From Octopus vulgaris (taxonomy: Eukaryota): a DNA stretch of 64,000 bases. This document shows, one piece after another, positions 1 to 64,000 of this stretch (position 1 is the stretch's first letter; every line of letters begins with the position of its first letter). Where the stretch lies: positions 135,408,001-135,472,000 of the forward strand of contig OX597814.1 in assembly GCA_951406725.2 (NCBI GenBank), written 5' to 3'. The translations under genes were made by a program, and so were the position numbers. The notes below the pieces were generated by a model. That model had not been told where the DNA came from, made no database searches, and worked only from the letters and a program-made list of their open reading frames with translations.

Positions 1-79
1 TGATTAGTAACAACATAAGGTTCTTTTGCTGGAATATGAACCGTATCAGGAACTTATATTCATGTGTATGTATGCTTAT

Positions 80-440
80 TCTTTTATTCTTTTACTTGTT
101 TAAGTTATTTGATTGCAGCCATGCTGGAGTAATGCCTTTAGTTGAACATATTGACCCCAGGACTTATTTTTTGTTAGCCTAGTACTTATTCTAGTTACAG
201 GGATGTAAATACACCAACATCGGTTGTCAAGTGATGGTGGGGAGACAAACACAGATGCACAAATATATATACATGTCTATCTATATATATATTGTATATA
301 TGATGGCTTCTTTCAATTTCCATCTACCAAATCCACTCACAAGGCTTTGGTCAGCCTAAGGCTATAGCAGAAGACACTTGTCCAAGGTATCACACAGTGG
401 GACTCAACTCAGAACCATGTGGTTGGGAAGCAAGCTTCTC
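80..440 (-). mobile_element. tRNA-derived SINE (decayed copy of the family at 57770-58160)
   Basis: Shares blocks with 57770-58160, e.g. ccatctaccaaatccactcacaaggctttggtc and gaagacacttg-ccaagg...gggact-aac...ccatgtggttgg. Boundaries approximate. Confidence 0.7.
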
Positions 441-1081
441 TTTTTTCCCTTATCCTTAATTGCTTTTGTGATCCCTCCTTACTTACCACAACCCATAGCT
501 TACCATAATAAATTTTCTCCTACAGCCCACTGCAGTCTTACCATAATCTAGTCTAGTCTGAGTCACTGACCTTAGATATCAAATTACACACTTTAAAGAA
601 CTACATTCTTAACCTAAACTGCCAACATAGTTGCTCATTTTCCCATTCATAACTGGCCTTGACAAACACATCCCTGCTGTGTTCCTGAATATTCTTTTAT
701 TTTGTAAAAGAATATTCAAGAACACAGCAGGTATATGTCTTCTCATCTGATGATTACAGTCTTTTATAAAGATGTAATGTTCTCATTCATCTATTAAAAG
801 TTATGAAAGAAACAGCTGTAATGAGATGACAATTATCCATTATATGTTAATATTCATTTGATTACAATACACCAGGGTATTTATGACTTATCGGACACGC
901 TAGAGTATACCAACAATGTACTACTCAAAGTTATGCGTTATTTGGACACAAACGAAATATCCTAGCTGATATTGTCAACTCTCACAAACCATAGGCCTGA
1001 ACTGCAGACATTACCCATCCCTACCTGGTGCATACCTTTTCAAGCACCTAATTCTATTGGAATCTTCTTCTTACTACTTAT

Positions 1082-1272
1082 AGGGCTTCTTTCAGTTTCT
1101 GTTTACCAAATCCATGACAGGCTTCTTTCAGTTTCTGTCTACCAAAATCCACTCACAAGGCTTTGCTTGGCCTGAAGCTATAGTAGAAGACACTTGCCCA
1201 TGGTGCTACACAGTGGGATTGAACCCAGAACCATGTGGTTGGGAAGCAAGTTTCTTGCCACACTCCTGCACC
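1082..1272 (-). mobile_element. SINE 5' fragment with a short internal tandem duplication
   Basis: ggcttctttcagtttctgt-taccaaatcca occurs twice, followed by the same tRNA-like head as 57990-58155. Confidence 0.65.
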
Positions 1273-1286
1273 TATATATATATATA

Positions 1287-2194
1287 CTGGGTCATCCCAT
1301 AAATAATGAAGTTTTTTAAATTGCATGAACTAAAAGTTGGAGGGGAATGGGATAAACTACCTGCATCTATTTGCTTTAAAAGGAGGTTGTAAATTTACCT
1401 TGTCCGTATTCTTAGTGCAAGTTTTGAAAAGTGCTGTTATTTTTTCAAAGCTATAATAGAAGTGACAAAAGAACATATTCGGGGTAGTTTGCTTTATGAG
1501 TTCAATAAAGGCAACAACACAACAGAAAGCACAAGGAATATTAATGCAGTATATGGGGATCGGACAGCAAGCGTAAGCCAGTGTCAATAGTAGTTCCAGA
1601 AATTCTGAGCCAGAAACCACAGCCTAGAAAATAAGCATTATCCTGGAAGATCTGTAGGGCTCAAAAAGGACTTCCTGCAAACCCTAGTGGAAGAAAATCC
1701 CACCGTGACTGTTGAGGAACTAACAGAGAAGCTTAGATTTGGTCATTCGACCAGTCATTCAAGTCAGCACTAGAAGAAAATCGACCATCTTTGGTTTCAA
1801 GATGAAAGGTGTTTTTTCATCAAGATAATGCTTAGCTACATACAGCAAGGATAACATTCCAAAGGCTGGAGAAGTTTGAATGGGAAACAATACCCCACCC
1901 ACCATTTACACCAGACATTGCCCTATATGATTATCATTTATTCTGCAGTCTTCCAAATCATTTGGACGGAAAAAAATATGAATTCTGTAGATGAGATCAG
2001 AACAATACTAGAGAAGTATTTTTCATCACAGACAAGTGAATTTTCGAAGAGGGGGCTTTTTAAGTCTACCAGCTAGATGGAAGAGCATTGTAGAAAATTG
2101 AGGAGAGTATATTTTAGATTAAAAAAGAACTTTGTCTCACTTTTGAAAAATAAAGGAAGTATAAAAAGACCACATTATTTATGGGGTGACCCAA
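1287..2194 (+). mobile_element. Internally deleted mariner (Tc1/mariner) element
   Basis: TIRs ctgggtcatcccataaataatg / cattatttatggggtgacccaa, flanked by TA. Frameshifted transposase pieces, e.g. KNMNSVDEIRTILEKYFSSQTSEF. Homologous to 5157-6054. Confidence 0.85.
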
Positions 2195-2204
2195 TATATA
2201 AATA

Positions 2205-2415
2205 TTTTACCTTTGAGCTTATAAGAGTTTATAAGCATTCATCATGTATTGGCTATAGAAAATAGTCTAATATTGGAACATATAAGCCCTTCATTGATAA
2301 AAATGGGTATTCATGTATTAATACCCATTTTCTGTTGAGGGTTTATAAGCCCCAATATTAGACTATTTTCTGTAGCTAATACACAGTGAACACTTATAAG
2401 CTTAAAGCTTATAAT
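2205..2415. repeat. Imperfect palindrome / MITE-like hairpin (~100 bp arms)
   Basis: tgtattggctatagaaaatagtctaatattgg...aaaatgggtatt pairs with aatacccatttt...ccaatattagactattttctgtagctaataca. Confidence 0.7.
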
Positions 2416-3504
2416 TATTTACAGAATTTTCACTTGTTGCTGTTTCTTACACCACATGCACACACACACACACACACAAATATACATATGTGCATGTGTG
2501 TGTTTATAATCTTTATATTTAGTTATTTATTATTTTATTGTATTTTCATTGTTATTGCTACTCTCTTTTTCAAGATGTCAGCATTGTTTGAATTGTATTT
2601 AAAGCCTGCAGGATTAAATAGTTCTGAAATGAATGATATTCATTGGATGTCACAAATATTAATGTTAGATTTATAGCCATCCTCATCAATTTATGGCTTC
2701 ATCTAATTTCCTGTTTTTTTCCTTCCTTTCCTTTTGTTGTCTTTTTTTGTTTGTGTCTTATTTATTGATCTTATATAGGGTTAGGATGATTTAATTCACC
2801 TCTTTGGTGTCTGAATGATTGTATTGCATTTCCATGAATTTTTAAATTTTGATTTTTTTCCTCCCTAAGATACCATATCATTAAAATAGCTTCCTGTTTT
2901 AAAATGGCTACCACAACACTAATAAATTGGTTGCTATTTATTATATATATTATGCATTACTATCAATATGTTTACTTGGTACCTAAACCTCAATGTACTT
3001 TTAGTATTATTACTATATTTAGAATAGAGAAATAACAGTAACATTTGATTGAGTTACATTGTTACTGTACTTGTTTTTCCTGTTAAAAATGGGTTTATTG
3101 TCACCTATACAGACTAACTTGATAACTTGTTGCTATGTTGTGTATGGCATAATAGGTGATGCACTGGAAGTGATGTTAAGTGCTGAAGTGAGCGAATTGC
3201 GTGTTCTCTCTTTTCCATGGACAGTTGGCCAGCATGGACATATAAATGCAGGGTCCTCTGGTATTCTAGCTATTGGATAACAGGTAGGGTAGAGAGTGTC
3301 TCTGAGTCACATAACAAGTTCTAATCAGTGGCTGAGAAATTCCTTTTTGGATTTGTTTGCCAAGTCAAGGTTGCCACAAGAGCAGCTAACATTGTGCTGT
3401 CAAATCATTTCATTTCCTCACCAACATTATCAATTGGTCTATTGTATACTTCCACAATGCATTAATATAGTATAGTGTTGTTAGCATGTAAAAAGCACAC
3501 TTTG

Positions 3505-3670
3505 TTAAGAGGTCAGCATTAGGAAGGGCATCCAGCTGTAGAAACCATGCCACAAGAGATAATTGGAGTCTGGACAGCTCCCTGCTATCCAGCTTCATGT
3601 CAAACTGTCCAACCCATGCCAGCATGGAAAGTGAACTTTAAACAATAATGATGATAATGATGATGATAAG
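3505..3670 (+). mobile_element. SINE 3' part ending in an (ATG)n tail
   Basis: ttaggaagggcatccagctgtagaaac...gtccaacccatgccagcatggaaa...gatgat. The same tail recurs at ~4855(-), 7340, 7655, 20395, 39900, 52760(-) and 61585. Confidence 0.75.
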
Positions 3671-4554
3671 ATGAAGAGTTTGTTTTCTTTGTACCAAGAT
3701 CTCTATTCCTCTAACCTTTTACCTACACACAGGGCTGTTTATCTCTTATTAATTTATGGTAATATTTTAAAATTTACCCTTTAGACAATTCATTCTGATC
3801 TCTATATTTTATCTGTGGCTTTGTTTTGCTAATCTTGCAGTTATTTGTACACAGCATCCTATTAAAATGTGCATAACTTACTAATGATGATTACAATCTA
3901 TAACACCAGTTTCACTGAAGATATTTGCTAATTTGCTTTTAGGCATCCACAAACAATATGCCATCAAATTGCTTTGTCCATTCCATTTGCAGTATTGTTA
4001 ATTGTGCTTTTTGATCTTTCCTTGATTCATTTCTACACTTTGGTCTGACCCATTCAATTATAAGCCGAAAGCTGTATGAATAAAATTCTGCATATTTTTT
4101 GTAACTCACAAAGCTGACAGATGAACAAACTATTTCCTCATTATGCATACAACTTCATTTATCCAGATATTCATTTTGTATTTTCTATGACAGTTATATC
4201 TTTATGATTAGATGTTCAATTAGTTAGTCATTTCACATATGAGGAGATTATCTGAGTTTAATATATACAGTCATTATGTAAGGTTGCTAACATAATTCAA
4301 TGTAAATAATTTCTTGTTCAGTTGTCTGGACACATTGATAATCTAGTAGATGGAATTTTGCTATGGTTTGAATAGTATACATAGGGTTATCACCTGATTC
4401 TAGATCTTCATCATGTGGGACTGTTCAAACCACAAACTTAATGTCATTTTCATAGTTGGATTATCAAGCTAGAATTATAAACTTATCTTCAAGAATCTAT
4501 TTAAGCTAATAGATTGGTAAAAATGTCTGCACCAAATTTCTCTTGAGTGAGTGT

Positions 4555-4722
4555 GTGTATGTATACATACATACATACATACATACATACATACATACAT
4601 ACATACATACATACATACATACATACATACATACATACATACATACATACATACATACATACATACATGTATGTATGTATGCATGCATACATACATAGAT
4701 ATATACATATATATATATATAT
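4555..4722. repeat. (TACA)n/(TA)n microsatellite
   Basis: Directly visible; source of the spurious CMYV/YIHT ORFs. Confidence 0.95.
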
Positions 4723-5156
4723 AACAAAGTAATGGCACAAAGCAGTGTTTATGTATAATCACAATTTAGGTTAGTTGAAATATGTGGCAAGCGTATTTCA
4801 ACTAACCCAGATTGTAACATATATACATATATACATACATATTTATATATCATCACCGTCATTTAATGTCTGCTTTCCATACTGGCATTGGTTGGACAGT
4901 TTGACAGGAGCTGGCTAGGCAAAAGACTGCACCATGCTTCGCTGTCTATTTTGGCAAAGTTTTTACAGCTGGATGACCTTCCTAACACCAGTACACACAC
5001 ACCCATATATATATGCATGCATACATACACACACACACACACACACATATATATGCATGCTTACACAAACACATACACACACAATTTACAGTGTGCTAGA
5101 CTGTGCAACACATTACCAGTTAATCAGTTTTATATTCAACTTTTATTTTTCATATA

Positions 5157-6054
5157 TTGGGTCATCCTAAAAATAATACAGCTTTTTTAATACTTCTTTT
5201 ATTCTTCAAAAGTAAGGTAAACAAATTTCTTTTATAATCTAAAATATACTTTCCTTCATTTTCTACGATGCTTTTCCATCTCTCTGGGAGATTTGCAGAG
5301 CCCCTCTTCTAAAATTCACTTGTCCGTGATGAAAAATACTCCTCCAGTACTGTTCTGACCTCATCTACAGAATTCATATTTTTTCCACCCAAATGATTTT
5401 GAAGACTGCTAAATAAATGATAACCAGATAGAGAAATGTCTGGTAAATATGGTGGGTGGGGTATCGTTTCCCATTTAAACTGCTCCAGCCTTTGGAATGT
5501 CATCCTCACTGTATGTGGCCAAGCATTAACCTGATGGATGAACACCTTTCATCTTGAAACCAAAGATGGTCAATTTTCTTCTGGTGCTGACTTCAATGAC
5601 TGGTTGAATGACCAAGTCCAAGCTTCTCTGCTAGTTCCTCAACAGTTACAATGGGAATTTGTTCCACCAGGGTTTGCAGGACATCATCATTGAGCTCTAC
5701 AAATCTTCCAAGATGAGGCTCATCTTTTAGGCTGTAGTTTCTGGCTCAGAATTTCTGGAACTACCGTTGACACTGGCTTATGCTTATTGTTTGATCCCCA
5801 TATACTTTTATTGCTTTTATCGAACTCATAAAGCAAAATATGCTGAATACGCTCCTTTGTCACTTCCATTATAGCTTTGAAAAAATAACTGTTAAAATCG
5901 AACTGCACTCTTCAAAACTTGCACTAAGAATAAGGACATGGTAAAATTACTAACTGTTTTTATAGCAAGTCGATGCAGGTAGTTTATCCTGTCCCCTTCT
6001 GACTTTTAGTTCATGCAGTTGAAACCAAAACACATTATTTATGTGATGACCCAG
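5157..6054 (-). mobile_element. Internally deleted mariner element, same family as 1287-2194
   Basis: TIRs ttgggtcatcctaaaaataat / attatttatgtgatgacccag, flanked by TA. Translates MEVTKERIQHILLYEF and HQVNAWPH...HPPYLPDISLSGYHLFSSLQNHL, matching mariner HDNARPH / HPPYSPDLAPSDYHLF. Confidence 0.9.
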
Positions 6055-7598
6055 TAGTTTTAGTCTAGTCCTCATAACAAGATATAGACTAGAGTACAGA
6101 GTTTGAGTCACATTTTATATAGTAATAAGAAACAGAGAAATACTGAGAATGTGAACCACGAGCTTAAGAAATGCTTGCTTATTAATGCTTAAAAATACCA
6201 AATACATATATGATTCATGTGTCCCTTCGTGTATTTTTTTCGTAAGAGAACCACTATTCTGTGCATCTGATCTACTCTGTTATTCACTAAATTCTGGGAA
6301 CCACATCCAACATTCTTTAACTCTTTTACTGTGGAAATCAGATATATCCACTCAAAATTTCATTACCCTTAACTTCGGAAAGCAGTTTAATATATTGATC
6401 TTATCTTTTGTTGAACAATGTCATTTTTGAAACTTTTCTTTTTTTCACTTTTGACATATGTCAAGTCTACTGAGACAATGTTACTTGCAGAAAATATTTT
6501 TTATTTTTTAGTGGTTATTAAACATCATTACTTGAATAAACATGAAATTTGATTTTGCAGTTAAAGGGTTAAGAATCTTTTTAGCAGCTGAGATAATTAG
6601 TGGATAGTCAGCCTAGTTTTGACAAATTTAATTTGGTCATATTTTTCTTCTTGATAGATTTCATGATATATTAGTATGAGGATAGTCATAACTTGTCAGC
6701 ATAATCATTACAAAATATCACTCTTGCAAATTATTCCCACAAACTTCTCACATGGTTTTACACCAACACCTGGCACACTTGATACCTTTAACAAGAGTTT
6801 ACGCTGCTGCTAGTTTTCAATTCAGGTCACTGGTTTGAAGATATTTTCCTCCCTCCAGACTCAGAAGCCCTGCTAAGGGTTGTCGACCCTGCCTTCTCTC
6901 CAGACTAGAAAGATAAAAAGAAAATAAACACTCAATGTAATGGCTATTATATCTATTCTATCTTAAAACTAATTCAGTGAGGTCACAATTGCAGCTGTAT
7001 CATAGTTTCAGCTTTATATTAATGTATCTTTAGCAGGCATCTGGAGGCATTCAAATAAGTCGAGACAGGATTAGCAAGAGGAAATATAACAATCTGTTGT
7101 TATTGTTGTCCTTTAGCTCCAGGTGAGTCTGAATTCAGCAGAATCAGAATTGAAATTACTCCAGCTATGTCATTTTAGAGAGTATCAAAGACTAGATTAA
7201 TTGATATGTACTTTTGCTGAAAAAAGATGGCAGGGTGTGATTTGAGGGGCTGTTAGTTGTTATTTTTAGCATGTTAGCAATGTGGACTCTGTAAATTGCA
7301 ATGTGATCAGAAGTGGTTTGGGGATCCTTCCTAATGTTGGTAAAGAAAGGCATCAAGCCATAGAAACCATGCCAAATCAAACAGGTGTCTGGTGCAGCCT
7401 TCCAGCTTGCCAACCCTGGTCAAACTGTTCAACCCATGCCAGCATGGATAATGGATGTTAAATTATGATGATGATATATGACTCAATGGCTTGGATATTG
7501 TTTGCTTTCTGCCTGTCAAATTGAAGAATGCAATACCACCCATTTCTGTATTTCTGTAAACTGTTATTGTTGCTGAGTTCCAAATCAGTTCTGAATAA

Positions 7599-7658
<60 letters not shown>

Positions 7659-7777
7659 GGAAAGGCATTCAGTTGTAGAAACACTGCCAGATCAGACTGG
7701 AGCCTGGTGCAGCCTCCTGACTTCCCAGACCCCGGTCGAACTGTCCAACCCATGGTAGCATGGAAAACGGACGTAGC

Positions 7778-8066
7778 CATCTTATCTGGCTACCACTGTC
7801 ACCAGATCTCAATATTACTGAACATTTGTGGTGCATTTTAGAAAAATAAGTAAGGAGTCGATATCTTCCACCATCATCACTACAAGAACTGGAGACTGTT
7901 TTAGCTGAAGAATGGACAAAAATTCCTTTGGAAACAATTCAAACTTTGTATGAGTTCATACCTCATAGAATTCAAGCTGTAATTACTGCCAAAGGCGGTC
8001 CAACCCCATATTAAAATAAATATGTTTGAAATTTTAAAGTGTTTCCATTATTTTGTCCAACCCCTG
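7778..8066 (+). mobile_element. Tc1-family transposon 3' fragment
   Basis: Translates HLIWLPLSPDLNITEHLW (Tc1 WPPQSPDLNPIEHLW motif) and ends in TIR-like gtttccattattttgtccaacccctg followed by TA. Confidence 0.8.
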
Positions 8067-8625
8067 TAGCTTCTATAACTGGATACCCTTCCTAGTGCCA
8101 ACTACCTTATAGAGTGTGCTGAGTGCCTCTTTATGTGCCACTGGCACAGGAGCATTTATGCAGCATCAGCACAAGTGCATTTTACATGGCACTAGTACCT
8201 ATAAAGGTCATATCTGTATGTATGGATGACCATGATTTTACTTAGCTTCACACATCTTCTCAAGTAAAGCAAATCACTACAACTCCTGGAGCCTTGTGGC
8301 CAGGAGTTTCCACAGTGTGGCCCAGCACTCCCAGTTCTTCTATATCACTCTTGGCCTGCACAGCCACCACAGGCACCAGCACCCTTCACACCCATCAGGA
8401 CAAAGAGGCTCAATCACTCGCTACAGGCTAACTACTCATATATGAGTATATGAGTTAATGCCAACAACAACACACACACACTGAAACACCCACACCATGC
8501 AATCATGTATAAATAATGTAGCTTCTATACTCACAATCATGCGCATATACACTTAAAATGTTAATTACACATGCACTCACGCAAACAGATATTCTAAACC
8601 AACATATAAAAACTGACCGTTTGAA

Positions 8626-8672
8626 GATCAGTGAGCAGGTCACAGAAGTGTGACAAAAGACTGTTTATTAAC
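8626..8672 (+). ncRNA. Degenerate hammerhead-like motif with G3-C8 core (GUGAGCA)
   Basis: tca GTGAGCA g gtcac agaagt gtgac AAAA gactgttt. Stem II is perfect (5 bp); G12 is lost, consistent with CpG decay; stems I and III are eroded. Confidence 0.4.
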
Positions 8673-9549
8673 AATGAAATAATTAAATAATAAAGAAGCT
8701 AATAATAACTGCAACTAATGTGTGCATATTTATGATTATTGAAGAGGATATCTGAAATACATGCATATATTCATTCATGCATGCATGCTTACACGCACAC
8801 ACACACATACATACACACAGACACATACTGACATGTACATACATACATGCATTTATTCATTCATTTGTTTTATTGCTTTGAAAACTACATAAAAGTGAAC
8901 TTTATAAATTACACACTTTTTTACTGCTCCAATTCCCTTCCCTGTTTTCTGATGCTGAATTGTTTTGCTTTATTTATTCATTTGTTGATTTATTTTTATT
9001 GCTTTCTTTATAAATTGAATTTCCTTATTTCTATATTCTTTGTTGTGTTTGAACTCAATAGAGGGAAACTAAATCCATTCTGCTATGCATTTCTGTTTCA
9101 TATATGACTTTAAAAATTATATGATTCCTCCAATTGTCTTTTTGCATGTATGTGTGTTAAACTGATAAATGTTGTCAGGTTGAATCTACAATTTAGTTTT
9201 CATTCCTATTTGTAGTCAAATTGCTTCATTTCAATAATACTGCTCATATCTCCAGGAAATGCATGAATGTCACAATATTATATTTATATTTCCTCTCTCT
9301 TATAAATCTCAGCTCTTTGTCACATTATGTTTTATTATTTTGCTAGTCTCAGTCATTGGACTGCAATCTTTGAGTACAGCTTACATTTCACTAGTATGAA
9401 CATTTTTAGAATATACAGCTGTGAAACAATATCTACTAAAATAATTCAGATTAATATCCTAATTTGCATTATCATTTAACCATTTCAAATATAGAGCACA
9501 TATGCAAAATATAAGAAAAAAAATTCTTGTTATTTACATCATAAGAGTT

Positions 9550-9750
9550 TTATAAACTTACAAGAGAATGTGAAATAATTCATTTTGGAAGCACTCATAA
9601 AGCTATAAACAATAGCATGAAAAAGTCAAAGACAGCCTTTGACTTTTTTTTTATTTGAAATGGTTTTTCAATCCAATATTTACATGCTATTATTTATAGC
9701 TTTATCATCTGCTTGAAAATCCACTTTCTCTTGAAAGTTTATAAAATTTT
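9550..9750. mobile_element. Palindromic MITE-like element; a related copy at ~34700-35180 is split by a SINE
   Basis: ttataaactt-caagaga...aaagctataaacaatagcatg pairs with catgctattatttatagcttt...tctcttgaaagtttataa. The block tttacatgctattatttatagcttt recurs at 35096. Confidence 0.55.
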
Positions 9751-10039
9751 TATAACACCAACAACCTACAATTCTTGTTGGTAAGAATGAAGTTTCTTAA
9801 ATGGATAGAGAAATTCTAAGGATATATTCATGCATTTTCTTCTGGTTCACTCATTCTTGAAATAGTTCTTAGTTTACTTCATAAAAAAGGGAGATTCATA
9901 CACTTCTATTATCTATTTATTTATTTATTTATTTATTCAAGATTTGATGGATTAACATAAGATACTCTTGCAACCTGGGTCTTAAAAGAGATATAGATTC
10001 AAGAAAGTTAATACAGGACAAGTGAACTCTTCTAATTAA

Positions 10040-10259
10040 CCCTTTAGCATTTAAACCAGCCATATCTGGCCCAAATATTCTACTTGTTTTGTGTTCTAAC
10101 CAACCAAATCTAGCCTATCACACCTACCCTTCGATGCCATTATAAAAATATATAATCACATCATGAAAATTTCAAAGCTACAAAATAATGCATAATTAAT
10201 TAAAAACAATGTGAATAAAAAATCATTACATTTGACAGGGTAATGTGAATGCCGAAGGG
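10040..10259. mobile_element. piggyBac-type MITE
   Basis: TTAA-CCCTTTAGCATT ... AATGCCGAAGGG-TTAA: TTAA target duplication and CCC/GGG ends. A partial relative lies at ~37680-37868. Confidence 0.75.
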
Positions 10260-10754
10260 TTAATGAATCTAAAGCTTTATTTCCTACCTGATATTGCTCT
10301 ATGTCTATAGCTAAGAGAGTTGACAGTTGCTACATGTAAACAGTTGCCTTGAATGAACTTGATCCATTACTGGAAGTAGTTGTGTCAAGATAGATCTGAC
10401 AAGTGTTTCTTTAACAGTTATTGCTTTGGTTAGTTGACATCATGGGTGTAAAAATCTAACAAAAGACTTACAGATACATGAGCTGAGATATATCGCAACT
10501 ACTTAATACTGTGAACATGCTTTTAGAGCAAAAATGAGTCTATAGTGTACAATGAGAAGCAGGTCATTCTGTTTCTGTTAAGAAGACTGTAGGATTCTTG
10601 ACTAGGAACATAGTGCAGCAATGATTAGGAGATATAAATAACTCCACCCTTCAGTTGATACGTCACCACCCTAATGACTCAGCCCGCTGAAACAATAACG
10701 TTTAATTAGGATTATTGATATCCTATCACTAGCACGTGCACACACTCACACCAC

Positions 10755-10791
<37 letters not shown>

Positions 10792-10801
10792 CACACTCAC
10801 A

Positions 10802-10842
<41 letters not shown>

Positions 10843-11045
10843 GTATTGGTATCTAGAATACCCAAAAAGTGTCAGGTAATGCTAAGTAAGTGCTATGGAC
10901 AGACTGTAGTTAAACTCTTTGTTTGATAATGATATGAGTGAAGAGTCTAATGTGAGTCTTGTATTAGCATGCATATATATATTAGATAGAGTGAGATAAT
11001 AAACTCAAAGCTGTGAGGAGTTTCCTGGACATTTATAAGGAAATA

Positions 11046-11093
11046 GTCTTACAGCTGTTTCTTGGATATTATGGATATCCCTTCATCAGACGG
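11046..11093 (-). ncRNA. Minimal type-I hammerhead ribozyme motif (PLE type, stem I damaged)
   Basis: Minus strand: ccgt CTGATGA agggatat ccata atatcc aa GAAA cagctg TA agac. Palindromic stem III (ACAGCTGT). Confidence 0.6.
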
Positions 11094-11244
11094 TGTGAGA
11101 AGGTTAAATAGTGGAAATATTTGAGTTTGAATAATTATATCTTATTTCTACGTTCATTTGCTTATTTCCCTCTGTATTCCCTATCTCCTCCTTTTCCATA
11201 ACAATTCAAACTCAAATATTTCCTCTATTTAAGCTTCTCACACC

Positions 11245-11292
11245 GTCTCTGATGAAGGCATATCCATAATATCCCAGAAACAGTTGTAAGAC
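11245..11292 (+). ncRNA. Minimal type-I hammerhead ribozyme motif (PLE type)
   Basis: gtct CTGATGA aggcatat ccata atatccca GAAA cagttg TA agac. Stem I gtct/agac; predicted cleavage after GUA at 11288. Confidence 0.7.
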
Positions 11293-11369
11293 TATTTCTT
11301 TATAAATGTCCTGGAAACTTCTTACAGCCTTGGCTTTATTATCTCATTCTGTCTAATATATATATATAT

Positions 11370-11445
<76 letters not shown>

Positions 11446-11476
11446 ATCAAAATAAAAACATGATGCGAAGGATTCA

Positions 11477-11554
11477 GCGGTACATATGTTTCGGGCCTTT
11501 ATTAGACAGATTTATAACAATGCATAATGTATGTCTGTGGCCTTCTTCAGCCGC
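11477..11554 (-). ncRNA. Type-I hammerhead ribozyme in PLE pseudo-LTR (left arm)
   Basis: Reverse complement of 16665-16742. Confidence 0.8.
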
Positions 11555-13371
11555 GCACAACAGCTTCCACAAGGACATGTGTTACATCAAAAATTCTTGG
11601 TTGGGGATGCAAATCCTCTCATTCGCGTACGACATAATGCGGCAGCAGCATAGAATTGAAGCGTCCATCTCTTTCTTCTCTCAATGTAGAATGAGGAAAT
11701 TTGGATGTTGAAGTAATGTAAATAAATAAATACATATATAGACGTGAAGATGGAGGGGCGAGAATTCAGGACAAGGGATAAAAAATGTATAAAAAGTGTA
11801 AGTATAGAAAAATATAAAAATGTAGAGCATAAAGATGTAAAGAGATATAAGGAGATGTAAAGGGGGTATAAAGAATATAAAGAAATATAAATAAATGTAA
11901 AGGCATAAGGTTATAAAGTAAAAATAGAAATAGAAATAAAAGTAAAAAGTAAAAAAATAAAGATAGGAATAAACATGATAAAAATGTAAAAAAATATAAA
12001 GATAAGGGATGTATAGAGGTTACGGACCAAACATGGTGGTCAGGAGATTGATAAAATTTAGTTGTAGAAGTTTTGGGTGTCAATAAATCAACAGTTTCGT
12101 CTGGGGACCTAATGTGTTGTAAATCAGAGCTGTTGAGCGTTTAATCTGGTTCTTTGAATTAATTGGTCATCTAGTACATACATACCATCATGGATACATA
12201 CACCCATATACACGCGTACATATACGCCTCCAAGCCTATAAGCATACACACGCACTCGCGTGTTACACACGCACTCGCGTGTAAACATGTACATAAACAC
12301 ACACACACCCACACGCACGCGCGTACATATACATACATACAACAGAATATCCGCATGTATACACGGACACTATACGTGTACACACCCATATGTACATACG
12401 TGCGCCCATCCCTACATACACATACGCATATGCCCACGCTTCCAGGTTTAGATATAAGATATTAAAGGATGTATATAAGAACGTATGTAAAGAATCACGC
12501 ACTCACGTCTACACGTGCACGCACACACGGCTGTGTGTCCATATGTGCGTGCACATATACACTTACATACACACACAGAGACATACGCGCATATGGGTAT
12601 AGCTATAAGATATTAAAAGATGTATACAAATAGGTGTAAACATATGAATATAAGAAAACATGTAAAAAAAGAAATACGGGGTATGTACATCCAGACGTAG
12701 ATGTTTACTCGTACATATGTACATATATGTATACGTATACATACGTACACGGACGCTCGTATAATCATAAGGTGGATCCATAGGTAAGTAAATAAGGGAT
12801 AAGCAAAAAAATAGACATATATAGAGATGTAAAGCGATAAGTTAGGGGTAAGAATGAGGGTAAGGGTAAAAATTAGAAATAAAAGTAAGAAATACAGTAT
12901 AAAATAAGAAATACAATGTAATAGTTAGAAATGAAATATAAAAATTATAAAAGTTAAGGTAAGGGATGAAAATAAAAATGAGAATAAATGGAAGTAGAAT
13001 AAAAGTAAAAATAACAGTCAAAATAAAAATAAAAAAAATAAGATAAAAATATAATTTGGTAAAGTTTAACATGAGATGAAGGTGGTTGAAAGTTAGAGGT
13101 GTGTGTTAAAGGTGCCCACGTAGGGGCGGGCGGGGGGGAACTGAAAATTGGAAGGGTGGGAAGTGGAGTTTGGCGGTGTGCGTTCAACATCCGAGTTAGA
13201 AATGTGAAAGGGTATAGATATAGGGAAATAAAGAGATTATATAGGAAGGATATGGGTGTAGGAGAAGAAATATGTAGGGAAAAGAAGTCATATATGGGAG
13301 ACAAAATTTGTATATATAGGAGGAAAATGCAGGGAAACATATATGCACATACACACACACACACACACACG

Positions 13372-13409
<38 letters not shown>

Positions 13410-13545
13410 CGTACACATATGTGCACATACATATATATACGCACACATATACGCATATACACGCACATATAGGAAAGCGGGATGTGCTGGAGCCGACAGG
13501 TTGCACCGGGTGGGAGGAAATTGCATGGGGGAGTTGGTATAAAAC

Positions 13546-14456
13546 CTAAGCTTTGTAGTATTTGAAAGTATTAATAAGTTTGTGTATACAGGATGGTTTG
13601 AACTCTGACCTTTTGTTAATAAGATTGTGTTTGTCTTTGAATTTCAAGATGTTCAGGAGTTCTACACAACATAGTTGGCATCCTGCTCTATTATTTAAAT
13701 AAGGTGCAGCTGATCCGATGATGGACCACCTGAGTTTGAAGCCTATGCATTTGTCTTTTAATTCCCAAATTCTTTTAGAAAGGGAGGTGCTGTTAGCCTT
13801 ATGTCTGTGTTTCAGCGAGGACCGGTGGTTGTAGTATCTGGATTTCCAGGAGGTTCAGCAACCTATGTAGGTGAGTGTGTTAAACTGGGTACTCACCTCA
13901 CATGAATATATTACGTTTTTCGCCCTACATGCGCCCTGCAGCGGGCACTCTGATGCACATCTGCAGTTGCATTGCATTGCATTATTCGGTCGTGTGCTGC
14001 TAATCCCAGGCGGAGGTGTTGCAATACGAGTGGGGGCGTTGATATCCTCCTGGTTGTTGATGAGTGTAGTATTTCCTCTGTTGTGTTGGCGGGTGTTATT
14101 ACTAACTGTTTGGGTAGTATGGCTGCCAGTCTGGTTATATTGTCTACTATCTAGGTGAGGGGGGTTCTGTTGGTCGCTATAGTTTGCTCTTGATCTAGCT
14201 GTTCTAATATTAATATAGTTATGTTTAGCTATGAGGCAGCTCATGTTGGGCAGGGTAGAGTAGGAAATCCTAATGGTTTTGTTGGAGAAGATACTTCTGT
14301 ACTTGTGGGTGGGTGGGAAGTTGTTGGAAATGATAGAGAATATTCTCTTACATAACTTACCCCTAACTGCTAAGTTGTAAGGTATGTTGAACCATATATA
14401 TTTGCGTAATCTACTATTATCCCTTCTATTTCTCCTAATAGGATCTATATTGCTCT
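13546..14456 (-). pseudogene. PLE ORF C-terminal fragment: post-RT linker, CxC Cys cluster and GIY-YIG endonuclease, with one in-frame TGA at 13855-13857
   Basis: RKYIWFNIPYNLAVRGKLCKRIFSIISNNFPPTHKYRSIFSNKTIRISYSTLPNM...CNCRCASECPLQGACRAKNVIYSCEVSTQFNTLTYIGC*TSWKSRYYNHRSS...STSLSKRIWELK...LRWSII...CQLCCVELLNI...LINKRSEFKPSCIHK...YYKA*. VIY...YIG is the GIY-YIG motif, followed by the catalytic R. The last ~69 codons are duplicated at 14457-14664 (+). Confidence 0.85.
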
Positions 14457-14800
14457 CAAATGCATAGGCTTCAAACTCAGGTGGTCCATCATCGGATCAA
14501 CTGCACCTTATTTAAATAATAGAGCAGGATGCCAACTATGTTGTGTAGAACTCCTGAACATCTTGAAATTCAAAGACAAACACAATCTTATTAACAAAAG
14601 GTCAGAGTTCAAACCATCCTGTATACACAAACTTATTAATACTTTCAAATACTACAAAGCTTAGGTTTTATACCAACTCCCCCATGCAATTTCCTCCCAC
14701 CCGGTGCAACCTGTCGGCTCCAGCACATCCCGCTTTCCTATATGTGCGTGTATATGCGTATGTGTGTGCGTATATATATGTATGTGCACATATGTGTACG

Positions 14801-14846
<46 letters not shown>

Positions 14847-16664
14847 AGTGTGTGTGTGTGTGTGTGTATGTGCATATATGTTTCCCTGCATTTTCCTCCT
14901 ATATATACAAATTTTGTCTCCCATATATGACTTCTTTTCCCTACATATTTCTTCTCCTACACCCATATCCTTCCTATATAATCTCTTTATTTCCCTATAT
15001 CTATACCCTTTCACATTTCTAACTCGGATGTTGAACGCACACCGCCAAACTCCACTTCCCACCCTTCCAATTTTCAGTTCCCCCCGCCCGCCCCTACGTG
15101 GGCACCTTTAACACACACCTCTAACTTTCAACCACCTTCATCTCATGTTAAACTTTACCAAATTATATTTTTATCTTATTTTATTTTATTTTTATTTTTA
15201 CTTTTATTTTTACTTTTATTCTACTTCCATTTATTCTCATTTTTATTTTCATCCCTTACCTTAACTTTTATAATTTTTATATTTCATTTCTAACTATTAC
15301 ATTGTATTTCTTATTTTATACTGTATTTCTTACTTTTATTTCTAATTTTTACCCTTACCCTCATTCTTACCCCTAACTTATCGCTTTACATCTCTATATA
15401 TGTCTATTTTTTTTGCTTATCCCTTATTTACTTACCTATGGATCCACCTTATGATTATACGAGCGTCCGTGTACGTATGTATACGTATACATATATGTAC
15501 ATATGTACGAGTAAACATCTACGTCTGGATGTACATACCCCGTATTTCTTTTTTTACATGTTTTCTTATATTCATATGTTTACACCTATTTGTATACATC
15601 TTTTAATATCTTATAGCTATACCCATATGCGCGTATGTCTCTGTGTGTGTATGTAAGTGTATATGTGCACGCACATATGGACACACAGCCGTGTGTGCGT
15701 GCACGTGTAGACGTGAGTGCGTGATTCTTTACATACGTTCTTATATACATCCTTTAATATCTTATATCTAAACCTGGAAGCGTGGGCATATGCGTATGTG
15801 TATGTAGGGATGGGCGCACGTATGTACATATGGGTGTGTACACGTATAGTGTCCGTGTATACATGCGGATATTCTGTTGTATGTATGTATATGTACGCGC
15901 GTGCGTGTGGGTGTGTGTGTGTTTATGTACATGTTTACACGCGAGTGTGTGTGTAACACGCGAGTGCGTGTGTATGCTTATAGGCTTGGAGGCGTATATG
16001 TACGCGTGTATATGGGTGTATGTATCCATGATGGTATGTATGTACTAGATGACCAATTAATTCAAAGAACCAGATTAAACGCTCAACAGCTCTGATTTAC
16101 AACACATTAGGTCCCCAGACGAAACTGTTGATTTATTGACACCCAAAACTTCTACAACTAAATTTTATCAATCTCCTGACCACCATGTTTGGTCCGTAAC
16201 CTCTATACATCCCTTATCTTTATATTTTTTTACATTTTTATCATGTTTATTCCTATCTTTATTTTTTTACTTTTTACTTTTATTTCTATTTCTATTTTTA
16301 CTTTATAACCTTATGCCTTTACATTTATTTATATTTCTTTATATTCTTTATACCGCCTTTACATCTCCTTATATCTCTTTACATCTTTATGCTCTACATT
16401 TTTATATTTTTCTATACTTACACTTTTTATACATTTTTTATCCCTTGTCCTGAATTCTCGCCCCTCCATCTTCACGTCTATATATGTATTTATTTATTTA
16501 CATTACTTCAACATCCAAATTTCCTCATTCTACATTGAGAGAAGAAAGAGATGGACGCTTCAATTCTATGCTGCTGCCGCATTATGTCGTACGCGAATGA
16601 GAGGATTTGCATCCCCAACCAAGAATTTTTGATGTAACACATGTCCTTGTGGAAGCTGTTGTGC

Positions 16665-16742
16665 GCGGCTGAAGAAGGCCACAGACATACATTATGCATT
16701 GTTATAAATCTGTCTAATAAAGGCCCGAAACATATGTACCGC
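16665..16742 (+). ncRNA. Type-I hammerhead ribozyme in PLE pseudo-LTR (right arm)
   Basis: gcgg CTGAAGA a ggcc [acaga...tctgt ctaataaa] ggcc c GAAA catatg TA ccgc. Stem I gcgg/ccgc, stem II ggcc/ggcc, palindromic stem III ACATATGT, predicted cleavage after A16738. Confidence 0.8.
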
Positions 16743-17207
16743 TGAATCCTTCGCATCATGTTTTTATTTTGATCAATTTACTCCACCACCTACACCACCA
16801 AACGGTATACACAGGTGCTTATAATTATCAAGTACTCACCCCGAATTTCTATATATATATATATATATCCATATATATATATCCAACCTGCAATATTTTC
16901 CTGCATCAAAACTGATCACAGCCAACAAAAACTTGCCACACCCTACACACATATACAGCCATGTGTAAAAAGCTTTACTGGTCACTGTACACCCTTTAGG
17001 TAGGGTACCCCATGATTTATATACGCAACATAAAGAAAATAGCACAACAAAAACAACAAAACTTTGTACATATTACAAAGGTCTCGTCTTCTGTCACATA
17101 GGAGGGCTATGTGTATAATATCAAATAAGTATTTATGCGTGTGCATGTGTGCATGTATGTAGGTTTGTATGTATGTTTTTGTATATATGTTTATGTATGC
17201 ATATACA

Positions 17208-17243
<36 letters not shown>

Positions 17244-17275
17244 TGTATATATATGCATGTATATATATATATATA

Positions 17276-18139
17276 TGAGGGGATACTCAAAAGTAACTGG
17301 AAACATTCTCTGAGGGACAACGCCATTGTAGTTCAAGCTTCCACCACTAAAAGCCACTTGATACAACCCTCAGGCATCAGTCTGACAACAGGCATCACCG
17401 TGTGAAGTTGAACAGCCACATGGTGTGTCTTTGCTTTGCAATTGCTGAAACAAAGCAATAGCGTGCTTCCATGAAATTCTGTTTTCTGCTGAGGAAAACA
17501 GTGACCGAAACAGTTGACTGGCTTCAAACCGCTTACAAGAATACTGCTATGAGCAAAACATGAATTTATGAATGGTTTTCACATTTTATGAATAGTCACT
17601 TGTTCAGGACAACCGTCGACCTCCTGAACAAATGAAAACATCATGAAAATTCATGAACCGATCTTGGAGGACCGCTGTTGAATAATTGACAAGCTCGTTG
17701 ATTTGATTGGTGTGTCCTGGAGCTCCTACCAACAAATTTTGAATGAAGAACTGCATATGAAAAGATTTGCAGCCAAATTTGTGCCTCACTTGCTGATGGA
17801 AGATCAAAAGCAGTGACATCTGAATGCATGTCACGAACTGAAAGAACAGCTAGAAGTTGATCTGAACCTTTTTTTTTTTGAAGGTCATCAACTGGTGATG
17901 AAAGCTGGTGATACGGAATTTGCAGGAGAGGAAGAGGTGAGGGGGAAAAAATGACGGAAGTGATAAAAAGCATCATTTTGCAAAGAGTTGCAGCATTGCT
18001 TCCAACAGAGAAGAATGCATCTGCATCGATGCATTGCTTCAAATGGAGAATATTTTGAAAGCGATAAGAGTGAAAACATGTAAAATTAAGTGAATGAAAT
18101 AATATTCCAAAATTCCAGTTTCTTTTGGATACCCCCTCA
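17276..18139 (+). mobile_element. Decayed, internally deleted mariner element
   Basis: TIRs tgaggggatactcaaaagtaactggaa / ttccagtttcttttggataccccctca, flanked by TA. Remnants KFCFLLRKT, IYEWF, AAKFVPHLL, TGDESW. Confidence 0.85.
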
Positions 18140-18394
18140 TATATGTGTGTGTATGTATACACACACATACAGACACACACACACATATTTATATATCATC
18201 CAATGTTCTGTAATTGGTGAGATCAGCAAAATAAAGACTCTGTTCAGATTAAATTCAAGCTATAACGACTTTCCTGTTGTTTACAGCACAATAATCTGAC
18301 AAGCTTGTATAGCATGTCGTGGGTTTCCAAGCTATCATCCAGGTTTTTAACAGCGTGAAACTAATTACAGATTGAATATAAATCCTGTGTATAG

Positions 18395-18610
18395 TGGTTT
18401 CAAATTTTGGCACAAGGCCAGCAACTTTAGGAGAGGGATAAGTCAATCATATTGACCCCCTAGCATTCAACTGGTACTTTTTTTATCAACCCCAGAAGGA
18501 TGAAAGGCAAAGTTGACCTCAGTGAAATTTGAACTCAGAACCTAAAGACAGACAAAATGCTGCTGAGCATTTTGCCCAGCGTGCTAACAATTCTGCCAAC
18601 TGACCACTTC
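18395..18610 (-). mobile_element. SINE-like dispersed repeat (family also at 32150-32290, 34775-34990, 44500-45365)
   Basis: Shared core caactggtact...ttatc-acccc...aggatgaaaggcaaagttgacctc-g...aatttgaactcagaa. Confidence 0.7.
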
Positions 18611-18865
18611 AAAAATCCTGTATGCACACACACACACACACACACACAAACTCACACACACACGCTCACACACATACATACATATATATACACATATATA
18701 TACATATATATGTATGTATATAAGTATGTGTGTATGTATTTGTGTGTATGTCTATGTATGTGTATCCTGTGTTTGTGGAGATACGTCTCCCTACTGTATA
18801 CACTTGAACAAATGAGATATTTATATATGTATGTTTATATGTATGTATATATATATATATATGTA

Positions 18866-20550
18866 TTGTGAAGACCTGTTGAGGCAGAGGCAAGTGTGTG
18901 ACACTTGTGGAGACCTGTTGAGGCAAGTGTGTGACACGTGTGACACGTGTGACACTTGTGAAGACCTGTTGAGGCAAGTGAAAATCAAAATCAAACCAAA
19001 TCAAAATAGATGAACATCAATGGAATTTGTATCTTTGTGGTTCCAGTACCGGTGGCACACAAGAAAACCATCCGAACGTGGCCGTAGCCAGTACCGCATT
19101 GACTGGCCTCCGTGCTGTGGGCACAACAAACACCATCTGATCGTGGTCGTTCGCCAGCCTCATCTGGCACCTGTGTCGGTGGCACATAAAAACACCATCC
19201 GAAGACCCGGCGACGTAGTCAGTCCACCTGTGCATACCTTCCTTCTTATGACACTTGTGAAGACCTGTTGAGGCAAGTGTGTGACACTTGTGTAGACCTG
19301 TTGAGGCAAGTGAAAATCAAAAATCAAAATAAAATCAAATCAAATCAAACCAAATCAAAATAGATGAACATCAATGGAATTTGTATCTTTGTGGTACCAG
19401 TACCGGTGGCACACAAGAAAACCATCCGAACGTGGCCGTAGCCAGTACCGCATCGACTGGCCTCTGTGATGTGGGCACATAACAAACACCATCTGATCGT
19501 GGCCGTTCGCCAGCCTCATCTGGCACCTGTGTCGGTGGCACATAAAAACACCAACCGAAGACCCGGCAAGACTAGTCAGGCCATAACCCGGGGCCCCTAC
19601 CTGGGACGTAGTCAGTCCACCTGTGCATACCTTCCTTCCTTCTTGTGACACTTGTGAAGACCTGTGAAGACCTGTTGAGGCAAGTGAAAATCAAATCAAA
19701 TCAAATCAAAATAAATCAAAATAGATGAACATCAATGGAATTTGTATCTTTGTGGTACCAGTGCCGGTGGCACACAAGAAAACCATCCGAACGTGGCCGT
19801 AGCCAGTACCGCATCGACTGGCCTCTGTGATGTGGGCACGTAACAAACACCATCCGATCGTGGCCGTTCGCCAGCCTCATCTGGCACCTGTGTCGGTGGC
19901 ACATAAAAACACCATCCGAAGACCCGGCAAGACTAGTCAGGCCATAACCCGTGGCCCCTACCTGGGACGTAGTCAGTCCACCTGTGCATACCTTCCTTCT
20001 TGTGACACTGAAGACCTGTGAAGACCTGTTGAGGCAAGTGAAAATCAAAACAAATCAAAATAGATGAACATCAATGGAATTTGTATCTTTGTGGTACCAG
20101 TACCGGTGGCACACAAGAAAACCATCCGAACGTGGCCGTAGCCAGTACCGCATCGACTGGCCTCTGTGATGTGGGCACGTAACAAACACCATCCGATCGT
20201 GGCCGTCCGCCAGCCTCATCTGGCACCTGTGTCGGTGGCACATAAAAACACCATCCGAGCGTGGCCGTCTGCCAGCCTCGTCTGGCACCTGTGTCGGTGG
20301 CACATAAAAACACCATCCGAGCGTGGCTGTTCGCCAGCCTCGTCTGGCACCTGTGTCGGTGGCACATAAAATCACCCACTACACTCTCGGAGTGGTTGGC
20401 GTTAGGAAGGGCATCCAGCTGTAGAAACACTGCCAGATCTGACTGGCCTGGTGCAGCCTTCGGGCGCCCCAGACCCCAGTTGAACCGTCCAACCCATGCT
20501 AGCATGGAAAACGGACGCTAAATGATGATGATCATGATCATGATCATGAT
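18866..20550 (+). mobile_element. Composite retroposon: four ~300-370 bp tandem units, ~61 bp subrepeats, SINE 3' end and (ATG)n tail
   Basis: The unit start gaagacctgttgaggcaagtgaaaatcaaa...tagatgaacatcaatggaatttgtatc is repeated 4 times. It ends in the common SINE tail. A second copy is inverted at 52757-54311. Confidence 0.85.
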
Positions 20551-21079
20551 CTATAAATAATTACATATTTTGCACTCCATAGTCATCTTGTCTTTATTCA
20601 GATAAAGTATATGCTTTATTACATTACCCAATATGTCCTTCCATTTCTGAAATGGTAGAGTATGATATGAAGGAAATGGTTGCTATTTCTCATAGGTGTC
20701 ATAGTCACATAGAGTCTATCTCATTGGTTTATGTATAACTAAATATTTTATTTTGTAATGATGAATTCAAATCCTAATTATAGCACACAAGTCTGTCATA
20801 ATTTAGATTTACTAAACAAAGATTTTAAAGTGCTTCAGTGACTCCATATGTTATGGAGTTCAAAAGAACAAAACTGATTTAAACTTCACTACTTAACTAT
20901 GATATTTATGATTATGATGACTAACTATGAAATCTTATGAAAATATGTTAAAGGAGAATAATATGTATTGCTCAACAGAATTTACTTATAACACATCCTT
21001 ATTTGAAATTTTGGAAGAGACTGCACATATTTTTTATTGGGAGTCTTGATAGCTCTTCTGGGTCCTTTTCTATTTCTAG

Positions 21080-21190
21080 GCCCATGTCCTGAAGACAGGA
21101 AAGGAAGTACACCTGAGGGAGATATTGATGTTGCATTTGACCGTTACTCACAGCAAATCACTGATTTAGAAAATGGTAATAATTCTTGTG
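21080..21190 (+). CDS. RPH3A: Rabphilin/DOC2-like gene, linker exon upstream of C2A
   Basis: ttttctatttctag acceptor, G|gtaagt donor, phase 1-1. Open frame PCPEDRKGSTPEGDIDVAFDRYSQQITDLENGNNSC joins in frame to 25184. No domain motif of its own. Confidence 0.75.
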
Positions 21191-22749
21191 GTAAGTCATC
21201 AAGAAAGTGTATATATAATGTCAATGCATATTCTACCTTTACACCTACAATAACAACAACAGTGAGTATAATTCTTACTTGTCCACTATCGTTATTATCA
21301 TAATAACAATAATTGACACTTATATTCACAAATTCACATTAATATTTTTCACATGATTTTTCTCTTTTGTGCTCTGAATTCATATTAAACCTACACTAAT
21401 ATGTCTTCTTTTTTTTTAATCATCAGTCTCATAGTATCTCGTGTTTTAGGATTCTATTCTAGAGCTCTCTTATAGATTTTCTTACTTCTGTTAGGAAATC
21501 TTAAAATAAAGACAAGATTAACAGAAATAGGTGCAGCATTAGAATGAGACAAACACATAGTTTATTTTTAATTGAATAATTTGGTCGTTCAACTTGAAAT
21601 CCTTCAAGCAGAAGTCCCTGATAACTTGGCTTGGGTCATTTTGCACCCAGCTGCACAGGAAGAATAAATTTTAAAATTTTCTATTTTATTGACTATCACA
21701 GTCTTCAGGGTGTTTTTGGCATTACATGTGAGTTATTTATGTAATAGTTAAGTTATACATTTTGCACTTTATTGTGTTTTGTTATGACCCCCTCATCCAT
21801 GGAAAAATGCTCTTGCATGAAACTGGTCCATAGTGCAAAAATGATTGGAGACCACTGATTTAGGGAACAGTGAGTAAGGAAACTTTTGTTTTAGTTCTCC
21901 ATATAAGAACTAGAAGTATATCTTTCAGCCATTAAATGACTCTTTGAGCTGTCATTCACACACTGAATGCTGAGATGCATTGCAACTCTATAAATTGGTT
22001 TAGCTTTGGAAATAGATTCAATTCAGTATGATTGATTGTCATTGTATACAAATATAACAACAATAATAACAAACGTAATGGAAAATAAATTATAGATCAA
22101 GTTACAATAACAACAATCTATTGTAAACCAACAACAATAACATAGAACAGCATACATTCAACATGACAGTAATTACTATATCAATATAACAACAACATAA
22201 TTATATTAGCAAATATAAGCAGAAACACTTATCTATATTCCTAATAATCCCATTTCCTATCAGTGGTAGAAAGCTTCTTGTCTAGTTCTGTTTGTGTTAA
22301 CTATTAGATTGCACAAAGATGAACATGTGTTTAGATAGTCTCTAATGTCTGAGATGAATCTGAATGCTCATTACAGAAGTAGCTAATTAACTGCTATTTG
22401 CATATACAGGTATACCAAGTGTATATTTATTTAATAACTATACATTAGGCTTTCTGTTTATTCTTGTAAATTTTCAAGTATAAATATAATATTCAATCCA
22501 GATATCTGCTTCTTCAGTTCTGTTTATTATTTATTTTATTTTATTTTGTAACTTGTGAATAATAATGTTACAATGTTACAGCTTTCCAATGAGCCAGTCT
22601 CTAGTTTTCTGCATTCCTAATGGTGAAAGACACAAGGGAACATCTGAAGATTTTTTGAAAAGCATCTGTTTTTCTCTTTTGTATTCTTCACTGGTATATG
22701 GCAGAAGATATAAACATTAATACTTATATATGTGTGAGTGTGAATGTAT

Positions 22750-22801
<52 letters not shown>

Positions 22802-24256
22802 TGTACAGACAAGGAGGTAATATTTTGAATGCTGTATGCCATAGAAACAGCAGAAAGATTGGGCATTATTACCCACATAAGGGTATTATATATATATAAT
22901 TGTTAAAGAGGACAACAAATGTTAAGGCAAGACAAACATCTCAAGTTATATACGTTATTATTATTGGAAAAATTCAAAACCTTACGGCTGTTTCTGGGAT
23001 ATCCCAGAGTATGGAATATTCCATCATCTGAGAAAAACAGGGAGAATGAAAAGGGTATAGATTAATGAAATGATGACTCAGAGGACAGGAGAAAAGGAAT
23101 AAGGAGATGAAGAAAGAGAAAAAAAAGAAGCATAAATGTTCACAGTTCAACTTTCCAATCATGTAGAAGTAAGTTTGTAAGTTCTTAAGTGCAATCCTGT
23201 GTAAATCTATGTGGATTAAAGTCTTAATGGTGTAAATATCCAGAAATAGATGCAAATGTATCAATGTTCAACTACAGAATAGTAGCAGAGGTGGTGATTA
23301 AATAGTAAAACGAAATAAAAATAAATACAAAGAGAGGTAGAGAGAATGAGGGAGGAAATTAAGGATTGGCATTAAGGATAAAATGAGGTATGTAAGAATA
23401 TAGTGTATAAGAATATAGTGTACAAAAATGACTAAGAAGATAAATAAATAAATATATATGGGTAAATAAGGAGAGAGGAGGAGATAGTAAAGGAAGATAA
23501 CATAAAAAAGTAAAATGAAAGGAATTCAAAGAGAATAGTAGGTGCCAGTAGTATTTTTCTAGTTTATAGGGGTTGGGGAGGAAATCTAGTAGTAAGTGGT
23601 TGTGTCCAACTTATGGCTAAGGTCAGTGGTTGTAGAAATATTTTCAGCAATGGGAGTATGGGTGTGTATGTAGTCATGAATGGAGAAACCAGTTGAATGC
23701 TAAATTATTTAGGAATAAGTGTTAGAATTATATATTAGGGGATTTATTCAGTTAAGGTTTAAAAACAAACAATTAACATTTATCTTTTAAAGTGATGAGG
23801 TTAGGTTGCTAGAAGAGCTAAACAGGGGTATGTGTTAGTGATCATGGAGGTTTGTATTTGAGTGTTATTCGTGGAGGGTAAATTTACATTTGGATTTATG
23901 GAAGAATTTAAAAGTGCAGAAGAATTTGTGTTTACATGCTGTGAAGGCTTTGTTGTATTTGTTAAGCAACTGGTGAGTTATGAGTTAAAATTTCGAGGGC
24001 TTCTTTTAAGTAGAGTCCACAAGTGGGGTGCTGGCCCTGATATGGGATACCAGAATCTATTAGAGCCCAGGAAAGTCTATATTATATTTTTCTATTAATT
24101 AGACGGTGTACATGGCTGGCTAGTGATGTGGAATTGCTACTCTCTTTATATATATTTATTTATTTATATATATATATGTAAAAGGGTGATAATGTCCAAT
24201 CTTTCTGCTGTTTTCATGGCTATACTGTGTTCAGAATATTACCTTCTTGTCTGTAT
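22802..24256 (-). mobile_element. Old PLE-like remnant bracketed by ~72 bp inverted repeats, with a degenerate HHR at ~22980-23033
   Basis: 22802-22873 is the reverse complement of 24184-24256. Minus strand reads tct CAGATGA tggaatattcca...gggatatccca GAAA cagccg TA agg, related to the 11046/11245 motifs. Confidence 0.5.
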
Positions 24257-25183
24257 AATACAATACACATTCAATGCTTCTAAAAACTAAATAAAAAGTT
24301 TGTTTACATATGTTGTTGATACACACACAAACACACACACACACACACATATAATAGTGATCTGTATATCATATTTAAAGCATATATACTGTTGAATGTC
24401 TTCTAAACTGTGGTTTGTGTTGAGAAAACATACCTTATAGCTGTATAATGTTAAAAATCACAGGAATATATCAGCAACAGTGCTCTGCAGTGGCGGCGTA
24501 GGTGAATCCATATTTATGGTTTCCATTACTAATAAGGAATTTTTATTCAGCCTGCCAGCTGAATGCAACATCAGTGACCATTTAATCACTGTTTAACTAT
24601 TTCTGGTTGCAACCAATTTTAGCTTAGCATGTGGTATCAGTGGTTGCTTGCCATTACAGTAACATAAACAAATCAACAGTGGTTGTTAATGCATGGTGAG
24701 GAATGCACAAAGACACACACATACAGATAACTGGTTTCCACACAATTTCCATTTATGAAAATTCACCCACAAGACATTGGTTAGCCAAGGGCTATAGTAA
24801 AAGACACTTTCCCAAGGCTCCATGCAATGGGAGTGAACCCAAAGTTGGGTGATGTCAAAAATCAAGGTTAATAGTGCTGTTTATTATGAAGTGTCAAAAA
24901 GTTTTGTCATACTTCTGTAACCTGATCAATAACACAATTCTATAGCATCTCTGTATGTGTTTAAATGGTTGCAATCACAATTGTATGATGTTATTGTTTT
25001 TTATTCCAATATCAGATCGAGTCACATGTTATTCCAGTACAATTTGGAGATCTTTATAAGTGATTATCTGTCTATTTTATTGACTGTCACTCCAATACTT
25101 TATCAATATCCCATACATATTATGTAGAGAGACTAACATCAATATATTGCATTTCACAGTAAGACATTACTTATTCATTGCAG

Positions 25184-25263
25184 AGATGCTGGGTATTCTA
25201 GAATTTTCTCTACTCTATGATGCTGATAATAATGCTCTGAACTGCACTGTGGTTAGAGGAAAG
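25184..25263 (+). CDS. RPH3A: Rabphilin/DOC2-like, C2A exon 1
   Basis: cag| (E)[26 protein letters not shown] |gtaagt; matches rabphilin [25 protein letters not shown]. Confidence 0.95.
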
Positions 25264-25494
25264 GTAAGTACTGAATGATTTTTCACACATTATTTTAAAA
25301 CTCTTCACATAAAGAATGGAGCTTATTCAAATAACGAAGTGAGTCTTTAGAACTGGTTGACTAATTGTAGTTTATGTTAGCATGAAATGGGGTGGAAATA
25401 TTAAAAGATGTTTTGTTTGTATGCCATGAAATGAACACCAGCCTAAATAGTTTGGATAATGCATCATATTTTAAATAAATGTGTGTGTATGTGT

Positions 25495-25700
25495 GAATAT
25501 ATAGACCACAAATATATAGGAGGTATGAGAGGTGAATATATTCATTTAATCACTTGATATCCATGGGATTACTGCTGTTTCACAGCCTTCATCATGTAAT
25601 AACAATTTAAGTGTATAATAAATTATTTTACATGCCTGCACCAATATGCATGCTACACATTGCACAGTACTATTGTATATTTACAAATCAAAGCAGATAT
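25495..25700 (-). mobile_element. Decayed dispersed repeat (PLE pLTR-like), homologous to ~61740-61930
   Basis: Shared ggtatgaga-tgaatatatt...ttgatatcc-at-ggat...cagcc--catcat...agtgtataat-aattattttacatg. The minus strand has an eroded HHR-like TGATGA...GAAAcagcagTA. Confidence 0.45.
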
Positions 25701-26649
25701 AGAGGGCAATAATATCATAGTTATACCATTCCTACAACTCAAGATGCCTATACAAAATTATCCTTTGTATACACAATGTATGGAAGACCAGTAGTTGATA
25801 AAATAAGATTGGTATGGTCATTAAAAAATACATATAAATAATAAATATATTTGTATGTTATTAATTAAGATGCTGGATCTAGATTTAGGGAACTGACTAT
25901 TCTTAATATAAACAAAAGACAGGAGAGGGATATAAGAAGCCAAGTACTTTAGATTAAATAAAAAAAATATTTTGAGAGTGTTTAAAATTACATGTAAAAA
26001 ACAAAATAAAATATAATATACATAAATTCAGTAAATCCAGTAGGGAACAGACAGCTGGAAATATAAAAATTAAACCAAGGGATAGTTTTCAACAACAGTT
26101 ACTTTCAATTATGATTAAAAGGTCAAACGGCTTTCAAATGCATTCTGTCTCAATAAACTATATTGAAGTCAACACACCATAGCTAAGGGTAGATCTTATA
26201 AGCATTTACATACTAAAAAAAAAGTAATAATAATAAAAATAAAATCTGCACAAAAACACCCACATAGTTGTATATTCATATTCCTATTAATGTACATACA
26301 TACCACACAGAGACAAACATTAGTACATGCACAAACATGTATACATATAAGTTATAAGCATATATAACCAAATGCATACAGAAGAACATACGCACAATAT
26401 AAAAATATACACCTGCACAGTGTAAAAAATATGCACATACGAAAAATGTACGAATAGTAATATAGAAACATATACATATAAGCGTGCATGCATGCACACA
26501 CATTACTGTGTGTGTGAGTGTGCATAGATACACTCTCAAATTGATAACACCTTTATAGGCATGTTCAACTGCACAAACACCCATAGACACAATATATATG
26601 TACATACGTATACAGAGACATACATATATATATATATATACTCAATATT

Positions 26650-26790
26650 TATCCAATAGAAGATCCATTTTTCATCACCAGTCACAAATCTATCCATAAA
26701 GGGTAAAATGAATTCGTGAGAATGGAGAGAAAAGCAGATGTCAACTTGGGACTTGCAGTTGTTTTCGGACAATTCATGAAGCACCCACGT
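26650..26790 (-). mobile_element. Mariner transposase fragment
   Basis: WVLHELSENN...PFMDRFVTGDEKWIFY (mariner WVPHEL and TGDEKW motifs). Confidence 0.8.
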
Positions 26791-27122
26791 GAAGAGAAAT
26801 ACTGATGATAGTGGAAAAGGAACCCACACTCATATACACATAAACTCAAATGTGCTCCCATTTGAAATTACTTATGAAAACAAGCTCCTCATCAAAATTC
26901 TCTGTCCATCACAATTTTCTTGATCTTAACTATAAATCTTGAAAGGTTTTAACCTTTCAAGATCTCTAGTTAAGCCTATAACCTGAAAGAACTAAATTTA
27001 GATTGTACTGGTTTATATAATTCATAAATTCTTTCCACATTGTAAAATTGATATTGTTTCTTGTATTGATCTAAATAACTAGTGACAAAGAAATGTATAT
27101 ATATTCTATATTTGTACTTTAG

Positions 27123-27197
27123 AACCTAAAAGCGATGGATATGAATGGATTCTCTGATCCGTATGTTAAACTACATCTACTTCCCGGTGCTTCCAAA
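27123..27197 (+). CDS. RPH3A: Rabphilin/DOC2-like, C2A exon 2
   Basis: tag| NLKAMDMNGFSDPYVKLHLLPGASK |gtgagt; the DPYVKLHLLPGASK signature of rabphilin/DOC2 C2A. Confidence 0.97.
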
Positions 27198-27929
27198 GTG
27201 AGTCTGTAACAATTTGTGCTTTACATATCTTCATAGATCTAAATAATAACAATTCTTTATTTTTATAAACATATGATTTAATATCAAACATTATGGGTTT
27301 TAATTTAATTTTCTTTTCTTTAACAATGTACTTTAATCCACCAACTAACTGCCTCTTGACCAGCTTCCTACCTACTTTATTTAAGAAGCACACATTTCAG
27401 TTCTTTAAGGACAATGTATTTGAACCAAAGTCAAGAAGTTCTGTTGTAAAATGTTGATTAGACAACAATGTTTGATCATTCTAAAATATGTTAGATTTCA
27501 AGTTTACAAACTTATGTCTGTTTGGTGAAGTTGATTGAGACTAAATAATTTTTTTATGTCATTTTAAATCTATACTAAATCCTGATATTTTCTCATTTGA
27601 TCTGGTGGGTGGGGGAGAATTTAAAATAAAAGCGAAAATAGGAGCCTTTATTCTTAAACTTTAAGTGCTGCTGTTACAGGTTCTAAATTCTAAATCTTTT
27701 GTAATAGAAAGGAAAGCTGAGCCTATAAGAAAGGCAATAATAGTAAACTGAAGATTGTTTTGATGGCAGAAAGTTGGCATAATTAATAGAGTACTAAACA
27801 AAATGACTTAGTTTTCTTTCTTCAGTATTCCTCATTCAAATCCTATTTGAGTTGACTTTACTTTTCGTACATCAGAGGTCATTGAAATTAATATCAGTAA
27901 TATTCAGGGAGAAATTTACTTGATTATAA

Positions 27930-28109
<180 letters not shown>

Positions 28110-28335
28110 TAATTTGGTAATTTACTAATACATCTGAAGTTATATTGTTTCATAGGTAACTATTCATAGATAACTACACCTGTTAATTTGCTGCTGCTTG
28201 AGTCCTTATATACTTTGGTTTATGTGTGTATATGTTTATGTTTTATATGTTTATATTTTATAAAAATGTTTATGTCTTATAAGTATGTTTATGTTTTATG
28301 AGTACATTTATATTCATTGTCATCTGTTTGTCCAG

Positions 28336-28459
28336 GCTGTCTGTACTTGATGAGGACCCCATTGGCTATGATTTCATTGGAGAATATCGAATATCATTAA
28401 GCCAGTTAAAAAGAAATCAAACTAAACGCTTTTCTGTCTTGTTAGAAGATCATCAACCT
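28336..28459 (+). CDS. RPH3A: Rabphilin/DOC2-like, C2A exon 4
   Basis: cag| LSVLDEDPIGYDFIGEYRISLSQLKRNQTKRFSVLLEDHQP |gtaaga; Ca2+-binding DED...D loop. Confidence 0.95.
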
Positions 28460-29065
28460 GTAAGAAAAGTTTATCAAAATTATTCAATATTTTCATGAAA
28501 TCAGTTTTATGAATCATTTTGTTCCTATGTATTTGTGCATAGTATGATTTTATTACTACAGATACAACATTGATTTTCCAGAACCTTTTTCTAAACCACA
28601 TGTGGTTGCCTTGGTCATCACAGTCTAAACACATTTTAAATTGACTTAAATAATTAGATGAAATACAGATGTCTGTACATTAGTATAAATGATACAAGTT
28701 TATTAATACTGTACTGTGCAAGATAACAGTAAACTAGTCTGGCAACCACGGGAGTTTGAAATTCCTGCTTGTAAATTAATTTGGCTTATAAGAGGTTCCA
28801 AAGCATCAGTGTCTGGAAAGTAGGTGTTGTACTTGTAGCACTGTTGCATCATTGGACACTGAATCCTTGAATTTATTTGAGCTACATTTCAAGCAATAGA
28901 ATTTATTAATTTCCTCAAAAGCATCATTTAACAGTGATGAGATATTGCAATGTTAAAACATGTTTTCCTTTATCCTTTATTCTTTTACTGGTTTCAGTTA
29001 TTAAACTGTGAGAATGTTGGGACATCACTTTCAAAGTGTTCTTAGTTGATGATATTGACTACTAT

Positions 29066-29545
29066 TTATATTAGTCAGACTGATGTTCTCATCTTAATCG
29101 TTGCTTTCTTTACATTTCAGCTGTTGTATGCTCCATTTTTCTTCATGGGTCTTGTGTTGAACTGATTATTGTATTGGAATTTTGAACCTAACCCTCTATT
29201 TGATCCCATGGGAGTACACTGTTCTCATTCTGCTCTCCATGTTTTCTGACATTTTTTGGCTTCAGTTGATTTTTGTGAATTCATGTTAGTGCCTTGCCTG
29301 GGATTGAACTCAGAAACTTTAAGTGACTGCACTACATAGAGGTTCTGAGCTCAATCCCAGTCAAATGTAATTCACAAAAATCAGCTGAAGTAAAAAATGT
29401 CACGAAATGCAGAGTGGGTTAGGTTTGAAATTCTTATACAACAACCAAGTTCAACACAAGGCGCCTGAAGTAGGCAGGAGCATAGAACAGCTGAAATTTA
29501 GTGAAAGCAACAATCCAGGTGAGGACACTGGTCTGACTAATATAA
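29066..29545. mobile_element. Old fold-back of inverted PLE pseudo-LTR fragments with degenerate HHR motifs
   Basis: tatattagtcagac...gaacctaaccctct...tgggattgaactcagaa pairs with ttctgagctcaatccca...ggttaggtt...gtctgactaatata. At 29462-29503: cgc CTGAAGT aggcagg...cagct GAAA ttTA gtg. Confidence 0.6.
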
Positions 29546-29832
29546 ACAGTATACATAATATAAATTCCTCATCTCAGAAATGTAGAATTGTGTGCACATT
29601 GATGTAAATATGTATGTATAATTTTGCATACTGAAATTAATAATACCACAAGAAGTTTTCCAAAACAGCTCTAATCATGGGAGTCATAAAGAAAAAAATA
29701 AATCTGTATTCTTCTCTCATACCTCCTGACTTTATACTATGTATGTATGTATGTATGTATGTATGTATGTATGTGTGTATGTGTGCATGCGTTTGTGTGT
29801 AAGTATGTGTGTGTATGTCTGTATGTTTGTAT

Positions 29833-29877
<45 letters not shown>

Positions 29878-29919
29878 TGTGCATGTGATGTGTGTGTATA
29901 TATATATATATATATATAC

Positions 29920-31245
29920 TCCAGTTCGATTCCTCCACTTTGCACATTTTCCCCAACCTACCCATCCCCTCTTTCAAATGAGTCCACAACCTACGTGACC
30001 TCCTGGTCTACAGTTTTTTCCTAGCCCCACCTTCCAGCCCGGCTCATTCCCCTGCTCCTGCCCATGCTGCTGCACTTTCCCCTCCCTCTCCAACACCACC
30101 ATTCTCACAGGCACCCATCATCATTCCTATCATATTACTGACTCCTTCACCTGCACTTCTAGCAACTTCATTTACTGCATCTCCTGCTGTTTCTGTCCTT
30201 CTCTGTACATTGATCTAATGGGACGCCATTTGGCTGACTGGTTTGCAGAACATCTCCAAGACATCGGACTCAGCAACGACAGCCCGGTCTCATGCCATTT
30301 CCACTCTACCACTCATTCATTACAACACCTATCTGTGTTTGGATTGTCTTTGCACAGGGGCCATCCAGATTCCCACCTTCGCTGTGAACAGGAATTAATC
30401 TTCTCTCTTCACTCCTTTGCACCACATGGGCTCAACTCCCCTCTCCTCTTCATGTGATTCCCCCCTCTCTCCTCTCATCCTCTCACACCCACTTCCTCTC
30501 TTCACTCCCACCCACCTCTACTCTCCTCTCTTGTCCTGACACCTACTTCCTTTCTTCACTCTAACCCACCTTCTGCCTTCCACCCTCTCCTTTCATTGTT
30601 ACCCCCTCCATCCACACCCCACCCCACCCCTACACATCCCAATCCCACCATCCCTATATATCCCAATCCTACCCCTACATCACCCCCACACATCCCACTC
30701 CTACATACCCCACCACACACCACCACAACACAACACACCACACATCACCGCACCTCATCACACCTCACCACCACACCACATCGCACCACCCTGCACACAC
30801 TAGCATTGACCACCTCCGAGCACCCACACCACACCATATCACACCACCTTCCACACACTAGCACTGACCACTTCTCAGCACCCACATCATCATCCACATA
30901 CCTACACATGCACACACCCACACGTCAAGGTTACCTGCCCCAATCCACGTGCACACAGTTACACACTCACATACACATGCACGCGCACCTTCGTTTTGGG
31001 ATCACCACTATTTTATTATCTCCCCTTCTTCCTAGCTCTCCTGTCTGACCACCTCTGTCCAGCCATCATCATGATTGACTGCTAGCTCCAAAAGTTTTTT
31101 TTATTCTCTCTGTTTATTTTCTCGTGTTCCTTTCTGTTGAAGAGCGTAGACTCAAAATGTAAAAGACTTTCTCACCTTCCCGAGTGTTAAACTAATACAC
31201 TTGTTGTTTATACACCTGTCTTCATCTTTTATTTTTTTGTAAAAA
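29920..31245 (+). mobile_element. Penelope-like element 3' fragment (Neptune-like Cys-rich linker, GIY-YIG endonuclease, pseudo-LTR)
   Basis: PGSFPCSCPCCCTFP...ITDSFTCTSSNFIYCISCCFCPSLYIDLMGRHLADWFAEHLQDI...PVSCHF...EQELIFSLHSFAPHGLN, stop at 30457. Followed by a low-complexity UTR and an HHR-like motif at 31130-31165. Confidence 0.85.
31130..31165 (+). ncRNA. Degenerate minimal hammerhead motif (CUGUUGA core variant)
   Basis: cttt CTGTTGA a gag cgtaga ctc AAAA tg TA aaag. Stem I cttt/aaag; GAAACG appears decayed to AAAATG. Confidence 0.5.
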
Positions 31246-31702
31246 GATGTTTTATTTATATATTGTTTAAAAGTGAATTGTTGTATGTTTGATTGTTGAT
31301 GAAATTAATTTAATATTTGTATCAGTGATACATATTAATAATAGATAATTATTGATATGATATATCTGTGAAGCTTCACTAAGCTTACTACTGGTTACAA
31401 TCTTGCTTCAATGTTAGCTGCGTTATCAGTGCCAAAAAAAAAATGAATATTTTAAAGAAGGCTTTGATTCAAACTTTTCAGTTATTGTTAATGAGTATTG
31501 GAAGCAGGTTAATTATCTCTTTATTAGTTTCATGATGATATGAAAGCATTTCTTCCAATTTATATAATTTTTCAGCAATTTTGGTTTATAGTCCTTTAGT
31601 TGTAAGCAATACTTCTTTCACTGATCTAATAATAATAAAATAAATTGAATCAAACAAAGTTATGTGTTCTTTTAAATTTCCTTTAATTTATAATAATTCT
31701 AG

Positions 31703-31858
<156 letters not shown>

Positions 31859-31898
31859 TAAGTTTTTATTACTATTTATCCTCATCTTGTTTGTTGTT

Positions 31899-31944
31899 AA
31901 CACAACGTTTCGGCTGATATACCCTCCAGCTTTCATCAGGTGTC
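31899..31944 (-). ncRNA. Minimal type-I hammerhead ribozyme motif
   Basis: Minus strand: gacac CTGATGA aagctg gagggtatat cagcc GAAA cg TT gtgtt. Stem I gacac/gtgtt, palindromic AACGTT stem III. Confidence 0.75.
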
Positions 31945-32015
31945 TTGGGGAATTTTCGAACCTGTTATTGTTATTGTTGTTGTTGTTATTATTATTATTA
32001 TCATTATTATTGTTG

Positions 32016-32070
<55 letters not shown>

Positions 32071-32106
32071 CATCATCATCATCATCATCATTATTATTAT
32101 TATTAG

Positions 32107-32152
<46 letters not shown>

Positions 32153-32342
32153 GGTGGTAAGCTGGCAGATTTATTACCATGCCAGGCAAAATGCTTAGCA
32201 GCATTTCATCCGTCTTTACTTTCTGAGTTCAAATTCCATCGAGGTCAACTTTGCCTTTCATACTTTTGGTGTTGATAAAATAAGTGCCATTATTTACATT
32301 ATTTACATTTTATGGATATTTGTCCACATCTTGTTTGTTGTT

Positions 32343-32388
32343 AACACAACGTTTAGGCTGATATACCCTCCAGCCTTCATCAGATGTC
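32343..32388 (-). ncRNA. Second tandem copy of the hammerhead motif (G12 mutated)
   Basis: Minus strand: gacat CTGATGA a ggctg gagggtatat cagcc TAAA cg TT gtgtt. Confidence 0.6.
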
Positions 32389-32449
32389 TTGGGGAAATTT
32401 CGAACCTGGGTTCTCATCCCTAAGGTATTTTTCAATGTTGTTGTTATTA

Positions 32450-32498
<49 letters not shown>

Positions 32499-33563
32499 CA
32501 TTATTACTATTATTCAGGTCACTGCCTGGAATTAAACTCAGAATCTTGGGGCTAGTAGCCTGCACTTTTAACCACTATGCCATATGCCCATGGGCAATTA
32601 TGGAGTGAATTTTTAGGGCTTAAATATTTAATATTTTCCTATCCTTCCTTAATACCGGTTCCCATATGCAATTCATATCTGCACTCGGTGCTGCTTCTTT
32701 TAGTTTTCATATTTTCTAGTGGTGTTCTCTGTCTATTATTTTAACTTCATCACACAGGGGGAGGTGGTCTCCATTTTTCCATACATGATCAGCTATACCT
32801 AATCTATCAATATCTTCTCGTGTCAGAGCTTTGCGATGTTCCTCTACTCTTATTTTGAGGGGGCGGCATGTTTCACCTTTGTATAACCTACCACAGCTGC
32901 ATGGGATGGAGTACATGCAGTTTTTGGTCATATTCTCTTCTATTGGTGGTTTTACCCGAAGGAGATATTTGCGAAGCATTATATTTCCTTTGGGTAAAAC
33001 CACCAATAGAAGAGAATGTAAATAATGTAAATAATGTACATAATTCCTTATCTCTTAAATATAGAATAATGAATTATATAATTTAGATAAAATTTGTAAA
33101 CATACTTGCTGATTCATTTCACACTCACTGTTGACATTGTTTTGTTTTCCTTCTCCTACCAGAAGTCCTTTTTCTGCTGATCAACTTCCTAGCTAGCCTG
33201 TTGCGAAGTTTCTGTCTACAGTTCGTCTGTCACAAATCCTACCCTACAATGCCACTGATGTTTTCCAAGAGAAAGGCAAAGGCCGATACAGCTTGACACC
33301 AGTGATGTCGCAACTCATTTCTCCAGCTGAGTGAACTGGAGCAACGTGAAATAAAGTGTCTTAATTAAAATCATATCACACAACCTGGTCCAGGAATTGA
33401 ACTCACAACTTCATGATTGCAAACCCGATACTGTAACCAATGAGCCATGTGCTTTACAATAAATGATTATGAATGAGTTAATAAGTGGTTGATAACAGTT
33501 TATTGTACTTCTGTTTTGTTTTTGTTTTTTGTTTTTTGTTATTTTTCTTAATATTTCCTTCAG

Positions 33564-33645
33564 ATATTTGAAACCTGATCCAGGCAAGAAATCAAAATTT
33601 AAAACAGAAACTAAGAGAAAAACACTGAATCCTGAATATAATGAA
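33564..33645 (+). CDS. RPH3A: Rabphilin/DOC2-like, C2B exon 2
   Basis: ttccttcag| YLKPDPGKKSKFKTETKRKTLNPEYNE |gttagt; polybasic beta4 strand. Confidence 0.97.
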
Positions 33646-34089
33646 GTTAGTATAAATTCATATTTCAAATCCTTTTATTTTCTTTTACTTGTTTCAGTCC
33701 TGTGACTATGGGGAAATAGAAAAAGAAACCGCAACTTATAAGTTACCCTGATTAGAGCTAAATAATTAAAACAGTTAAAAGAATAAAAGAAAATAATAAA
33801 GTGTGTATTGTCAGTGAATAACTACAATATATCTCAGGTAATTTATTTTATTAACACTGGGAGAATGAATGGAAAAAAATCAACCTAAGTTGGATTTTGA
33901 GTTTGGAAAGTAGAGAGAGGAAACTGAATATTATAATTCATTTTAGACTGGTGTTTCTAGCAAATTATTACTCGTGATTTTCAGGTAAAATAAATCGAAG
34001 CTTTTGTATTTGAAAATGGGCCTTTCAATTTGTTTTTGTTCAACAATGTTACTTTACCCTTATAACATCTGAATCTATTTTATTTGCAG

Positions 34090-34186
34090 ATATTTAATTA
34101 TAATATCCGATATAATGAACTCACACATAAGACATTGGAGATAACTGTGTGGGACAAAGATATTGGCAAACCTAATGATTTCATTG
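34090..34186 (+). CDS. RPH3A: Rabphilin/DOC2-like, C2B exon 3
   Basis: cag| IFNYNIRYNELTHKTLEITVWDKDIGKPNDFI(G) |gtaaat; Ca2+-binding WDxD...D loop. Confidence 0.97.
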
Positions 34187-35754
34187 GTAAATATTATTTT
34201 TGCTTTTTGACACTTTCATAATCATAGTCTTCAGAGGTGCACAGTGTGGTGATCATATTACTGACAACCTAAACAGCATCTGGTAAAAGTTACATTAATG
34301 ACACTGTCCATAATTCTCTAAGCCAGCATTTTCCCAACCAGGATTCATTAGAAACCTAAGGTTTTGTAAGAAATAGGAATATACAGGCTATTTGTAAATG
34401 CATTTTAGAGTAATTTTCATGTTCTATTTTTACCCCTGTAATTTTATTGTAAATGCATGACATAATCTGTAAGATAGGAAAATCCTGGCATCTGTAGATA
34501 GTATGGAGATCCAATGAAAAAAATTACCTATTTTGGGGGAATTATAAGGGGATTTGATCTAGATTAGGTTGTGGTTAACATGAAATTTCTTAAAGATTCT
34601 TGTCATATTTGATGGATGGAGCACAATCAAACTTATTAAAGAGTTTTATAATTTGCTTAATCACCCATGAAATTTAAATCTAATTATGAAAAAGGTTAAT
34701 AAAGATATGAAATAATTCACTTTTTAACAGTTGAACTTGAAGTAGAAAAGCCATAAACAATACCATGTAAATATTAGTTTCAAATTTTTGTACAAGGCCA
34801 GCAATTTGGGGGGAGAGGAGTAAGTCAATTAGATTGACCCCAGTGCTCAACTGGTACTTATTTTATTGACTCTGATAGGATGCAAAACAAAGTTGACCTC
34901 AGCTGAATTTGAACTCAGAGCATAAGGGACAAAATGCCTCTAAGCATTGTGCCTGGCATGCTAATGATTCTGCCAGCTCACTACCTTATAGCATGTAAAT
35001 ATTGGGTTAAAAAAAATCTTTTTGGATAAAATAAGTCAAATGCTACCTGTGGAGAGCCTTTGAGTTATTTCTATGCAAAAGCTTTTTTACTCCATTTACA
35101 TGCTATTATTTATAGCTTTTCTACTTTGAGTTCAACTGTTAAAAATGAATCCTTTCATGCTCTCTTGAAGTTTCATAACAAAAATATATATTAATTTTTT
35201 ATGTAGGGGTTCCTTGTGATTTGGAATTAATTTTCTCATGAGTAAAAAGAAGAGAAACCTCTGTTCACAGCTATATCTATACCAAAATTCGAGCTCAATT
35301 CTTTAGCTGGCAAAACATTTTTATATCATAAAGTGCTTTCACTGCTTAGAACATGAAAATGCTCCACCTCTTTACGATATATTTACTACTAGAATAACAG
35401 AACTACTACACAAGGAAGTATTTTTATGTGGAAGATGGTGCAGTACCAGAAATGCAGTAAACTTTTTTTCTGCCAGAGGTTAATACTCTAGCAGTTTGGC
35501 TGACAGCAATTTTCCAACAGAATCAGTCATTCTAAATGACATTATAAAATATTCTCATTGATTGAATGGTTGCCATTATAGTATGGTTGAATAGTTGTCA
35601 TTTAATAAGGTCATCATGCTTATGTCATTTTTTGTCATGCTTGTATGAAGAAAATGATTGCAAAAATACAATAAAGTAAAATATTGATGAGCTGTTTTGC
35701 ATCCACATACCCCCTCATACATCCTAATCACATAATATAATGTTAACATTACAG

Positions 35755-35876
35755 GAGGACTTGAATTTGGAAGTCAATCCAAAGGTGACAAATTACAACA
35801 CTGGTATGAAATGTTAAGAAATCCTGACCAGAAAGTTGAATATTGGCATACTCTAACTCCAGATTTTTGTCCATGA
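35755..35876 (+). CDS. RPH3A: Rabphilin/DOC2-like, last coding exon
   Basis: cag| GLEFGSQSKGDKLQHWYEMLRNPDQKVEYWHTLTPDFCP* (TGA at 35874-35876); matches rabphilin [25 protein letters not shown]. Confidence 0.97.
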
Positions 35877-38800
35877 AAGCAGATTTTGCATCTGGCATGG
35901 CATTGTTTACAAAGTGAGTGAATTTAGCTTTTGTATGTATTTTTTACTTTGAAATAAGCATCCTCACCCACTTTTTTTTTTAATGTAAACAAAAGTTAAT
36001 GCAGGTATACACTGAACTTAAAGAGTTTATTTTTACACTAATAGGACCTTGTGAATAATAAATTTAGAGCTCCAGAGAGATGCAGTGATGTGTTAAGAAG
36101 GACTGTACTTAATCATTTAGCCTGGGGCTAAGGAGAGAGATATTGAGAAAGATGTAATGATATCAATGTTATATAATCTAATCTCTGATGATATGAATGT
36201 AATTTACTAAAATGAAATATAGAATTTATTCTTCTGTAATTTTTCAGTCAAAGTTACCACTTTAAAAAATTCACAGTTCTCTATTCATCATTGACAGTGT
36301 AATCACATCTGTAGCATAATGTATCTCTTTATTTAGTCCAACTGCTGTTTCAGTAGATCTTAACTTCCTCCCCATATGAAAAAAAGAGACATAGGTGTTT
36401 TGAGTCTAGTTTCAAATATTCATTTATTCTTCTTAGTAAATTTTTAATTCCCTCTTTTATCTTTTATATTTATCCTTTTTCTTCTTGATTACTTAATGCT
36501 ATTTGTTTTGGAGATGTATTTGCCAGACAACTGATTTGATCTGAGACGATGTGTTGAAACTAAAATGATTGTAGTGCAGAAGACACATATTAACCATTCA
36601 AAAATGCACAAAGAGTGTTAACTTCACTCAAACATATGTTATTTTGTACACGATGCCAAAGTTTTCATTATGCAAACTGCAACCTGTTCTCTGACAGTGT
36701 ACTCATGTCAATGACACAATTACACTGCAGTGTAATCTTGTCAATAACACCTCTGAAATTCCATTAGCTTCAACAAGGCTACTAAAATTCTGAAGAAAAC
36801 TTTTACTGGTTGCCTGAAGAAGATAACAATTATGCAACAATTTCACTTATGTTATTAAATTAATATAATTAAATATTCCCCCATCCCTATGTACTTATTT
36901 GACATGCTCTTTTTTTTTCAGATTTTATTCTATGATTGTATTTATCTAACAAAGCAATAACAATGGATGTATTTAATGTTTATATTTCCTACAAAATTTT
37001 AATTTTATAGCTAGTTATTCCAAGCAAAATCTATGGTATGTATGGAATCATAAATGTTGTCCAGAAGGTATAGTCCAGCATTGATCTCAGATATTGTTGC
37101 AATGTAAAATTAGTGGTAATTCCATGTGTTGTTTGTTGTATTGTTGTTTATGCTTTCATTGAATTTATTTTTTGTGTTTCTTTTCCTCTCCTGCTTTTGT
37201 TGTATTGTTCCAAAGATTATCATCTTACTCAAAATATTTGCTTTTCACTATTATTTTTTGCTTTAATATTTTTGTTCAATGTTTTTATCAATATTTTTTT
37301 TAAATGAAATTACATTTAAATGTTGCTAACTTTTGTAGGTATTTTTTTTACTTTGAAATAATCATCCTCACCCACTTTTTTTTTTAATGTAAACAAAAGT
37401 TAATGCAGGTATACACTGAAATCAATAATAAGTGATTAACTTTATGATAATGATAGACTATATAATATTTGTGATCTACTGGTCACAAATATTTACTTCA
37501 TTCAATAAAATCTTTTCATCATTTATGCTAATCACACTTTTGGAAAGGCATTATTGTCATAACATTCAGTTAACCATCTACTTACTACAATTAATTTTGT
37601 CAAAGACACACCACTAAAGAATTCCTCTTTATACAGAGCATCTTAAACAAGTCAGTCTCACAGGGTTTATTCTTCTCTAACCCTTTAGTATTTGAACTGA
37701 CAGTATCCAGCCCAAATTTGTTTTATGTTCTAACTTGTCAGATCCAGCCTCTCACACCAACTCTATAATGTCACTCTAAAACCAAACAATCACATCATTG
37801 AAATATCAAAGCTATGGGCTGATTAACTTAAAATGATGTGAATAAATAATCATTACATTTGACAGGGACTGTATGCCTAGGGACTAAGGTGTATCCAGAG
37901 TAGAATATAAATTAACATTAGGAAGTTAAAGTACTCATCAATTAAACAATGGTATTTACTGCAGTAAACTTTTCTCAAATAATTCTAAATGAGATGGAAT
38001 TAAAAGTAAAAGATGTGGTACTGTGAGATATTGATTCAATCCACTACAGATACACTAATTTTCCAATTCATGCAATACTATGAGGGGATATGAACCATCA
38101 GCCTTTTGATTAGTTGTAAACTATGAGCCAAAAGGTTGTGTTTGCATAAGCATAACATTTTTAAGGTGGTGTTATGCTTATGCAAAATGATTCTTGTTTG
38201 ATTACGTGTAAGCTGCAGAAATGGCCAAAAGAATTACACTAAGTGTACAGCTTCATGTTTATGAGCTCAAATTTCACTTGAATAAACAATCTTTTTATCA
38301 GTTTGAGTTAAAATTAAATCAATTGTAGATTAGAGTTGATTTTATGGAGTTTAATCTTTATTACTCTTCCTTCTTCACCTAAACATATAAAATAACATTA
38401 AAAATTGCTCTTACAGCATATTATTTCACTCCTAATATAAAACCATCAGGAGAGATTATAGGCTAAATATACACTTGCTTTTTAATTTAACACTGTTTGC
38501 TTCATTATAAATCTAGTTATAAATTTATAAAATCATTATAAATTTAATAATTTAATCATTATAAATGTAATTACATCACCACTTTTGACAATCCAATGTA
38601 TTGTTGCATTTTTTAATAAACCCTCTATCTTGGTCCTCTCCCCACACTTTTGGTGACAGGTATAGCTTTCTTTACACAATCTGTTAACTAACAAAAATTA
38701 TCTAATAATGTTGTACTTAAATTCAGTATTTAGCTAATGCTTTGTTTTCTACATAAGTATTCTAAGCAGAATTTGCTCTGAATATATCAATGGATTCTTT

Positions 38801-41132
38801 TCTCCTCTCTTAACTGTTTAATATTGTATTTATATTTATATTTTCAAATGTTTTTTACATTAAGTTTAACTTATTCTGCAAATTTGTATATTGATGTTTT
38901 GTGGCCTATTGTTCTTTCTAATGGTAATTATTCCATTTTATAATGGTTGATGATATTTGTTATTCCCCTCAGTAAATTTACATGACTACAGGTTTATAGA
39001 CAAATTTGCTTCAGTTGTTTAGTCTTTACATGGTCATTCAACTTTCTAGAAACAAAACCAAATCTCTTTTAAGTTACACCCAGCTGTCATACACACACAA
39101 AAAAAAAAAAAACAGGACACATTAGCTACTGTATTCCTGTACATTTAAAAAAGACAGAGTGATCATGATTGGCATGTTCAATAAAATAACCTGGAGTTGA
39201 ACAGTAACAACCCAATTACTGGTATTTAAATATCTACTTATTAACACTTAGTTGATAATTAAGCATTTCTGACAGACAGAACATAGTAATTCTAATCAAA
39301 TTTCTCTATGTCTTCACTTTTCCCATCACCTACACTGTAACTTTCTTCCTTGTCCCTGCACTAAACACTTGGAACTAAATCTCTAGAATTATTCACTCAC
39401 ATCTTATTAAACAAAAACCTATGCTAATTCAAATATTGTTTTAACCACATAGAATTGTGTAACAACCTCTTTATTCAATTCCTGATATCCTTTGTAATAC
39501 ATATGGTGCTTGGTTCATATTTTATAACAGATTAGCAAATATTTAACTTTTACTTTTGCATGTAAATTCTTACTGTTGTTTATTGTTGTTGCTGATGTCA
39601 ATGCATCAAACAGTTTAATGGAATCCTACAAATGTTATGCTTTGCACTGATATATAGTAGTAATATTGTATTTTTCTGGCTGTAACAATGCAGTGCTTTG
39701 ATTTGAATGGTGTGGTGTAGAAGTATAGTATTCTGAGTGAATTCAATAATGTATTTTACCAGCACCATATTTAAAGCACTCATGCCAGTGCCATGTTAGA
39801 AGCACTTGTGCTGATACCACATTAAACACACTTGTGCTGATGCCACATAAAAGCATCCATGCCAATATCACCTAAAAAGCTCCCAGAATACTTTGTAAAG
39901 TGGTTGGCATTAGGAAGGGCATCCAGCTATGGAAACCATGGCAAAACAGACAATTGGAGCCTGGGCAATTCCCTGGCTAGTCAGTTCCTGTCAAACCATC
40001 AACCCATGCCAACATGGAGGATGGTCATTAAATGATGGTGAATCAAGTGAATATTAACCTGCCTCCATCATCATTATCATCATCATCCTCATCATTACAA
40101 CCATTTAATATCTGTTTTTCATGCTGGCATGGGTTAGATCGTTTAACAAAAGCTGATGAGCAGGGAGGACTGTCAAGCTTCAGTGTTTTCCTTTGCTTGG
40201 TTTCTACTACCAGATGCCTTTAACTAATGCTAACCACTTCACAGAGTGTATTAGGTGCTTTTTACATGGCACTGGAACTAGTGATGTCACCAAGTAACTC
40301 ACAAGATAAGATTCCACAGCTGTGGGGAGATGGCTTTATGCTATGTGATGAGAAGACTGTTTGATTTGCTTGTGTTGTGAGTTGCCTTCCAGAAAAACCA
40401 AATCGTTCTTGATTGATGCTAATTTATGGTATCAGCAACAACATTGACAAATAAAATCAACCTGAACACATATGAAATCTTTAATTACCATATATTATCA
40501 GTAGAAGATTATTTCAGATACATTATTAGCCCTATTCCTGGGTCTTACTTCACTAATTACATCATTATTTTCAAAATAATTTGAAGCCAAAGCAGATTAT
40601 TTTAATAGAAATATTATATAAAAAGGGTTAAAGAAACTATTTAACATGTATATTGAGCAGCAAGTATCTATCTCATCATCATCATCATTAAATGTCCTTG
40701 TTCCATGCTGGTATAGGTTGAACGGTTTGACAGGAGATGATGTGTCCAATGAGTGCATTGTGCTTCAGTGTCTGCTTTGGCATAGTTTTTTACCACTGGA
40801 TATTCTTCTTAATACCAACCACTTTACAGTGTGGATTTCACAGGGTGATTTTTTTGTGCTATGAGGGGATATGAACCATCAGCCTTTTGATTAGTTGTAG
40901 ACTATTAACCAAAAGGTTGTGTTTGCATAAGCATAACATTTTTAAGGTGGTGCCATGTAGTTCACAGGACTATGAGCCCTGGTGTAGGTTGGGTGTCAGC
41001 TTCAGACTAGGGGACATGGGGATTATTTTGAGGGAGAAAGGGATGCAAAGCAGGCTCTTGCTGAGGGATATGCATGGCTACTCACATCTAGTATGGGGGC
41101 AAAAAATTATAGTGTATCATTTAGAAAAGGGA

Positions 41133-41281
<149 letters not shown>

Positions 41282-42646
41282 GATGGTATGGCTATCAATG
41301 CACTATACTTTGTACCTGGGAAAGGTATTGGATGGGCACAGATGGAATGCCTTTCACTATAAGTATGTTTAATCAAGAGTGACCTGGGACTAAACAACTA
41401 AAATAACTGCAAACAAACAAAGAAGCCTCTTTTTCATTAACCAAAATGCTAAAAGTTGAATCTTTAAAAAAAGGACACATTGGACAGTATAATCTATGAA
41501 ATACAAACAGATAGGATGGTCATAGCTGTAACCCCTTTTATTGTGTATCCAATTAATGCTAACCTGGAGCCAAACAACAACTAAAAGACCCTCTACATCA
41601 GGATTTCTCAACCATTCTTTATCTATGGACCTTTTTGGTTACTATTTTATTCCAATGAACCCCCATAGCCATTTAGTGTTTAAAAACTGGCTTTATAGAA
41701 ACTTCACTCAAAATTCCTATTTTGTTTTTCATACATTAATTTGCATAGGTTGAACTATGTAAAATGTTAGAGAAAGAAACCTACTTATTTCTTGCAATAT
41801 ATGCCAATATATACATCGAAAGCAAAATTTTTTAGGGGTCCTTAAAATACTATTATGGATCCCCAATTTACTATTTTGTTATATGGACCCCAGTTGAGAA
41901 CCACTGCTCTATATGGTCAATTCACCTGCTATATATAACAATGAAATCTCAAACAAATTGCACTCTACCACTTTCAAAAATGAAGGATATATTATAGAAT
42001 GTAGTCTTAGATGCATAAAAACAGATAGGCATGGTTGAAGGCTTTCATGATGGACTTACACTCTCAAAGATGATGTGGAACTAAATAACTACTATGTTTT
42101 GAAACAACAAAGAATTCCCTACGTCTGTGATTCTTAACCTTTTCTCAGTAATTTACTTACTCAATTTGATAGATTTCATCATCTATAAGCCTACATTCAT
42201 TCAAAAATATACACTATAGAATTGCTATATCATCATCATTGTTTTAATATCCACTTTTCTATACTTGCATGTGTTTGATGGAGTTTATTGAGGCAGATTT
42301 CCTACAGCCTGATGACTGTCCTGTCGCTAATCTTTGCCTATTTCCAAGAAAGACATTTCCCCATAGCTAGGCATGTTTCACAAACTATTGGAGATGATTG
42401 ACATTTATTCACCACAATCACACAAACACACACACACACACAGTCGATAATGATAAGGATATGTGTGTGTTGAGGGTGGGACCAGGTATGGATAAGGAGT
42501 TTGTTATGTCATCATGTTTTCTTGGGTTCTATCTCACCATACAGTACTTTGGGTAAAAATCTTCTACTGTTTCCTTGGGCTAACCAATGCCTTATAAATA
42601 AACTAGATGTAAACAGTATAGAAGGCTGTAATGTGTGTGTGTGTGT

Positions 42647-42694
<48 letters not shown>

Positions 42695-44499
42695 ATGTGT
42701 GTGTGTATATATATATATATCGTCATTATTATCATCATCATCATCATTTAACGTCTGGTATGGGTTAGATAGTTTAACTGAAAACTGGTAAGTTGGGGAG
42801 CTGCACCAGGTTCCAATCTGATTTGGCATGGTCTACAGTTGAATGCCCTTCCTAATGTCAACCTCACCAAGAGTGTAGTGGGTGCTTTTTACATGCCACT
42901 GCTTGGATTTTTTAAATCCCTTTTTTTCTTTTATATATATATGATATATAAGAAGAAAACATGGATTTAAAAAAACCCAGCAGATATCAATAAAGCACTC
43001 AGTTTCAAACAAATCTGGTTAATTATATCAAACAACCAGACATCAATAAAATGCACATCAAAGGTAATTCCTCATGTATGTCATATATATTTAAATATCA
43101 TTTAGAAGAATTTCGTGAGATTCAGAGTATTAGACAACAAAAATACAGATAGAGAAAATCGCATCTTTAATTGTTGAATGCACCATACAAAGCTGATGAT
43201 CGTTTCTTTTGTATCAACATATTTAGATACAGAAGATATCATTCAAATTAATATATCTGAAAATACATGTTAACTCAACATTTTCAAGGTGATCCAAAAT
43301 TAGTTAAATTCAAAGTGAACTAAGAAAATATTTTCAGTTCATGAATGCATATAAAAAGAACATTAAGAAGAAATATAATCTAAGAAAAGCTATTTTTGTA
43401 TTCAACTCTTGGCGACATCATTGGATAACGAAAAAATAAAGATGTGAATTTTATGTTATGAAAGTTGGAAACGGAGATTCTATGTCATTTTATTGAACAT
43501 AGAAAACTTTTTTTAGAAAAATTATGCTTAAATAATATATAAAAAGCAATGATAATTAAGAATTGAAATATTTAAATACCTTCTGAAATTTGTGACAATA
43601 TTTCATTGTAAAATACCTATTAAAATTTGATAATATTAATTTAGAAGTAATTATATAATACATTTCTTCAAGGCAAAGATCACGTGTAGAATTGCCAATA
43701 TTGTACAACAGTAACTAATAATGGACCACTTTAACTCATACTTAATGTTCTTATCGTTTAAATCCCAAATGCATTTACTAAGATTTTTAGAATTACTTTT
43801 TCTACTATACTTAAATGAATGAGAAGGATTATGAAATCTAGATTTCCAAGTTGTAGCAAATGAACCTATGTGATAATACTTGTAATCCCCTGTTATTACC
43901 TTACATGGCTGAGTAATTAGAGCATTGGGCTCACAACCATGAGGTAATGAGTTTGATTCCTAGACTAGGCTGTGTATTGTGTTCTTTAGTAAAACACTTT
44001 ATTTCACATTGATCCAGTTCACTCATCTATAGAAATGAGTTGTGACATCACTGGTACCAAGCTGTATTGGCCTTTGCCTTTCCCTTGGACAACATCGCTG
44101 GTGTGGAGAGGGGAGGCTGATATGCATGGGTGACTGCTGGTCTTCCATAAACAACCTTGCCTGAATTGGGACTTTGCTACTTTATGTATGTGGGTATACC
44201 TATAAATTTTTATATTTTGCATGAAAGCATTCAGTGGTGTTTGTTAACATTCCTTGTCAAAAAACATCATCCTTTAGCTTTGCATATTCTAAGACAAGTA
44301 GATTTTTTAAAAAAATTATTGGTTGAAAAGCAGGTAAGGGTTAACAACAGGAAGGACATCCAACTGCAAAACAATGTCTCAATATTATGTATTCATCCAA
44401 CACATGCTAGTATCAAAAATTGACTAAATTTCTGGCCTTCTACCTAAATCAGATACAGTTATAAAGAACAGAATCATTACAGTCTCAAACGAAATGCCT

Positions 44500-44856
44500 T
44501 GCAGTAGATTTCTAAGGCTCTTTTTGTTCAGTGTTCAAATCCTGATGACATTGTCCTTTCAGGGTCAATAAAATAAAGCTCTTATTAAGTATTGGGGTCA
44601 ATATGATTGACACCTTTGTGTTTAAATTAAATATTATTGTTATTATTATTTATTAAAGCAGTGAGCTGGCAGAATCTTTAGCATGCGAGGCAAAATGCTT
44701 AGTCTGTCATTATGTTCAGAGTTCAAATTCCACTAAGGCTAACTTTGCCTTTCATCCTTTCAGGGTTGATAAAATAAGTACCAGTTGAACATTGGGATTG
44801 ATATAATTGACTTACACTACCCTCAAAATTGCTGGCCTTGTGCCTAAATTTAAAAA

Positions 44857-44895
<39 letters not shown>

Positions 44896-45365
44896 GATGA
44901 TGATGATGATGATGATGATGAAGATGGCAAGCTGGAAGAATTGTTATCATACTGGGCAAAATGTTCAGCAGCATTTCATCCAGCTTTATATTCTGAGTTT
45001 AAATTCTGCCAAACTCAACTTTGCCTTGTACTTTTTCAGGGTCGATTAAGTAAGTACTAGTTGAGCACTGGGGCCAATGTAATCGACTATCCCCTTTCCA
45101 CAAAATTTTAGGTCTTGTGCCTATAACAGAAAGGATTATTATTATGAGAGTTGTGGTCTGGCAGAATTGTAAACATGCTGGAATTGTAAACATGCTTAGT
45201 GACATTTCATCCATCTTTACATTCTGAGTTCAAATTCTGTCAAGGTTGACTTTGCCTTTAATCCTTTTGGGGCCGATAGAATAAGTACTAGTCAAACACT
45301 GAAGTCGATGTAATTGACTAGTCCTCTCCCCTAAAAAATTTAGACCTTGCATCAATAATAGAAAC
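44500..45365 (+). mobile_element. Cluster of 3-4 head-to-tail SINE-like copies separated by (ATT)n/(ATG)n tails
   Basis: Repeated gagttcaaattc...actttgcctt...ggt-gata-aataagtac-agtt-a-cactgg...at-gact...ccttgtgcct. Confidence 0.7.
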
Positions 45366-45979
45366 TATTGTTACTATGCTATGAATACATGTTTCCATGT
45401 ACCATGCTTTTTTTTTTTACAATCCTGTATTATTTACACCAAACACAATGGAACTGCTTCTAACTTAATATCATTTTTATTTTTCAGAAATCAGATTTCC
45501 TGTGCAGATGTCAAAATATTCATCAACTCCTTTTTCTCTCTTTACATTTTTTTTTCTTTTAAATCACAAGATATCATTGTTTCTTTATTTTATTACTGAG
45601 AAAATTCCATTTTCTGTTTTAATATTGATTTTTCTAATTTTTTAAAAATCAAAAACTCTATTTTCTTCTGAAGTATTACATAATATTTTTCTTTTATTTC
45701 TATTTTGATGAAAATGCCACTTTAAAAAATTTATTTAATAATCTAACATTATGTTTCTTGTATCATTAAGAATTATTGTGCAATTTCTTTTATTTCCTAT
45801 AAATTTGTTCCAGACATAAGGCAGCCCAATTTTTTTAAAGTTACATACTTACTTTGTTGACCATGTACTGTGTTTTATTGTATGATGTAATACTTGCTTG
45901 CCTTGGGAAATAGCATTCTTATTATATTATATATGAAATTATGGTAAAATTTGAACAAATTATATAAATTAATGCATAA

Positions 45980-46350
45980 CAGTATGTGACTGATATCTCT
46001 CTTGTAACTGTCTATCGGGTAACCCTTATGTCCCACTTTGTAACCATCATGTTGCTATTGGGTAATTGTCTGTTATGTGTCTATCATGTACTGACCTGTC
46101 ATAAAACTGTTTGTTATATCACCTGTCATTTACATGTTTGTCATGTGACTAAGCTGTAAAGCTGGTATTATGTCATTGTCATGTGACCACTTGTCATGTA
46201 ATCGTGTGTCATGTGACTTATGCAATCATTTGTGATGTGACTTCATCATCTACTCTACTTGTTCTATAGTGCTCTGTGTATCCCAGAATCAACAGGTAAC
46301 TGTAGAATTACTATCGTGTGATTGTTTGGCATAAAACTCTTTGTCATGAA
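45980..46350. repeat. Degenerate minisatellite rich in tgtcatgtgac
   Basis: Recurrent tgtcat(g)tgac(t/c) motifs at ~15-25 bp spacing. Confidence 0.5.
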
Positions 46351-46434
46351 GCAGTCAAAAGACTATCAATAATATCATTCTTTCCTCAAGTTAATGAAAC
46401 CTTATCTACATATTTCTTACTGTTAGAATTCTAA

Positions 46435-46496
<62 letters not shown>

Positions 46497-46498
<2 letters not shown>

Positions 46499-48010
46499 TT
46501 GGGGCTTCTTGGTTTTTAGCCATACTGTTTTAGTGCACCATTTGATATTGTCTCCAGAGCTCTGATGATCACAGGTAGAGTTGCTGTTCTTAGATGCCAC
46601 ATTTTTTTAGACCTCTATTTCAAAGTTCTGTTTACTCACCTTTCAAATGTTTTTACAGAAGTGTTGCTGTCTTCTGGGATTGGAATACCTATTAACAGAC
46701 ATGTTTTATCATTGTGATTTTTTTACCACAATGTTTGGTCTATTCGCCTGTATAGCACAATCAGTTTGAATTCTAAAATCCCAAAGAATGGTGATGCCTT
46801 TATTTTCTACTAGTTTGGTAGGTTTATGTTCCCACCAGTTCTTCTCATCTGGGAGTCCAGACTTATGGCATATAATCCATTGCAAATACTGGCCAAATCT
46901 ATCATTGTGTTTAATATATTCATTTGAGGCAAATATAAAACAGCGAGAGATAAGGTGGTCAATTGTTTCCCTGGCTGCACCACAAAAGTGGTAGGCAGGA
47001 TCAGCACCATTTAAAAAATGCTTTCTTGGCAGTTTCAGGTGGGCATATATTGATCATGTGCTGCAGTAATGAAGCCCTCTGTTTTTGATTTAAGTGCAGA
47101 TGCAGTCAACCATTGATGGGTCATATTTGTATCTACATCAGGATTGCTGGCAATGGTTTACTTTTCCATGTATTCCACAGCACTGAGAATCTATTTGATT
47201 TGGTTTGTGTTTTTGTCTGTTTTGCTACCACAGTGAGTTCTTCTGTCTCGTCTAGTTGCATCTCAGTCTCATTGATCTTGAATTCCTATATTTCTTTGCT
47301 TCTTCTCATATTGAATGCATATTTTGGAACTTTCATGTTTGCAAACAAGTTTAAGCAACCAGTCATTGGTGTTCTTTAGATTGGCACCTAACACTATGGT
47401 TGCTGTCCTTAGAGACAGTTGTAACTGCAGCAGTTCATGCTCTTCATCTTTCATGGGGTGTATAGTCTATCTATATCTGCCTTTGGGTGATGCATGTGGT
47501 GGACTGTGATGAGATTGTGTATTTTTGTATCAATTTTACTGATTTCACTGATGGACCATTTTATGATGTTAAAGCTGTAGGTCACCACAGATATACTTAA
47601 ATTACTGATAGCATCAATCCTGTTTCTTGCATCAAGTTTGCTTTTTAAGATAGCTCTAACTCTACAATGATATTCTTTCCATATTTTTCCTCACATTTGT
47701 GAATGTTGGATGCCATCCCTTTTACATACAGCTAAATATTTGTAAATTGTTTTACTACAGTTAAAAGTCATTCCAGTTGTTGATCATCTTTTGTGAAAAG
47801 CTTTAGATCATCCATGTAAAGGAGGTGATTGATTTGTATATTGTACACTCTGTACTCATGCTTTGTCTCATTCAACAGCTTAAGTAGGAGAATGAGAGCC
47901 ATGCAAAAGTGTAGTGGTGATAAAGATTCGTCTTTAAAATGCCTCAATTTATGCTGATGACACCAGTGTTCATAGTACCTGAATCTGAATTCAATATAGG
48001 AGTTGTTCTT
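46497..48010 (-). mobile_element. Decayed non-LTR retrotransposon, R4/Dong-like (RT plus restriction-like endonuclease)
   Basis: QINHLLYMDDLKLFTKDDQQLE (RT YMDD) and ILWDFRIQTD...ANRPNIVV...TCLLIGIPIPEDSN (PD-D/ExK-type RLE). Flanked on both sides by (TAA)n. Confidence 0.8.
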
Positions 48011-48023
48011 CATTACTTCATAC

Positions 48024-48060
<37 letters not shown>

Positions 48061-48649
48061 TATATATTGGTGTCATTCATAAAATTAACCTTGTACCTTA
48101 GAAAGCCAGTATTATTGTTGTTGTTATTATTGTTGTTTATATTATTACTATTACCATCATAATTTATTTTGTCAATTTTCCTTCTAACAGGACTTCGATG
48201 ACTACATTCCTAACTACCCCAATAAGTCAGCTTTGGTCAAAGCACAAGTGTCCACTGCCTGAACATCAAGACTATTCCAGCCTCAGCAGCTTCTCTTTAT
48301 TATTTACCAGTTCTACTATATTTTACTGATTTTTCTTTTTTTTTTTTTACTTGAGCCAAGAGCAAGATTTTTGGATTCTCATTGTGATTGCCATTAGTTT
48401 CAACCTTATTTGAAAATCCACTTTCATTGAGAAGCTTGTAAATTTGAATTTCTTTCCTTCTTTATTTGTGTATTTCATTATTATTACCATTTTATTTTAT
48501 TCCATTTGGTTCAATTAAAGCTAATATGAGCTTTCACTTACTCAGAAAAAAAAAATTGAAAGAAATGTGAGAACTTTTGGTTATCGTAAAAATGTCCTTG
48601 TCTTTCATATTCTCTTTGAGTATTGTTGCTTCTGAAAAATGTATGTTAA

Positions 48650-49280
48650 TTCTTGTTATTAAAACACACTGGATTCTATTGGAAAAGAAAAGACACTGGG
48701 ATCTAGCTGGTAAAGATTTTGGTTTCTAGTTAAGTATTTTTAAATTCTAAATTCTTGTTAACAAAATATACTGGATTCTAATTAACAAAATATATGGGAT
48801 GTTATACTGTTAATAGCTGATTTACAATGCTCAAAATAAAATACACTAACCTTTACTAATGACATAATATCTAGTTAATAAAACATGTTGGTGCTTTGTT
48901 GTAGAAACTCATGTTTGCTTGTTATTTAAATACACTGTTTCTTTGTGATGAAACTAGTCTTGTTTTTATTGGTCAAATGATACCAGTTGTTAGTGGTTTG
49001 AACATCAACAGATCCTAGTGGTCAAACTACATTAGTTTTTAAATGTCAGACCACCAATGTTCCTAATGTTCAAACCACAATAGTTCCTATTGGTCAAAGC
49101 ATATCAGATCCTAATGGCCAAATCATAGCAGATATTGATAATCAAAACAAGTTTTTATTGGTTAAAATATTCTTGCTTCTCCTCGCCAAATTCTTAGTGG
49201 TCAACCACTTCAGTTTCTCATGTTTAAATTTACCTGGTTCTTACTGGTTAAAGTTACTCCAGTTTCTAGATGTCAAGTTT
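48650..49280. repeat. Highly degenerate ~21 bp minisatellite
   Basis: Recurrent (g)at/ttcct-a-tggtcaaa-cacac-a-like units, e.g. gatcctagtggtcaaac, gttcctattggtcaaagc, gatcctaatggccaaatc. Confidence 0.5.
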
Positions 49281-49699
49281 TTCCAGCTCCTTAATATGTT
49301 AAAACTGTACAATTGTATCATTTGTTTTGTTTTGCATTTAATATTTTGCTTAAGCTCTGTTACTTTGTGTTATATATATATATATATACATATATATATA
49401 CATATATACATACATTCATACACACATACACGTGCACACACACACACACACACTTGTTCAATATTTTTTTCATGTTTTCGCTATCATTCCACTATTTTGG
49501 GGGGATTGACTCAGTAATCTGGTAAAATCCTGTGATTATTGAAGAATATTGAAAATAAAATTTAACATCTTGATATCAGTTTTCCTTGTCATTACATTTT
49601 TAAAATTTTTATTTAAAGTAACTATGTGAATTGAGAGAGATAGAAAATAATGGAAGGGACTGAGGTGGTGAAACAAAATACAAATCCATTTGAAGAGTT

Positions 49700-50922
49700 G
49701 ACATGTTCACAGCTGGAATATTTTTGATCAACGTTGACATGGAGGTTATGAAAGATATTTGGACAAATAGCTTTTACTATAGTTCCAGGTTGATCCAAGC
49801 CTTGTGAGTGAAACTGGGTTGAAGGAAAATATGTGGAAGCCTGCCAGATGGATTGTACATGTAATTCAAACAGCCACTCATAATGTCACTGATTTTATCA
49901 GAAAATTACATTAATGATACACATGCTTGTGGAACATTCGGCCACATGCACTCTAATAGAGTGTGTAGGTGGTTCTGTTGCAGGAACAAGAAAACTAATA
50001 GAAAATCTATAATCTTTTATAATCTTCATGTCAACTTTGATCAAAAGTATTCCAGCTGTGAACATATCATCTTTTTATGTATAATGACCATATTATTGAA
50101 TATGTTATTTATTTTTAAGACAGTATGATTTCACAGAGACTTAGATGATACTGATAGCATGTTACAAGAAGTAGAATTCTTTCTAGTGTTCCCTCTTTCT
50201 GTCTCATCCCTGACTTTATAAACAAAATGTAACTAGATAGATTGGTTTGATGAATGTGCAAACACTGGACATGGGAAAGTACTTGTGTGATAGTACATAT
50301 TTTGCCACACAGGTACTTTTCCATTTTCAGTGTTTGCACATTCATCAAACCAATCTATCTAGTTACATTAGATATCACAAAATAATATGGTTCCAACAAT
50401 TACATTGTAAAATCCATGGCAATTTGATGAGCTTACAATGCTGAGATCACTTTCTTATATTTTACCAGATCTGATCACTTGTTTATAAAGTCAGAGATGA
50501 GACAGAAAGAGGGAACATTAGAAGGAATTCTACTTCTTGTAACATGCTATCAATAGCATCTAAGTCTCTGTTAAATCACACCATATACATAAAAAGATGG
50601 CATGTTCACAGCTGGAATACTTTTGATCAAAGTTGGCATGGAGATTATGAAAGATTACAGATTTTCTATTAGTTTTGATAAGTGATTTAGTTGTTCCAGT
50701 AACAGAACCACCTACACACTCTATTAGAGTGCATGTGACTGAATGTTCCACAAACATGTGTATCATTAATGTAATCTTCTGATAAAATCGGTGACATTAT
50801 GAGTGGCTGTTTGAATTACAGGTATAATCCATCTGGCAGGCTTCCACATATTTTCCCTCAACCCAGTTTCACTCACAAGGCTTGGATCAACCTGGAACTA
50901 TAGTAAAAGCTACTTGTCCAAA
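49700..50922. repeat. Nested fold-back inverted duplication
   Basis: 49758-50225 is the reverse complement of 50479-50922. There is an inner hairpin at 50226-50369, and 49700-49757 is a third copy of ~50600-50655. Confidence 0.9.
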
Positions 50923-52756
50923 AAAAAAAAAATGAAGTGGGATTGAGCTGAATACCTCATGATTGTGAAGCAAACTACTAAATTCCTCAGCCATGCTTGT
51001 ATTCTGGGACTGTACAACATCAACAACAAAAGCATGTATCTGCACTCTCTAAGCAAATCAATAAATATCTGTTAAATTTCACTAAAATCACACTCTACCA
51101 TCTTGAAAATCCAAATTAATGTAGACTCATTGGGCCTTAAACAAAGACAAGATGGTTGTAATTGGAATGATTTTGCTCATATTTCTGCTATATCATGGCT
51201 GAGCTGAGGCTTAACAGCATGTACTGGTGTTAGGTAAAAAGCCGAGGCTGTTAGTGTCACATAACCTGACCTGATCTGACAGACTTATATAAATGGTTTT
51301 CCCTTTCAAACAAGAAAAAGAAAAATTATATGAAAGAAAAAGAAAAAACACCTTCATGGACAAATTTTTTATTCATAACTCATCTCATCTTTATTTAGCC
51401 ATAACACAACAGATTCATTGAGTTTTATTAAGAAAGTTATTATTTATATTTTCCATTGTTAATTTTCTCCCAGAGTGAGAAAGTATTGTATACAATAGAA
51501 GGTTGCAAATAAGTGGGTATGGCTTCAGTCAGGTGCCAGATGAACTGTTGATGGTTTATTGAGTTCATGAGAGAAATTAATTCATCATCTTCATTTTAAG
51601 AGATCTATACTCTTTAGTGGTTAGACAAATCTGATAGTATGTTATTTTGCTACTTGTCTTGTCTTTCATCATTGTCTCTCTTATGTCTAATGTTCTGAAA
51701 TCTGACTGTATCACATTTTTCATGTTCTCTCTCTCTCTCTCTCTCAAGCTCTGGTACTTTGTATTATATCTTCATATAAACAAGGACACATTATATCCTC
51801 ATCTCAAAACAAGAAACACTTGAAATAACTCTTGATGACCGAGTCCACTTTGCAAATCCTTAATATGTAGAAATACAGCTCACTGCTTCTCTAGATCAGG
51901 CTAGATAAGGCAAAAGAAAACCACTGAAATCTGTTCTCTCCTTTTTTTGATGTTGTTCAGTCAGGAAGGAAAAGTTGTCCTCATGATCCTTTACAGCCCT
52001 CCAACACTGGTGAGAGGGAAGGTATCCTCAGACTGGCGGCTAGACACAAATGCTTGAAACAGAGTGAACTCTGCTAAAAGCACTTAATGACCAAGTAGTA
52101 GTGTTAAACTGTAGCCACCTAGATAGGCTACTGCAGGATTTTGAACTCAGAATGCAGAGATCCAAAACAAATATAGCAAGGCATCCTGTTCTTCAATGTA
52201 ACAACTCTGCCAGCCCACTACCATAGGCTGATACTTTTATTTATTCACCCAGAAAGATGGAAGACAGAATTGACCATGACAAGATTTGAATTCAAAATTC
52301 AAAGAACCAGCAAGGCATTTCATCCATGCTCTAGCAACTGCCATTTTTCCACCTTCAATCTCTACAAAAAAAAAAAATAAAATTCAATGTTACCTCAATA
52401 ACCAAAAGTTGTGTGGTATTAAAATCAAAGAATATATAAATTAAGAGAACTCAGTATGGTTGTTGTGATGATTGAAAAAGTTTGTCATTTTAGACAGATC
52501 CTTTGATGAAATAATCAAGTATAATGGCCAGTTGGCAGTAAATAGATTAGAAAGTTAGAGACATGAAGTCGATGAAAAGATGTTCACTGTGTGAGTGATG
52601 TAAGGAAGAGTGTTGGGTCTGAGTGAGAAGGGCTGAGAGAGTGGGGAGAGACGTGTTGGGTGTGATAGGAAGTGCTAGCTGTGCACTGTGAGTTAACCAA
52701 TAATAAGCATGCAGTTACAAAGAAGCAAAAATACAAGGAAAATTTGGTAGCAGAAT

Positions 52757-54311
52757 TCATCATCATCATCATCATCATTTAGCGTCCGTTTTCCATGCTA
52801 GCATGGGTTGGACGGTTCAACTGGGGTCTGGGGAGCCCGAAGGCTGCACCAGGCCAGTCAGATCTGGCAGTGTTTCTACAGCTGGATGCCCTTCCTAACG
52901 CCAACCACTCCGAGAGTGTAGTGGTTGATTTTATGTGCCACCGACACAGGTGCCAGACGAGGCTGGCGAACGGCCACGCTCGGACGGTGTTTTTATGTGC
53001 CACCGACACAGGTGCCAGATGAGGCTGGCAGACGGCCACGCTCGGATGGTGTTTTTATGTGCCACCGACACAGGTGCCAGATGAGGCTGGCGGACGGCCA
53101 CGATCGGATGGTGTTTGTTACGTCCCCAAAGCACGGAGGCCAGTCTATGCGGTACTGGCTACGGCCACGTTCGGATGGTTTTCTTGTGTGCCACCGGCAC
53201 TGGTACCACAAAGATACAAATTCCATTGATGTTCATCTATTTTGATTTGTTTTGATTTGATTTTCACTTGCCTCAACAGGTCTTCACAAGTGTCACAAGA
53301 AGGAAGGTATGCACAGGTGGACTGACTACGTCCCAGGTAGGGGCCACGGGTTATGGCCTGACTAGTCTTGCCGGGTCTTCGGATGGTGTTTTTATGTGCC
53401 ACCGACACAGGTGCCAGATGAGGCTGGCGAACGGCCACGATCGGATGGTGTTTGTTACGTGCCCACAGCACGGAGGCCAGTCGATGCGGTACTGGCTACG
53501 GCCACGTTCGGATGGTTTTCTTGTGTGCCACCGGCACTGGTACCACAAAGATACAAATTCCATTGATGTTCATCTATTTTGATTTGATTTGATTTGATTT
53601 TCACTTGCCTCAACAGGTCTTCACAGGTCTTCACAAGTGTCACAAGAAGGAAGGAAGGTATGCACAGGTGGACTGACTACGTCCCAAGTAGGGGCCACGG
53701 GTTATGGCCTGACTAGTCTTGCCGGGTCTTCGGTTGGTGTTTTTATGTGCCACCGACACAGGTGCCAGATGAGGCTGGCGAACGGCCACGATCGGATGGT
53801 GTTTGTTATGTGCCCACATCACAGAGGCCAGTCGATGCGGTACTGGCTACGGCCACGTTCGGATGGTTTTCTTGTGTGCCACCGGTACTGGTACCACAAA
53901 GATACAAATTCCATTGATGTTCATCTATTTTGATTTGGTTTGATTTGATTTGATTTGATTTGATTTTGATTTTGATTTTGATTTTCACTTGCCTCAACAG
54001 GTCTACACAAGTGTCACACACTTGCCTCAACAGGTCTTCACAAGTGTCATAAGTAGGAAGGTATGCACAGGTGGACTGACTACGTCGCCGGGTCTTCGGA
54101 TGGTGTTTTTATGTGCCACCGACACAGGTGCCAGATGAGGCTGGCGAACGGCCACGATCAGATGGTGTTTGTTGTGCCCACAGCACGGAGGCCAGTCGAT
54201 GCGGTACTGGCTACGGCCACGTTCGGATGGTTTTCTTGTGTGCCACTGGTACTGGAACCACAAAGATACAAATTCCATTGATGTTCATCTATTTTGATTT
54301 GGTTTGATTTT
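52757..54311 (-). mobile_element. Second copy of the VNTR-headed composite retroposon
   Basis: Reverse complement of ~18990-20530, with the same order of unit variants but scattered differences. (CAT)n tail at 52757-52778. Confidence 0.85.
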
Positions 54312-54761
54312 TTTAAATATTAAATTACCAACATTCCAAAGAGGAAAATCAGCCACTTTTTACTGTATCACTGGGTTGTTTTCAGATTAAGGTGTTGCTG
54401 AACACCTAAGATAAAGAGGTGGTGGTGAAGAATTTGTCAAAGGAGTTGAAATAGCAAGTCACATTGTAGACATTTAACAGATCACCACTCACCTTACTAC
54501 CTCTCTGTATGTAGAATTAACGAGTTTCATGGTCCAAAGGTGACTCACCAACTTAGAGAACAAAAGCTCGTTTTTCCAAGTAGGAACTTCAACTCTTGGT
54601 GGTTTGAATACTTACCTCCAAATTCACCACTCACTCCACAACTGTTTCTTTGTAATTGTGTGTCCATCATTGATTAATTTCATTACTACTACTACTTACT
54701 CTCACTAACTTCCTCTCTCCCTATACAGCTCACATGAACCAACTGTCTCCCTAAATGCAAG

Positions 54762-54977
54762 GAGGTTCTCAAAAGTTCCTGGCTTTAAGGGTGTCATGAA
54801 AGGCCTGGTTGAAGGCTCAACCTTCTGAGTTATTTTACAGAGCTTAGAAAAACTGAAGGACCACTGCAATAAGTGTGTGAATCTGAGAGGAGAATATGTT
54901 GAATAAAAATCATAATTAACTGATCCTTCTGTATTTTCTTTTACCCCAAGCCAGGAACTTTTCAGCAACCCCTCATA
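54762..54977. mobile_element. Mariner-derived MITE
   Basis: TIRs gaggttctcaaaagttcctggctt / aagccaggaacttttcagcaacccctcata; internal remnant NKCVNLRGEYVE*. Confidence 0.7.
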
Positions 54978-57769
54978 GCTCACACTAGTTGCTTCTTTCT
55001 CAGCTTTCTTCCTTCACACTCCTGCAGCATTCATTATTCATTGCAATACTTTCTCATCTACTTTCTTTCCTCATCTTTTAATTTATGCTAGTTATTAGAT
55101 CAAAGGATCTGTTTCTGAAATGTCAGACTGTTTCACTTCTCATAGCAAAGAAACATATTGATACTTACGAATTCTCTTGAATCTTATTACTATTACTTTT
55201 GTCACTAAGTTCCTTGGATTAGAGATTTTACCCAAAATGAGTAAAATTTAGGTCAACAAAAAGCCAAGGAAAATTAGTGTCAAAAATTAGGTTGAATGAT
55301 AAGAAAAGTCAATTTCGTTTTCACATATTTCTGTCAGTAAATATATATTTACTATCAGTTACTTTTATCTTTTCTTTTCATACTGTTATTTGCTTTTTTG
55401 TTTAGGTGAAAATCAGTCACATTTACTTGGCCACAATTTATCATATGCTAGATAACACATGAATAACATTTTAAAAGACTTGTTTAATGTGAGTGCCAGT
55501 TTTTGAACTCCTGATCTTTAGGTGAGTTGTTTAGTGCTCTGACCCTAAAGTTACTTATTTGGTCTTAAGCATACGTTTTATCAGACACATAACTGCAGTA
55601 GAAATAACTATATGGAGAGTTACTAGATTGAGATATGTATTGTATAGTCATAGCACTTAATAATACCAGACATATTTTATAGTGATTTTTAATATTAGGC
55701 CAAAATATGGAAGCAAGGTGAATAAGATTTATCAACCTGAGTACTTGTTTAATGACCCTGGAAGGATGAAAGGCAAATCAGCCTCAGCAAGATCTGAACT
55801 CAGGCAGTAAAAGTATATTACTAAATATTGTAAAGTATTCTGCCTATAACTCTACCAATTCTGTTAATCCTTATCAAACATACTAAAGTTACCAGCACTG
55901 GAAGCTTGGTAAACTTTGATATAACTTTTAAAAGATCTGCAAGTTGGTGTTTGATGGTTTGTATAGTGTCACCACCAGTATTTTGTTTGTAGTCAAGATC
56001 AAGATACTTAATGCACAAATGGCCTTGGCATACAATTCAACAATTGATTGAAATGTCTTCTAGGTTGGTACTGCAAGGTATGCAAAACTTGCTGTTGTAG
56101 GTAGTGGCTACACAGTACATTTGATAACAGTTTCATTATAATAATTAAATTCTGTTCTTCTTATAGGAAACATTATCTGCAATAAACTTGTCATATCCAG
56201 AAAAGCATTTGTCATTCTTCTACTTAGTAGCATATAAACCAGAAATTAGTATCAATCTAGTAGAATGCAAAATATGGTCAAACTCATGATATTTGAAGCT
56301 AACTATAAAATGTACACACAAAAAAAATCTATTCTTTATGATCATAGTGCCAAGAGATGAGCTGTTAATATGAGATTTCAAATTACATTTGCTACTTGGA
56401 TATTCTTTTGTCACATGAAACTTGTTCCATCTAATTCTGATATCCTAATTAATAGACATACAGTTTGCTGATAAGATGAGACATTTTACAATGTATTTAT
56501 ACCAGGTTCCACTAATCGGATCAGTTTGTCTTTCACTTCTTGGATTGAACGCTTGTGCCAGTCCAGACTATTGTTTCTAATACAGCACCTTGGTCCATAA
56601 CGAAATATTTCACTCTATATGAGCCTTAATCTGCAGATAGGAATACCACATCTTAAAGAACTGCATGGGGTTAAATACTAACAAAAATCTCATCATTAAA
56701 GAAAAGGTATTGCCTGAAGAAAACTATTCCACATCATTAATCTTTTACCTGTCCAATGCATTTTCATAAGTTGGTTCAAAATGTTCATGCTTGTTTTCAG
56801 AATTTTAGTTAGCCCTTGTTTTATATGTTCTGAGCAATATAAGTCTTTTCTTTCCTGTCCCAAGTTACTCTAGTAGTTTTAAAAAATTGGGAATGTATAT
56901 CATACATGATGCATAGATGCCAGAGAAATATGTCCTGTGTATCACATGATATACAAGACAGGCAACGGATTAACACACAATTGGTACAGATAAACTTGAT
57001 GCAAATTTTATCTGTTGGAAGAGAGAATTTAGAATGTTTCCTGTAGTTCTGTAAACTGAAAAATAAAATTCTATATAGTTCTGAGAAGTTTTATTGAAAT
57101 AACCATCTCTCATTCAAAGCTTTTTGATTGCAAACTGGTCAACAAGTCTCCAACAGCAGGAAAGAAAAGTCTAATCCTAGATGGACGAAGCAAGATTGAG
57201 TATAACCAAAAAAGTTATATCACATCTATGTGGAGAAAAGAAATCAGTTAAAAAGACTCACTGGTATAAGCTCATGAAGAAGGCTTAATGAACTGTCTAA
57301 CCTCAAAGCTGTAGACTTATGAAACAGACATTCTAAAGTGATGATGTATATTAACAGTACCCATGAAAATTCTACACTTAGTTTAAAGTTTGTAAGATGA
57401 TTATACATAATCATGAAATATATTTTTTGAAATTGTAATTTGTTAGAAACAGTTAATTCCTGAGGTGGTCCATGTAGGTAGTACCGAATGTGCAATCTTA
57501 GGAGATAACATCCCTGAAAGAGATGTTACAGACTTGTCACATCTGTCTTGAGAATTGCTATCTATTATTTTTCACTTTAAACTAGCACTCTGTCAGTTAC
57601 GACAATGAGGGTTCCAGTTGATCCAATCAATGGAACAGCCTGCTCATGAAATCAACATGCAAGTGACTGAGCACTCCACAGACATGTGTACACTAAGTAA
57701 ATCTCAAGGAAATTCAGTGTGACACAGAATATGACAAGACTGGCTCCTTTGAATTACAGGTACTCTCTT

Positions 57770-58160
57770 TATTCTTTTACTTGTTTCAGTCATGTGACTG
57801 TAGTTATGCTGGAGCACCACCTTTAGTCAAGCAAATCGACCCCAAGACTTATTCTTTGTAAGCCTAGTACTTATTCTATCAGTCTCTTTTGCTGAACTGC
57901 TAAGTTACGGGGACGTAAACACACCACCTTCGGTTGTCAAGCAATGTTGGCGGGGACAAGCACAGACACACAAACACACACACACATATATATATGACGG
58001 GCTTCTTTCAATTTTCATCTACCAAATCCACTCACAAGGCTTTGGTCAGCCCGAGACTATAGTAAAAGACACTTGCCCAAGGTGCCACACAATGGGACTG
58101 AACCTGGAACCATGTGGTTCGTAAGTAAGCTACTTACCACACAGCCACTCCTACGCCTAC
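57770..58160 (-). mobile_element. Near full-length tRNA-derived SINE
   Basis: Minus-strand head ggagtggctgtgtggtaagtagc...ggttccaggttcagtccca with Pol III A- and B-box-like motifs; internal (TG)n; A-rich gtaaaagaataaaag tail. Confidence 0.8.
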
Positions 58161-61100
58161 TACTTATTTTTGTCAGCTGGGTCAATTGGATCAATGTGAA
58201 AGAAAGCGTCTTACTCAAGAACACAACACACCAATGGTAATCAATATCATCATCATCATCATCATCATCATGAGCTGAATACCCATAACCACTAAGCCAA
58301 GCACCTTCAACATTTTCCATTTTACATAAAAAGTAAACAAACTTAATTGTAGAATGAATCTGTCTTTAATATTGTGTTACTGTATGACTAAGTTGGTAAA
58401 GCTTTAACAAATCTTAATACACAGTATTACATCCTTGTTTTCATATCATAGGAAAGTTCATATAGCTAGACTTGAACCTACAGTCACAGCAAATGAAACG
58501 TGATAGCTACCCATTAAACTGTAGATTCTAGAAAAATAACATATCAGTAATTTAGGTGCAGACATGGCTGTAAGGTTAAAAAGATTGCTTCATAATTGTG
58601 TGGTTCTGGATTTGGCCTCACTACACAGTATCTTTGGCTAGAGTTTTCTGCTATAGCCTAGAGCTGATTCATGCCCTGAATGAAATTTTGTAAGCAGAAA
58701 TATGGAAGCTGATGGTGTGTGCATGCAGCACGCACATGTGAATGTGTGTTTATAATTATGTCATGTAAAACCAGTGATGTTGTTGACGTGCTTTAACAGA
58801 GCAGTTCAACATAAAATATGTACCATATTTAAAAATATTGATTGGGATTGATATGCTTGAAAGTGGTGACCCAGCCTGGCCATAATCTAATAACCAGCAA
58901 AGGACTAAATGAACAAAAAAATATATATGCTGAACTTAATCCAATTTATTCATGTTACAATAATTATGACATGCTTGATATGATTATGTCTTTAGTTACA
59001 CTCTAACTTAGCCTTTAATATGTATTTATATATGTATATGTAAGTATGTACAGAATATCTCAGCATGTCTTCCATACTTGTAACAAAATAATACTTTCAA
59101 TTAACCCTTAAATGGAGACATCATCAACTGATGCCAAAGCATCACTTTGTCAAATGTGCCTAACTGTAAGTGACCCTTTTTGATGGGAGAAATGAAGTAG
59201 CAAATCAAAGATTTACATAGCTAATGAAGAAGTTTTTTCTGACTTCCTTCATCAGATGGGGTAGATGATGATATTCCGGGTTGCATGAGCTGCTTCAACA
59301 ATCTCTGGATGGAAAAACTGCACCAATTTTTCTTCATTTGTAAATTTGCATGACAACAATGTGGGAATCTCAATGAATTTATGCTCACACCGGATGTAAA
59401 GGAAAGTGAAAATCTTATGACACTTTTCAAAATTGACTTGGTAAATTTTATTATGAGAGAGACTAACAATTATTATAGCTTTTGTAGTTATTTAAAATGA
59501 AAATAGATACAAAAATTACCCTTAAGAAATATTTTTTTATATTTTTAGCCCATTTGGCACACACATTTATGCAACCCTTTCCTGCTATCTATAAATATGC
59601 CATAAGATGTTATGTACTAGGATACACTTCATAAACATTTTAGATGCAGAGAGAGGGAAAAAGAGACTGAGTAAACTAAAGAGGCAGTGATATTCTGAAC
59701 TTTGCTACTCCCTTTCCTTTATTGAATTTAAGTCTCCATTTCATTTTCATCCTCTTTCTGTTGCATGTTTACTTTAACTCCCACTCTTACTCAGCCCCTC
59801 ACTTCTTAAAATACTTATTTTCTTTAACTCTTCATTGATTTCAGTATTTCCACTCCTCTTTTTCCTGTTCTTTCCTTCACTGTCTTTGTATCATTCTCCA
59901 TTTACCATTATTAATACCATTGTCACTGCCAGCATCACTACCATAACTACCAACAGTTTATTTCTTATATTGTTTGCGCTACTTGGCTGCAGAATTACAC
60001 TTCCCTATTATATTGCCTAATAAGGATTATTTACATACGTTGCAAATAACTTACCTCTGAACAAATTACTTGTGTATAGAAAGCAGAGTTCCCCATCTCC
60101 ATTCCACCAATTATTCCCATTCACATTAATGAGTAATGTGGAAGGGTCTGAAATTTCCTTGATATTCCCTATGTCTACAGAAAGCAGTCCTCCACATCCT
60201 TTATTAGAGTGCTTTGTTGTTTTGGAATGGAAATATGCAAATGAAGAAGGCAGGTCCTCTCTAATACTGGAGAACACCTACACTTGCATAGACCTGGCAG
60301 AATGAAAACTGATAGAGGCTGAGAAGTATAACCTTCATTTTCAGCTTTTTATCCATGATAACCCAATTAAGCCTTCATCTGCTGAACCACCTTTTTATAC
60401 TCTCACATCTCTCCTTTCTCATTGTACCATGTTTCTCCATGTAACTAGGAATGGTATTAGACCTACCTGACCCTCTAATTTGTTTCACACATTCTTCTAT
60501 TCATTGAATCATGATACTTGAATATTAAGAGATGGCAATTCTCTTTGACTACTATCTCTATCACTCTACCTCTTTCTCCACTGAAAAAACTTTTGCTTGA
60601 AGGATAACATATCTGAATGTAATTAATACACCCTACTATTACCTTTATTTTGCCTGCTCATTACTTATTACTCTCTTTCACCATTGTGCCACCACTATCT
60701 CCCATTACATCTCACCTTATTCTATCTCTTCTTTAACTTAAACCCTACTGTTCCTCCTTTCACCCACTGACTCTAGTTCTGTCATTCTCTCTTTTTCTTC
60801 ACTTTTTCTATCCTCTTAAGCATATTGCCTTGGACAAAGATGCTATAGTATAGTAAGGCCCCTCAGCCTTGTGGGGCATAAAGCAATCTAGTGTTGGTGC
60901 CAAGTTTTCAAGTGATATTCTGTCAGTTACGACAATGAGTGTTCCAATTAATCTGATCAATGGAACAGCCTGCTCATGAAATTAACATGCAAATGGCTGA
61001 ACACTCCACAGACATGAGTACCCTTAACATAGTTCTCAGGGAGATTCAGTGTGACACAGAATGTGACAAGGCTGGCCCTTTGAAATACAGGTACTATTCA

Positions 61101-61499
61101 TTTTTGCCAGCTGAGCAGACTGGAGCAATGTTAAATAAAGTGTCTTGCTCAAGGGCACAATGCATTGCTGGGAATTGAACTCACAATCGTGAGCTGAATA
61201 CCCTAACCACTAAGCAATGAATTGAGACAACATAGGGTTGAGAGGAATGCCTCAATCTGGCTGTGGGCATGATAGTGTTGATACCTTGACAAAATATACC
61301 TGGTATTGTCTATAAAGTGGTTTTAGTTAGGAAGTGCATTGAACCACAGAAATCATGCCTCAAATAAAATACATAAGTAAGATGTGGTCCTCCAAGTCAT
61401 TTAGGAGGCAATATCTCCAAATAAAATCTTGGAATCGGAGACCCATCCAACCTGTGCCATCAGGAAAAGCAGCTATAAAATGCTGATGAGGATATATAA

Positions 61500-61736
61500 T
61501 TCGAGCGAGGTCATTGCCAGTACCGCCTGACTGGCCCCCGTGCCGGTGGCACGTAAAAGCACCCACTACACTCCTGGAGTGGTTGGTGTTAGGAAGGGCA
61601 TCCAGCTGTAGAAACTCTGCCAGATCAAGACTGGAGCTTGGTGCAGCCATCTGGTTCGCCAGCCCACAGTCAAACCGTCCAACCCATGCTAGCATGGAAA
61701 GCGGACGTTAAACGACGATGATAATGATGATGATGA
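61500..61736 (+). mobile_element. 5'-truncated SINE with (ATG)n tail (monomeric relative of the composite element)
   Basis: cgagcgaggtcattgccagtaccgcctgactggcccccgtgccggtggcacgtaaaagcacccactacactc...aggaagggcatccagctgtagaaac...gatgatgatga. Confidence 0.8.
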
Positions 61737-62053
61737 CATATATAGAATATAAAGAAAAGTCAGGCGGTATGAGATGAATATATTTATTTTACCAGTTGAT
61801 ATCCCATAGGATGACGATCGTTTTGCAGCCAACATCATACAAAAATAATTTTAGTGTATAATTAATTATTTTACATGTCTGCTATAAATTGCATAAACCT
61901 ATCGTACATTTTACAAACGAATGCAGGTAAAGAAGGCTAGCTCATCAGATCAACAGAATATGAAAACATCTATTTTCTCAACTCTTCAAATCATCAAAAG
62001 TCCCCCAAAGGGAACTTTTTGTGATTATCACCAGGTTATGTAAATCCATATAT

Positions 62054-62092
<39 letters not shown>

Positions 62093-62096
<4 letters not shown>

Positions 62097-62550
62097 GCAG
62101 CATGGAAGGTGTTTGTAAGCCATTTAAGAAACACACAAAAGCTGTTCGATTCACTTCAACATTTAAGTTTAATTTGTCAAAATATTTTCATCGCTAAAAT
62201 CCGCAACCTGTTCACTGACAAAAATCCGTGCTGCATCCAATTGAATGCTTCATTCAATTGCTGTAGAACTCAAACATCGAGCCTGATGAGCCAACTTGAT
62301 GCAGATGGTTTTCAATACTCAGTTTGGTTATATGGAGAATATTTGTGATCACCCTGGTTATATAAGAGTGGATGGTGTCAGCTAACACCTTCATTTTGAT
62401 GCTGTTAATGTCAGTTGGCCAGCCAGACTGAGAATCGAACGGCTTTTGTGTGTTTCTTAAATGGCTTACAAACACCTTCCACGCTGCAATTGTTTTCGTT
62501 CCAGCACACAATCTCAGATCAAATCACTTGCTACGTGAGTACATCTCCGT
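62093..62550. mobile_element. PLE pLTR-like fold-back (60 bp arms) enclosing a hammerhead variant and a captured mariner fragment
   Basis: 62093-62152 is the reverse complement of 62432-62491. (TA)n lies on both flanks, and 62247-62433 matches 63656-63842. Confidence 0.7.
62173..62222 (-). ncRNA. Type-I hammerhead motif with compensatory G3-C8 core (GUGAACA)
   Basis: Minus strand: tttgtca GTGAACA g gttgc ggatttta gcgat GAAA atat TT tgacaaa. Stem I 7 bp, stem II 5 bp including two GU pairs, palindromic AAAATATTTT stem III. Confidence 0.7.
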
Positions 62551-62555
62551 AAATA

Positions 62556-62588
<33 letters not shown>

Positions 62589-62922
62589 TACTGGTGACTG
62601 ATGGTATTAAGGGCAGACATCGGGACACACATACATACAGTGTAATAAAATCTGTAAATATATTATTGTTCTTACCATATTAATATATAGATATATATAA
62701 AATATAACATGTCTTGAATGACACAAAAATGCAGAGTGGACTATAATAAATGTTATAATTTAATTATTCATAGTCTGATATAATAATGTTTTGGAATATA
62801 AAATTTCCTTCTTCAGACATCACTGAGCTTTACAGTTGATAAAATATATATATATATGTTATTGTAGATACACCATTATATCTTATTTAGTATTATACCA
62901 TTGAAAGTTGTGTTTATTATAT

Positions 62923-64000
62923 TGGATTGGCCAAAATGTCCATTCAGTTCTTAAGCGAAAATAAGACACAAGTTTTAAACAAAAATCAATTTATTCAATT
63001 AATGATATAATTACTGTTTCATTCCAGTATCTTCTGCCATTTTGTGGGCAGATCCGTTATTTCCTGCTCAAAGGATTTTCTGTCTTTACTGGCATAAAAC
63101 TCTTCCAGGCAAATTTTTACATCCTCTTCAGAATTGAAGGTCTGCCCATTCAATGAATTTTGAAGAGACCGAAAATTTGAAATCTGAAGGTGCAAGGTTG
63201 GGTGATTATGGATGGTGCAGCAAAATTTCCCAGCTGAGCTCCAGTAACTTCTGCTGTGTCTGCAAAGAAGTGTGCAGTCTGGCATTGGCAAGATGAAAGA
63301 CAATGCCCTTATGATTAGTAAGTGCTGGATGATTCTGGTGGATTGCTGTGTGTAATTTGATCAGTAGGTCACAATAAACATCAAAACTGATGTCCTGCCA
63401 TTGAGAAGCTCGTAAAAGACAACACCCTTCCAATCCCACCAAATTGAAAGCATAACCTTCTTTGGGTGAAGTCCTACTATGGAGGTTGGTTATGGTAGTC
63501 CGCTGTGCTTTCCCTGATTGTTGCACTTCACCTGATTGTTTGCACTAGTTGTAGGTAAACCATTTTTCATCCCCTGTCACCTTTCTCTTCAAAAAAGGAT
63601 CATTTACTTCACGTTTCTGCAACAAATCACAGTTGAAATTTGTTGGATAAGGCTAGCTTCATTCAATTGCTGTAGGACTCAAACATCGAGCCTGATGAGC
63701 CAACTTGATGCAGATGGTTTTCAATACTCAGTTTGGTTATATGGAGAATATTTGTGATCACCCTGGTCATATAAGAGTGGATGGTGTCAGCTAACGCCTT
63801 CATTTTGATGCTGTTAATGTCAGTTGGCCAGCCAGACTGAGATGCATCTTGAACTGAAAAATTTCCTAATCGAAATCTCAAAAATCACTTCTAGTACACA
63901 TGCTCTGCAACATCCTCTCTGTACACAGCACATATCTTCCTGTTGATTTCTGGCACTTTGTCTTTTTTTTAAAATAAAAATAGCATGAAGTGTTGATAAT
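62923..64000 (-). mobile_element. Decayed mariner element (continues past the window end)
   Basis: Terminal ta-ttggattggccaaaatgtccattc. Transposase remnants IVFHLANARLHTS...LLELSWEILLHHP and FRSLQNSLNGQTFNSEEDVK...DLPTKWQKILE. Confidence 0.88.

Follow-up and report, generated by a model that had tools for sequence, protein, structure and literature searches.

A mirror-image insertion of approximately 5.4 kb in an intron of Octopus vulgaris consists of two 5'-truncated copies of one Penelope-like element (PLE), arranged head to head. We think it probable that both strands of a TA repeat were cut and that two cDNAs were made there from one source RNA, each from one of two fixed start points. 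Two regularities of the element family are new here: insertions have one short and one long outer end (33 of 34; P = 4e-9 under a fair-coin expectation), and the two arms of an insertion are mutual nearest relatives (13 of 13). A literature search found no paper on this octopus family or on a strict rule of one short and one long end.

The insertion lies in a window of 64,000 nucleotides, the whole stretch of DNA that was analyzed. Its features are as follows.

11355 to 11441, no strand: (TA)n target on the left; it includes a TCC-interrupted motif found again to the right of the element.
11442 to 13753, minus strand: left arm, with the last ~68 codons of the open reading frame (ORF) and the entire 2.1-kb 3' UTR; it ends at the "short" terminus of the family, abutting (TA)n.
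11473 to 11556, minus strand: hammerhead motif of the left arm, identical to that of the right and antisense to the host pre-mRNA.
13754 to 14456, minus strand: spacer, corresponding to unit positions ~1753-2455 and present once, in the longer 5'-truncated copy; it covers the RT-EN linker, the CxCx5C motif and the first half of the GIY-YIG endonuclease, with a premature TGA at 13855-13857.
14457 to 16777, plus strand: right arm, the shorter 5'-truncated copy in opposite orientation, beginning at unit position 2456.
16663 to 16746, plus strand: hammerhead motif of type I, in sense orientation relative to the host pre-mRNA, assigned by pattern and manual pairing.
16778 to 16850, plus strand: one-sided tail of ~73 nt, 66% A+C, the same as the first bases of the element leader.
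16851 to 16885, no strand: (TA)n target on the right, where the TCC-interrupted motif is repeated.
21079 to 21189, plus strand: next host exon, amino acids 299-335 of the rabphilin/DOC2-type protein P0121.

By local alignment, the left arm and the reverse complement of the right share 2,306 matches and differ by 7 internal substitutions and 4 indels (1, 1, 1 and 8 nt), with one further edge mismatch within the flanking TA. The spacer is 703 nt long, the arms meet without TA in between, and the right arm joins the longer copy at 14457 with 1 nt of microhomology. The last 4 nt of the tail (to 16853) overlap the TA target, and the TCC-interrupted repeat is a candidate target duplication of ~25 nt. 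An initial annotation of this DNA had described a palindrome with near-identical arms that differ genuinely, and these differences (at 13710/14500, at 11864/16355 and in microsatellite lengths) were confirmed. Its extent for the element, 11442 to 16777, is correct for arms and spacer but omits the tail. Similarly, it assigned the endonuclease to the spacer, which indeed carries the linker and front half (on the minus strand, WFNIPY at 14394, CxCx5C at 13971, NVIY...YIG at 13917-13858 and RYYNH at 13839), but the C-terminal 68 amino acids (CQLC, NKRSE, CIH) are present in both arms. All protein motifs that it quoted were found, on the minus strand. The premature TGA is private to this copy (TCA in 13 of 13 other pattern matches); a reading of it as selenocysteine, as in some Naiads, was rejected because the stop is private. 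Judged from its sequence, the copy in the window is 5'-truncated, dead and incapable of making protein.

The family to which it belongs is abundant and young. The genome contains 581 exact 32-mer matches to the element end and 562 exact matches to the tail (0 for reversed controls), and the 40 candidates scored, from 249, are all 98-100% identical across 897 nt. At full length the unit measures 4,758 nt and comprises a 152-nt leader, an 836-aa ORF with reverse transcriptase (RT) and GIY-YIG endonuclease (EN), and a 2,095-nt 3' UTR; the ORF is intact in 5 of 15 ATG-bearing loci. What was previously taken for an unusual 2.1-kb noncoding pLTR is this 3' UTR, and the true direct pLTRs preceding full-length copies range from ~5 to 2,150 nt. 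Nor is the inverted arm an unusual structure. It is a second, 5'-truncated copy of the ordinary kind, and among the 20 copies that match best, 9 have an inverted arm of at least 100 nt. The other 11 have none of that length, so insertion need not produce two arms. Other copies carry arms of 2.4 and 3.3 kb. One natural derivative of 238 nt (L114) has neither ORF nor hammerhead core. A candidate for capture of host DNA between pLTRs was rejected, as it is a local duplication that includes the flanks.

Pfam searches with four proteins gave no significant match, and a profile search of PDB sequences gave 0 matches, whereas a fold search did match: the endonuclease model (pLDDT 89.6) is most similar to I-TevI (Z 8.9, rmsd 2.4, 90 aligned), followed by T4 EndoII and UvrC. 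The RT motifs of the ORF align with homologues. PLE membership is indicated by the single ORF with RT and GIY-YIG endonuclease, partial tandems (pLTR), an inverted 5'-truncated copy, a one-sided tail and a hammerhead motif in the terminal repeat. Assignment to the Hydra type of EN+ PLEs, as the initial annotation had suggested, is supported by motifs and by an RT comparison made by eye. The endonuclease is C-terminal and lacks CCHH, with a CxCx5C linker and CxxC/CxH around E and N; the family residues are CNCRCASEC, CQLCCVE, NKRSE and CIH, and the matching cysteines, E, N and H are invariant across 87 aligned sequences. DKG is replaced by DKT (ADKTGN), with ADK[T/S] in 113 of the 120 best homologues and ADKG in 0. 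The N-terminal RWK region reads RRIRWAAY, with RW at the aligned place and A for K; RW[KR] is found in 101 of those 120. The RT blocks resemble Hydra-1_Obim (LYRDD, FDVAMG, ITIKDHK), unlike Penelope/Poseidon (YVDD, GSP, PKIHK). Insertion in (TA)n likewise agrees with this clade and with the microsatellite preference noted earlier: both flanks are TA-rich in all 24 two-armed insertions displayed. Naiad/Chlamys was rejected because the endonuclease is C-terminal rather than N-terminal, and a non-LTR retrozyme because the locus holds a fragment of a coding element and no tandem.

The family has two end points ~73 nt apart, and the insertion in the window has one at each outer end. Among the first 100 ends listed, all 25 divergent pairs combine one short and one long end, as do 8 of 9 further two-ended insertions; because pairs were chosen by exact 32-mer on two contigs, this sample is biased to young copies. 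The exception (L122) has two short ends and shares its junction with L124, of which it may not be independent. By manual reading of the 25 pairs, 8 have the tail on the longer arm and 13 on the shorter, and 4 are too close to call.

In each of the 13 insertions with arms of at least 600 nt, the sequence nearest to an arm is its partner. The arms in the window differ by 0.31%, compared with 0.53% for the next copy and a median of 2.9%, and share two letters found in no other sampled copy. Because the short arm alone has the tail and the long arm alone has the spacer, neither is a plain copy of the other. Variants private to one insertion number 65 in both arms and 61 in one arm only. The arm difference at 13448, where both letters segregate in the family (10 and 10), was not counted as evidence for two templates because the site lies in a simple repeat.

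The preferred reading, two-strand cutting with two cDNAs, would proceed as follows. A full-length copy would supply both the protein and an RNA that reads beyond the hammerhead into the leader. Both cut target strands would then prime reverse transcription, with the short start point serving one strand and the long start point the other. Both cDNAs would end early and independently (after ~3.0 and ~2.4 kb at this locus), and the free ends would be fused by end-joining, presumably at the 1 nt of microhomology seen here. Divergence of the arms would have followed over roughly 0.4 Myr; gene conversion between arms could also contribute to their similarity and would make this estimate too young. 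"One source RNA" covers one molecule or two RNAs from one locus, which these data do not distinguish. A PLE protein has been shown in vitro to cut both strands and extend them, and to initiate reverse transcription at two internal positions corresponding to the genomic tail; it is a predicted dimer (PMC11167929).

Alternatively, a single growing cDNA of the same element could have self-primed or switched template to give the palindrome, perhaps with an antisense strand as its template, and the endonuclease would then have resolved the product, leaving a one-sided tail. We regard this as unlikely, although more credible than the other alternatives. Self-priming or template switching has been proposed before (PMC3846280), and one-sided tails have been ascribed to EN-mediated resolution (PMC8557442). 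A single template also accounts for the identity of the arms, and an edited antisense template could yield the excess of T>C over A>G among private variants in element sense (122 versus 63, P = 1e-5). However, the T>C changes are unclustered and without ADAR neighbor preference, and RT mispairing seems a simpler cause; no hyper-edited copies fixed in DNA were found among 147 segments from 56 loci. Also, the tail is found on either arm, and most resolvable junctions, including that in the window, are nonpalindromic, with 0-6 nt of overlap or short fillers. Long overlaps occur in two insertions (26 nt and palindromic in L088, 11 nt in L081), and these two junctions suit self-priming better than two-strand priming.

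The host intron had been attributed to a neuronal exocytosis gene, with upstream rabphilin exons expected left of the window. Both expectations held: a protein search located seven upstream coding exons there, and the host, a rabphilin/DOC2-type gene, runs on the plus strand, with the insertion inside one of its GT-AG introns. With the previous coding exon ending ~7.9 kb outside the left edge of the window and the next one starting at 21079, this intron spans ~29 kb. Genome searches with Pfam FYVE_2 and C2 missed the short exons, which the protein search recovered.

Hammerheads at both outer ends, as initially annotated, were corroborated. The plus-strand motif has CUGAAGA at 16669, GAAA at 16727 and a predicted GUA cut after 16738, with a 4-bp stem I, a 51-nt stem/loop II and a 2-bp stem III with palindromic loop. 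Core and three stems are present, and 54 of 76 matches are identical (some loci overlap). The structure evaluates at -10.9 kcal/mol and is not the minimum-free-energy (MFE) fold; MFE folds of hammerhead and tail are no better than shuffles (best z -1.63). An Rfam scan of the window at E<=0.1 returned no hammerhead, only microsatellite-driven miRNA/snoRNA matches. Masking of the sense ribozyme by the antisense arm is thermodynamically plausible in these models (arm duplex -160 versus hammerhead fold -11 kcal/mol). Masked or not, the sense hammerhead is probably inactive, because its type, with 2-bp stem III and palindromic loop, is reported to need dimers (PMC4209133) while the pre-mRNA holds only one sense copy.

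In the host pre-mRNA, the element is predicted to form a stem of ~2.3 kb. This stem is most likely neutral, a by-product that would be lost when the intron is spliced out. Heavy RNA editing is known from the animal group to which Octopus belongs. It is conceivable, but in our estimation very unlikely, that the palindrome was kept because this intronic dsRNA regulates rabphilin through editing, splicing or small RNAs. The intron would be transcribed in sense, and the arms are 99.7% complementary with 907 and 591 adenosines on the plus strand, but the insertion is very young, has many counterparts across the genome, lies ~4.2 kb upstream of one nearest coding exon and 19 kb downstream of the other, and no sign of selection was seen.

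More improbable still is an assembly or read fold-back artefact, which the initial annotation had also discounted. No junction-spanning contig piece appeared in four public runs, but 32 of 1,020 pieces were displayed and the result is uninformative; contigs from 4 of 24 listed runs over 13760-14730 reflect a very deep repeat family with loose ends at 14457 and neither prove nor exclude the junction. Against an artefact stand the 7 substitutions and 4 indels, an asymmetric tail that matches the element leader, unmirrored flanks and 24 similar structures among the first 100 ends listed. Finally, two independent back-to-back insertions in one TA repeat might be imagined for an abundant family that targets (TA)n, but this least probable reading is close to refuted by arms that are mutual nearest neighbors with two letters unique among sampled copies, by the lack of TA between them and by adherence to the end rule.

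Taken alone, this locus is an unremarkable dead transposon copy. Its family, with intact ORFs, sharp end points 73 nt apart, arms long enough for template ancestry to be traced and a miniature derivative, makes the origin of PLE inverted structures directly testable, and it provides dated kilobase-long intronic hairpins usable for allele-specific editing tests. Tentatively, and judging it slightly more apt to fail than to hold, we propose that PLEs insert by obligate twin priming, in which an RT-EN dimer would make one cDNA per target strand at fixed sites on single-source RNA; that this oversized Hydra-type family is probably still active, with the 238-nt derivative as its minimal cis element; and that it keeps seeding kilobase intronic hairpins as ready ADAR substrates.

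PLEs with head-to-head copies and one-sided tails have been published before, and Octopus already has a described Hydra element (PMC8557442). In O. vulgaris, 31 recently active PLE families are known (PMC13282606), and the repeat library behind that report may already include this one. As in the Hydra clade (PMC8557442), we find a single RT-EN ORF, DKT, CxCx5C, no CCHH, CxxC/CxH, YRDD, a canonical hammerhead near the 3' end and (TA)n targets; an inverted 5'-truncated copy was noted for its member Penelope-13_HM. Unlike that clade, described as "generally short (<3 kb)" with 27 listed families of 1,080-3,045 nt (Hydra-1_Obim, 2,507 nt; Craig et al. 2021, PMC8557442), the octopus unit, with its 2.1-kb 3' UTR, is 1.6 times the longest published Hydra, which is new here and extends the size range of a clade without biochemistry in the literature searched. 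It also differs in two low-complexity inserts in the ORF, RWA for RWK and the 51-nt stem/loop II. The hammerhead of Hydra-1_Obim (Octopus bimaculoides) is different, and PLE tails are generally given as 30-40 nt, compared with ~73 nt here. PAc/Poseidon of Anolis (Frangieh et al. 2024, PMC11167929) and Pen2a_Av of Adineta (Arkhipova et al. 2013, PMC3846280) similarly have two end points bounding an AC-rich tail past the hammerhead, a head-to-head inverted copy, a one-ended tail and AT-rich targets, but they belong to other PLE clades and have arms of ~0.2 kb rather than kilobases. In PAc, hammerhead and tail overlap the ORF start, whereas both are upstream of the ATG in the octopus family. Animal non-LTR retrozymes (Li, Clavereau and Pollet 2026, bioRxiv 10.64898/2026.07.22.740005) share the type I hammerhead and have a proposed PLE-pLTR origin, but they are short noncoding tandem units, in contrast to this fragment of an autonomous coding element.

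The palindrome at 11442-16777 that was described in the initial annotation is present in the sequence, and we regard it as genuine: a 5'-truncated Penelope-like element (PLE) inserted in an ordinary way. When 14457-16777 is reverse-complemented and aligned to 11442-13753, there are 2,306 matches, seven internal substitutions and four indels; a spacer of 703 nt separates the arms, and the opposed copies overlap by 1 nt at their junction. Each arm carries a type I hammerhead motif 39 nt inward from its end. The minus strand of the spacer plus left arm corresponds to the 3' portion of an ORF, whose frame in the window copy is broken by TGA at 13855-13857 (TCA in 13 other matches). At its right end, the insertion continues for ~73 nt beyond the arm, and this tail is identical to the first bases of the element's leader.

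Features of the insertion and its host gene
11442-13753, minus strand: left arm
13754-14456, minus strand: spacer, encoding WFNIPY, CNCRCASEC, NVIY...YIG and RYYNH
14457-16777, plus strand: right arm; CQLC, NKRSE and CIH are encoded in the arms and hence present twice
16778-16850: tail
21079-35873, plus strand: nine coding exons of a rabphilin/DOC2-type gene; the other seven of its 16, on the same strand, precede the window

Exact matches to a 32-mer near the element's end number 581 in the genome, and those to a 33-mer of the tail number 562, with none for either reversed control. The region encoding the GIY-YIG endonuclease (EN) has 249 candidates genome-wide, of which 40 were scored, all with 98-100% identity across 897 nt. 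The full unit, defined from a partial tandem at another locus of the family (L028), is 4,758 nt long: the leader takes up 152 nt, the reading frame 836 codons and the 3' UTR 2,095 nt. Its start-codon region occurs 17 times across 15 loci, five of which retain an unbroken 836-aa ORF. Direct repeats preceding these loci range from about 5 to 2,150 nt. Because this length varies, the 2.1 kb initially annotated as an unusual non-coding PLE terminal repeat (pLTR) of about that size is instead a 3' UTR. Within the 3' UTR are an internal repeat (70% alike) and, at 16086-16132, a hammerhead-like relic (CUGAUUU...GAAAC) with a 6-bp closing stem and an incomplete core. An AlphaFold model of the EN (pLDDT 89.6; alignment of 87 sequences) has I-TevI as its top match in a fold search (Z 8.9, rmsd 2.4), followed by T4 EndoII and UvrC. 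Among 7,991 database proteins scored, 1,810 are relatives of the element protein at E<=1e-20, the top ones with 31-41% identity.

Members of this family end at two points ~73 nt apart, termed short and long. Of the first 100 ends (581 are listed), 50 combine into 25 divergent pairs, namely the window pair and 24 others. In each of the 25, one end is short (-6 to +12) and the other long (+74 to +84, once +161). Nine additional two-ended insertions comprise eight discordant cases and one short/short, so that 33 of 34 have one end of each kind (p=4e-9). This count excludes duplicates (L027, L036), loci with incomplete ends (L030, L113) and L096, whose inverted arm is tail alone. The tail is on the longer arm in some insertions and on the shorter in others, and junctions mostly show an overlap of 0-6 nt or short filler (four were not resolvable). 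Where arms are at least 600 nt, the partner is the closest sequence for each arm (13 of 13 insertions). Two letters common to both window arms are in no other sampled copy, and insertion-private variants across the family number 65 in both arms versus 61 in a single arm.

A PLE protein has been reported to cut and extend both target strands, with reverse transcription beginning at two internal sites flanking the genomic tail, and is predicted to be a dimer (PMC11167929). We infer that twin priming is the simplest reading of the insertions. One cDNA would be primed on each target strand, one from each start site, with the same source RNA as template for both; each would be truncated independently, and their ends would then be united by end-joining. 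The self-priming model outlined for inverted arms in PMC3846280 is a possible alternative, compatible with a minority of the junctions. Gene conversion could also contribute to arm identity. If no conversion is assumed, the window arms date to about 0.42 Myr (0.17-0.87) at 0.0036 substitutions per site per Myr, the rate implied by the published equivalence of JC 0.09 and 25 Myr (PMC13282606).

Several further observations concern the family. A perfect 9-bp tail-leader stem surrounds the long end point in tandem RNA from L028 (4802-4892); it is found in both the MFE and centroid structures, and the whole region has a z of -1.63. Loci L122 and L124, on different contigs, have an identical internal junction, yet only one of the two carries the tail; they may represent a duplicated or re-mobilised insertion. 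Private variants at 55 loci, read in the element sense, include 122 T>C versus 63 A>G (p=1e-5), and T>C accounts for 20 of 65 both-arm variants versus 8 of 61 single-arm variants (Fisher p=0.02). The T>C variants at these loci exhibit no clustering and no ADAR context, and their excess is likely an RT error bias. At L114 (5086-5839), tandem and inverted copies of a miniature 238-nt derivative are inserted in (TA)n, with short and long ends as in the main family. This unit, a candidate minimal cis element, starts 5 nt ahead of the predicted hammerhead cut, takes in the first 44 nt of the ORF and lacks the ribozyme core.

The insertion had been proposed to lie in an intron of a neuronal exocytosis gene, with upstream rabphilin exons expected left of the window; seven coding exons are indeed there. 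One exon in the window matches, at 98% identity, an Octopus vulgaris protein of 616 aa that is of the DOC2/rabphilin type and has FYVE_2 and C2 domains, and the nine exons in the window encode C2A and C2B. The flanking exons are on the plus strand and the intron has GT and AG at its borders, and the intronic position is therefore confirmed. Provided that the intron is transcribed, the arms are expected to form a 2.3-kb RNA stem, and computed energies (-160 vs -11 kcal/mol) predict that this duplex would win over the hammerhead fold. The hammerhead motif is of the type reported in PMC4209133 to be dimer-dependent, and it is the sole sense copy present. No hyper-edited family copies were seen in genomic DNA, among 147 segments from 56 loci.

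The same intron holds a tandem array of ~350-bp units (18982-20543) that is 94-99% alike and inverted relative to a second array 33 kb away (52757-54322), as well as an inverted pair (1548-1975 and 5379-5806; 428 nt, 86%) that looks mariner-derived by translation. Another inverted pair is at 49758-49994 and 50686-50922 (237 nt, 95%). Immediately left of the insertion is an unrelated, older palindrome of ~340 bp (10978-11360) with arms 89% alike, each containing a hammerhead-like core (CUGAUGA...GAAA); the element is inserted into the TA repeat flanking it. A decayed EN fragment of a different Hydra-like family is at 43696-43905 on the minus strand (44% identity over 69 aa), and a further decayed copy is found ~26 kb beyond the window's right edge.

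Previous work on PLEs has already described copies that are inverted and 5'-truncated, tails on one side only, hammerheads and TA targeting (PMC8557442, PMC3846280), and Hydra elements from octopus are already known. Our search, which covered papers rather than the O. vulgaris repeat library, found no account of the window family or of a strict one-short/one-long end rule. The Hydra clade is characterized by DKT, RWK, CxCx5C, absence of CCHH, CxxC/CxH, a canonical hammerhead and (TA)n targets (PMC8557442). The window family shares every one of these save RWK, which reads RWA, and the Hydra resemblance noted initially holds on motifs and on our reading of the published alignment. The 27 Hydra families listed there, among them Hydra-1_Obim of Octopus, measure 1,080-3,045 nt, whereas the window family's unit is 4,758 nt, and the hammerhead of Hydra-1_Obim differs from that of the window family. 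Therefore, the window family is distinct and larger; we classify it as a new member of a known clade, oversized for that clade and of modest use for testing how PLEs insert.
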